From Azolla caroliniana (Eukaryota; Plantae; Polypodiophyta), in contig JBHGNT010000001.1 of assembly GCA_043228905.1 (NCBI GenBank), forward strand, positions 6,696,001 to 6,760,000: a DNA stretch of 64,000 nucleotides, written 5' to 3'. The notes beneath the pieces are model-generated. The model made no database searches, was not told the origin of the DNA, and saw only the letters and a program-made list of their open reading frames with translations. Every line of letters starts with the position of its first letter. Positions within the stretch are counted from its first letter, which is position 1. Both the position numbers and the translations under genes were made by a program. Below, piece after piece: positions 1 through 64,000 of the stretch.

Positions 1-790
1 GTTCGAGGATGCCCATCTCCACCTTTTGCTTTAGGAGCTCCATCAACTTCGGGATGTGAGCTCTTGGCACCGGAATCGGCTTGAGATTCCATGGTACATG
101 CGGTACCGTGAAGATCACCATCGGTTCGACAACTATCGGGTCTACGCACCCGATCTCCTCTGGTGTGAATGCAAAAGCCTTCCCGTGCCTTCCGAGCATT
201 CTCCGAAACCGGTCCTCCTCCACCGGCAGTAGGAAGCCGCCCCCACCGACCTTGAGCTCCCGTAGCGTTATGTCGGTGAACCGGTGCCCTATGCCAGCCG
301 GATTTCGTAAACTTGGGTTCGACGCAACCCCTTTTATCCGCTCCTCGCTACCCTCCGGCAAGGGTGCCGCGACTGGCCTCACCTTCCGGTCCACAGTCTT
401 GTATTTCGTAGCCACGCGGGCCTCCCGATCCTTTCCCCAAAGTCTGCGATGACTTCGTATATTCCTATTGACCCCACCGGAACGGTCCGGTCTTCTCTAA
501 GGTCTTCATTGATCACCTTTCGTAGTTCGCCCAAGGTGTCGTCAAAAGAGACCGCCTCCACGACGCCGCTGATGCCCTCGTCGGGGAAGAGGACTCTGCA
601 TCCCCTGAGCCGCTCCTTCGCTCGCTTCCTCTCCCTGTTGCTAACGTTGGTTATAGTACAACCTCCGCTGTCGGAGAACCAAAATTTCCTACCTATGGCA
701 CAGGTCTTCTTCCGTACTGTACATTTGTGGGGTTCTTCCCGGGTGTCCGGACTATCGCGGCCCCACGCCTTGACAACCCTCTCTAAAAAT
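1..790 (-). pseudogene. pol: pol N-terminal part of element A (spacer leading into RT), with one disrupting frameshift near 430
   Basis: The -1 frame relative to gag is open from ~790 and includes track ORF 379-561. After a shift it reads KYKTVDRKVRPV...IFTVPHVPWNLKPIPVPRAHIPKLMELLKQKVEMGILE, typical of sequence just before Ty3 RT. Confidence 0.75.
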
Positions 791-2915
791 CCCCTCGGGT
801 TTCGCTGCCGAGGGCCTCGTGGTTACGCTCGTGGTTTGGTCGCACCGTTAGGAACTGGACTGAGTGATGCCCGTCCTGGCTCTTGACTCTTGCATAGGCT
901 AAACCGTTGTCCAGCACCTTGGTCTCCATCCGTGCCGCCGTGATATATGGTTCTCCCAGTATAACCGGATGCGAGGACGTCTCCTGCACGAAGAAGTGCT
1001 GGTCGATCTTGACATTGCCGATTTTCACCCGTACGTTCGGACAGGCCCCATGTAGTTCTTCCGTGGCGCGCGTCGCTGCCCGTATCTTCCAGCCATGCTT
1101 GGTGTTGATCGGCCATTTACCCTTCTTGTAGAAATCCATGGACATCAGGTTGATTTCGGATCCATGGTCTACCAACACCACCACTGGTTCCAGAACGTTG
1201 CCGATCCGTACTGGGGTTTCCGTATTCGTCCTGGCCCAATGCGGCTTTGTGTAGTGGCTTCCCGCCAGCTCATCTTCTAGGGCCCCGTCTTCCAGGTGCG
1301 TGGTCCGCACTTCCACCGGCTTCTCCGGTTCCGGCTCCGTCGAAAACCTCTTCCGTTTCACAAAGTCTACGATCGAGTCGTGGAACTCCCTCTTGGCGAT
1401 TCCCAGCACCTCCCGCAATGACAACTCCACTTTACTGTCGAGGATTCGCTCTTCAAGGACCTTCCGTAGGTCCGTTGCTCTCTCGATTTCGGTGCTCAAC
1501 TGAAACCCCGCCTGCTTCTTCCCATCCGGCACGCCTGGGTTGACGGCACCGGCCGGTTTCGGCCCGAATCGGGTCTCATACCTCGGGGGCCCAACCCCTC
1601 CAACCTTTCCTGCCCGTTTGTCCTCCACCAGAACCTCGTAGTTCTGGCAAGTGGCTTCTACGAAGCCCATTTTCTCTTCCACCGGATCGTCCCAACCGGT
1701 GACCTCTTGGACCCGCTGTTTCACGCGGTCCGCCTCTTCCTTCCTCAACCGAACTCCGGAGAGGCCTTCTAGCACTAGCGGCCAGAATCCGGAGTCCTTC
1801 GCCTTCCGGGTCTCATCACCCCCCACCCGAATTCCCGCCGACACTGAGTAGTTAATGGCTTCGACGTGTAGTGCCACGGCCTCTTCCATCAACCTCTTCA
1901 TTCCGCCGCGCCCCGTATTCAGTTCCAGGGCTCTCCGGGTCTCGCTCGCATGCACCTGCCCGTTCCAGAGGTACTCTACGTTGGTTCTGAGCGCGTCGGC
2001 GAAATCCGCGCAGTCCTTCCGAATGTGACCGATCGCGTCACACCACATGCACCGCTGCCCAGCCGGCGGCCTCCGGTCGTGAGGTTGCTCACCGCTGTCT
2101 CTTCGGGCCTGTGCGATCTGCAGGTCGCGCACCATCTGTGTTAGCTCCTCCAGAGCCGCTCCTCCGGATGGGCCTCTGACCATGTCGTTCGATGCCGACC
2201 CCGACTCTGGCCAGATTCGGGTCTCTTCCTTCCTCCCAACCAGCACTGAAACCGGCTCCTCGAGCCTCCTCCCTAGGACCGGCCCCGACCCCGACGTGCT
2301 TCTGTCGCTCCAATCGCGCCGTTTGTCGAAACGGCTGCACACCTGTTTTACCACGGCCCAGTTCGTTGTGAGCCCTTCGTCCATTTCCAATAGGGGCCCC
2401 ACCTTTTCCCTGTCGAGCGCATCCACCGACTTGACAAACAGCAGTACTCGACTTGTTTCGAGCACCGTCTGGTCCAGCGTCGACAGCCCCGCGAACCGTT
2501 TTTTGAACTCCTGGAGGAGCACCGACGTGTTCGTCCCTTTTCCGGGGCTTTCCACCCACGCCATGAAGTCCCGCCTCGACAGCCGGAGCGAGTCGTCAAA
2601 CCCGTACTTCTCGAGGAGCTGCAGCTCGAACTCCTCCCAAGTCTGGCATCCGGCCAGCACCTCGAGCATCTCCGCATGGATGCCCGGCGTCACCAACCGA
2701 GGGAATTCGAACAACCGCCTGTCCACCGGGATATCCCTCATGATCATTTCGGCCCAGTAAGCCTCCAAATAACTTGTGGCGTCTTTCCCTCCGAAACGGC
2801 CTATAGAGCCGACGATCGATTCAATGGCTCTGTCAAGGGTACCCGTTCCCTCACGAGCGCTCACCAGCCGGTCGACGGCCACCGCCATTGCCTTCGCTAC
2901 CTCCGATCCCCTCAT
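783..2915 (-). CDS. gag: Gag-aspartic protease polyprotein of element A
   Basis: 710-aa ORF with a CCHC knuckle (CMWCDAIGHIRKDC), a protease motif (VLVDHGSEINLM) and ILGEPY. Confidence 0.88.
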   Translation of the reverse strand: MRGSEVAKAMAVAVDRLVSAREGTGTLDRAIESIVGSIGRFGGKDATSYLEAYWAEMIMRDIPVDRRLFEFPRLVTPGIHAEMLEVLAGCQTWEEFELQLLEKYGFDDSLRLSRRDFMAWVESPGKGTNTSVLLQEFKKRFAGLSTLDQTVLETSRVLLFVKSVDALDREKVGPLLEMDEGLTTNWAVVKQVCSRFDKRRDWSDRSTSGSGPVLGRRLEEPVSVLVGRKEETRIWPESGSASNDMVRGPSGGAALEELTQMVRDLQIAQARRDSGEQPHDRRPPAGQRCMWCDAIGHIRKDCADFADALRTNVEYLWNGQVHASETRRALELNTGRGGMKRLMEEAVALHVEAINYSVSAGIRVGGDETRKAKDSGFWPLVLEGLSGVRLRKEEADRVKQRVQEVTGWDDPVEEKMGFVEATCQNYEVLVEDKRAGKVGGVGPPRYETRFGPKPAGAVNPGVPDGKKQAGFQLSTEIERATDLRKVLEERILDSKVELSLREVLGIAKREFHDSIVDFVKRKRFSTEPEPEKPVEVRTTHLEDGALEDELAGSHYTKPHWARTNTETPVRIGNVLEPVVVLVDHGSEINLMSMDFYKKGKWPINTKHGWKIRAATRATEELHGACPNVRVKIGNVKIDQHFFVQETSSHPVILGEPYITAARMETKVLDNGLAYARVKSQDGHHSVQFLTVRPNHERNHEALGSETRGDF

Positions 2916-2937
2916 CTTTCAACTCCTCTGCCGCCTC

Positions 2938-2955
2938 TTCACGTTGGGTTCACCA
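2938..2955 (-). promoter_or_regulatory. Primer-binding site complementary to the tRNA-Trp 3' end (one mismatch)
   Basis: Minus strand TGGTGAACCCAACGTGAA, 4 nt after the LTR end; plant tRNA-Trp ends ...TTCACGTCGGGTTCACCA (recalled). Confidence 0.8.
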
Positions 2956-2959
2956 AAGA

Positions 2960-3592
2960 TGTCGCGTTATTACGCGGGTACGTGTGGAAAGGGGCGAGAC
3001 CACGGGGGTCTTGGACTGAGGAGCGAGAGAGAGATAGATAGAGAGAGATTCACCGACACGAAAAGCGAGAAGGAAAGAGATAGAATCGTAACACTTAATT
3101 ATAATGGCAAGAGATTACAATCCCTGACAGTTACAACCAACGTGGCGGCGACGGACCCGACACGGGGACCCTACTCACGCACACCGACGACAATCACCCG
3201 ACTCCAAGAAACAAAGGGGGAAAAGGGTGCGACTCTATTGGAAGCACACAGGCTGTCCACGAAGCAGAGGCAGCGCCCTCCCACAGGCGGCGACGGACCC
3301 CACAGAGAACGACGGCTCCAGGAGTAGAGAGAGAGCTCGGCTTCTCTTCTGCAGTAGCGCTTTTCTTTTTCTTTTTTTCTCCCTCGCGCGCGATATCCTT
3401 TTCTTTCTCCTCTTGCCTTTTATTCCATGTCCCCCTTTGGGATACACACAATCCCCTCTAATAAATGCGTGTGGCTAAGTAGTCACATCCACCGGTTCGC
3501 GTACAAAGTATCTAGTCACGCGTCCATCCGTGTAGGGGCCGGTTTACGCGCTTTCTCTCTGATTCCGCCTATGGCTAGTTTTCTTCACGACA
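2960..3592 (-). repeat. 5' LTR of element A (633 bp)
   Basis: TG...CA termini with TGTCG/CGACA inverted ends, directly followed by the primer site on the minus strand. Confidence 0.8.
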
Positions 3593-4212
3593 ATGGGTGA
3601 AGATCCTCTCGGGGAGTGCGGAGGCGCACAACCTACAGGTGAGAGCGTCCAACGGATTTACATTGCTCCAAGGGCTAGGGGATGTCGACCTAGAAGTGTT
3701 GGCAACAACGATGTCCCCATGTGAATCCTTGTCCCGCAAGCTTGTGTTCTCCACCCCGATGGAGATGCAACCACAACAGGTACCGTCCACCCCGAAGGAG
3801 ATGTTGACAAAGGCCCCCCTCAAGATGGAACATGAATGTGGTGGTGACCTTAGATTAGTGAAGTCGTGGATCCGAACGGGCACGATCAAGGGAAAAATAG
3901 GTAGACCATCACCTGGTTTGGCCTCTCTGTGCTAGAGGGGTGCAGGATATGCAACCGCTTAGGAGCCAAACTATTTCGCGGGAACCATTTAAAGTAGGCC
4001 GGGAACGACATGCTGGGAATCCCTTAGGGGCTCTCCAATCTACTGTGGAATCCCTACCCCCAGAAGTAGATGATAGTTTGCCCCCTAACATGGGGGTTGT
4101 CATGAATAGTACTAAAACAGAGAGAGAATTAGTACTAGAGAAGGGAAGTACTATTAGTACTAAGAGGACGGGACTACGTAAGACTCCCGAAAGAGGAAGA
4201 GAGAAAAGGAGA

Positions 4213-7200
4213 GAAAGAAAGAAAGAAAGATGTATTAACGTCTTCTAAGGCCAAATTTGGCCCATGAGACAATTGGTTTACAACAATAGAGTATTTATCC
4301 AGTCATCATAACTAAAATAAAATTAAGTAAAAAAATAGAACTTAAACTAAAAGAGTTCTAGTAGTGTACAATATGTAGTATACTCGAAAGTGACTATACA
4401 CTAAGCCTAATTTTATTTCCACCCAAGCCTCTCGAAAAGAAGTGGGGGGTCAAAGGGTCTTGATGTGGGTTCCAATGTAGAGAGTGCCCTCGCCATGGCT
4501 TCTAGGCGGTGTAGCTCACGTTCCCTTATTTTCAATATTGCTTCCACATCACGTTGAGTTGCTTTGAAACCTGGCACCCGAGGACGTCTGGTTCTTCTCT
4601 GGTTTTCTGCCTCATCAATGGAAAGGCCGAGTGGTGCAAGTGTGTCGGCATTCGTTGTCTCCTCAGGTTCCTGAAAAACTGCATTTGTTACATGTTCGTG
4701 ATCATTAGCAACATTATTGTCAACATTTTGTAATTTATTCTCTCTGTGTTGTTTTAGCTCTAGAATGTATTTGCCTAATTTCTTTATATCTAGAGTATCT
4801 AATAGTTTGGGGAGGGTGGGAGACGGACCAAGTATGTCTTGGTATTTTGCCCTTATCTCGGCATAGGTTGGACACTTGCATGTAAAGTGGTACTCATCCT
4901 CTATCTCTATGTGGCATAACCTACATATCCTTTCCTCCCTAGGGACTCCACTAGTACGGCCATTTTCAATCTCAAGTTGGTGAGATGATATTCGAAGTTG
5001 TCCAATGGCAACCCTTAGTGCATGTGGTAAGAATACATCTAGATATTTTGGCCGCGTGATAAAACCTAACTCAGAGAAGTGCATGAATTGTTTCTTATAG
5101 TACGACATTTTAGATGGGAGTGGCTCTAGTGGGGTGATCCATTTACACCGAGTGTAAATTTGCCATATTTCTTGGCGTATTACTTTATTGCGGTTCTCAT
5201 GAGAGATTAAGGTGTTATCACTCGTGTGGTTGTACCTAAGGGAAGGTAGGTTATTAATGTCTAGACCATTCGCAAGAAGCCAACTCACCATCATGCCATA
5301 CCATGAGCTAGTATAGCCGGACTCATACAATGATCGAGAGGCCTTAAAGGCTTGATGAGATATTCTATCATGTGGTTGGCTATGTATCCTATCAATGAAG
5401 ACTACAAGTTGAAAAAGTGCCTCTACTAGCATTGGGGGTAACGTGAACTCGGCCCTAATAATGTCATGTGGTACAGTCGATTTGCTTCGGAGTTGGCGTG
5501 ATAGCATCATCAGCAATGGTCTCTCTAATTGCGTCCACATGAAGGATGGTAATCCTGGAGCCCAAACCGCTGATGCATACATGAGGGAGGGGGTCACTAA
5601 TGAGTCAAAGAGCCACCCTTTAGTCCGTGGCTCTTGAAAGTGTGCTTGGTGGCATTGTCTCTCTAGGAGTGAGAGGGATGCATGTCCTCTCGTGAGTCTA
5701 TCCTTCGCTGCCTGTGTCATCGAAAATTTACCTGAGCGGGCACTAAAAGTGACTCCGAGATAGACGTACGATTCAACCACCTCGACTAGGCTATGGGAGA
5801 TAGTTAGGTGACACTTAGCTCTAACTTGGGCCGATGTGTGGAAGATAAGGACTTTCGTTTTCCCTAGATTCACTACCAAACCTCGTTGTACACAAAAGTC
5901 ATCTAAGGCATTAAGGTGCCTCTGTAGGTCGTGTTCGGATTCAGAGAGCAAAACTATGTCATCCGCATAGAGCAAGATACGAACCTGCGTATCCCCAAGG
6001 ACCACTCCGGTGCCTCCCTCACGAGCAATAAAATCTGTGATCTCATCAATGTAGATCCCAAAAAACGTCGGTGATAGGGGGCAACCTTGTTTTACACCAA
6101 TAGTTCTAGTGAAATGATTGGATAGGCCACCTGGGCATCGGACACACCCGGACACTTGTTCATATAGTGCGTAGATGGCCCATACCATATCATCTGGTAT
6201 CCTCAAGCTTTTAAGTCTATCAAACAACCGCTCTCTAGGGACTGTGTCAAAGGCTTTGCGGAAGTCCACAAAACAGCAATATAATTTCTTCTTGCGAGCC
6301 TTAGTTTGGTCAATTAGGCATTTAAGTGTGAAGATATGATCAATAGTGGAGAAGGCTCGTCTAAAGCCAGCTTGTTCAGGTGCACGAAGGTTTAGGGTCT
6401 CCATGTAGTCGCTAAGCTCTGCTTCCATTACTGCACCATATAACTTAGCAAGGGTATGGCCTATCATAATGGTCCTATATGTATTTGGGTCCATGGGGAC
6501 CCCCCTTTATGTATGGGGGCCACTGTATTCATAGTCCACTGTGGTGGAAAACCCTCTGCAAGGGCACGATTGAAGATTAGAGTTAGCAAGGGAGCTAGGC
6601 ACTCTCTCGCATATATAATGTGTTCTGCTCGCAATCCTGTGTGGTCCATGGACTTCCTATGTTGTAATTTCTGTATGACCTTCATGACCCTAGAGGTCGT
6701 GAAAAGTGTCCCCGTGGTAGGCCGGGGTGTGGAAGGCATTGGAAAGGGTGGTTGGTTTGGGATTTGGTAAAGTCTCTTTGTATATGTGTGCCAAGTTTCG
6801 AGATCTTCGATGGGTGTTTGTGGTCTTGGCTCCCGTAGTCTCTTCCATGCCGTGGCGCAATCGCTACTCATGAGCATATGGTAGAGTTCCCAGTATTGGG
6901 ATGCCTCCCACGCTCGTCTCTTACGACGTGTCATCTTACGCATTTCTTTGCGAGCTTGTATGGAGGTAATACTACCATTGAGTTGCAATACTGTAAGTTG
7001 TCTATGTAGGTCCCTACAATCCTCGTCATACCATTTATTTTGTGGCATTGGTCTTGATCTACCTTGATTTGAGTGTTTTGTATATGGGAAACTGCTAGCT
7101 GCTGTGGAGTGAAGGATATGTGTGAGTTTTGTACTAAGGCTTTCTAACGGTAGGGAGGGATCAATGGAGGGGAGATGGGCCTGAACATGTTGAGAGTATA

Positions 7201-7257
7201 TGTCAGAGAGCTCATGTGTGAAATGTATTGTGGTGTGATGGCATGGTTGACTAGACA
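4213..7257 (-). mobile_element. 5'-truncated RTE-like LINE with a (TTTC)n tail, inserted in the (GA)n tract of LTR B
   Basis: RT ORFs 6464-7048 and 4413-6494 joined by one frameshift; 3' end reads ...TTAATACATCTTTCTTTCTTTC; flanked by GA repeats. Confidence 0.88.
4413..6494 (-). CDS. LINE reverse transcriptase with C-terminal CCHC zinc finger
   Basis: Motifs QAGFR, FVDFRKAFD, GVKQGCPLSP, LYADD, YVYLG and CRLC...EDEYHFTCKC. Confidence 0.88.
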   Translation of the reverse strand: MDPNTYRTIMIGHTLAKLYGAVMEAELSDYMETLNLRAPEQAGFRRAFSTIDHIFTLKCLIDQTKARKKKLYCCFVDFRKAFDTVPRERLFDRLKSLRIPDDMVWAIYALYEQVSGCVRCPGGLSNHFTRTIGVKQGCPLSPTFFGIYIDEITDFIAREGGTGVVLGDTQVRILLYADDIVLLSESEHDLQRHLNALDDFCVQRGLVVNLGKTKVLIFHTSAQVRAKCHLTISHSLVEVVESYVYLGVTFSARSGKFSMTQAAKDRLTRGHASLSLLERQCHQAHFQEPRTKGWLFDSLVTPSLMYASAVWAPGLPSFMWTQLERPLLMMLSRQLRSKSTVPHDIIRAEFTLPPMLVEALFQLVVFIDRIHSQPHDRISHQAFKASRSLYESGYTSSWYGMMVSWLLANGLDINNLPSLRYNHTSDNTLISHENRNKVIRQEIWQIYTRCKWITPLEPLPSKMSYYKKQFMHFSELGFITRPKYLDVFLPHALRVAIGQLRISSHQLEIENGRTSGVPREERICRLCHIEIEDEYHFTCKCPTYAEIRAKYQDILGPSPTLPKLLDTLDIKKLGKYILELKQHRENKLQNVDNNVANDHEHVTNAVFQEPEETTNADTLAPLGLSIDEAENQRRTRRPRVPGFKATQRDVEAILKIRERELHRLEAMARALSTLEPTSRPFDPPLLFERLGWK

Positions 7258-7521
7258 GAGAGAGAGAGAGAGAGAGAGAGCGAGGACGAGAGAGAGAGAG
7301 AGAGATGATAACAAATGATATATTATATGAAGAGTAAGTACAAAATAGCTATGAGGCTTAAGACTGGTGTTGAACCAATTGGGTTCGAAATAATACCTTG
7401 TGCATCCTTTTATAGTGTTCTCAGCAGTAGTCCTAAAGCTTCTAGAATGTTCCAAAGAAATCTGGAATATACATTAATTTTCTATAGTAAAACTTAAATG
7501 AAAATAATATCTTAAGTATTA

Positions 7522-7593
7522 CAATAGATAATGTAATGGTCAAGAGCTCGACCCATATAACATAAGGTCATGGCTTCGAGTCTTGCCATATCA
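7522..7593 (+). ncRNA. tRNA-like Pol III cassette in the 3' LTR of B (mutated copy)
   Basis: A box TAATGTAATGG 7529-7539 and B box GCTTCGAGTC 7573-7582; homologous to 16379-16450. Confidence 0.5.
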
Positions 7594-7598
7594 TGACG

Positions 7599-9658
7599 CT
7601 ATCCTTCCCTTACGACGAGTGTAACGAGTCGGCATTGATTGAGGATCGGGTTTGTCCGGATACTGTCGGTGGAAATCAGCAAGAAGATCCAGAGCATTGG
7701 CGACATGCTCGACGGGTTCCCGAGCCAAACGACCAAATAATAAAGTTTGTTGCGAACGAACTTGGAGTCGAGGATGGCAACAACTTCATACTTCGGGCCG
7801 ACGTCCAACTCAAGCGGGGGCGGCGGTGGTGTAACACGATCTGGAATAGTGTTGGCCTTATAAGGTTCAAGAAGAGAACTATGGAAGACCGGATGTATCT
7901 GAAGGTGTGAATGAAGATCAAGGCGGAATGTGACATCATTAATCTTACCGGTAATATGGAAATGACCGAGTCGTCGATAATCCAATTTGTCACACGGTCA
8001 AGTAGTCTTGATGTGACGACGTAAGAGCCATACTCGATCTCCGATGGCAAAAGAGGAGGGAAGCCGATGACGATCCACATAAGTCTTCTGATCAGGTCGA
8101 GGAGTGAATAGCATTATTATAAGCAAACTCCGCAAAGTGGAGAATATTAGCCCAATCGTCTTGTTGGTAACTCAGAAAACACTAGAGGTATTGTGCGAGC
8201 ATTTGATTTGTTCGTTCCGCCTGCCCTTTAGTTTGGGGATAGTAACCGGAGGAGGGGTTGCAAGAGACCTTGAGCATCTTAAAGAGATGCTTCCAAAATT
8301 TGGAGACAAATTGAGGTCCTCGGTCACTAATGATACTGTCTGGGAGGCCATGATGCCGAAATACCTCACGCATGACAAGGGTGGCGGTTTCTTCACTTGT
8401 GATGGCCTTAGTACAAGGCACAAAATGTGTCATCTTAATATATTGATCGACGACGGTTAAGATAGCATCGAAACCCTTTAAGACTGGAAGATCTGTGATA
8501 AAATCAAGACAAATGGACTGCCATGGCTTACTTGGAATTGGTAAGGATTCCAACAAGTCATATGGATGATGTCGTGGCATCTTTGCTCGGCAACAAGCAT
8601 CACAGGTCCGAACATAGTCGTCAACAAAACGTCGCATATGGGACCACCAAAAAGATCGTTGAACTAGATCCAACGTCTTAGTACTACCGAAATATCCCAT
8701 TGTATGGGTGTCATGACAATTTTGGACGATTTGAAGGCGACAAGAGCAATCGAGAACATATACAAGCTTTTTAAAGAATAATAAACCATCATGATATTCG
8801 AATTGTCGGTAGTCCATACCTGGTTGTTGAGACTGGGAATAGGATGCCCGAGAGGTATCAATTTGCGCTAGAATGGCTTGAGCAAAACTGTCCGTCTTCA
8901 AGTTGGCACGTATGGCATTGATAATCCGGGAATCCAGTGGAGTGTGAAAAATCCGTGTTGTGTGCAAACGTGTTGGTCCCAAGATTACCTGCTTTTGATT
9001 ATCAAATGTTGGATCACCAAGACGAGGTGCAAGATATGAACGTCGTGATAGTGCATCTGTTATTCCTTGTTGCTTCCCCAGCCGATATGTGATTTTGAAG
9101 TAAAAAAGCGTGAGGAATTGGGCCCACCGAGCTTGCCGTCGATTTAGTACACGAGCGTTCTAGAAATAAGCAAGTTTTTTATGATCACTGAAGACGATGA
9201 CATGATGTGGAGAGCCCTCTAAGAAGTGCCACCATTGCACAAATGACCTGAAGTCCTTCTAATAACTCCTTGTCATGTATTTCGTAGTTCCACAAGATGT
9301 AACTTTTCTTTATCTCCTGGTTGTGAAAGGATGCTACCAAGGGTGAAATCCGATGCGTCGGCCTCCATGATGAATGGTTTTTTTGTATCCACATGAGCTA
9401 GAATAGGAGCTGATGTAAAGGCTGTCTTAAGATGCATAAAAGTCATGTCCGCTTCATTGGACCAAAGAAATGCATGTTCCTTCTTGGTAAGCTGTGTGAG
9501 AGGCAAAATAATCTTCGAGTAATCTTGTATAAACTTGCGGTAGAAGTTAGCAAAGCCTAGGAAACATTGTACATCTCGTAACGAACATGGAGTTTGCCAC
9601 TCTAACACAGTTTTGACTTTAGCTAGATCCATGGAGATGCCCTTTGAGGAGATGACGT
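7599..9658 (-). pseudogene. pol: RT C-terminus, RNase H, integrase and chromodomain of element B (frameshifted)
   Basis: FLGFANFYRKFI, EADASDF, HHCC (CHD...CDAC), ISDRGPQF and chromodomain-like YEVVAILDSK...YYLVVWLG. Confidence 0.88.
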
Positions 9659-10387
9659 TGTCGTGCCTTTCGGCTCCGGATCGTTTGCGTGAGTCGGGTG
9701 GGAACCGCTGGGGTTTTGGACTAGGAAGAGGAGAGTTTTAAGGCTAATAAGAATATAAATATGTTGTAAGAAAGAGTTATAGCAAACTCGTGAATCCCAC
9801 GAGTGTATTGTATTAGATTAATCAATATGAATATAAGAATATAAACTTCGGTTGAAAGAGAATGATATAGAATCCTCGTGAATCCCACGAGTATAGTTTA
9901 TTAATTGGTGTTTTTTAGAAACATATCCAGTTTCCAAATATTTTTCACACACAATTACATTGTGCTCCCCATCCTTATGTAGTGATGAGGAAGTCTTAGT
10001 AATCCATGCTTTTTCTCTAACTATAGACCCCATGCTTTTCCTATAGATAGACTATATGCTTTATCTAAAGTGATCATGCTTTTTTCTAACTTGTGCGTTT
10101 TTTATCATGCACGCTAGATGTGTATGTGTAGCTTTTTCTTTTGTTATGCGTTTTTCTAATGTTTATCCTAGCGTGAATTTACCTTTCTATGTGGGACATC
10201 TATACTTTAACACTAATGAAATGCTAGTGTAATGGTAAGACATTACATTATTAACATGGAGGTGCAAGGTTCGAATCTTGCCCTATGCATGTTCCATTTA
10301 TTTTGCTATTTTCTTCTATTTCTTCATTTTTTATTGAATCTAATACTATATACGTTTTTCACGTAGTGTACAAAATACACTACGACA
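9659..10387 (-). repeat. 3' LTR of element C
   Basis: TGTCGT...ACGACA; repeated at offset 2487 (identical spurious ORF translations at 9818 and 12305). Confidence 0.95.
10218..10296 (+). ncRNA. tRNA-like Pol III cassette in the 3' LTR of C
   Basis: A box TAGTGTAATGG at 10225, B box GGTTCGAATC at 10268, D stem GTGT/ACAT, T-arm-like stem GCAAG/CTTGC, and T-runs from 10297. Confidence 0.65.
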
Positions 10388-10388
10388 C

Positions 10389-12107
10389 TCACCCCCTCCA
10401 AACCCGCACATCCTCCGGTATGTGCCGAAGTTGTTGGTGTTTGTTAGTCTCCTCCGTCCGGTCTCTACCCGATTGGTTTCGTTGCTGGCTCGTAGTACCC
10501 TCGACTTCTCTTGTTATGTTGACTTTGTCTCTCCATTTGGAGCACATCCATTCTTTCCACCCGAACCATTGTCGACATCCGATCCACCATAGTCTTCGTT
10601 CGCTTTTTGCATGGCCCGCTTGGTCCTTGTCATCCGCGGTAGTATCTTTTCTTGCCCTCTTTCTTTTCTTCATTAATCTCGACTTCTTTTCGGATTTTCG
10701 GTTTAGTCGGATTAGCTTACTTCCGATTCGGTCTCGTCGGATCGTCTTTCGTTTAGTTCGGCTTCCTTTCCGATTTGTATTCGATCGATCCGGACTCGGT
10801 TGATCGGTTTTTACCGATTCAGTGCTCTTTCGGGTCGGTTTCTTTTCTTTTCTTTTCGTCCGGATTTGCTTTCTTTTCTTCGTTTTCACCTGCCTTGTCC
10901 GGTTCGACTTTCGGCACTTCTTTCCGTTGTTCGCCACGTAGGTCCTCCGATATGTGCTCGTTGTTCGGTCCTCGTGTGGTTGTAATGCATGCTTCTTTTC
11001 TCGCCGTAGCGCGTGCTTCTTTATTCGCCATAACACGCGTTTCTTTATTCGCCGTAGAGCGTGCTCTGTATTACGCGCTTCTCCCGTCGTAGAGCCGACC
11101 TCCGCATTGTCGCACTTTCTTTTAGATTGGAATTTCGGATGGATCATTTTCCATCCGAACCGACTTCCGACTTTACCTTCCTTGTTGCCACCTCCCGTCT
11201 CTCCGGTCTCACGTTGGTTCTCGGACACAACCGCCGAAGTCTCTAGAATTAGTGGGTAGGAATCCTCGGTATTATCATCTTCCGTTGTTTCACCCATAGC
11301 CATGTTCTCCTTGGCTATCTCTCCTTCGTATGCATCGGCTTCGACCTTCGTTTCGTTGCCGCCACTTTCCTTATCTTCGGTGTTATGTCGACACCCGGGC
11401 TCCAGTACCGAAGTCTCCGAAACAATGGTGAAGGAATCCCTTCGTTCGTGCTCATTTACTTTGTCTTCCTCGTTGCCCTTCCGGTCCTCCACTTTTCCAC
11501 CGACACATTCCGTCTCTCCGGTTTCACGTCGGTGCACGGGCACAGCCGCCGAAGTCTCTGGAACCGGTGTGGGGATACCCTTTCGTCCTCGATCTTCCTC
11601 CTCCTCGTCCTTTGTTGGCCTCGACTTTGGTTCGGTTTTAAGCTCCCCTTCAATGTCGACTTGCGACTTTTCATGCATCTCCGAACCCTTCCGCATCAAG
11701 CTCTCCTTCGGTGGTAGTCGGTGGCCGCTTTTCACCCACTGTTGACCGCCGTTCGTGGACCATGTCCTCGTCCGCTTCGGTCTTAGATAGTCATATGTGT
11801 CTCGTATAGCTTCTTCAAAGGACTCCCACATCGGGCTTTGTTGTCGTATCTCGTGGATTCTCTCTTGAAGCTCATCCGTAGCCACCCGGTTGAAAGATAA
11901 CACTTGCAATCTTTCTGAGATACCATATCGCAACATCTCCATTTTGTAGTCACGTAGATAGCGTGACACGTCCTTTCCATCGAATTGCCCGTTCTGTTGC
12001 ACGAGCCGTTGTACTACTGTCGTGATCTCCGACATCTCGCGTTGTTCTTGTAGCATTCTCTCGAACATCATCATCATCATGTTCATCGCCTCTTGTTGAT
12101 TCTCCAT
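10389..12107 (-). CDS. gag: Gag-derived protein with a long acidic then basic low-complexity tail
   Basis: An open frame fills the whole internal region; first ATG at 12107. The N-terminus GQFDGKDVSRYLRDYKMEM resembles element A Gag (GRFGGKDATSYLEAYWAEM). Confidence 0.75.
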   Translation of the reverse strand: MENQQEAMNMMMMMFERMLQEQREMSEITTVVQRLVQQNGQFDGKDVSRYLRDYKMEMLRYGISERLQVLSFNRVATDELQERIHEIRQQSPMWESFEEAIRDTYDYLRPKRTRTWSTNGGQQWVKSGHRLPPKESLMRKGSEMHEKSQVDIEGELKTEPKSRPTKDEEEEDRGRKGIPTPVPETSAAVPVHRRETGETECVGGKVEDRKGNEEDKVNEHERRDSFTIVSETSVLEPGCRHNTEDKESGGNETKVEADAYEGEIAKENMAMGETTEDDNTEDSYPLILETSAVVSENQRETGETGGGNKEGKVGSRFGWKMIHPKFQSKRKCDNAEVGSTTGEARNTEHALRRIKKRVLWRIKKHALRREKKHALQPHEDRTTSTYRRTYVANNGKKCRKSNRTRQVKTKKRKQIRTKRKEKKPTRKSTESVKTDQPSPDRSNTNRKGSRTKRKTIRRDRIGSKLIRLNRKSEKKSRLMKKRKRARKDTTADDKDQAGHAKSERRLWWIGCRQWFGWKEWMCSKWRDKVNITREVEGTTSQQRNQSGRDRTEETNKHQQLRHIPEDVRVWRG

Positions 12108-12123
12108 CTCCTTGCCACCCGCC

Positions 12124-12141
12124 TTCACGTCGGGTTCACCA
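12124..12141 (-). promoter_or_regulatory. Primer-binding site, 18-nt complement of the tRNA-Trp 3' end
   Basis: Minus strand TGGTGAACCCGACGTGAA, 4 nt from the LTR end. Confidence 0.85.
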
Positions 12142-12145
12142 ACTG

Positions 12146-12874
12146 TGTCGTGCCTTTCGGCTCCGGATCGTTTGCGTGAGTCGGGTGGGAACCGCTGGGG
12201 TTTTGGACTAGGAAGAGGAGAGTTTTAAGGCTAATAAGAATATAAATATGTTGTAAGAAAGAGTTATAGCAAACTCGTGAATCCCACGAGTGTATTGTAT
12301 TAGATTAATCAATATGAATATAAGAATATAAACTTCGGTTGAAAGAGAATGATATAGAATCCTCGTGAATCCCACGAGTATAGTTTATTAATTGGTGTTT
12401 TTTAGAAACATATCCAGTTTCCAAATATTTTTCACACACAATTACATTGTGCTCCCCATCCTTATGTAGTGATGAGGAAGTCTTAGTAATCCATGCTTTT
12501 TCTCTAACTATAGACCCCATGCTTTTCCTATAGATAGACTATATGCTTTATCTAAAGTGATCATGCTTTTTTCTAACTTGTGCGTTTTTTATCATGCACG
12601 CTAGATGTGTATGTGTAGCTTTTTCTTTTGTTATGCGTTTTTCTAATGTTTATCCTAGCGTGAATTTACCTTTCTATGTGGGACATCTATACTTTAACAC
12701 TAATGAAATGCTAGTGTAATGGTAAGACATTACATTATTAACATGGAGGTGCAAGGTTCGAATCTTGCCCTATGCATGTTCCATTTATTTTGCTATTTTC
12801 TTCTATTTCTTCATTTTTTATTGAATCTAATACTATATACGTTTTTCACGTAGTGTACAAAATACACTACGACA
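12146..12874 (-). repeat. 5' LTR of element C
   Basis: Copy of 9659-10387. Confidence 0.95.
12705..12783 (+). ncRNA. tRNA-like Pol III cassette in the 5' LTR of C
   Basis: Same sequence as 10218-10296. Confidence 0.65.
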
Positions 12875-12878
12875 ACGT

Positions 12879-14087
12879 AGCCTAGAAATTCCACTTGCTT
12901 GCAGTCAAAGCTACATTTTTCCAGTTTGGCATAAAGACCATTCTCTCGGAGTCATTTTAGTACTAATAGTACATGAGAATCATGCTCTTCCTGGTCTTTG
13001 AATAAATCAATAGATCATCCAGATAGATGATCAAATAGATATCCAAGAGGTCTCTGAATATATCATTTTCCATGTGTTGGAAGACTGTGGGCACATTGGT
13101 TAGACCGAACGACATAACGGTATACTTGAAGTGCCCATATTGGGTGCGAAAAGCGGTCTTCCATTTGTCTCCCGGTCGGATCTGCATGAGGTTATACGCT
13201 CCTTGTAGGTTGATTTTTGTAAAAAACTTGGCACCATTTACTCGCTCTAAAAGACTTGACATAAGGGGAAGTGCATACCTATTCCTGATGGTGACGTTAT
13301 TCAAGCCGCGATAATCAATGACGAGACGAAGTGATCCATCTTTCTTCTTAACAAAGAAAATGGGTGCACCGGCCAGAGATTTTGAGTGACGAATAAACCT
13401 GCTTGCCAAATTCTCTTCTATGTAGGCTCGAAGAACTTCTAACTCGGTTGGTGACAAGTTGTAAATTGGTCCCCAGGGTAGCTCTGTTCTTGGTTGTAAA
13501 TCGATGGGACAATCATAGGGATGATGATGAGGAAGAGTACTGGCTTTTACCTTGTCAAATACATTGGCATAAGGATGATATTTCGCCGGAAGTTGAACTA
13601 AGGATTCCTTCTTAGTATTGCTGGAAGGATGTACTGATATTGCAAACAGAAACATTGCCTCCTTGCATCCTTCTTCGCGTAATTGATGGAGTGAAATGGT
13701 CGAAACTCGATGAGTAGATTCTCGGGGTTGTCGATACCAGACTTCTCTTGTTCTCCAATCTATGTCTAGATTATGTAATTCAAACCAAGGTAATCCTAGG
13801 ACAATGGGATGCTCTGGACTACTAATTATATTAAATGATACCACACACACAAAACTACCTAGAACAACCTGAATGGGTTCTGACTCTTCTATAATATTCC
13901 CTGAAGCAATGAGACGACCATCAATGACTACTATAGATGCAGGGCAAGGAAGTTTTCTTAAGGATATCTGAGAAGCTTGGGCAAAATTCTGATCCATGAA
14001 ATAGGAATTGGCTCCGGAATCTAAAAGTGCTAAGACGTGTATTGGAGGGGTACTTTTAGTACTAACCATGACTTGGGTTAAGAACAC
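12879..14087 (-). pseudogene. pol: Protease and RT of element B
   Basis: ALLDSGAN, IVLGLPW, KKKDGSLRLVIDYRGLN and IYLDDLLIYS; frameshift near 12990. Confidence 0.9.
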
Positions 14088-15404
14088 ATTGCTAACTTAG
14101 AGGGAATGGAACCACTGGTTGCACAGATCTAGGGTTGTCCCACCAAACGACTCCTATTTTGGCTGGACTCAGTCGTTTAACTCTTCGTCTAATTAACTAA
14201 AGATTTCAAATTTGTTTGAGATTCCTGGGCTATCAGTACTATTAATACTTTCAAACACTCCTAAGGGAATTGACTCGGGTTTAGTACATGCTACGATTTG
14301 ATTTACCTGTCTTCTTGGCGTATGGGAACAATTGATTGCAATATGCCTTGGTCTGCCGCAATAAAGAAATAATCGGTTTGCACGTCGTCATTGCTTTTCT
14401 TCTTCCGATAACAGGCCACATCGACGCATGGTGTCGATCTCCATCGGTGTCAGAGTATTTGCCTGAGATACATCTTGTGCAAACGGTTTAGTTGCGATTG
14501 AGGCATAGGTGGGCTCCGTCCTAGGGTGTGGTATTTGCAATTGACGTTTCGAACGTCGTTCGAAAAGGCGGTTGTCGCATTGGACCGCTCGACTGATTGC
14601 CTCTGTAAGAGACTTTGGTTATTCGGGGAAGGTTAAAAAGAAAATCTTTGACATCGTTTCGCAAGCCGTAGCGAAACTGCTCCATTAGTGCCTGATCATC
14701 CCAGGGGATATTTGAGGCAAGTAGACGGAAATCCGCCGTGTAGGCAGAGGCTGGACGATTGCCTTGACGTAATCGTCGGATTTTGTTGATCGCGATCCTG
14801 ATGTTGTCGGTATCTCCAAAGCAGGCTTTAAACTTGCTAATAAAGTCTTCAAAGTTATTAAGCAAGGGCGATTGTTTTTCTAGAAGCGGAGCGAACCATG
14901 CCAAGGCTGAGCCACTAAGCAGCGTGCCTATTAGGCCTACTCGGGATGCATCAATGGGGTATCGGGAAGGATGCATTTGAATGACTAGGCGTACCTGATT
15001 AAGGAATCCCCTAAATTGAGATCGCGTTCCATCGAATTTCACAGGAATTCCAATCTTGGGCTCTTTATGAAATCCTTGGGGACTTCATCCTTGTTGTTAC
15101 AACGCTACGATGGTTGCTTCGAATGTAACGCTAACTCCCCATGTTGTTGCTACATTTGTTATTTTTCTAGAGCGATTTGTTGAAGATCCCTAAAAATTGT
15201 TGGTTTTCTTGTTCCAATGCAATGGAATTTTCTTTTAGACACTGTAGCTCAGAAAAAACGAAATGATATTCTTGGGCGATGTCGTGACGATTTTCGGCTA
15301 CAGTGTGAAACCGAGTGAGACAAATAAACCAAGGATGTGCAACATTGCACATACACTTAGCAAATAAGCCTCCTAAGGCCTAGTGGCACTTGAGTTCATA
15401 CAGA

Positions 15405-15478
15405 GGGGTGCAAGCAAGGTTTGAACCTTGCACCTCTAAGATACAAGATGTTTGCCTTACCACTAGGACAACTATCAT
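15405..15478 (-). ncRNA. tRNA-like Pol III cassette in insert D
   Basis: Minus strand A-box-like TTGTCCTAGTGG (15471-15460) and B box GGTTCAAACC (15427-15418) within a GCAAGG/CCTTGC stem. Confidence 0.55.
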
Positions 15479-15550
15479 ATAGTGTAGATTTTATATATTT
15501 CCTTTTCATATACGAATTATAGACGAAACAACCATAGAAAACCATGTGCA

Positions 15551-15698
15551 CAAAACCATGGTTCTAAACCCATGGATTGTGCATGTCATAAGCAAAATCG
15601 TGTCCCCAAAACCGTGGTTCTAAACCCATGGATTGTGCATGTCATAAGCAAAATCGTGTCCCCAAAACCGTGGTTCTAAACCCATGGTTTTGTGCATG
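15551..15698 (+). repeat. 56-bp tandem repeat, about 2.6 copies
   Basis: Unit CAAAACCRTGGTTCTAAACCCATGGATTGTGCATGTCATAAGCAAAATCGTGTCCC starts at 15551, 15607 and 15663. Confidence 0.9.
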
Positions 15699-15997
15699 AA
15701 GAGAGCTATAAAAACCCTAGTGGAGCTTGTGTAAGGGGGGCTCAATATGTGATATCACCAACACCATTATCATCAATATAATTATATTTGTCTTTATCTT
15801 CTTTATATTTTTTTACTTCTCAAGTGTACAATCTTTCTTCTTCTCAAGTGAACAAATTTCATCTAATCTTACATTGATCGTCATCTCTTCGATAATTCTG
15901 TGAACGTCCTCCCCTGTCCAAGACCCCGATGGTCGCTCGAGTAGCACACGCACGCGCGAATCTTCGTGACAGCGCTAACAGTAGCCATAGTATTGGA

Positions 15998-16009
15998 AAA
16001 TTGGTTCAA
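15998..16009 (-). promoter_or_regulatory. Self-priming-type primer site of element B
   Basis: Minus strand TTGAACCAATTT, 2 nt after the LTR, with no TGG start; exact complement of AAATTGGTTCAA at 16238-16227 in the LTR. Confidence 0.75.
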
Positions 16010-16011
16010 AC

Positions 16012-16122
16012 TGTCAGGAATAGTACTAAAACAGAGAGAGAATTAGTACTGGAGAAGGGAAATACTATTAGTACTAAGAGGACAAGACTACGTAAGACTC
16101 TCGAAAGAGGAAGAGAGAAAAG

Positions 16123-16167
<45 letters not shown>

Positions 16168-16455
16168 ACAAATGATATATTATATGAAGAGTAAGTACAA
16201 AATAGCTATGAGGCTTAAGACTGGTGTTGAACCAATTTGGTTTGAAATAATACCTTGTGCCTCCTTTTATAGTGTTCGCAAGAGTAGTCTTGAAGCTTCT
16301 AGAATGTTCTAGAGAACTCTTGAATATACATTAATTTTCTATAGTAAAACTTAAATGAAAATAATATCCTACGTATTATAATAGATAGTGTAATGGTCAA
16401 GAGCTCGACCCATATAACATAAGGTCATGGGTTCGAGTCTTGCCATATCATGACA
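16012..16455 (-). repeat. 5' LTR of element B (444 bp)
   Basis: TGTCA...TGACA termini; TATAAAA on the minus strand at 16271-16265. Confidence 0.93.
16379..16450 (+). ncRNA. tRNA-like Pol III cassette at the outer end of the 5' LTR of B
   Basis: A box TAGTGTAATGG 16386-16396 and B box GGTTCGAGTC 16430-16439, starts 44 nt apart as in tRNA genes. Confidence 0.6.
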
Positions 16456-18346
16456 GGAGTCGGCCTCGGCTGCACAGGGTGACCTCCACTTAAGAGGAGG
16501 GGTCTGCATCTCGATTAGCGATCAGGCCCGTTACGAAGTAACATCACATGGCACGCTGGTGGCGGGTAGAGCCTTATATGTGCTTTTGAAGTGGAATCGC
16601 CTTCAGATTGGGGTGCTAAACATTTATGCCCCTAAATCTTCCCCTAGAGAGCAATCTTTTGGAGGATGTTAGTGACAACATTGCTTGATGCAAAGGCGTG
16701 GGTAATGGCCGGAGATTTCAACATGACTGAGCATCTGGGAGATAGGAAATGGGGGACCCAAATACCGCTTCATGGTGCAGAGTTGGACTCATGGGCTTTC
16801 CTAATTGGAAAAGAGTGATAAGAGCTATGAGCCTTCCCCAACAATGGAGGAATTGCACTTCTGCACTCTATCGGACTGCTACCAGTAGCGTGTTGGTATC
16901 AGGTGCTAGGGGCCCCGCCTTCCAACTACATCGCTCAGTGAGGCAAGGTTGTCCCCTAGCCCCATATCTCTATCTACTTGTAACCGAGACTTTCTCTACC
17001 TACTTACAAGCACCAAACATTGGACTGAGGGGATTGCCCATTCCCAATGTGACTAAGGATCTTTTGTTATTTGAATATGCCGACGATACGGTCCTTTTCT
17101 CGTAGGGTGATGATGCAAATTTGCAACGAGCTGAACATCTTGTTGAAGACTTTTGTCAGGCTGCTGGTGCCAAGGTCAATTGGGATAAAACCCAAGGCCT
17201 CTGGTTCAACAAACAATAGAAGCTAAGGTGGCATGCCCATGCTGATTTTGCATGGGTCCCTGATGGGACGACATTCAAGTACCTCGGATTTACGATGGGG
17301 AGGGCAATCCCCAAGGGAGCGCAATTGTCCCATGTGCAAGCCAAACTAAGCAAGAAGTTGAACCAATGGAGCAGGTCTAAAGTATCTTTCACTGGTAGGG
17401 TTCTTATTGCGAACCAAGTGATGCTCGCCACCATGTGGCACTAAATCTCCCGTTGGATTATGGACCCTTAAGGTTTGCACGCGATTAAGGCTTCCATCAG
17501 GGGGTTTATATGGTCAAGAAAGGACAACCCGATGTCTGCCGCCAGAGTGTCATGGCATTGGTTAACACAACCATGGGCCAAAGATGGGCTTGGCCTCATA
17601 GACCCCTTAATGCAGAGCCGAGCATTGCTAGCCAAAATGGTGGTTCGATGCCTCCTACCATGTAAGGGGTGTTGGAAGGTTCTACTTCGCAATAGGTTGC
17701 AGGCAGGGACTCCCAAGTATGGTAGACCTTGGCCCGACTCCTTGAATTGGTGTTGCATGAGCAGAGTCCCACCCAAGATGGCTTGTCTTCCGGAGGAGAG
17801 GGTCACGAACTCCATCTTACGTGCATGGTGTCACATACGACATCATTTGGTCAAGCACACGCCGGAGACACTAATCGAGTGGTCTAGAAAACCTTTATTT
17901 TGGAACCCTCATGTGCGAACAAGTGACAACATGATGTTAGGGAAACTTAAGGGCCTAGCATGGGGAAAGCTGGCGCAAATAGGGCTCCACTCTATACATG
18001 ATTGGAGACGCACAATGGCTTTAGGAGGATCCCAGGAGGTCCCATTCCCTCCCCTCAAGGGCGCCATGAAAATGCGGAGATTGATTAGCTGAGGCAATTG
18101 ATAGGGTTCCGATGGGGGAGGTGAGAGAAGATGCTTGGTTCGGTCTCTTTGATGAGGCTGGAAGGGTTCAATTGTTGAAGTGCGTTAGTGGATTGGGAAG
18201 AGATACAATTTTTGGGGAGAGTCAGAGTATGGGCTCTTGGCACCCAATCCGCGTGGTGGCACAGGTTGGTAACATCTGAAAGACAGACCCAAATGTTGCT
18301 AAGGTGGAACCCATTGGAAGTTATGGGTATATGGTTGTCATCCCCT

Positions 18347-18576
18347 TGTCGAACTAGAATGGGTGTTACCCGTATAGGTATACGGGAGGGTTAAGTGTAA
18401 CGTGAAAGGTGTAATGTGGAATATGAAATGTGAATGTGTGAGTGTGTGAGTGTTAGGTGAGGTAAGTAGGTGTACCTACATCCATTCGGCTTTTTGTAAA
18501 GATCTTATATAAATTCTCACTCATGGGGCATGAAAATAGGGAATATTGAAGTTACCCACAAACTGTGTCTGTCTTG

Positions 18577-18663
<87 letters not shown>

Positions 18664-18704
18664 CGTTCTCTCTGTGCATCTCATCTCTCCTCTCACACTC
18701 GAAC
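18347..18704 (+). mobile_element. Probable solo LTR inserted in the L1
   Basis: Starts with TG, flanked by CCCCT (18342-18346, 18705-18709), has TATATAAA near 18505 and a long (TC)n; the terminal CA is missing. Confidence 0.55.
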
Positions 18705-19999
18705 CCCCTTGGGAGGGGGGTGGAACCGATCTTGGCTCCACCCCCCACCCATAAACAATGGGACCCAGGGGATTTCAGGTGGAAACATGATGGCAGATTT
18801 CGCCATTTCTTCGAGTACAACACTAAACTGGCCCAGGCTTTTCAACTGCAGCTAGACAGCCCCTTACGCAATGGCTAGCGTACATTGGGCATCCCTGATG
18901 AGGTGCTCATTACCTTTTGGAAGGGTCTCTGGTGTCTCAACATGCCAAAAAAGATAAAGTTTTTTTGGTGGCAAATCGGTCATAATGTGGTTCTCGTTGG
19001 CAAATGGCTAGGTAAACATGGCGGCCCGTTAGGCTACCGACTTTTCCATTCACCTATCGAGACTCTGAGGCATTTTCTGTGGGATTGCCCTCAAGCTCAA
19101 AAGGTATGGGATAGAGTGACTCGCCTCCTTGCGGCATGTGAAGTGGAAGGAACAACATTGTGGAGTGTTGTGGCATGGCTTGATCACTCCGTTGATAGGT
19201 GGACGGATGCCTTCAATGCGGATAGTTGGTGCTACGTATGCATGAGAGGCAAAATCACCAAGATTCGATTTGAGAGAAGCTTGTCGTCTGCGTCCCCTAG
19301 GTTCCCGGACATTTGGATGCTATTCGCAGGCTTCACCCTGTGGTATGTATGGAAAGCGCCATGCCTAAAGGTCTTTCAGGATCTGGTGCAGCCCCCGGAG
19401 GAAGTGATCATGGACATATGGTTTGTGCTTATCAACTGCCTACGAGGACAATTGGACAAGGTTTGCAGCCATTCCAATGACGTGGTTATTGCCCGTTTGC
19501 GCTTTTGGTAGAAATGGCGGAACACGCCTATGGTGACACAAGGAGGAAGTGGCCCGAGGGGGAACTACCAGCCCCCACGCTGGCTATTTCCGTCTCACTT
19601 ACCACCCTCCCTTCGTTGTTGACCCCCAAGAGTTGTCTCGTACTGGCCATCACTGAAGGGCACCGTTTTTAGCTATAGGTACTTACATTAAGTAGTCAGT
19701 CTGAAAGGCGATGTAACTAGTCTCATTTTCTTGAACTTGATCAGAGGGAGATTCCCTGATCTATGTATAAGCCCCCTTGTACATTCTCTTTGTAATAATC
19801 CTTCGTAACTAATGGGAAAGTAGCTTCTTTTTGGAATGGAAAAAAAAATACAATATTGTATTAAAAGAAATCAATATATATTGTAATTTCATTTTTTATT
19901 AGGGGAGGTTCCCCTAAATACACAATTCATTTTCTCGTTTACAAGATAATTGCACAAAAATAAGAAGAGTATGGTTCCTATTGGTTGAGTATTTAATAC

Positions 20000-22200
20000 A
20001 ACAGTAGATGAGCCAGCAACCTAATGCATTACAAGAACCTTATTGAGAGTGATACGATTAGTCTTCATTGTAAGCCTCTAAGTTGTGTCTATATTTGCTT
20101 GCTTATGAGTACATGTGCATTGGGCTTGCATCATACATAGGGTCGCCTTGCATCTAAAGGGGGTTCTTCATTTTGAACATGCAAAAGAAATGTTATGGAG
20201 GTATTTCCTAATCTTTGAGCAAAATATCCTTGGTGCTTGCTTGAGATGGTATACTGCTAATTTGAGCTAACGTATTGTGTTGAATGGGATTCCAACTTAC
20301 ATCTAGGGGCCAATTCCATGCACGATTCTTTCTCGAGATCTACTTAGAGGATGACACTCTTAACATTCATTTGATACCCCTTTGTTGGGATTCAAAAACT
20401 TGAGCTTTTTTTATTTGACAATTGTCAATTTTGCCACAAAAGCAAATGTCTCGTCATAGTCAATGTTGTGAGTTTGTGCATAACACTTGACAATGAGTTG
20501 AGCTTTGTATTTATCGACAATTCCATCCTAGTTGTATTATACCTTGTAGACACTACATTGAAAAATTGATGGCCTTCATGTGTGGTGGAGGTGAGACAAG
20601 GTCCCACATCTCATTGTCATAAACAACTTGTGTCTCTTCAACCATCCCTTTTACCCAAATACGACTACAAGCGTAAGTTGCACGTATTTACTGTGGCTAT
20701 ATTTTGCAACCAAATTCTTCTCATGAGTGTAACGTCATGATCACTCTTGTTCCTCATGTAGGTATTTCAAATGTCCTTAAGGTAAGTAAATTGAACAAAT
20801 AATCAATTGATGGATTGCACTTGCTCATGGTTGGAACCCTCACAATTGTCTTCATACTCATGTAGCTTTGATCTACCTTAGCCAAATCAAGCTATGGAAG
20901 TACCACATTGCAAAGTACAATAGTCAAGGTTGGAGGGTTCAACTAGACTACTCATAAGCTTAAAGTTGAATTGCATGGTGCAACATCCACGACAATGTCA
21001 AAATCTTCAACTATTGTGAATGTGGTCAAATTTGGAGAACACCATGATTTCATTTTATGAAGTATTACATTGTGGCCTACGAACCATGCATGTAGACATA
21101 TTGAAGCAAACATACTCCTTTTGCCCAAGCAAGTAACTTTTGAAAATGCACTTCTGAAACTTGGTTTGAGCTTTGTTCACACCCTCATCTAGGAAACGCA
21201 AAATGCATCCAAAAACTGTGTAATGTGACATATCCAGCTTCCTCTTATAATGATGCTAATACGGGTTCACACAATATATTGTCGTTGCAAGGAACCAATT
21301 TATCAAGAAGATTGATAAAGCAATTGCTTTGTGGCATGTTCTTCTCATTGACAATGGCTCAAACTACCTTCGTGATTTGATGATTCTTTTGTTGTGTTGC
21401 ACCATCTTGTTGTGGTGTGTACTTGCATGAGTGATTACAAAATCCTTTCACTTATTCTCCATGATTTATTATGTGATTGAGAGCACCTAAATCCATGAAG
21501 CACAAATAAGGAACCTGGCTCATGCTTGGCAAAATGGAGTTTGCATGCTTATGATTCATTACTAATATATACGTGCAATAATATTTGGAGTTGACAATGT
21601 AATTAGTAAGTTCATTACAGTCATTGTTGACATCACATTTGATCCTTTTGTGGCAATACACCTTGATGCACCCGACTTAATCCAATAATACCAATATTCT
21701 AGTTTGTGTTGGGTGGTTTCCTCCAACATTGAAGCTCCTAGTGCTACTTTGAAAGTTTTCTCTTCTATGTTCTCTTTGCTATGGGCATTGAAAACATATA
21801 TCATAGTTAGATGGAGTTCAACTCTTCGTGAGGTTGAAGCTTTTATGTGTTGTGTTGTCGGCGTAAATTTCTTCAACTTCTTTAATGCGTCCTTTTGTAT
21901 ATTGGACACTTCCCCCATAGAACACAAGTTGTGTTGTAATACATTACATGTTTCTCTCTTTGTTGTTATTCGGGATTGTGGATCCTGAACATATTTTCCA
22001 GATCGCCCTTAATGGATCCCAATAGTCTTTCGCCTTCTATTTCCATGATGCAAAGTTGTTGTGCTAAGGAAAATAATGTTATTTTTTATATAAAATATTA
22101 ATCATACCCAAATGTATGTAAGCAACATGGACATATTGTTTTGTGGTAAACCACCCTTTATAATGTAGAAATGACTAATGTCTAATGGGCTCATAATGTG
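20000..22200 (-). mobile_element. Highly decayed Ty1/copia remnant
   Basis: Protease-like DLGALNH near 21480, integrase TPQQDG near 21400-21420 and RT-like traces near 20400-20600; many stops. Confidence 0.55.
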
Positions 22201-22699
22201 AAAGGGAACCTTAGAGTTACCAACTTGTAGAAAAAGGCAAGAGCCCTCACCTAAAAGATGCCTTTTGGCATCCCGACTACCAACTTTGAGGCTACTTTTT
22301 GGTTCTCATTCTCTCCCATTTGCATCTACTAAGGGCCACTTTCCTTTATGTAGGTTTTCCACACTAATTATTTGAGATACATACATAAATACAAGCGCAC
22401 ACACACACACACTCACGCAGGTTTACTTACTAATTATCTTCTATGTATGTAATAAGTATTTATTTAAGTAAGCCAAAAATATTTCTTAATTGATGTTGTG
22501 ATTACGTGTGTGTTAAATTTAGTCTTAGGAATCCTTCCAGGCTTCCATGGTTCCATGTAGTGGTGAGGTAAGTGCTTTTATGTGCTGAAATATGACATGC
22601 TCTTTGCCATCGGGAATTGATGGCCCCCGTTACCTTGATTAGTCCACTGAGAGGAAGGTGACCTTTGGAAGTGCAACACAAGGCACAAGTCGTGTTAGC

Positions 22700-23520
22700 C
22701 CTTTCGGAAAACTTGATTCCCTAACCTAGTTTAATCATATGGTGCACTAGAGCTTGGTTCATGTATAGGATGTCATGTTGAGAATACCCCATTGCTCAAA
22801 TATACGGTTTAAAGATAGATTATGTATGACAATTCTCCTTGTCTGAGACTTCGAGGAGTTTGACACATGAGGAATTAGGGATTTGTGAGTTAACCAAACA
22901 TTGTGTCAGTCACTTGCATTGGCCTTTATGACACGAGACTTTATAGGTCCATAACAATGTACCTAGGGATGAGGGATATCATGGGAACCTTCATTGATTT
23001 TGTTGCTAGTTGATAGGAAATTCTATTCCATACATTGTAATTCAACTTTCAAATTTAAAACATTACTATTTATTGTTGATATATCAACGTGGGTATCTTT
23101 GTTCTTTGAGGTAGTGAGGTAGTGTGACCCCACACTTCCACTCCATAAAGCTACATTGTGATCCCCATAACATTGGATAACATCAATCACACTTCCCATT
23201 CTCAAGTATCACTTTGGTTGCATTGATTCTCAAGCATATAATAATATTCCAAAACCCGCTTGAAGTATAGACTCCTATCATACATTTCGCATGTTTGTCA
23301 ATAGGACATTAATACCAATGTACTCGAAGCTTTGTACCACTTGTATTGGGTCTCTCATGTATATAAAAAAGGGTTAGTGTCTTGGTTGTATTGCCTTTAT
23401 TGTCATCATTTATATTTTTGTCCACATTGACAATTACTCCATTGATCTCAAATGTGTCCAATGCATGAAGTAAGTGATGCATTTAATCTATGAGTAAAAC
23501 AATATCATCAACATATGGGG
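22700..23520 (-). mobile_element. Decayed RTE-like LINE fragment
   Basis: YVDDIV-like motif near 23500 and downstream segments resembling the ORF at 4413-6494. Confidence 0.45.
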
Positions 23521-24299
23521 GTATAAAAACAAGCTCATGCATGAGTTTTGGGCCACCTAATCAAGCCAATGTTTTACCTACTATTAGAGATTATTCCTAA
23601 TGTAAGCATATGACAACGATATATAAGATAGATTAGAAAAGACAAAGAAAGAAGGGTGTCGATCCTCCAATGGTATTTGAACATTTAATGCATAAATTGT
23701 TAGCATGTTTGAACATTTAAATCATAGATTGTTAACATGTTTAAACATCCAATACATAGATTTCTATGATTAAACACTCAATATTCCATTTGACTTAAAT
23801 ATCTTTGGAACTTTACATATATATTTGTATTTCGCACACTAAGAATATGTTGCCCTTTTGGTGTCTTTGAGCATTCTTCTTCAGCTTTCTAGTTTTCTTC
23901 ACATGGAAGACATTTAGGTTTTACGTTTTTGTTGGTATTAAACTATTGAGGTAGATACTCATAACTTTATGTAAGACATTTATAGGAGGTAAGTGTCCTA
24001 TCAACAAAGATTGAATACAACAAGGATTCAAAATCAACAACTCAATAGCTAGGTACATCCTCATGTCAAATGAGATATCATATGCATGGTTACCTGACTC
24101 AAACACAAGTGATTCACATTATATGGGGCTCAATAGCTCAAATTGTTTAACAGCTCAATAGCTCATAAATGTGTGGTGGACAACATTAGATCTATCATGT
24201 TATAGTTGGTGATGATAAACGTTTCACTGTAGAGGAATTTGCCACATCCATTAGGTGATGAAGAGCTTAATGTTACTACATTGATTGGATAAGCTTGTA

Positions 24300-25025
24300 T
24301 ACAAGACTGTGCTTGCAAACAAGATATTCAATATGGTTGCAAGAAATCTTATGGTTGCCAAAGGAAACAAATGCACTTCGTAATATCAGCTCTACGTTTC
24401 TCTTAGAAAGAGAATATGCTAGTAGCAATTAATATAACATGTTTGCAAGAAAACTTATGGTTGCAAAAGGAAACAAATGCACTCCATAATATCATATCTA
24501 TATTTCTCTTAGAAAAAGAATATGGTAGTAGTTTATGATTGTAATATAACATGGTTGATTGTGTCATAGGTCTAAAATGCGTGTAAACATGTTATCTAGT
24601 TGTGGCAACATGTAGACATTGTCTTTCCAAACATTCAATTATGTGAACATTTTGTTTCAAAAAACAAAGTGAGAATGTCCACAATACACATTTAGGATTA
24701 TGTACTAATCCTTGAACCTAGCACATTGCGATGTATTCAAATTGATGTTAATGAACTCCATTGGCAAAGCACTATACTCTATTACTTTCATCATGTTGCT
24801 ACCAGAAAAGTATTGATGTATCCCCTCAAGAAAATGGAGGATTCTTCTCACATTGCAAGGTATGGCTTACAGTTGACGAAACAAAGAAAGGAGTGAACTT
24901 GCAGGATTTGTAATCAAGAAATAGAGTGAATACACTTCAAGTGAGTTTTAAGCTTCTATGAAAGCTTAGGAATATGTAAACAACTTGTTGTCACAAGGAT
25001 GTGGCAGAAAGGAAACGAATCATAG
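24300..25025 (+). mobile_element. Possible copia integrase remnant with a ~110-bp local duplication
   Basis: EYTSSEF-like and VAERK-like traces at 24925-25020; 24337-24440 repeated at 24444-24550. Confidence 0.35.
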
Positions 25026-25086
25026 TCTTTAGGAGTAAATCGTGTTGGTGCTTCTAGGTAATCTTTAGGAGCGAATCGTGTTGGTG

Positions 25087-25124
<38 letters not shown>

Positions 25125-25125
<1 letters not shown>

Positions 25126-27885
25126 TCGTAAATAATGGCTTTCATTACGAAAGAAAAAACACCACCATGACTAACTTACAATAAACTATAGAACCCCTTC
25201 TATCTAGGGATCTAAAGAAAACTACGACACCAAACTCAATGCCACCCTACACACCAATTCAAATGGCGAATATAATGATATGTGACCTTGTAGAGTTCTC
25301 TCTCTTCCTGGTTGAGATTTTGTGACTTCTCTAGCACTGTCAATTGCCACAAAAGAAGTCCTTTTAACTTTAGAACATATTTTCTCACCCCAACTTGCGA
25401 ATAAAAAATGAAGGCATTCCGCATATTCCAATTGAACCATAGCCCCCAATACCTCTAGAACTCAAAAATAATTTGAAAATGAGGCATCGGTTCATTGTTC
25501 TCCATATGTGCAAAAACCCAACTGAAGGAAGATAAACTTACTCCTGTTAGAGACATCCACACTAAACTGATACACCTACAAACCATCCTTGCCATCGGGC
25601 ATGAAATAAATCGATGCCTACTATGTTCCAATTCCACCGAACAAAAGAAACGCAATCCTTTAGTAATGTTTCTTCTTTTTAATGCATCCCCTAATGGTAA
25701 AGCTCCAACCATAACTCTCCAAATAAATACCTTGGCTTGTAGCATCAATCAAGAACACCAACCTGCCTTGATCACATGAAACCACCAAGTAATGGGCTTA
25801 TGAAAACCCCATATCTTTATAACCCTTTCTTCCAACCACTTATGTTTGTCAATCTACTTGTGATAAGCAACATTTGTTGCGATCATAGTCAATCTCTTAT
25901 TTCCAACAAACCTCCAATCAAGCTCTTGAGATCGCCCATCTAAATCAGGAATTGGCTCATGCGAAGATAGTATTTGTTGCAACTTATCCCAAATAAAGTT
26001 ATAACCTTTTGGAATACGAAATGTTGATCTTATTGTTCAAAAAGCCATTAATCTTTTTTGTGAAACCAACATAGCATCCTTAACTCTTACCAAACCCAAT
26101 CTAGCCATCCGATTAAATTGAAGGTTAAGAATTTGTTTACCTTCCCACCTCAACAACCTTGATGTTGCCAAAACCTCCATTTGTAATGAATTGGCACATC
26201 CCCATTCCACAAAATCCAACATACTTTGCCAAGATGTCAACAAATGATTAACTATCATAGACCCTGTACATTTGACATCCCTGTCAGAATTAATTACATT
26301 CCACCAATTCGCTTCAACCTTCGTGTTTCCAAGCTTTATTCTGTTCTTCCCTATAAAGTATGCCACCATTTCTATCCAAGGTTGTACACCGTCAAACATG
26401 AATCGAATGAAAGTAAATCGACGAGCCACCATATGCTCATATAGATTCAATATTGATGCCCCACCAAGACGCTTTGGAGTACAAACATGATCCCATGCCA
26501 ACCATGACAAGGCACTTTTCCCTTTTCTTTTCCATAACAACATTCGCATCGAGCGTGACAACATTTCAAGAGCTTTCTTTGACCATGGGAGCAAAGGAAG
26601 ATAATAAGATACCATAGAGACCATAATCGATTGGACCACCTTAAGTCATACATGAAAAGGCCAAATTTGAGACCTCCAATACATAAACTTATCCTCCAAC
26701 CTTTTGGATACCCACTCAATAAGTTTCACATGAGAAACTTCCACCCCAATTGGATATCCAAGATGACAACAAATCATACCACGACGTACTATCCTTCCTG
26801 ACCACCCCAACCCTAACACATCTTGTTCTGTACATGAAATGAGGACAGATTTATGTATATTAATTCTCAACCCCGAAGCATTTGAAAACAATTCCCACAC
26901 ATCTCTTGTCTTACTAATATTTTCCCGATTAGGTGCCAAAAACATAATATGGTCATCTGCGAGAGCTTGAACAATACATGGCTTCCCTGATGGCAACCTT
27001 AGTCCAAGCAATTCTTCCCCCATAGCCATATTGTGTAACTTAACAAGAATAGGATGTGTCACAATAGTGAATAATAAAGGACTTACCGGGCATCCTTGTC
27101 TAACTGACCTCTGAATAGAAATCGGTTGGGTTACTCCTCCATTAAACATCACATGTGAAACCGAACCCTCCCCTAATGTGTATATCAACTTAGACATACG
27201 ATCACCAAAACCTATATGAGACATCAATTGATTTATAAATGACCAATCCACATTATCATAGGCTTTCTCGATATCCAATTGTAGCAACACTAATTCTTGT
27301 TTAGACTCCTTTGCATAGTCAATTGCCATTTGAACATTTAAAATATTATGTAAAATGTCTCTTTTTGCTAAAAACCCATATTGAGCATTATGAATAATAG
27401 AAGGTAAAACCTTATGCAACCAATTGGCCATCACTTTTGCAAAAATCTTGTACATTCCCCCCATCAATGAAATAGGCCTCCATTGAGCAAAGGAAGATGG
27501 AGAAGGCACTTTCAGCAAAAGCTTGATCAAACCAATCTTCCAAGAATGAGGCATTTCCCTTGATGTCCACACCTTTTGAAATAAAATCGTAAAAGGCCCC
27601 TTTAACTTAATCACATATTTCTTAAAGAGTTCATGTGTTAATCCATCCCACCCATGACTCTTATCATTAGCAAGATGTGACATGACATGTTCCACCTCAT
27701 CCTCTGAAATATTAGCATCTAATGATTGTGCCACATCATGTGATACATGATTTTTCACTCCATTAAAAAATACATCTCTATCCTTTTTAACATTATCATC
27801 GATACACACTTGTACATCCAACAATTGTGTATAATATTCTATGCATTTCTTCACAATTTCTTGAGGATCGGAACACATGATACCA

Positions 27886-27890
<5 letters not shown>
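25125..27890 (-). mobile_element. 5'-truncated L1-type LINE, copy 1, between (TC)n tracts
   Basis: RT ORF 26646-27878 (WRPISL, LDIEKAYD, SVRQGCPVSP, ALADD), then 26037-26639 and a zf-RVT-like piece 25455-25748. Confidence 0.9.
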
Positions 27891-27947
<57 letters not shown>

Positions 27948-29705
27948 GTGGTGATTAGCTTACCCTCCCTAGTGGTAATTCATTTACACTACTAGCACTA
28001 CATCTTGGGTTTGAAACCCAAATTTCGCACCTCTCTATTACTCCATATATATCTCTTATTTCACTAGATGCCAACCTGCCTTGGCTCGTAGCATCAATCG
28101 AGAACGCCAACCTGCCTTATCACATGAAGCCAGCAAGTAATGGGGTTATGAAAACCCCATATCTTTATAACACTTTCTTCCAACCACTTATGTTTGTCAA
28201 TCTACTTGTGATAAGCAACATTTGTTGAGACCATAGTCAATCTCTTATTTCCAACAAACCTCCAATCAAGCTCTTGAGATCACCCATCTAAATCATGAAT
28301 TGGCTCAAACGAAGATAGTATTTTTTTCAACTTATCCCAAATAAAGATATATAACCTTTTGGAATATGAAATGTTGATCTTATTGTTTCAAAGGCCATTA
28401 ATCTTCTTTGTGACACCAACATAGCATCCTTAACTCTTACCAAACCCAATCTAGCCATCCGATTAAATTGAAGGTTAAGAATTTGTTTACCTTCCCACCT
28501 CAACAACCTTGATGTTGCCAAAACCTCCATTTGTAATGAATTGACAAATTCCCTTTCTTGTGGAGGATGTCATTCCACAAAATCCAACATACTTTGCCAA
28601 GATGTCAACAAATGATTAACTATCATAGACCCTGCACATTTGACATCCCTATCAGAATTAACTACATTACAGCAATTAGTTTGAACCTTCATGTTTCCAA
28701 GTTTAATTCCATTCTTCTCTATAAAGTACGCCATAATTTATGTCCAACGTTGTAAATCTTCAAACATAAATTGAATGTGCTCACATAGATTCAATATTGA
28801 TGCCCCACCAAGACAATTCGGAGTGCAAACATGATTCCATGCCAACCATGACAAGGCACTTTTTCCTTTTCTTTTCCATAACAACATTCGCATTGATCGT
28901 GACAACATTTCAAGAGCTTCCTTCGACCATGGGAGCAAAGGAAGATAATAAGATACCATAGAGACCATAATCGATTGGACCACCTTAAGTCGTACATGAA
29001 AAGGTCAAATTTGAGACCTCCAATACATAAACTTATCCTCCAACCTTTTGGATACTTGCTCAATAAGATTCACATGAGAAACTTCCACCCCAATTGGATA
29101 TCCAAGATGACAACAAATCATACCACGATGTACTATCCTTCCTGACCACCCCAACCCTAACACATCTTGTTCTGTACATGAAATGAGGGCATATTTATGT
29201 ATATTAATTCTCAACCCCGAAGCATTTGAAAACAATTCCCACACATCTCTTGTCTTGCTAATATTTTCCCGATTAGGTGCCAAAAACATAATATGGTCAT
29301 CTGCGAGAGCTTGAACAATACATGGCTTCCCTGATGGCAACCTTAGTCCAAGCAATTCTTCCCCCATAGCCATATTGTGTAACTTAACAAGAATAGGATG
29401 TGTCACAATAGTGAATAATAAAGGACTTACCGGGCATCCTTGTCTAACTGATCTCCGAATAGAAATTGGTTGTGCTACTCCTCCATTAAACATCACATGT
29501 GAAACCGAACCCTCCCCTAATGTGTATATCAACTTAGACATACGATCACCAAAACCTATATGAGACATCAACTGATTTATAAATGACCAATCCACATTAT
29601 CATAGGCTTTCTCGATATCCAATTGTTGTAACACTAATTCTTGTTTAGACTCCTTTGCATAGTCAATTGCCATTTGAACATTTAAAATATTATGTAAAAT
29701 GTCTT

Positions 29706-29929
29706 CTTCTTTTTTCCAAAATAAATTCTACTTCCATTAGTTAAGAAAAAGTACATGGAATAATATACAACTCATATGTTACAAGCCACTTTGCAATGGC
29801 TACAACAAAACATCATGTATAAATGAAGCAACTAAGCCTCATCACATAATTACTCGATAGACGCCCATCACACACCCACATTCAGCAAAGACACCCGCCA
29901 ATCACTTCACAATTCAGCACCCATATAAG
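29706..29929 (-). mobile_element. Short LINE 3'-UTR insertion
   Basis: Interrupts the alignment with copy 1; A-rich tail on the minus strand preceded by TAACTAATGG. Confidence 0.55.
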
Positions 29930-30148
29930 AACCCATATTGAGATTTATGAATAATAGAAGGTAAAACCTTATGCAACCAATTGGCCATCACTTTTGCAAA
30001 AATCTTGTACATTCCGCCCATCAATGAAAAAAGCCTCCATTGAGCAAAGGAAGATCGAGAAGGGACCTTCGGCAAAAGCTTTATCAAACCAATTTTCTAA
30101 GAATGAGGCATTTCCCCTTATGTCCACACCTTCTGAAATAAAACCATA

Positions 30149-30545
30149 TCTGGTTTGAGTTGGTATCTTGGCTGCGGGGACGATACGACTCAATCAAGGG
30201 GGAATCTGATGCAGCTGAAAGATCTCGATCAAAGTTCTTGCTGAAATGGGGTAATTCTCCTATGGTGGGCAGATCCTCATCAGGGCCTCAATGGAACTAC
30301 CAAGCACCCCGATGGCTGTTTCCGGTTTCCAACAGCGTCTAGGTGCTGTAAATCTGTATAGATATGGTACAAATTATTAGGTTATTGGAGTTGTTTGGAT
30401 ACGTTTGTTGAAAATGAGGTGGGGACTATGTCCACTTTGGTGGGAAGGCCAGAGTGAGGGCTGGTGAGAAGAACTTTGGGTGTTCTATGATGTAATTTTG
30501 TTTGCTAACTAATGTGAAGTAGTGTTTTTTTGGAAAAAAAAAAAA
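30149..30545 (+). mobile_element. 5'-truncated L1 3' end with poly(A) and target-site duplication
   Basis: Duplication AAAACCATA (30140-30148, 30546-30554); encodes GPQWNYQAPRWLFP, like NYQPPRWLFP near 19560. Confidence 0.85.
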
Positions 30546-31063
30546 AAAACCATAAAAGACCCCTTTAACTTAATCATATATTTCTTTATTTCTTAAAGAG
30601 TTCATGTGTTAATCCATCCCACCCAAGACTCTTATAAGTTATCATTAGCAAGATGTGACATGACATATTCCACCTCATCCTCTAAAATATTAACATCTAA
30701 TGATTGTGCCACATCATGCAATACATGATTTTTCACTCCATTAAAAAATACATCTCTATCATTTTTAACATTATCATCAATGTAACACACTAGTCTTGTA
30801 CATCTAACAATTATGTACAATATTCTATGCATTTCTTCACAATTCCTTGAGGATCGGAACACACGATACCATTTTCCTCTAACCTTACAACATAATGTCA
30901 TGCATGTGATTCATGAAGGTCATGAAAAAACTTATGTGATTGACAATTAGCATCCTTCACTTCTTGTCTTAGTCGATGTAGTTTAGCATGTTGATAATTT
31001 TTTGTCGTAAGATCATGCATCACAAAATTTAATACCTCTTGATATCCCGTCAACTCTACATCC

Positions 31064-31127
<64 letters not shown>

Positions 31128-31269
31128 TTGCCCTAAACAAGTTTGAGAATCCGAGTATCACACTTTGATACAATACTCTGCCTTTAAACACATTCGACCA
31201 TGCTTTCCACACATCTTTGACCAAGCCCAATCCTTGCACGGATTTCTGTCACAACCACAATGTGCACTC

Positions 31270-31755
31270 TCGATTGTAACATTCATTGGTAAAGTTCTTG
31301 AACATCGAGAGTGGCCACTCACTTTCACAAGTATCACCTGAAATGTAATATTCTTGGTCTCATGTATCATATTTGACCTCCAAAGACGATAATATAATCT
31401 CTCCCACCCTCTCCAAACTATTAGATACCCTGAATATAAAGAGACTAGATAGGTATATCTTAGAGCTAACAACATAGGAAGAACAAGCTACAAAGTGTTA
31501 ACCATAACCCTTTTAATATTCATCAACATGTAAGTAGTGTAATTTTTCAGGAACAAGGGGAGACAATGAATGTGGATACACTTACGCCACTCGGCCTCTC
31601 TCTTGAGGAAGCAGAAATGTAAAGAACAACCAAACGCCCTCGGATATTGGGCTTCAAAACAACTCGACATGTAATAGAAACAATTAAGGAGATAAGGGAA
31701 CGTGAGCTAAGCCGACTAGAAGTTATGGTTGGGGTACCTTCCACATTGGGACCAC
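31270..31755 (+). mobile_element. RTE-like LINE C-terminal fragment related to 4413-6494
   Basis: Encodes LLDTLNIKRLDRYILEL and PLGLSLEEAE...RPRILGFKTT...IRERELSRLEVM. Confidence 0.75.
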
Positions 31756-31764
31756 GGGGGGCAA

Positions 31765-31978
31765 CATACAAACATACATTACAGAAATACGGACATGCAT
31801 ACATATATACATACATGATATACCATACATACTATACACAACATACACGCTACAAACAAGTTTCACGGAACTTGGAAGGCAAGGGGGGGGAGGGGGGGAG
31901 GGCTACCATGCAAACACAGATAATACATACATGCATGCATATATATGTATACAAACATACATTACAGATATACGAACA

Positions 31979-32026
<48 letters not shown>

Positions 32027-32170
32027 AACATACATTACAGACATACGAACATGCATATATGTATATACAAACATACATTACAGAAATACGGACATGCATA
32101 CATACATACATACATGATATACCATACATATTATACACAACATACACGCTACAAACAAGTTTCACGGAAC
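31765..32170 (+). repeat. Repeat array upstream of PrxIIF
   Basis: Unit TACAAACATACATTACAGANATACGRACATGCATA occurs four times with a (TA)n tract; 31767-31870 is duplicated at 32066-32170. Confidence 0.8.
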
Positions 32171-32223
32171 ATAATTTATCTGTCTATCTCGACACTTCCA
32201 ATTTCATATCGTCTCACTCAGCG

Positions 32224-35200
32224 ATGGCCTCCACCTCGTCTCTGCTCGCCGCTCGTCGATCTTCTCTGCCTTCATCCCTCCTCCGTTTTGCCCGATCTTT
32301 CTCTGCAGCCGTCGGCTCCCAGATCGACGCTGATGCCTCCGTGCATCTTCAGAAAGCCCGCTCGTGGGATGAGGGTGTCGCTAGTAACTTCTCCACCACG
32401 CCTCTCCCAGAGATCTTCCAGGTCAATATTCACTAATTTGTTTCCATGGAATAACTAGCTGTCTTTCTTTTCCTTGCTGTTTGTCGTTGTTCTCTTTGCT
32501 CTTGGTCGTCTCGTTCTCGTTCACATATTTGATTCTATTCGCTGTGCTTCTTTTGTCTATTTGTATGTGCTTGAAACTGCATTCTTGATTGTTACTAGGT
32601 TTGAAGTTTTTAAAAGTGCATTCTTCAGTTTTCAAGGTCTGAACCTTCTCATAGGCTAGTTTCAAACGCTTCTAATCTGATGAATTCTTGCTGAAATATG
32701 TAAAGTTTGCTTTGTCAACTGCGAAACATATAAATTTTGATGTATCCTTGCTGAAAAATTAAAGATTCATTGATTTTCAGGTGAATTACACCAAATGTTT
32801 CTTCTTCTTCTTCTTCTTCTTCTCAAGTTGTCATTTTTCTTCATTTTTGTTGTTTCCATGAATGTTTCTTGATGATGCTCATTCTTCAAGTTTTGTAAGG
32901 TTTGGAGTTTGGTCCATGTCTACAAACATGTGCTGTTTATGTTTCTAAGTTCGGTGGTTTCAAAAGCTTCTATTTTGATGAATACTTACTCGAACATTTA
33001 AAGTTTGACTGTAACATGCAAGTGTCATGGTAATCCAAAATATTCTCTTATTTGAATGTCTTTTTCTACCTTTCTCATTGTTTCTAAGGATATTGTTTGA
33101 TGTGCATTATTCAAATGTACTAAGGCTGTAATTGGCCCTAGCTTGTTTGATAGCTTTGTTTTTTTTATGAATCCTTGGGGAATGAAACATGCGAAGCATG
33201 GAAAACGAAGAATGTTCAGCCTTGTGAATCCGGTTTGTTGCTGAATGAAAATATTTACTTAATCTTTTCTCAAACATGTGGAGCTCCATGAATCCTTGCT
33301 CATGTAGGTATCTGTTCTCAAACATATGGAGCTCCATGTGGATTCTTTGTGATCACTCTTCATGTTATTTAAGGTTGGATTTTGCCCTAGGTATTTAGAG
33401 CGTTTAATGAATCCGTGGTAAAACATGTAAAGCTTGATGAATTCTTGGTGAAACATACCAAGCTTGTGAAGTTGTTGCTGAAGAAATTGGAATTTTGATG
33501 AATCCCTGATAGAAAATTAAAGTTTGATGAATCGTTGCTAGAAAAGTTAAATTCCACGAATCATTTCAATAAAAACATGTAAAATTAAATGAATTTGTGC
33601 TGGAACAATTCAATGTCATTGAATCCTTCCCAAAACATGTCAAGTTTTCATCAGTTTCCAATGTCAAGGACCTTTGCCATGCATTCTTTATCTGCGTTGC
33701 TCAAAATTTTAGAGGTATCATTAAACCCCGGTTTCAGAAGCTTTTTGATCACCACTCGAAAAATATTCAAATCTCAATTGTTTTGATAAAATTTCTATAT
33801 TTCTGTCAAATTCTGCTCCTTTAACTTTTGTGGCTATTGGAGAACATACTTTATGTTTTCAAGGTTTTATTTTATTTCTACATTTCAAGTTTCATATTTT
33901 AAGTTTTGGTTTGTTCAACTAGGGCTTCTTAATCCTGAAGCTGTTGAGTAGTGAGAATGCTGTGACAGAAGGCATTAAATCTTTCTGCTGTCCTTAGCTG
34001 CCGCATTCTTAGTGATCTTATGCGCATAATATGGGCATTCTTGGTGTCATTGAATGGTTTTGAACTCTAGTATGCATAAAATATCTTTTTCCTCACCCCT
34101 CTTCCCACACTATTTTCTTTCATTTTTTATTTTAATACCAGCCATTTCCATGGTTCAAGCATAATTGAATGTATATGAAATTTATACAGGGGGATTTATC
34201 ATTGCATCACTACAACAGTCTTCTTTGTCTCTCTCATTTGCCTGTTACTAACTTGCACTTCCTCACTTACAAAGGGATTGATTGTCTATTCCACTGTCAC
34301 ATTTCATGTGCCCAGATCCCATACAAAAGATATATCTATGGGGATAGATAGCATTTATCCCCATTAAAGAGATAGATGTAATTGTCCTTTTACCCTTAGT
34401 GTATGGGAATATAACCTATCAGGAAAATTTTCTGTATAAGAGATCAAATATAATCTATGGGACAAAGTTCAACATTTTGTGTTAGCGTGTGGGAATCGGA
34501 AAGAGAGATGATTATGATAATGATGATATGTTAATGTCCATTATATGTCAGTATGGGGGATGGAGAGAAAGACTATAGAGCAAATTATGAAATTAATTTT
34601 ATGTTATTCCTGAACACTACGAATGAATGTCCCTCCGTTTGGGAGAGACTTTTTCTTCTAATTTTGTGGTGCAATGCATGCTAGCCAAGTGGATATGGGA
34701 TTCATGTTTGCTGAGTGGCATTCACATGTACAACATCCTATTAAGATGAAATAATATGAAGATATTTTACAATTAAGTGCATCTAACCTAGTTATATGCA
34801 CTCTGATCTTAGGCCACGATAAAATATTTTCAGTTTGCTTTTAGCTATTTCTATGATACACTACTAATTTGTATTATTACTTTGTATTACTTAATGTGTT
34901 GATTTTTGTTACTCTGGTGTATGACAGGGGAAAAAGGTTGTGATCTTTGGTCTTCCGGTATGTGAGAAGCCAATGCATATATTATCCTTTCGTTTATTTT
35001 GGCCAGGTTGATTGGTTTCAAGTAAATTCAAGATACAATTCTTGTGGTTGTAGGGAGCTTTTACGGGAGTGTGTACAGCACAACATGTTCCTAGTTTCTC
35101 AAAGTATGCTGAAAAATTTAAGGAGAAGGGTGTAGATTCAATCATATGTGTCGCAGTTAATGATCCATATGTGATGAATGGGTGGGCTGACAAACTCCAA

Positions 35201-36199
35201 TGCAAAGATAAGGTATATACCCTAGCTTTTACTTTATTTTTCCAAATGCCCTGAGTTTGTCTTTATTTTCATTTTTCTTGATTTCTGTATTTGCCCCTGA
35301 GTTTTTTTATTTCACAAAAATACCGCGGTCAACTCCTATAGGAGTAACAACATGATTGATTCTCTTGTTGGGGGTTCATCAAGGGCGTTTGGGGAAATAA
35401 TGAAAAATCAAGGTAATAAAAACATAGGCAGCATTTGTAGGGGTAATGAGCGGTTGGTATTTCAGAGTTTCTCCCATGTCTTCATCTCGTCTAAGTTTGT
35501 AGTTTTAACCTAAGGACTTATTAGCTGATACTTATCCATGTACAGTTGGAGTTCTATGGTGACTTTGATGGGAAATTTCATAAGTATTTGAAGCTTGATC
35601 TTGATTTGACAAGTGGACTGCTTGGTCCTCGATCACAGAGGTATATCTCTTTATCTCCACGGTAGCTAAAAACTTTAACTTTAAGATTTCTGTTTGCTTA
35701 CATCTCCAATGTACATATATATTGCCAAGGATTAATAATTTTCCACTGTGTTCCAATTTTCATTCCAAGTTTTAAAGGAAGTCTTTATTATCTAGTGTTA
35801 TTGTTTGTATATCATTATTCTTATTTGCAAAGTATTTCATGCTTATCATTTTGACTTTAACATGAATTTTATATAGGGAAAAAAAGTAAGAATACCCCCA
35901 ACTTGCTATGTATTAACAAACCTAAATTTTCAAAATATACAAGAATAGCAAAGCGCAAATTTTTCTATTGCAAATGGGTATTCTGGTGAAAAGGGGTACC
36001 CTTGGTGTTTTCCCATAGTATTTAACATACAATGTGATGGTTTGCATAACTTTAGCTTAATGCTCTGTTGAGTAAACGTCCTTTCTTGTGCAGGTGGGCA
36101 GCATATGTAGAGAATGGCATTATCAAACAACTGAATATTGAGAAGGTTCCATCTGAATTTAAAGTATCTGATGCTCAGACACTCTATGAACAGATATAA
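32224..36199 (+). CDS. PRXIIF: Mitochondrial type II peroxiredoxin (195 aa, 5 exons)
   Basis: Exons 32224-32421, 34928-34957, 35054-35212, 35546-35640, 36094-36199, all GT-AG and in phase. Motifs [41 protein letters not shown]; Ser/Arg-rich transit peptide. Confidence 0.95.
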
Positions 36200-36758
36200 T
36201 ATTATGAGGAACCAATTAGAGGCTAAACTCATCAGAGTAAATGAATGCCGTGAATATATCAAGAGTGCAAAGGCGCACTTGGAATTTTTAAATACAAAAT
36301 AAGATTTGAGGGCTGTAACTTGATTTGTTAAAAGATGTCCAGGTTCATTGCATAAAATCTGTCCTTTTTTTATCTTTCTTTGATTCATCTGTGGTAGATG
36401 TCATTGAAATGGTCATGTCTTGATTGTCTGAAGAAATCTGTTCATCAGTATTGTGTTCTAAATTGTACATACTTTGGTTATTTTTATCAACTCAATTGTC
36501 ACGTACTATACATGCTTACTAGTATAGCAATACATTTTTAAAAATAGTGTTGTGACAAACTCTGGACAAAGAGGGCAATATACATTTGCTGGACAAATTT
36601 CTTTTCATATCTCATCTTATTATCTGCAAAGCAGAAACATTTATATCATAAAATGTTCTATTAAGAAAGAAGCAAAAAAGAAACGACATTTGACTCCTGA
36701 TTTCTCATTGAGAAAATCATATCCAAGCTTGAAGATCACATACTAAATGAAATATGAA

Positions 36759-39700
36759 TCAAGTTGTCAGGAAGTCAATAATGTGGTCATAAATAATTTC
36801 GTTGGCATTCATGCCAAGGACAAAATCCATATGTGCATACTGAGGAACAAACTTGATTGGGTAAGAATCAGAATCCGGAAGCAAGGCAAGCATGGATGCA
36901 ACATCGATTGGGTCTGCGAGGCCATCCTTAGCACCGTACATAAGCATCATATTCCTGTTAGGAGGAACCTTTCTCAAATCATATATTGGTGGTCTTACCC
37001 ACCAGTAATGTTGTAGATTACCGAAAAATCCATAATCGAATTTTGCAAAAGTTCCTTGCCTATACTCTAATCAAACAACAAAAAAAACTCCACCAGATTA
37101 GTAACAATAGAATATATGGAAACTCGAACAGGTTAGTAAATCAGAAATGATCAGAACTGACATACGTAACATGATGATAAACATCACAATCTCTTATAGA
37201 ATGCATTAACTGAACACTCGACTTGTTCCAAGCAATCACAAATACAAATTAAAATTGTAATCAAGTTGTGTAGAACAGGCCCATGTTGATCCCATTCTAG
37301 TTTCTACTGTGTTCTTTCACATTGAAATCCAACTGTAGTCAAAGTTGTAACTCGTGGCCCAATAGATTCCATTACAAACACAAAATATTTGGCACCAAAT
37401 GGAAATTTAATGTTTGTGAACTTCCACAAAATATTGATGTTTGTACTATGGAATTAAGCGGTAAAAAAAGAGAGACACAAGGAAAACATACGAATTGGCA
37501 GGTAAAAGAGAAAAACAGATCGCTTTTAATGTGGGCGAATAAAAGATGAAATTTTAGATCAGATAGAAAGGCTCCTTTTGTTTTGTTATTTGATAAAAAC
37601 AAATAAAGCCAATTTGAACAGTGGGAATCGGTCAAATTGTTCTTATGTTTAAATGACTGTGTCAACAAAAACTAGCAATAAAGTTTAAAGAAAAGGCTGC
37701 ACAAGTCAGGCAGATTTTTACGAGAACCATTAATTATTAAAACCTGAGGGGAAAACACAAAAAATAAATAAAAATTGCAGAGTTTATTCCTCTGCTAGTG
37801 ATTTGTTTTTGGTTCAATCATTAACTGATTGAATTGAATAAGGTTTTCCGTGTATTCTCTCTCTCTTTCTCTCTCTTTCTTCTTCTTTTGAATTGAGATA
37901 TGTATCCATAATGCATTATTAAGATCGAATGGGAAAAAAAAAACAAAGAGAAAAAATGAAGGGGGACATAATTTGTATTCAAACAGAAAAAACAAAAGAA
38001 AGCTCACGTTGCGCAAGATGCATCAAGTTCTTGGTTGCAGTGGGTTGAGTCTCGTACGTCTCAAACAGAGCCCTCCTCGATGTGTTGAGGCAACAGTTGT
38101 CACCTACAAACAAAATACACAACGATTAGAACCAGAGGCAATCGAGTACAACATAAAATCTCATATATCAATTTAACTAGTTTACATTACATCCATTGCC
38201 CCAAATCCCACATCTCTCTTAAGTTTTTCGTTCATTACTTGCTCAAATATGCATGCCCTTCGGTTTCTGTTTTTCTCATTACAGTTCATTTCTGTTCTCG
38301 ATTCTACGATCGGTTAGAAAATAACAAAATTTGAAGGGTATTTTGGGTTTCTTACTACCGTAAAAAAAAACAATTTTTTCAACCCATTATATACAATGAA
38401 TAAAATCTATTATTCAAATTTTTGCATTCTAAAATTATATAGATATAGATATAGATATAGATAGATAGATAGATAGATAGATAGACTAGTTGGGTTAGTA
38501 ATAATACCTGTAAATATGTCAAGGTATGACTTAAAACACCCAAGGGCTGAAGCTTTACAAATAATGTCAACCAATTGCTTCTTTTGGCTAGAAATGAATC
38601 GAATCAATACAGAAAAAAAATATAGCAATCAGAGAGAGCGTTGATCCATAACCACGCTTTAAACATACATCCATTCATTACATACGGGGAACCTATTTCT
38701 GTAATTGTTTTAAATGCAATAAGAATAGAAAACTTACATTGAGGTGCTGAATTCGTAGATATGAAGAGACTCGTACAACTGCAAGGATAGTTTCACCTCA
38801 TGAGTTAGTTGAAAAACAAGTGTCCATCCAATCAAATTGGTCATTAGAAGATGTGACAATCTATCAATTTATGAGTAGAATATGAGGCAAATCCAAGCGT
38901 TTAATCATCTCAAAATGTGTGAAACAAATCTACGGGTCATTATGAAATATGTCAATCCAATGAATTGGTCATTAGAAGAGGTAATTATGGGGTAGGTTTA
39001 CAGTGTAAACAGACAACATGGAAAAACATAAACTATAAGATTTGAGATATGTGTTATGATCATTGGTCCTGCAAACTTTACTTTGTCTAGGTACATAGAG
39101 GCAGCAAGTTCAGCTAAGGGCGAGTTCACATGCTTCACATATGCGACTGGAGCTATCATCACAATTTTGTCCACCATATCCAAAAGTTCTCCTTGAGACA
39201 ATGCCGCAAACAACTGTTGAGTGCCCTGAATTCATCAATAGGAGGAAACCAGCATGATTAGCATCATTCACATCTTAGTAGTGAAATTAGCTAGAGGTGA
39301 TCCTATCACATCATAGTACGTAAATAGTAATTAATATTAACCATAAGAAATCGGGAAAGAATCAAATTTCTTATAACTACAAGTCAAGGTAATGATATCT
39401 AGTGAAGGGGGTAGTGGGCCAGTTGACATTGCATCCATGTCAATCGACAAAAGATACTTGTTTTTATCTATATTCAATCCAACATTCATAATGTCTGTGT
39501 AAAAAAACTTTGTTGAAATTTAGATAGTAGTTTTTGTAAAGTGGCATCGCGTGATGTGCATCATAACCAGAATTCGGTGCTCGGGAAAACCTAAATTTGT
39601 ACTAGGGACGAGAAAGAAACACAATCACATCACATTCATATCGTATGAAAGAATTTAATGGAAAATCCTGGAAAGAAAAATGAGGTTGTGATTCTTGCAT

Positions 39701-39791
39701 AACTGTGCACATGAATGGTGACTGTGTTCTGTCTGTCAAAAAATGGATGTACATGAGAAAGAATAAACCTTTTTCTAAAGTTAAAGGCCAA

Positions 39792-39822
<31 letters not shown>

Positions 39823-42800
39823 GGAAGGAATATCGGAGTTCAAAGAACCTTTTTCTCAAACAATTTTCATGTGATTGTAAACCAAGGAACAGTAGGAGTG
39901 GGGGGGGGGGGAGAAAACAACAGTAGAAAAGGCTAAAAATGTTAAAACAGAGTACGAAAAGTCACTTTAATGTTAGAAAAGCTGCCATTGTTTTTACATT
40001 TGTAAAAATAAATAAAAAAACAATGGAAAAAAACCTGTGAGTAGCCTATAAAGTGGGGAGTCTTCTTGGTTTCACTCTTAACTGCCCCCAACATTGCTGA
40101 GAGGTCATACTCTGCAAGCTCATCCAGGCTCCAATCCCAGAAACCCTAGTAAGTCAATTAAATTTATATCATTCCAAAACGTTTTGATTGTACCAAAAGC
40201 AGGACAAAAAAACACAAATTCATTACAAAATCAGTACAGTGTTTGCTTCAAACAGTATTCACTGCAAATCATTTGGATACAAAATGACTGAAAAAAAATG
40301 GATTCATTACATCCTACCTACACATCATGGGCCAATGTTTTGCATTGCAAATAAATGGTTGCAGTCTGTATTCTTTCTTTTTTCTTTCTTTTTTTTTACA
40401 TGGCAGGCTGTGAGAAACACAAATGCTTATCATGAATCTCCATTTCATTGATTAGATGTTTTAAAAAAAGAAAAAGATAAAAAGGAAGCTAAAATTCGGC
40501 CACTTCTTCACATCGTGAAAGGTGTACATAATAACCTTCTCACAGAATCTAAATCAGTATGGGTGGGCCCAATTTTTAATTGGGCGTAACTTGATGATGA
40601 TGATGATGATGATAATGATTAAGCATTGGGTTCAAAATCATTCAAAAGCAAGGTAAAATCAAGCACTTCAAAAATAAATCGAAGTTAAGGAAAACCCACA
40701 AAAACCAATCGAATTTCTATGCAGATTTTGGACCAAATCAATTAAGCAAACATTTGTCTTACTTAATAATTCTGCAAACATCATATAAAATTGGTTGGAA
40801 CTTGGGACTTGTGAGAACAGGGTTGTGGTAAAACTTTTAATTGATCAAGAGGAGCAAAAATACAGCAAAGTCTATCTCTCAATCTATAGATAATAGCAAG
40901 TAGCCAAGATTTATAATTGTGAGAGAAAACAATAGGAGGAATCGACAATAATACTAATAATAATAGTGATAGAAGAGAGAGTAACCTTGTCTTTGCGTGT
41001 GAAGGTGGCATGGCCATAGCTGAACCTTGTGGTTCTGGTGTTTGCAATCCACACATCAAAGCCTTGTTGAGCCAATAGGAAGCCCAGCGAAGTCGTGGGA
41101 GGATTAAGCAGCCACACATCTCCACCCTGCGCCCATTTCGTTAAAAAAAATTCAATCATCAGTTTCCCTTTATCTTTCCCTGATTTTCGATCCAATATTT
41201 CAATCAACGCTTTCTTCACATTACTGTGCACAAACCCTTCAACTTCTTATACATACACATAAACAATCCATTCCTTGACTCACATTCAAAGTTATTTCTT
41301 CCTCAAGTAAATGATAAGTAGTTCACCAATGAAAAAAAATACAGGTTCTTTCGGCATTAACCTTAAGAAAAGATTTATTTATTTTTTAAATTAAGGGAGC
41401 CTATGCAGACGCCATTATGAAATTCCATATTCAGTATCTATGATAACTAACGCTAATTAAGAGAGCATTTACATTTTAATGAGTCCTCCACATTCAATTA
41501 AGGTTCGTACTAAAGTCGGGATGAAAAGGAAAATCTAAAGTCGTGATGTAATAATGGCTGATTGAGGGAGTGCCGCCATGCCTAACTCTCTCTCTCTCTG
41601 TCTCTCTTTTCTTCTTTTCTGTTACTGTTAACAATGGAATGATGGAATGGAGAGGAACGTACCAAAAGGATGCCATGGAGGAGCAGAACAGGCGGGCCTA
41701 ATGATTCCGTGTCTTTCGTCTCCCTCTCATTTGCTGTGGTCGAAATTATCCGTTGCAATCCGAGCAGGAATCCATCCTCCGTTTGCACCTCAAACATAAC
41801 CCACCATTAAAACACATCATTTAGATAAAGTTTTACTTTAGTCGCAATACATTTCCGAGCCATATTTGCAGATTAATTAAGCCGTGATTTTGTGTGCATA
41901 TCTATATATTAAGCTCTGGTTAGATTTAACAAAACGACCTAGATGCCGCAGTATAAAAAATGTAACCGAGCAATGAATCTTAAAACAGAAAACCAATTAT
42001 GATAATTGATCATTCTAAAAGTTAGTTAGCATTGGGTCGATTAGTAAAAAAAAACTGTAACCATTGAGATTAAGGAAAAGCTACCGTAGGATAGAACAGA
42101 AGATGGTATGATCATGAAGCTTTAATTATTAAGCTAACCATAAGCGGGTGACAGAACTTTTGGTGGGCAGTGAGTTTCAGTTGGCATGGTAGTGGGCGTA
42201 AAAGAGAGCACGTAACCATTCTGCACATTGAGTATGAAGGAATGGACTGTACGCATGCATGAAATGGTCTTAAGAAGAGAGGATTCGTTTAGAAAGATTA
42301 AAGCTCATTACGGAGGGGGAGAAATGACTGCAGATTGATGAGCATGGCACTTAAAATCGGATTCATGGAAATGGTATTAAGAAAAGAGGAATCGTGTAGA
42401 AAGATTAAAGCTCATTACGGAGGGGGAGAAATGACTGCAGATTGATGAGCATAGCACTTAAAATCAGATTCATGGGACTGACTTGATGAGATAGATAGAT
42501 GTGTGTGGGGGGGTCAATGCAAGGATGCTCTCACTCAACTCAGCATCATGAGTTTTCTGTCGATTGATAGCATTACTACTACGTCCCACACAAGATGTTT
42601 AATTAATGGGGTTTTAGGTTTAATTAGTAATTAATAATTAGGTTTCCCTCTCACTCAGCATGCGTTTCTCTCGATCGAATAGCATTGGCATTAGCACGCC
42701 CTACACAATATGTTAATTAGCGGGGTTTTAGGTTTAGTTAATTAAGTATACCACGTATTCGCGGCAAGTGTAGCCAGCGATGGGGTGAACAAGGCAAGCG

Positions 42801-43003
42801 CAGAGCCCATCCGACCTATCCACATTGCTGGCCACATACTTACTGTAATTGTCGGGGACGGTTAGAGCTTGGATCTGATGGCGAGCGGAGAGATTAGGGA
42901 GGAATAAGAGGAGGAGAAAATGAAGGAGAATAATGGTTTGCATGATTAGAGATGATGACAGAAGCGGAAGCTTAAGGGATGCTAAGAGGACGAAGGATCC
43001 CAT
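36759..43003 (-). CDS. Acid triacylglycerol lipase, LIP1/LIP2-like (432 aa, 9 exons)
   Basis: Exons 43003-42752, 41788-41663, 41126-40986, 40145-40035, 39225-39082, 38778-38738, 38587-38508, 38103-38008, 37066-36759. Hydrophobic N-terminus, VQTEDGFLL, PVLLLHG, FWDWSLDELA, GYSQG, DGLAD and YAHMDF. Confidence 0.93.
42283..42475. repeat. Direct duplication of ~85 bp in lipase intron 1
   Basis: AGAAAGATTAAAGCTCATTACGGAGGGGGAGAAATGACTGCAG... occurs at ~42291 and ~42398. Confidence 0.8.
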
Positions 43004-43185
43004 GATGATGGCCTCCTTTATGCAGTCTTAATTTCTTTTAGGTCTTCTACTTCCTGTTTTTTTTTGTTTTTGTATGTAGGAATTAATTTGCATCGACCAA
43101 AAGGATGAAGCTGTCGATGCAGGATTTGTTTACTGATAATCCGATTGCCGATTTTGGGGAAGGTGCGTGGCGGATGGATCACATT

Positions 43186-43230
43186 AGAAAGAAAGAAAGA
43201 AAGAAAGATGTATTATTAAAGTCTTCTTAG
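43186..43230 (-). mobile_element. Tiny 3'-terminal fragment of the RTE-like LINE
   Basis: (GAAA)nGATGTATTATTAAAGTCTTCT matches (GAAA)nGATGTATTAACGTCTTCT at 4213-4246. Confidence 0.6.
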
Positions 43231-43537
43231 AGAGAGATTGACAGGAGTTTGGGACGCATCGAGCAGCGAAGCAGGTCATACAAACAGTCAATGTGAGAGA
43301 GAGGGGGGGGGGGGGGGGGGGTACAGTAAATGTGGCGAAGTTATGATGATTAAACTAAATTAATGAAGTAATTAAGGAAGTAATTAGTGAGTTGGGAGGT
43401 GCAGCCATTTGACTGATGGAGCTGATTGATTGATTAGATGAGATGAGATGAGATATGGAGGGAGGGGGGGTGGGGGAGTTAATGCAAGAAAGAATGGGAA
43501 GGGAAGGCAACCATAACCAATCTAATCAAAAATCATT

Positions 43538-43598
43538 ACACACACACACACATATACAGGAAATGAGAAGAAGAAGAAGAAGAAGAAGAAGAATCAGA

Positions 43599-43679
<81 letters not shown>

Positions 43680-44030
43680 ATTTGGCGGCTTCGTTAAACT
43701 GCGAATACTCACACACACACTCTCTCTCTCTCTCTCTCTCTCTCTAGGCGCGCTCTCTCTCTCCATCTCTACACTCTCTTTTGTGTGTGTGTGTGTGTGT
43801 AATTATGTAAATAATATTATGTAATTATATACATATATTATATGTATTATACGTTATGTATTATATATAAATATATGTATGTATGTGGTATGTACGTATG
43901 TATGCATGTATGCATGTCTCTGTGTGTGTATGTACATACGGATCCCTTATGTCTTCTGTGTGTATATGTACATAATATGTATGTATGTGTATATATATAT
44001 ATACATATGTACATACATCATATATATATG
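43538..44030. repeat. Compound microsatellite region (CA, GAA, GA, GT, CT, TA)
   Basis: Directly visible simple repeats. Confidence 0.9.
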
Positions 44031-45882
44031 TGTGTTTTTATTATATGGATAGAATGTTGTATTCAACTTGTATGTATGTGTTTTTTGGGGGGGTCCTGTT
44101 TTTTTCTTTTTTGTAATTGTGGTGATTGATTATTTTATTAGAAATCCTTTCTCTCTCGGGTTCAATTTCTCATCTGATTTCCTATTCTATATTTTGTTTT
44201 TAAAAAAAATTTAAGAGCAGAAAAAACCGGAGAAAACAAATACTCTTTTTTTTTTTTTGGGGGGGGGGGGGAGTTTAATTTTGAGGGAAGAGACTGACCA
44301 CAAATAGGCAGAAAGAATTAGCTTCACACGCACAACACATTTTAGCTATGTACATACATACATAACGCTGCACACATAACATTACATACATGCATGCATA
44401 CATACATACATACATACATAACACTGCACACATACATACATACATGATACGACGATGGCTCTGGTATCAATTCTACATACCTTTTCTTCATTTCACACAT
44501 TCTTGGGGACCTTTTATATGAAATCAAACACCCTTATCGCATTAATTGTTGCAGAACAGAAGCATATACCTAGTTCTTTGTACTATGAGGTATATAAGCT
44601 TATTGCATCTCCTGTCTCTGCTCTCTAGCTACCGATTGTTCAATGCCACAAACCTGCGCAATAGAAACGAGGTATATATATGTAGTTGACGAGAGAGGCT
44701 CACAACTCACATTGTTGAATCGATGGATGGACATAGCCTTGTAACTTATACAAATCATGTGGGACCGAACCATCTCCTTATCTCCCATCCTCCCAAACTG
44801 CATTGGTCTTCGAGTTGCAATTGTTGGCCTAACTAATCAAGTTGATCTAACTTTCCAACACAACACTCACATGACTTCATTGGCGCAAGACAATGCTCTC
44901 CTATTCAAAGAAAACAAACAATACTTCACCCCGAAACAAATAGAATCTGCATTGTCGTAAAGGATGGATCAATAGCATATGAAGTACATAGAAAATAATT
45001 AAGAATTTATGTGAAAGTAAAGGATGGATCAATAGCATATGAAGTACTTACAAAAGAATTAAGAATTTATGTGGAAGATGTTATATGTATGTGGATTATG
45101 CCATGGAATATGGCATATCTAGAAAAGAAACGACAAATTTGTATTGGTTCGCCATTTTGGATCAACGCCTAAATGTGTGAGATTTTCTCTTCCTTATTGA
45201 TACCATTGTAGAATATTTAGGAAATCTCCTTGAACGTTCTTCTAGGTAGAACCATGTTTCTTTCTTCTAGTGATTGTGGGAAAATTCAACAATGTGCATT
45301 TTGAGAAGTTTCGTGCTATAAAATCCTACTATCAAATCGTTTTTAAACAGTTTGGCCCAATTCGGTTCGGTTTAGGCTTGAGCTTCCTAATCCGGTTTGG
45401 GATGGCTCCAGCCGAACCAAACCGGTTTCCAAACTGGTTAATGCTTAACCAACTTGGCTAAACCAGTTAGCCTTAACCGATTTAGGAACCGGTTCTATTC
45501 AAGTGTGAAACTCCAACACCAGTTAAGGCTTAACCAGTTTGGTTTGAACGATGCCAAATCAGTTAAGCCCAAACCGAACCGTTGCTAATTCCTACCTTGA
45601 ACCATTCTTATCGAGGCTAGTGGTATTGAATATATACAAATATTATTGTGTCCTCTATCAATCAAGTGTATACTTGAGGTCGAGCCCAAATTTTGAGTTT
45701 TAAGGCAATCGTCCCTTATCAACTAATCATTACATTAATTAATAAGGGATTCCTTGCCAAACAATCCTCTTGTACAATATGTATAATCCTAACTTATCAC
45801 TTAAGTTTCACTTGCTAGCAAGTTATTATTAATAGACACTCACATGCGAGCATATAAAATGCTAGAATATCTACATGGAGAT

Positions 45883-46057
45883 CATCTCTAAAATGATGAA
45901 TAACTCTCACACAATATCATGAATCACTCATGAAAATCTCCAGAGTCCAAACTTGCCCAACTTCAGCATATTATCTCTAAAATGATGAATAACTCTCACA
46001 CAAGATCATGAATCACTCATGAAAATCTCCAGAGTCCAAACTTGCCCAACTTCAACA
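45883..46057. repeat. Tandem duplication with a ~89-bp period
   Basis: ATCTCTAAAATGATGAATAACTCTCACACAA...CTTGCCCAACTTCA occurs twice. Confidence 0.85.
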
Positions 46058-47614
46058 TCTTGAAAATGAGCATCAACATTTGCTTAAAATTTAAGATAAC
46101 TCTTGATGTTGCTCTATAAATAGTTACATAATATATGCATGTGCAGAACATGCCTCACATGTAAGCACACGATAAATTGCGAGGGAAGAATTACCTTTGG
46201 CCATATCAAATAACCGTATGATAAAGCAAGTATAGGCATTAGTTGATATCAAATAATCATGAGGCACAAGCCATGAAAAATGTCAAATAGTCACCAAATT
46301 TAGTGTAGTTCACTTTAAATTGAGAATGATATGTGATGAAATGTGGTCATTGATATAAATGGAGCTTGGAGAGATCTATCCAGAGCATATTGCATATGCA
46401 CAGTCTCTCCCACAAAGAGATGATTTCATGCACACCACCACAACCAAAGGGAGAGTTAACTATCATAGGCATCAAGTTCAACCAAAGCAATGTTAGCAAA
46501 ATGATAGATTGAAAGCGGACGAATAGTAATTCACAACATGTTGAGGAAATAGTTATTTACTTCCAATGCCCATAATGATATACACGTATTTATCAAGGTT
46601 TCATTCCAAAGGAGTTGGTCAAATTTCCTCTCGAGGGGTGTTGGGGGGGAGGGGGGGGGGGGGTAAGGATACTAGGATGTAATATTTTTAGGAATAAACT
46701 ATGAATTTAGATCATTGACATCACATGTGAGTTAGTGGTGGAATTATTGGCATGCACACACTGCCTAGTTTAGAGTTGCATTAGCATATGTCCAACATGT
46801 AAATACCCCCCTAGATTAGTAGGTCCTAGTGTGTGACAACCCAAGTGTAGACAACACATAGGAGTTAGTTGGATAATTATCAACTCTCACGAGGAGTTTA
46901 GAATAAGGAATAAAACTATGCCAAGTGAAATTAGTGATATTTGCACTATTGAATTCAATGTTGCATATATTCAAATGTGAAATCTCCTTGATTGGTAGAC
47001 CCTAGTATGAATACCAATGTGTGGAAGAGGCAACAAAAGTCACACCAATACATCCTCCTTTGGATAGTCTTGACTCTTTACCATGGAGTAGTAAACCCCT
47101 TCTTAGGAAGGAGTCACATACAAGATGATATATTTATTCGGCCTCTTTGGGAATGATACGAAATCTATTCTAACATATTGGAGTCCCTTGTATCTAAATA
47201 TGCCATATCATTGATATCTTAGTTCTCTACGCTTTTCTAGTAACTTGTGTATATTACAAGTTCTCGCTTTACAACATACATGTTTACTATTTTTTATCAT
47301 TAGTTTGTGATGTTATCCAAAGCTATCGCATTGATATCAAAGCACTTAGGTCACCCAAGTATGTTAAGAGACAGTTAGGCTGATTATTATTATTAGGCTT
47401 TATTATTGGTTAAGTTCATCATTAAATTTAATAACTTCTTAGTTAGTATCCTCTATTTCTAGTCAATAATGAGTTTGCTAGGTAACTTGTGGCTTGAAGT
47501 CCCATGTGCCAAATTAGATAAAAGATTATTGTTGATGATAATGAAATATAAGGTAACAAAAAAAAAAAACCCTTTTCCACTTCAATAAACAAGTCGAGGA
47601 CTAAATCAATTGTT

Positions 47615-47832
47615 TTTTTTTCCAAAAAAGAATATACTCCATTAGTTAAAGTATACCCAACTTCGATCCCTTTCTCGGGTAGGCCTTGCCTAGACTATCC
47701 AATCCTTCATAAGCGATCTCACTTATTTATCTTACACTTTCACACGTGTGTCTAGCCATCCTTTCCTACACATCACCCACATTCAATATCCCGCATGACA
47801 TATTGTTCACGCCTCTCTTTCAACTAATGGGA
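47615..47832 (-). mobile_element. Short retroposed LINE 3'-UTR with a long target-site duplication
   Basis: GAGGACTAAATCAATTGTT at 47596-47614 and 47833-47851; poly(A) on the minus strand preceded by TAACTAATGG. Confidence 0.8.
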
Positions 47833-48770
47833 GAGGACTAAATCAATTGTTATAACTTCAAGTTCCTCAGCAATGCATTGATACTATTTATGAAAGGAAA
47901 TGATGGATCTTTGCATCAATATGTCAATTACCGAGGCCTTGACTACATCACTAACGAGAACCAATACCCATTGCCTCTTTGAAATCACCAACGAGAACCA
48001 AAGGAAACTGTAGACAAGGTGATACTTGTTAGGGTCACATGGTTTGACTATAAGACTTTGAATCATCTTTGGTTTTTATCATTGAGCAAGCTCAAACAAG
48101 ACAATGTGATGTATAAGAGGAGACATGGTTCATTAGGTAAGATGCGGGCGTGGGTTTGTCTATCCACATTGGGCCTGTTTGAGGAGCCATGGAAGTCAAT
48201 TTAAGGATAATGAGGCGAGATCATGTTGTTGAGAACTATAGCATTGATGTGGGTGCCCATAGAAGGTCTATAGGACAACCTCACGGGCGATGTTACCGAA
48301 AGAGATACTTCGACCATAATTGGGATGACTTGCATAGGTGATGCCGAACACCGACTAATTTGCTTGGGATTGGATGTCATTTTTTAGTTAGTGGGATTTT
48401 CATGTTTATAAATGAATGTGAAATTAGTGAAATGGGAAGTGGCACCATCAATAAACCAATGCATGGGCATGGATGTTGTTGAGGATAATGCAAAAGTTGA
48501 ACAAACAAAAGTCCAATCAAACCATGTCATGCAGTTAGCATGGACATGTAAAAGGGGAAATCCCCCTCCCTTCTCTCCCTTTGTATCTTAACCTATAATG
48601 GTAAATTGTGAGATTAACCAACTCTAAGGCTTTGTGTCGAAGGCTCAACTATCATATCTCTTTTTTTTCCCTAATTTTTTAGGTGACATTGTGGAATCAA
48701 GGGGTTGAATGCAAGACTTCCTGGTCTTTGTTGGACAACCCCATCAATTGAATTGAGCTACATTCATCCG

Positions 48771-48807
<37 letters not shown>

Positions 48808-48959
48808 ATGCCAATATGTTTCCCGTTGACGTTTAAAGAGATCTATCTATCTCTCTCTCTCAGGGCCATTCCACGATATACAAGTGAAGTGATCGGGAGG
48901 GGCAATGGAAGAAGAGAAAACGAAAAAATTAACACCAACTCTAGAGAGAGAGAGAGATT

Positions 48960-50303
48960 TGTAGGATGCCCTCTTAGCCCACTGTTGTTTGCTATTGTTA
49001 CTCATCCCTTGTTAGTAATGTTATCAAGGCTTGCAACAAATGGTGACATTGTGGGTCTACACGTTCTGTCTAGAGGGCAACTCGTATCACAAGCTTTGGT
49101 TAATGATTCTTTCATGTTTCTACAAGCCTCATGAGAGAATCTTGAGAAGGGGATGCTTGTATGGAACCGATTTGCATTGGCTTCTAGATTACATATTAAT
49201 TGGAGGAAGTCTAGTCTCATATCATGTACTGAAAGGGATTTGGAATGTTTAGGATGGCAAGGATCCGTGGTGAAGAAAGACTCTATTTTTCGACAGTTGG
49301 GCTATCTATTAGGAATGAATGTTACAAATGGTCAATTTATTGAATGGATGTCTAGTAAGTTGAGGGATAAGTTCATGCATTAGAAGTCACAATCTCGGCC
49401 ATTTCATGTACGCTCGAAGGTTGTACAATGTATTATAGAACCCATGATATTATATTACTTGCCATTGTTGCCATGGGCAAAGAAGGCTTTGCATTCTATT
49501 TTGCAACCTCTTCAATATTTGTTGTGAAAGAAGAGGGATAAGACGGGAATCACTTGGGTTGTGTGGAATCATCTAGCAACCCCTAAGCACTTGGGGGAAA
49601 CTGGAATATTTAACTTATCTAATCATATGATGACTCATAGATTTTCATTATTACAAGACATGAGTTCAAACTCACATTCATGGATATCTATTGTTCAATA
49701 TTTCATAGTGAACAAGGGTTTAACACATGGGAGGACAATGATTAAGGCTTCATGGTGGCAATTATTGAATGGATGTATTTCAATTAGGGTTCCGGGCTCT
49801 ACACGTGTTCAACACTTGGTTATATCATGGCAAGAAGCACTCTTGTTATGTGTATGGAAACCATAATCTAGTAGAGAGCATTGTAATTCTTTGCAAAAAG
49901 TGTTGCTTGTGTCTTCCCGGTTATTATGTTGGCCAGGAAATGAGAGATTGCGATCTCAATTTAATCGTTTGTTTCGTTTGGGGGTCAAAGGGGTGGGGAG
50001 ATATAGTTGAGGCTCCATCTCAAATAATTTTGGAGTTTCGAACCCAAGACATAGTGCTTATATAGTGTAACAACTTACCACTAGGGTAAGGTACTTACAA
50101 AAAAACAAGAAAGAAAGAGAGGGAGAGAGAATATGTACTAAAGTTAAAAGGACTTCTTTTGTGGCATTGAGTTTGGAGTCGTGGAAGACTTTAGATCCCC
50201 ATAGATAGATAGATAGAAGGGGGTTCTATAGTTTGTTTGTAGTAAGTAAGTTAGTCATGGTGGTGTATTTTCTTTTGTAATGAAAGCCATTATTCACGAA
50301 AAA
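48960..50303 (+). mobile_element. Decayed L1-type LINE related to 25125-27890
   Basis: GCPLSPLLFAIVTHP and QALVNDS; 3' UTR 50130-50300 matches the reverse complement of 25125-25380. Confidence 0.85.
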
Positions 50304-51092
50304 GGAGAGGTGAGGGCCCAGGGGTATTTCCTGCAATTCATAGAAGCTGGGAGGGTACCGACGAGCTCCCAGGTTTCAAAAGTCAACGGATTTCTTCGTC
50401 ACTTTTTCTTCTCCACTTATACATAAATGTCTCTAAACTGAGAGAGCTTGGCATCCTCTGCAAATCCATGGCTTCTTCTCTCTCCAGGTAAGTTGGCGAT
50501 CCAGCAGAGTCTTCATATGTAGGGTTTCCGTATGTAAAGATATTCCTGGAAAAAAAAAAGCTCAGTTTTTTCAGGGTTTTCTAAGGTTTAATAAGGCTGG
50601 GCAGACCATGGTCTTTCGTTTCTTGAGTTTGTCTTGGTTAAAATTGTTAGTCTATTTTTGAGCAAATATACGTTTTCTAGGATTTAAGGAGTCTTGAACA
50701 GAGTATAAATTCTAGGCCTAAGATTTGAAATAGATTCGGCCTGGTATAAGGTTTTGCATTTTTAGGGTATAAATCTCGAAGAAAATCCGTTTTCTAGGGT
50801 ATACAATGCGTGATGAGACTCCTCATTTTCTAGGGTTTTAAAAAAACTCAGGGAGAGAATCTTCATTTTCTAGGGTTAGAACCTCCATTTTCTAGGGTTT
50901 TTCTAGTGTATAAGAACATCTATCGTTTAATAAGGTCTTCATTTCGAGGGTTTGGAATCTGCATTTTCTAGGATATAATCCTAGAGTATATAAGACTTGA
51001 ACAGAATCACCATCAATGTGATATGGCCTCGAGATGGAGGAGAAATGGAAATGCATGATATCTTTAATTTCTAGTGACAAAACTTACACCCC

Positions 51093-54000
51093 ATGGATGA
51101 TATATTTGAGCAAATGCTTTCAAACCCATCATGGGGAGATACTAGTGGAAGCATGGCTATGGATTCCATAGGAACACTTCAGAGAATGGATTCAATTCAT
51201 AGAATTCAGCCCACCCCTGGAATGGGGGGTGTCATGGACAATCAAAGGTCGTCTCTATATATCACTTCTCAAGAAGAACTTGATATAAGTTTCAAGAATG
51301 AACTTGGTATAATAAGACCTCCTTCCAAGCCACAAATCTCAACCTCTTGGAAAGAGCCTACTGTAGACAGTATGCCACCATTGGCTTCCAGCATTGGAGT
51401 ATTTGCAAATTCAAGTGCTTTTCCTTTCCCCAATGATGCAATCCTTCACAATGTGCATTTGGGTAAAAGGACTAGGGAGGGCGAAGATGCTATGAAGGCA
51501 TTGGATATGGTGAGTGAATGAGTCCTGGTTGGCTTCTATTGTTACCATTCCTTATGAGTTTTTAAGTCTAACTGGGATGTGGCTCATGTATTGATACAGA
51601 TTCATGGTATGATACCGTCACCAACGCATAGTGATCAAGCCCTTTTTGGTAAGAATGGTACAGCTTCAGCTGGAAATGGGGCTGGTAGGCCCAGAGTGAG
51701 AGCTCGCCGAGGCCAAGCCACAGATCCACATAGCATTGCCGAGAGGGTGCGTGTCTGTGTGTCTGTCTGTATGTGTATGCATGTATATGTATCCATGTGT
51801 TCCCACATGTACTATAATGCATTGCTAAGAACAAGTGATTGTGTGTAAGTATATGTGCGTGTATTGCATGTGTGTATGTCTATCAGCAAATTGTATATAT
51901 AAGAAGTTTTGTCCATTTTTCCATGTGGGAAAGAGTTCACTTTCCTCATTTTTCCATACAATGTAGACATTATGAGCTTCTGCAATTGAACCACCACATA
52001 GGTCACACACTAGCTATTTAGCTATCTTATGCAAGATTCTCTCTCACTCTCTCCAGTTAATTTTAAGTTCAATATTAGCCGCTCATTATCAACTCTCTCA
52101 GTTCCTTAAGTAACTCTTTTCTAAGTATTTATAATCTTGAGTTATTGATCTTATATTATTACTCTTATTTTAACAGTGTTACATGCTTAAATTCTAGTTT
52201 CTCAAGGCAATGTGGGAATCATAATGGGAAAGTCTTAATGTTGATGAATCCATAACAATGCATCTTTCCTAAATGTCTTTGTATATATTATGTATGCTTA
52301 CTTTGGCAGAAACGTAGGGAGAGAATCACTGAGAGGATGAAAGCACTTCAAGAGCTGGTGCCTGATTCGAATAAGGTGGTATTACTATGAATTGTTTCAT
52401 TAGTGACTGGACTAGAAACTTGCAATGCAATCTAGTTGTCAGTTCTGATGTTTTTTCTTGATATGTACAGACGGATAAAGCATCAATGTTGGATGAGATT
52501 ATTGGTTATGTGAAGTTCTTGCAGATGCAAGTCAAGGTAGTTTATACATCCCATCTTATTTGGTAATCAATGTTGGTGTTTTAACATTATGTATAGCAAC
52601 TCTAATGGATTTTAGCATGGGTTATATATCTGGTACTTCAAATGTACGTAGTTTTATTCTAATGTTTTTAAGCATGTGTTTTATCATTCAGTGCTTGAGC
52701 ATGTGTAGACTTGGTGGTGCTGGTGCTAGTGCTCCTCTTCTTGCTGATCTACCTGCTGAGGTAAATAAATATCAAACTTTTTTGTGTGAGCAAAAATTCT
52801 ATTATCTAAAATATGTATGTACATATACATACGCATACACATACACACACACACACATATTGCATATATGTAATGTTGATACATACACATACACACACAC
52901 ATTGCATATATGTAATGTTGTCGATGCTCGCTTACATATTTTGTCTACAATATACATATAAAATGTCGATTTTGTGAATGCTTTCTTCTGTATTTTATCT
53001 AATATATACATAACTATTGTGTACTAAGTATTTTTATCTAATATAGTATTATGTATTTTATCTAATATAGTATTTTTGTTCACGAGGAGAGCAAATTTGA
53101 CCCATGGAATGAGAATTAGACATATGCATCTTGTATGTGCATGTCCCATCCGAAGAAGGGGGATTGCTACTTAGTAAAAGAAACTCCCTCAAAAAATATT
53201 GTACACATTTGTGCTCACCCTTCTAGGTAATGTTTTGAGTATGGCACCCACTTAACAAGTTTTCATAATTTTTGTGTATCACATTTATATGTTGATCATA
53301 TGAGAACTGAGATCTGTCGTCCACTAAGTCCTCATTGCGTATCTTGCATACCTACATGCTTTCTGTTTTTTGACGCCATGATGCCTCCTTAGTGCCGAAC
53401 TCTGCAAGATGTGGTTGGGTATGTATTAGCTTTCTTGGCCTGTATTAGATCCAAAATTCGAGGTTGATGTTTGCAATATTATATTACACTTTTGACATTT
53501 TAGTATCCTGTCATTTCGTCCTCAATGCTTGCATTAGCCTTTCTTTGATAATCACATATTTCATAGCATCAGTCGGGAGTACCAAGAGATCTTCCACTCC
53601 CCATCGTTTATACCATTCTTGAGGAGATAATAGTTAGATTTTATTATCATCCATGGAGGTCAAATATGACTTACAGGACGAAAACTGAAACATTTTTTGC
53701 ATAATGGGTGTGGAAACTTTTGATGTTCAAGAATTTTAATGATAAATATTGCAATCATGAGTGCATGTTCTGATTGTGAGAGAAATGTGTGTAGGGAGTG
53801 GACCAGATTGACAATGTGTAGTCGAATGCATTGCATTGTGTTGGAGTGTGATACTCTGATTCCTGTACTTGTTCAAGATAATGCATTCACCCCAGCGTCT
53901 TGTCCACATTGAAGAGAATGTGAGCTAAGTCGTCTTGTGAGAGAGTGAAACATCTTTATACTGTCCATGGGAGACCGATTGCAATATATGGGAAGGGCCT

Positions 54001-56122
54001 AGTCCGTGGTGAGGATCGAACCTGGGTTCTCTCAATTTATGACTTTGACATACCATGTAAATCACCAAGCCGAGAGATAGATAGATATCTTTTTAATGTC
54101 CATGTAGACCGATTGTGATCTATGAGATGGGGCTTAGCCCATTGTGAAGATTGAACTTGGCAGAGAAAATATTGTCTTCCAACAAGGATGGCAAATTTAG
54201 ACCTATGGGACCAAATAAACATATTGTCTTGTATGTGACTAATTAATAAGAACAGGGACTTCAATGCTGTATGTGAACAATGCACACACATATGTGGTCA
54301 CCCTTCTTGGTGGAGATATGTGTATGACACTTAAACCATCACGTCCGTCTGACATGTCATCATACTTACATTATATGCTGCACATCCATTGGATATCATG
54401 CCATGATGCTGCTACATCAGAACTTAATTGTGTGACCAAATTCAAAAAGTGTAGGAGAGCCAAGATTCATGGAGTTACATATGTGGTTACATATGTGCCC
54501 ACCCTTCTTGGTGGACATTTGAGTATGACACTTAAATTATCATGCCCATCTAAGAAGTTGTAATATTTCTTGCGAATGACCTTATATGTAAGCAGATGAT
54601 AAGTAAGTGAAATTCATCTTCCACTAGGTTTTCATTGCTATTAGAAATAGACACCTGCGTGGCCCATAGATGTTCTAGCCATGTTAAGAACATACAAGTA
54701 TATCATGAAAGTCAAGAATATGCCCGATCATAGATTGCTTGGAACATAGGATGCAAGGTACAAAACATTAATAAAAGGAAAATCCTCTCATTTGGTTGGG
54801 TGCTTGCCATTATGAAATGGTTTAAGAGATGAAGAGTAAAAGTCCTATTTCAGTGAGTGAGAAGTATGTGATAGTTGAGCATAGATCACAGCAAATATTC
54901 ACCCTCAATACAAGATGAAAATACGATAATGTATCCAATCGCATCACACTACCCCCATGACCTTTGGCTCTTTAATAACCTTAAAACTGCTTCAAACTCG
55001 CTCACACAAATAATAACTTCTCATTCTCACCCAAATATGAAGATCTGCAACGCATGCAATGAAAACCTATAATAACTTCCCATTCTCAAACATATCATGA
55101 CTAATCCACCCATTAATACCAAGACAATCAAAGGTTTGCACAACTTATAATTGTTCTCCCTTGTATGTAAAAGCTAGGTAGTGTCTTGGTTACAATATCC
55201 TTAAGTTTATCAATGCATAGATCAAAGAGTGTGGGACAGAATGGACACCTTTGTTTGACCCCGATGTTGCTCAAAAAGTATGCAGTCAGCAGTGGCATCT
55301 AGACAGCTACTACATATAGGAGAATTGAACTGGAGTGCATTCATGGCTTACCAATAGGTTACAAGTCAAATACGTCTCTGCCGTTGAATCCTAAGTAGTA
55401 CAATGGCTTGTCCCAGCTTTATAATTTTCTGTAAAATCTTTTAGCGAGTCAATGTAAGGAAGGGATGGTGTATTCAATGAGTAGTAATCAAATAAATATG
55501 AATTAATTATAATTTCCTAATGTGAACAAAGTGCCAACTTCCCATAACTTTTGTGTTGTCTCTTGAAAATGATTCATTTGTGATGTATTCTCTCCAAACC
55601 TCCTAACATTGCATATGCTTTCGTGGCACTCAAGGCATGAAGTAAAAGGAAAAAAATGTACTATCAAACTTCTAGCTTTGATCTACTTTTAGCAACTAAA
55701 AGTTTCAATTGTTATTCTTGTAGGGCGGTGCTAATTTCATTACAGCTACTCTTGCCCAAGGCAATGTGGGCATGTCGCATGATGGCTTAGCATTTGCCGA
55801 GCGCCAAGTGGCTCAGCTTATGGATGAAGACATGAGTGCTGCCATGCAATACCTTCAAAGCAAAGGCCTTTGCTTGATGCCCATATCTTTGGCAACATCC
55901 ATTTCTAATACAAGTGCAAGATACTCATCAAAGAATTTAGATGGTAGTGGGCACGAGCAAGTAGGATTGGACATGCAAGCTAATCCAGTTAATCAATCCA
56001 TGGGTATACAACTCGTGAGTCATGGTGTCAATGATAAAAGTGAGAGTCTAGTCACAGCTAAACTTAGCAACAAAGAAATGGTCGATGATGATCCTAGTGA
56101 AAGTGAAAGTGATGAAAACTGA
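51093..56122 (+). CDS. LRL: LRL-type (subfamily XI) bHLH transcription factor (387 aa, 6 coding exons)
   Basis: Exons 51093-51509, 51600-51746, 52310-52375, 52471-52536, 52692-52760, 55724-56122. Motifs [38 protein letters not shown] and the LRL domain [18 protein letters not shown]. Confidence 0.93.
54600..55400 (-). mobile_element. Decayed RTE-like LINE fragment in LRL intron 5
   Basis: NIGVKQRCP motif near 55245-55270, with other RT-like traces. Confidence 0.45.
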
Positions 56123-57335
56123 ACCCAACTCTACTTCTAGTACTTTTTGGGAAAGATGCGCAGCCCTTGTCCATGAGAAGGCCGTCCAAAGTTTCTCCTA
56201 TTGCCGGTTAGGAAATATGTAAGTCATGTCGGCATTTTCTCATAAGTTCCTGTTATTTCAAACCCATGAAAAGGAAACTTGGGAGAAGTAATGAAGAAGT
56301 TTTTTACAGACAAGGTGTATGATGTATAAGATAGGTAAATGAAGCAGGTGCTTCAGTTTTCCTTTTTTCTAGATCTAAGCCAAACTATATTGCAGAATAT
56401 GAAGGAATGCAGTTTATTATTTCCTTTTAAGGGTATCAGCCATAAATAGAATTGCAAAGCAGATTCACTAAACCACGTTAATGTGGGAGGGGAACCATGT
56501 TTAAGATGAAAGCAACATGATAATTGTGGACGGGGAAGAGTTGCATTGTATGTTATGACATCAAGATTAGTGGTTGAAAAATTCAATTCACGGAACTCAG
56601 GAAGGGATAAAATGTGATAACTTGATGATTTGAGTTGTGTCAGGAATGCCTTGCAATGTCTATAATTTGCCTTCTTTGAAGCTACTAATATCCCTTTACC
56701 ATTCCATACTTCACGTCTACATGGGTTTGGCATGCTAAATACTACTAAAGTTACATTGAAGTCATACCTGAAAAACCTTAGATCCAGAACTTCATAACCC
56801 TTGAACTGTAAGAAACCTCAAACTTCATACTAAATTATATAAGAAGCCATAATAATCTAGATCTCAAACTGTAAAGCACGAGCAAAACATATGAAACTTG
56901 AGATGACAGCCCCTAAAAGTTGCCACTTTGTTTAAACTTATGATTGGGCAAAGCTTGTGCTGAGCATATTGTCGCCAAAATTTCTTAAGTTTTCCCATCA
57001 TTTCATGCTAACTTTATATGTTTTGTCTGTTACAGAGAACTAGATATTTGTGGATTTTTTACATACATAAAAACCGGTTGCCAATAATAAAAAATACCGG
57101 GTCTTCATGTTAAATAATAGTGGCGGAAGATCTCAATTTGGGCAAGTATTTTGATTGAGTGATCCCGTGAATAACTAGAGTAAATGTCAAAACAATGGCG
57201 ACATTTATAATGGGGTTTGTCATGATGAATGTAAAAAAGATCTAACTTAGAGGTCTTCAAAATATAGATCTTTTTGGTTTGAAGTATAGATTTCTTCAAC
57301 CACTTTACAAAATTTGGTTGGACCTACGTATATCC

Positions 57336-60300
57336 TCAGGTTTGTTTCTGGTCTTCTTCTACTGCCAGAGAAGCACGGACATTCACATTCTCTTCTTCTT
57401 CGGCATCACCCTTGGAATGTGTTATAACCACATCTCCATTCCCACGTGTATCATTATCTACTGCGAGTTTCTTCTTCTTCGTCTTGTTGGCCACTTGCCT
57501 AGGCATCACTTCAAATATGTAGTTCCCTCCATTCCATACTGTTGCCATCAGCTTGAAGACTTCAAAGAATGCATGTAAATGATATGATTTGAACAACACA
57601 AACGTCAATGCCATTGTCGCCACAGTGAAAGCAGCTTGAATTACCGCATACATTATCACACGCCGCTCGGCGCCCAGTAAACCACTCAAACGCCACCATA
57701 TATTGTTCGCTCTCTCTGCTTTCCTTTTCAGTTCCCTGCCACTCATAAATTACATTGTTTTAGATATTGATTCGGGAATCCTTCCCAATTTTCTGCTTGT
57801 GAAAAAAATGCATGACATAAATTAGTTTGGAACTCTATCCAATTATACACGTCATTAGAAAGTTTTTTACCCATAGATTACCTAATTTGGAGAACGTAAA
57901 AGTCAATGTATATAAGAGGCAATAACATCAATTCCTATTTCCCAATCAGTGAATTCTACCAAATTATTTAAAACCCTATTGTAATTTATCTATATATATG
58001 TATCATGAGATATTTATATAAACGCAAAAACCCCCTCCGAGGATTTTCATTGAATGCTAGAGAAAACTTTACCTGTATGATGTCATGACTTCAGGATCAT
58101 TAAGCAGCCTTTGTCTTCGCAAACCTTCAACAATGAGGAAATATAGTGCTTGCCATACACAGTATGCTAGCAATGGTACAAAAAATAGCCATGTCCATTC
58201 CGCAACAGTATCATTCACTGAGGGCCACGCAGGCCAAGGCCCAGTGTCATCTATCACATGATGTGCAAATGTGGCAGGATCCCACCAACGAATGATAAAG
58301 AAGACGATCCCTGGAAGCATAAAGGAAATATATGATGCATAATTTCAGTATTTTTTCCCTTGGCTAAGAATTGAATGGTGATACATAAACTTGCAAAACT
58401 TAACGGAGGGGTGAAGACTTCACATAAACTGGTATAGCCATACAATGAAACTAGCAATTTCCAAATGAACTACATTCTGCTCATGCAATATTTCATTTCA
58501 CTCGTTGACACTTGGAAAACATTTTAGGCTTCTAGAAGTGTTTTGATCTGGCGTGTTATGGCTTCTAGAGGTGTTTTCACATACTCTAATAAAATATTGA
58601 TGCGGAATGCCAGCAAATAAATTTTTTTGGTAAGGGGAACAGGTCTTGTGTATCACGTTTTGATGTAGATTCTTCTATTGAAACACAAACTTGCAAACTT
58701 ACTCAGATGTGCCAACTAACAAAATGGCAGAATCTGAGAACTGGGTTATGATGCAATGATTGGATATACCTAATTAAAAATATTTATTACTCGTAGATGT
58801 ACAAATAAACTAATAAATAACACTGGAACATTGATTAAGAAAACAGATATTTGGATTCAGTTTCATGCTAGATCATTAGCAGAACAATTGATAACGCATC
58901 CTTAAAAATACCTGGAAGCAGGTGGATCAACACGCTTACTATTTTGTCAATGGAGCTGAAAACAAGGCTGCATCTCCAAATTATTAATGCCCATGCAAGA
59001 GGACCCTGTAAAACAAGTTCTAAGCTTATTTGGCAAAACGTCTCAATATGTTTTTTCCAGTTCTAAACATTATTAGAATCTTACCTCAGCAAATGAAAAG
59101 CAAACCATGAACAATTTCTCATTATTTGGAAAGTACAGCAGCATCACCATAAATATTGCATTTGCGTAGTAGCAAAAATCCTGAAAAAGAAGCATATACA
59201 ATTACTATGGGCACGGCCTCCACATGTCACCCTGCTTGAGTTGTATTAATAATGAGATACATTCTGGAATAGGTTAAACATATTGGGTACTCTGTCTACT
59301 GAGTGAGAGAATAACCTAATAATACTGAGAACAAAGTATCAATCATATTGGAGTCCTCTCTTCAATTATCCGCATGCATTTTGTCTTGTAATACAAACTA
59401 AAAATATGCAAATGTTATTAAGAAACCTAGCATAAAATTCTTGAAGTAAAATTAAAAGAAATTGAGCTAACGTCAAACCCCCATTGATCAACATTTAAGT
59501 CTCAACATCGGGGCTGCACAGGACAAGCTTCACCACTTCACAATTATGTTTATGAATGTAAGTTTAAGCATTTTTATCCATAAAGAATAATTTGTCTGTG
59601 GTTTACATGATGCAGAAAGATAATGCTTTTACATTGAGCTTTAATATGTAATTTCTTGGTTTAAGTTTCTAATGTAATAATGCTTACATGATGTAGAGAG
59701 ATAATGCTTTTACATTGAGCTTTAATATGTAATTTATTGGTTTACTGTTGTTACATTGCACACTGATGATCTAGATGTTATGCGTTCAATAATCTGGACT
59801 TTAACGAGGCAATGTTATGAATTTATAAACAATAATTTGCTTGTGGTTTATATGGTGTATACGGATAATGTTCTTACAATGCTTTAGCATGTAATCTCTA
59901 TTTTAAACATCTATAATTGTTGCATTGTAGATACTACCATTTCAATTTCTAAAGCAGATCACTCAAAATATAATGGAAGTCCACGAGAAGTAATTAAAGG
60001 TGAAGTGTCTTGTGAGATGGGTAGATTTACATTGTGAACTTGATTCAATCATATTGATGTGTCTAAATCAGAGCTGTAGATCTACATTTCTAAACCTAAA
60101 GACATATGTACATTTGTAGACTTGATATATAGGATTAAATCATAAAATGTGGCACCACAAACAAACATATGTACGAATGTTACTGATTAGTAATATAAGG
60201 GGTGGAAAGATAATGTATTCTGCCATATTTAATGCACTTTCTAATATTCAGATACAAATTGGATCTGCCACACAGAAGTGGATGGGTTTATTTACTCTAT

Positions 60301-63300
60301 TGGATGTTTTGATTGGAGTAAACGCTTATATTGGGAACAAGAGTGTATGATTTTTTATGTACAGGATGATGGCAGGTTAATCTTCACACCTGAGGAAACT
60401 AATTTGTTTAGTTTTTGTGTGCATAAAGAAGTGAGGGTGACTGCAAATGAATTGGATCAAATTGGGTCTTAGATCCGAATCCACAAAGTGTGAATTCTTT
60501 TTGGAGGATTTGGATTATAGAAAGGAGACCAATATCTAGATTATCTTGGGATCTTGGAGAACTGTATTGAAGGTGTGGGTTCAAGATTAGATAAAATAAG
60601 TGCCTTTTTTTCAATATTCTATAAAGATTGGTAAGAAAAATTAGGTGCTAGATCATGGAAAGAACCAACTCTTTTGGAGACGAAATGGACTTTCTCCACA
60701 ACACCTCAAACAATTTTGGAAATGGTTGTGGGGTATAAAAATAAGTAGAAAAATTGTTGGTTCATAAAGCTATCTATACCAGTTAATGGGTGGCAAAAAG
60801 GGAATGTAGACAAGATGTGTCCTTTCTTTACGGATCTAGTAGAGATTGCTAAACATTGTTTGTGGAGTTGGGGTTTTGCTATTGCCATATGGAAACGAAT
60901 CATAACATTATTAATACCAGTATATCCTCAAGCAGTGTATACATGAGGAGTGGTATTATGGGCAATGGTACAAGATAAACCTATGGTATATGAACAAGAG
61001 GAGGTTGTAGATGCTATAGTGATGACACATGGTTTGATGGAAAAAAAATTCATACCTTTGAATCCACAAATAGAGACTGATATGGCAATTGGTAAGTAAT
61101 ATTAGAATTTGGTATATTTGGGAGGCCCGATGTTTGAAGGTATTTCAAATGTGACCAAAAGACATGTCCAAATAATTTCTAGGATTTGGACAGAGATTGA
61201 CCATAATCTCAGAGGTTTGTTGGATCATATAAATGGTAATACGCACCAAGTGGAGCTTAAGAAATTGGAGTTTCATGCTATTTGGGACATAGGTATATTT
61301 TATAGACAGCTTTCTGATAAGTTGGAGTGGTTTTACTCTGCACCAAAGTAATTATTTAAGCCGATGGTTAGAATTTAGGAAAAAACGGGGATCTGTGGTA
61401 TATCTTGTATGTATAGCCTTATGACGTTTTCTGATACTAATGTAGTGTCTTTTATTGAAAAAAAAAACATATGTACATACTGCAGCCCATTATCAGATAC
61501 ATTCAAAAAACTAAATGAAAAGAAGTTTTGCCAAAATGTCTCTCCAAAATGCAAATATAGATTATAAAGCAGCTTTTTGGCTAAGAAGCAAAATTGCTTC
61601 TTGATTAAGTACTGTTTTCGAAAACGAAAAAACCAGCTATATAAAATTTAAAAAAAACTAGGACTCTAAATAGAGGCTTCTACATCCTCCTTTAGGATAA
61701 TCTCTTGTTTTGATCATCTCATCATGAAGAGAGAGGGAACACATCCTGTGTTTTCTGCTTTTTAGAGAGAAATTGTTGCATCAATTTCAATATAGTTCAA
61801 AGTTCAAACCTTGTACAAATTTCCTGTCCCTTTTTTCCCGTTTCAGTTTGTGTTTCAATTTTTCTTAAAATTTTTGTTTTACTTAAATAGTTCTAACTAT
61901 TTGTCCCATTCTGCAACATCCTGGCACAGTACAGGATAATTTCGTGACATGATACCATGTACATATGTGGTTTTTTGCTTATCCTGTTTTTGTTGTTCAC
62001 AATAATTTAGCATTTTATATAAATAGTCCAGGATAATTAAGTGACATGACATGAACATGCTCATAGTGCACTAATCTCGTAATATGAAAATCCTTAAAGA
62101 CCTTCGATATTAGCCTTACTAAATGCTTCCTGTATTGAATTCGGTTTGGATCTAAAGATCAGATGCACGTAGAAATTGCGTGACAAGTTATTTCAGCTTT
62201 TAATGAAATCCTTTAGAAATAAGATGAAAATTTTGTTCTGCATTACGTACATCGACATTATGTAGAAGAATAGAGATGAATCATTTATTAATTAAAGTTT
62301 ACATACCAGTAGGTAATAGTGCCATTTCTTGGATCTGTAATAGATCCATCGCAAAGGAACCATGACTATGAAAAAAAGGCAATAGAGAGAGGGAATGTCT
62401 TGAGGCCCTGTAGGTGGAGGCTGTGTTAGAATACTGAAATTTTCCAAGGAATAAATACATACTATAACAGACTAGATAATTGCTTACTAGATCCAAGCAG
62501 GAAACAGAACATTCCAAAGCTCAACACTCCAAGAGAATACATCATCTAAAAATCATCAGGCAAAACTAGTGAGCTGACGAGAATAGTTTTTCAAGAAGTA
62601 TAACTAAAAGACAATTACAATAAGCATACGTTTCAGTTTATTTTAGAGCTTTGAAAAGAAAATATCCAGAGCTTGACACTCTAAGATTATCTAAAACCAA
62701 CAGGTGCATCATGAGCAAACGAATAATGTTCTTAAGAAATTGTGCAGAAATCCAGCCAAACTGGCAAGTTTATCTAGATAATAGATTAAAAAGCACTAAA
62801 CTTTTAGACCATCTTAAACAATGCAGACAACACACAGAATACGAATACTAGAGAAATTCAGAGTATTTACCTTGTTAATGAATTGTTCATGTTCATCTGC
62901 TTGCTTCACCATTCTAGCAGCATGCTTTTCAAGAACCTTCTTCGTCTCCAGCAGCACAACCTGTCAGAAACGTTTAATGAAAAGGTGTTTATTATAACGC
63001 AACAGGAGTGAAAGGTACTAGAGCAAATACATGTAGAGAAGTAACAAAGGATTTTGCAAGAAGCTAATGAGTGAAAAAAGAAAATTGCAAGAAGGCTAAT
63101 GCGTAAGAAATAGAAATGGAAAAGGAATGCTAATATAGAAGAAAGAAATTTGGAAGAAATCTAATAGATGAAGAAGAATAATGCAAAGAAGGTTAATACT
63201 GAAGAAATAAAATAGAAAGACTATAATACTGAAGAGAGGAATTTGCAAGGAAGATAAATTCAATGAAGAAAGGTATATTTCTTAAGAAAGATAATTTGCA

Positions 63301-63626
63301 AACAAACCAAGAATGGGAGAAAGAAATTGCAAGAAAGTCCACAACAGAAGAACGAGAAGAAAGTTAATGATATAGGAAAAGAAATTACAAGGAAGCTAAT
63401 AATAAAGAAAGAAAATTTGAACGAAATAATACAATTTGTTCTTCACAACTTTGGAGTTCAAAATGGATTTCACTTCATATTCCGGGCCTTCATCAAGCTA
63501 ATACGAAAGAAAATCTCAAGAAAGAATATTTGAAAGAAAGAGGATAGTATTGAAGAAAGTTGTTAGATATCTTACTTTTGGAGGGTGTCTCAGATGTATA
63601 TGTTCAGATCCATATCTTGGCGCCAT
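57336..63626 (-). CDS. GPC1: Glycerophosphocholine acyltransferase (375 aa, 8 exons)
   Basis: Exons 63626-63576, 62960-62871, 62545-62488, 62407-62307, 59180-59085, 59005-58912, 58310-58073, 57735-57336, phases consistent. Motifs [32 protein letters not shown] and [14 protein letters not shown]. Confidence 0.92.
60175..61464 (+). mobile_element. 5'-truncated L1-type LINE in GPCAT intron 4
   Basis: Duplication AAACATATGTAC (60163-60174, 61465-61476), poly(A) tail, and decayed Trp-rich zf-RVT-like coding traces. Confidence 0.75.
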
Positions 63627-63669
63627 GCGTTAACAGATCTGATTTGAGAGTCCGAGAGAAGTAATTCTG

Positions 63670-63960
63670 ATCCAGAAAAGAGAGCAATGGCGTGTTCTGT
63701 TGTTGACAGAAGAAGAAGAAGAAGAAGAAGAAGAAGAAGAAGAAGACGATCACAGGAATAAATCTGATCCAGGAAAGGGAACAATGGCGAGCTTTGTTGT
63801 TGACAGAAGAAGATTATCAGAGAGAAGTAAATCTAATTCAAGGAGAGGAAGCAATGGCGAGGTTTGTTACTGACAGGAGAAGAAGATGTAGATGGAGAGA
63901 AAGCAATGGCGAGCTTCGATGTTCAAGAAGAAGAAGAAGAAGAAGAAGAAGAAAAAGAAG
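63670..63960. repeat. Degenerate repeats with GAA tracts upstream of the GPCAT start codon
   Basis: CAATGGCG...TG(A)CAGAAGAAG-type unit at about 63685, 63782, 63852 and 63904. Confidence 0.65.
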
Positions 63961-64000
63961 TAGGTGACTTTTTCGAAGGCGAGAGAGAGAAAGAGCCGAA

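Follow-up and report, generated by a model that had tools for sequence, protein, structure and literature searches.

An antisense tRNA-derived A/B-box module in the U3 region of Ty3/gypsy retrotransposons from Azolla caroliniana

Retrotransposons of two separate chromovirus clades and one Phygy-like lineage carry, at the outer end of U3 in their LTRs, a tRNA-derived cassette that faces outward and is antisense to the element. The cassette has the A and B boxes, at tRNA spacing, of a type 2 Pol III promoter, is present in both LTRs, has lost the tRNA fold and lies apart from an intact, separate Pol II TATA box. A recurrent module of this kind had been proposed in the original prediction for the window (the whole 64,000-nucleotide stretch of contig JBHGNT010000001.1 analyzed here), and the proposal emerged strengthened: the module is copied with the element and is conserved beyond its flanks. 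The module bears on the question of how LTR retrotransposons remain active in plant genomes that are rich in repeats and strongly silenced. Our preferred reading, held with confidence a little short of even, is that a selected tRNA-derived module would bind TFIIIC, with or without Pol III, and serve as a portable boundary that separates the element's Pol II promoter from the chromatin next to the insertion.

Host elements and cassettes in the window

Element B (Table 1) is decayed and encodes gag, protease-RT, RNase H, integrase and an SH3/chromodomain end. It is flanked by the target duplication GGGGT/GGAGT, and its LTRs are 92.5-92.7% identical. Elements C and D and one LINE are nested inside it; the LINE (4231-7256) splits the 3' LTR into 4098-4230 and 7257-7598. 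The GAAnnTTC array between the cassette and the TATA-like box resembles a heat-shock element (HSE). The layout of TATA box and self-primer is repeated in the related loci L003, L006, L009, L011, L012, L043 and L075. B had been described as a self-primed chromovirus, and both a chromodomain-type integrase end and self-priming were found. Self-priming is typical of Tcn1 (PMC6317226), and B is classed as Tcn1-like by these features, the trees of its relatives containing no named reference sequences.

Element C is 3.2 kb long, with a long gag-like ORF, no pol and a 4-bp target duplication, ACGT. Its ORF is 23.5% identical over 102 aa (E 7e-10) to the gag-protease ORF of element A, which lies in the same window, and its primer site (12125-12141) is one that we take to be of the tRNA-Trp type. 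D has the target duplication GCGA/GCGC (4-bp NCGN), and its empty-site joint (15277-15975) is present in other DNA. Phygy prefers NCGN target sites (PMC6317226), and C and D agree with it in their 4-bp NCGN duplications; the Phygy-like class thus follows target-site preference in two insertions only, one without pol (C) and one a solo LTR (D). Because other D copies are preceded by the polypurine-tract region of C (loose end at 15278), C and D are sister families, and this junction also fixes the orientation of D, which had been guessed correctly. Of the three LTR families originally proposed, B and C/D are indeed separate lineages, but C and D are not independent of each other. None of the fetched loci was a Phygy-like relative, and this lineage is represented by C, D, A and the contig tables. 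The LTR of element A, which shares the Trp primer site and a C-related gag, had no cassette (best score, 5 mismatches).

Table 1. Elements, cassettes and associated features in the window (positions are those of the window)
Feature	Position	Strand	Remarks
Element B, Tcn1-like self-primed chromovirus	4098..16455	-	Pfam gag, RT, RNase H, integrase, SH3
B 5' LTR, 444 bp	16012..16455	-	U3 start at 16455
B 5' LTR cassette	16386..16439	+	A box 16386-16396, B box 16430-16439; 0 mismatches; antisense to B
GAAnnTTC array	16292..16309	.	between B cassette and TATA box; heat-shock-element-like
Pol II TATA-like box of B	16265..16271	-	~115 nt inside A box, opposite direction
B self-primer segment	16226..16238	-	at predicted RNA 5' end; complementary to site 15998-16011 just inside LTR
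B 3' LTR cassette	7529..7582	+	A box 7529-7539, B box 7573-7582; decayed, 1 mismatch per box
Element C, young gag-only non-autonomous Phygy-like Ty3/gypsy	9659..12874	-	LTRs 729 bp, 100% identical
C 5' LTR cassette	12712..12764	+	A box 12712-12722, B box 12755-12764; 0 mismatches
C 3' LTR cassette	10225..10277	+	boxes start 10225/10268; identical to 5' one; 0 mismatches
Element D, solo LTR of C's lineage, 692 bp	15280..15971	+	in B's leader; U3 at left
D cassette	15418..15470	-	A box 15470-15460, B box 15427-15418; 1 A-box mismatch; antisense to D
Free tRNA-like A/B-box repeat	50035..50088	-	outside any recognizable LTR
Second free tRNA-like repeat	48700..48762	-	decayed; closest to clade-II cassettes

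All five cassettes originally listed (both B LTRs, both C LTRs and D) were recovered in place, antisense and outward-facing in U3, with box starts 44 nt apart in B and 43 nt in both C and D, the tRNA distance that had been claimed. The 12-mer common to the B 5' LTR and C and the 14-mer common to C and D were likewise verified. The 12-mer was rejected as proof of direct transfer between B and C, since the closest relative of B and variants of the B family have different letters in the A box. Counting A/B-box pairs with at most one mismatch per box and a spacing of 42-45 nt gave 7 in the window against 0.15 expected (maximum 1) from 40 third-order Markov simulations, and 3 perfect pairs against 0; the consensus strings are the usual ones, given in part in PMC10886601. 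Two of the 7 pairs were new: the free copy at 50035-50088 and one formed by a mirrored, sense A box in D (15376). The latter was discarded as a feature because it is unconserved, one run differing at the conserved G and another subfamily having no box. The cassette stops 16 nt short of the LTR end in the B 5' LTR, with no T4 after the B box within that LTR; it lies 110 nt inside the end in the C 5' LTR, with a T4 23 nt past the B box, and about 138 nt inside the end in D.

Conservation of the cassette among related elements

Relatives of B were scored for a cassette with at most 2 mismatches in 18 loci of one assembly series and 55 other loci. The antisense cassette was found at the same place in the LTR in 13 of the 18, all from the one series and so perhaps representing few hosts; it was found in none of the 55 loci outside it, and a sense cassette in none of the 73 scored loci. 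Shuffled sequences reached the cassette score in 4 of 600 cases. Related elements without a cassette are element A, L016 and all 55 other loci, and degenerate cassettes occur in L012, L021 and L031.

Over 13 dereplicated cassettes the mean pairwise identity was 0.59 for the A box and 0.71 for the B box, values that are inflated by anchoring the alignment on the box columns, against 0.35-0.37 for mid-spacer, upstream and downstream DNA. The tRNA positions T8, A14, T54, T55 and A58 are invariant, as are A44, G46 and T47, which lie outside the anchored columns. Box spacing stays at 43-45 nt throughout, while the distance from cassette to LTR end varies from 16 to 138 nt. Position 10 is a non-consensus T in many of the cassettes, and at least three A-box flavors coexist. 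Boxes, register and spacing persist between elements whose integrases differ by some 0.5 changes per site or more.

For C-type elements, in contigs of four organisms, the depth of the B-box block equals that of the integrase-attachment end and far exceeds that of the DNA between them. Loose ends reveal other subfamilies in which the spacers differ and the A box keeps its exact register. Among the 40 of 55 variant rows listed, A-box changes fall at positions that the consensus leaves free and B-box changes amount to CpG decay. The B-box CpG is mutated in about one quarter to two fifths of contig depth, and therefore a large share of the copies in the genome has probably been methylated and is no longer active.

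The chromoviruses that carry cassettes form two separate clades, and a single cassette origin within chromoviruses was rejected by the AU test under LG+G4 (p=0.001). One gain followed by several losses, or swapping of LTRs, may be an alternative history. Viral contigs gave 0 matches to the cassette pattern; they contained 2 distant integrase loci, and the pattern of the Trp primer site matched 6 times by chance.

A proposed portable boundary and its alternatives

If the module is a boundary, TFIIIC would bind the cassette in the plant and TFIIIB would assemble on the AT-rich stretch that separates the A box from the Pol II promoter. The complex would form a barrier or roadblock that slows the spread of silencing into U3, stops divergent Pol II transcription, or both. 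Because U3 is copied into both LTRs in each round, the module would mark the outer 5' boundary of every insertion and also the inner side of its 3' LTR, and, facing backward, it would not lead Pol III onto the start site of the element. The fixed place and strand, the greater conservation of boxes than of flanks, the constant spacing, the depth of the B-box block in contigs, the pattern of box variants and the absence of a tRNA primer in the lineage of B all count for this reading. In yeasts, Pol III complexes can serve as barriers or insulators and can block the passage of Pol II (PMC2040200, PMC4228148), a mode similar to the one proposed, in which such a complex sits where a domain ends; those barriers, however, are host loci of tested function, whereas ours are candidate sites carried by transposons.

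Several observations count against a boundary. The fission-yeast barrier works in either orientation (PMC2040200), and therefore the strand bias is explained only if sense copies are additionally assumed to do harm. Nearby Pol II promoters can also be repressed by Pol III complexes (PMC4228148). The AGGT at positions 44-47, which belongs to no classical promoter box, and residual pairing in the D and T stems hint at constraint at the RNA level. The T at position 10, the CpG-mutated B boxes and the related elements without a cassette were noted on the same side. It is possible, though we lean against it, that at least three lineages of autonomous or gag-coding elements within one plant group each took up a host tRNA-type promoter at the outer U3 edge, in convergence, as a self-carried TFIIIC/Pol III boundary that protects their Pol II promoter against silencing.

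A second possibility, which we consider unlikely, is that the cassette is a Pol III gene for a functional RNA, either a short structured antisense transcript (about 85-95 nt in C, with two hairpins and a T4) or a read-through into the integrase end, that tunes silencing or copy number or acts as a decoy. In C the boxes match perfectly, a T4 terminator is present and the predicted fold has two hairpins (z about -3 to -3.8); its conserved block spans the entire T-arm-like hairpin 12741-12779; the B fold has a z of -4.4. Pairing also persists partially in the D stem (35 of 52 pairs) and T stem (43 of 65), alongside the invariant AGGT. Foamy viruses offer a precedent, since A/B boxes within the LTRs of these autonomous retroelements drive Pol III transcription of miRNA precursors (PMC3993851; see also PMC7693620), and the predicted RNA of C is likewise two-hairpin. 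However, the foamy virus units are defined precursors with conserved terminators, whereas here the RNA is a prediction only and neither fold nor terminator is common to the cassettes: z across the 13 ranges from +0.2 to -5.6 with differing hairpins, and T4 lies 1 to 120 nt past the B box or is absent from the examined stretch (3 of 13 loci and the B 3' LTR). Chromovirus LTRs end 16-49 nt past the B box, and therefore 5' LTR transcripts would run on and terminate in random flank. A functional tRNA gene was rejected, the cloverleaf being dead and the scores below tRNA thresholds. ARAGORN at default found 0 tRNA genes and detected C only at a relaxed threshold; the Rfam alignment of C covers tRNA positions 8-63 and scores 13.4 bits where 29 is the cut-off, B gave no Rfam tRNA match, and Rfam returned no relevant family over positions 5000-20000. 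Acceptor-stem (38 of 91) and anticodon-stem (26 of 65) pairs are at chance level. With these two stems at chance level and T4 erratic or absent, a DNA-level role fits better than a defined RNA.

The cassettes could also be neutral remnants, left where heads of tRNA-derived SINEs inserted into U3 in reverse (sense insertions being removed) and then carried along by successful families, which we regard as quite improbable. Free repeats of similar flavor do exist in the host (50035-50088, 48700-48762, L007 and L008), and the decayed cloverleaf, the degenerate copies and the close relatives without a cassette fit this explanation. But spacers and flanks have fallen to background identity over integrase divergences at which boxes, register and spacing last, one slot is used in separate clades, and in a distant organism the B-box block is as deep as the attachment end where the remaining LTR is lost. 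An ordinary SINE insertion does not fit, since the cassette is in both LTRs and across families and the B LTR ends 16 nt past the B box. No SINE tail or separate target duplication was visible by eye in the aligned contexts, the strand is non-random (13 antisense, 0 sense) and the boxes are better conserved than the flanks; the three signs that the original prediction had named as refuting it did not appear.

Very unlikely, in our judgment, is that the tRNA complement in the U3 of the genomic RNA, beside the polypurine tract, pairs with the D and T loops of host tRNAs for packaging or strand transfer. The antisense orientation is exactly what pairing requires, the conserved positions are those common to tRNAs, and C and A are tRNA-primed. 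A tRNA-Lys3-like, likewise tRNA-complementary sequence at the HIV-1 U3-R has been proposed to act in this way (Piekna-Przybylska 2010, via PMC6468702), but that sequence matches the primer tRNA, whereas the chromoviruses here are self-primed and conserve the cassette equally. Coexisting A-box flavors and free spacers misfit pairing with one tRNA, and the cassette pairs with the leader of its own element no better than shuffles do. An activator, in which TFIIIC/TFIIIB would open a nucleosome-free region and bring TBP to the back-to-back Pol II promoter, is the least probable alternative: the stretch upstream of the A box is AT-rich (67-94%) and does face that promoter, about 115 nt off in B, but the TATA-like box is about 240 nt away in D and at variable distance among families, and in yeast the usual effect of tRNA genes on adjacent Pol II promoters is repression, not activation (PMC4228148).

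Known systems and the probable source of the module

The closest known system is Helenus/TRIMp3 (Kojima 2024, PMC10886601), together with Cassandra and Ajax. Helenus also has tRNA-derived sequence in both LTRs, with conservation centered on boxes A and B; it likewise lacks a functional tRNA, probably arose from SINE heads several times, and includes one plant family (Selaginella). The earlier suggestion of novelty for plant LTRs does not hold for tRNA-derived promoters as such, although the published ones are sense and in non-coding TRIMs. Helenus elements are non-coding and 311-1263 bp long, whereas the hosts here encode proteins, measure 3-8 kb and possess a Pol II TATA box of their own (B encodes gag-pol domains and C a gag-like ORF). 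The tRNA part of Helenus is in sense orientation (supplement checked for Helenus-1_SMo and Helenus-2_ToGe) and presumed to drive its own transcript; in B, C, D and the 13 positive loci it is antisense and outward. The same source remarks that tRNA-like parts occur in "not a few" of the LTRs in Repbase, but its analysis covered only TRIMs. For Tcn1 and Phygy LTRs, the available parts of PMC6317226 and PMC2864245 describe no Pol III module, whereas the B, C and D LTRs have one; relatives from other sources lack the cassette.

Capture of Pol III promoters, so far a matter of non-coding TRIMs whose transcription they drive, would with this module reach coding elements, which it cannot transcribe in this way. 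The module is small and mutable, has a known host partner (TFIIIC) and is found in some clades but not in their sister clades, which opens the question of continued activity to tests by point mutation and by naturally occurring controls. Should the sites be bound, the elements would distribute Pol III-type boundary sites genome-wide, and the cassettes could inflate counts of tRNA pseudogenes, as Helenus does in rust fungi. Should the lineages have converged on counter-silencing, their elements would likely spread very many TFIIIC sites over a fern genome.

The source would be tRNA-derived (SINE-like) repeats of the host, with no fewer than two captures and probably three; alternatively, the module would have spread by LTR recombination. 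Repeats of the 50035-50088 type, which has two related copies in locus L008, are a possible SINE-like donor pool. The repeat at 48700-48762 is 68% identical to the cassettes of L043 and L075 and 40-52% identical to the others.

Cassettes in the LTRs of the window

The window, from a seed-free plant that is probably a fern, given the matches of a host gene at 57336-57749, is a nest of retroelements (see table). The antisense LTR cassette, an A-box/B-box pair at tRNA-gene spacing inside U3, is real, conserved and recurrent. All five cassettes of the original prediction, in both LTRs of B and of C and in D, are present at 43-44 nt spacing, and each is antisense and near the outer U3 end (16 nt from it in B, 110 nt in C, ~138 nt in D), as proposed. 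Seven A/B pairs were observed in the window vs 0.15 expected (40 simulations); the two others are a free repeat (50035-50088) and the pair formed by a mirrored A box in D. The D cassette (15369-15478) is an imperfect palindrome centred on the B box and hence has an additional A box, in sense, at 15376; the other copies checked do not conserve it.

C is a young gag-only element with a tRNA primer site (presumably tRNA-Trp) and no pol; its reading frame is weakly related to the gag-protease ORF of element A, has a long, charged, low-complexity tail and found no match in Pfam. D, whose empty site is present in contigs from other DNA, lies on the plus strand and represents a sister family of C, because D-type LTRs in other contigs follow C's polypurine-tract region. 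The antisense placement in D, originally guessed from its TATA box and end motif, is thus confirmed; of the claim that three separate families carry cassettes, the cassettes stand but the separateness of D does not. The duplications of C and D both match the NCGN preference of Phygy in the accessible part of PMC6317226. Not every member of the C lineage has the cassette: none was found in the LTR of element A, which is a natural negative control and possibly a helper lineage for C.

The LTRs of B are 92.5-92.7% identical, its 5-bp target duplication has one mismatch and a LINE interrupts its 3' LTR. A site close to the inner end of the 5' LTR is complementary to an LTR segment ~27 nt downstream of a TATA box, the self-priming layout of Tcn1 (PMC6317226, accessible part). 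Judged by sequence, B is a Tcn1-like, self-primed chromovirus; the accessible parts of PMC2864245 and PMC6317226 place Tcn1, among plants, only in mosses and lycophytes.

Features in the window and in two relatives of B (L007, L008)
Feature	Position	Strand	Description
Element A	60-3595		coding Ty3/gypsy; primer-site type as C, related gag; LTR ~2960-3595
B	4098-16455	minus	gag, RT, RNase H, integrase, SH3 domains
LINE with RT ORF	4231-7256		lies within a (GA)n stretch in the 3' LTR of B
C	9659-12874	minus	729-bp LTRs, 100% identical; 4-bp ACGT duplication
C sole reading frame	10389-12224		primer site through to polypurine tract
D	15280-15971		solo LTR; GCGA/GCGC duplication
Duplicated LINE segments	25730-30880		~92% identical, with RT ORFs
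Host gene	51078-56122		presumably bHLH-like
Host gene, glycerophosphocholine acyltransferase	57336-57749		best named matches ferns, then liverworts
Free A/B-box tRNA-like repeats	48700-48762, 50035-50088		window
Free A/B-box tRNA-like repeats	262-318, 385-440, 481-533		L008
Free A/B-box tRNA-like repeats	1009-1066, ~6330-6390		L007

Conservation and distribution among relatives of B

In a dereplicated set of 13 cassettes (near-copies removed; C, D and the misregistered relative L031 included), mean pairwise identity was 0.59 (A box), 0.71 (B box) and 0.50 (B-proximal spacer) vs 0.35-0.37 for mid-spacer, upstream and downstream DNA, in line with the predicted excess over flanks, with box values inflated by anchoring of the alignment on the boxes. 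A44, G46 and T47 are invariant though outside the anchoring columns. Shuffles (n = 600) gave 0 hits at one mismatch, 4 at two and 19 at three.

Coverage of the C lineage, from contigs of four differently labelled organisms at 80% identity (sums are not copy numbers), peaks to a similar degree at the B-box block and the LTR terminus: ~592,000 and ~586,000 vs 19,000-64,000 in most flanking bins in contig run X1, and ~29,000 at each peak vs <2,300 elsewhere in run X20. Some contigs connect the two peaks via other spacers. Loose ends revealed subfamilies of C and D with unrelated spacers and the A box in exact register, and A-box variants of consensus type for B; the variant tables covered 40 of 55 and 40 of 140 rows. 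For B, every one of the four runs has its greatest depth in the bin that holds the cassette, though in one run the lead is small.

Relatives of B were found by an integrase C-terminus scan, as the best 79 among 532 stretches confirmed in 8 of the 64 parts of a metagenome collection; with two viral loci added, one rule was applied to all 81 loci. Since the 3' LTR comes after the integrase C-terminus, loci could be chosen, and their U3 scored, irrespective of the cassette. One assembly series supplied 20 loci, 18 with enough U3: 13 carry an antisense pair at ≤2 mismatches, two at 3, and three exceed this (the cassette is truly absent from L016, L022 lacks a real LTR start, and L031 is degenerate and has a small duplication). 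The remaining loci (55 scored of 61) had no antisense pair at ≤2 mismatches and three at 3. LTR starts were assigned automatically, L011 and L075 were corrected by hand, and several starts outside the series are probably wrong. Sense pairs at ≤2 mismatches occurred in no locus, which bears out the fixed strand predicted. A profile search over all 523,831 bases, independent of LTR-start assignments, returned 19 matches at E<0.001, all LTR cassettes of the window or series (among them 12 training rows, C twice and six close relatives), and no locus from other sources below E 1. L007 is almost a copy of L006, and L003, L008, L010, L021 and L039 closely resemble B or L073; these are the near-copies removed for the set of 13 cassettes.

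Possible function of the cassette

ARAGORN finds no functional tRNA. The C cassette matches the Rfam tRNA model at positions 8-63 with 13.4 bits (cut-off 29), and B gave no tRNA match. In the 13 cassettes, acceptor (38/91) and anticodon (26/65) pairs compare with about 38% expected for random bases; D (35/52) and T (43/65) pairs overlap the boxes. The cassette does not serve as promoter of the element: it faces the wrong way, and the LTR has its own TATA box, 185-278 nt in from the LTR start in seven carrier loci (two of nine examined lacked a match), most of them with a self-primer-type motif after it.

What the cassettes share is what TFIIIC reads, plus AGGT; no common fold was found across them, and the distance from the B box to a T4 stop is anywhere from 1 to 120 nt in 10 of 13 loci, the other three having no such stop. 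This combination favours, tentatively, a putative TFIIIC/Pol III boundary that would act at the DNA level, like the barriers and roadblocks formed by Pol III complexes in yeast (PMC2040200 and PMC4228148, accessible parts). Several points speak against a boundary: the B-box CpG has decayed in many copies, a boundary does not explain AGGT or the partial pairing of the D and T stems, and the yeast barrier is orientation-independent in the accessible text. A functional antisense RNA made by the cassette is unlikely, given the missing shared fold and the variable or absent T4. It is improbable that the cassette is a neutral relic, about equally so that genomic RNA pairs with a tRNA via the cassette complement, and most improbable that it is an activator.

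GAAnnTTC arrays, which we take to be heat-shock-element-like, sit between cassette and TATA box in B (16292-16309) and in L003, L006, L012, L043 and L073, that is, in 5 of 13 carrier loci besides B; a three-unit array occurs in 0 of 6 non-carrier loci checked. Families with these arrays may be heat-inducible.

Helenus also has a tRNA-derived promoter in its LTRs but is short, non-coding and sense (PMC10886601, accessible part), whereas B, C and D are neither short and non-coding nor sense. That text mentions tRNA-like parts in other Repbase LTRs, and foamy viruses have Pol III units within LTRs (PMC3993851, accessible part). In a literature search largely outside subscription papers and Repbase entries, we found no antisense, terminal, conserved tRNA-type promoter for coding plant LTR elements, nor any mention of an antisense one in the accessible parts of PMC2864245 and PMC13570524. 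The cassette would thus extend Helenus-type promoters to antisense ones in coding LTR elements, with a putative boundary role.

History and possible donors

A careful tree, built from 34 of the 81 rows, divides the carriers between two clades. The first has 13 rows (11 carriers, two without U3; support 97/93). The second has three rows (99/97), and the cassette is missing both from its sister L016 and from the three relatives that come next. A quick tree of all 81 rows gives the same picture. A single carrier clade was rejected (AU p=0.0011), with L040, whose U3 is just 21 nt long, coded as lacking the cassette, and L031 and L012 coded as carriers by eye. Together with C/D, the two chromovirus clades make three occurrences, which could reflect (i) separate captures from host tRNA-derived repeats, (ii) LTR swapping or (iii) fewer gains plus losses.

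The 12-nt A-box type of the second clade also occurs in the free repeat at 48700-48762, which is 68% identical to L043 and L075. Free tRNA-like repeats come in at least two flavours, often next to (GA)n runs; they may belong to SINE families not yet described and may have donated the LTR cassettes. L008 also contains a nested second LTR end of L031 type with a degenerate cassette (3787-3860).
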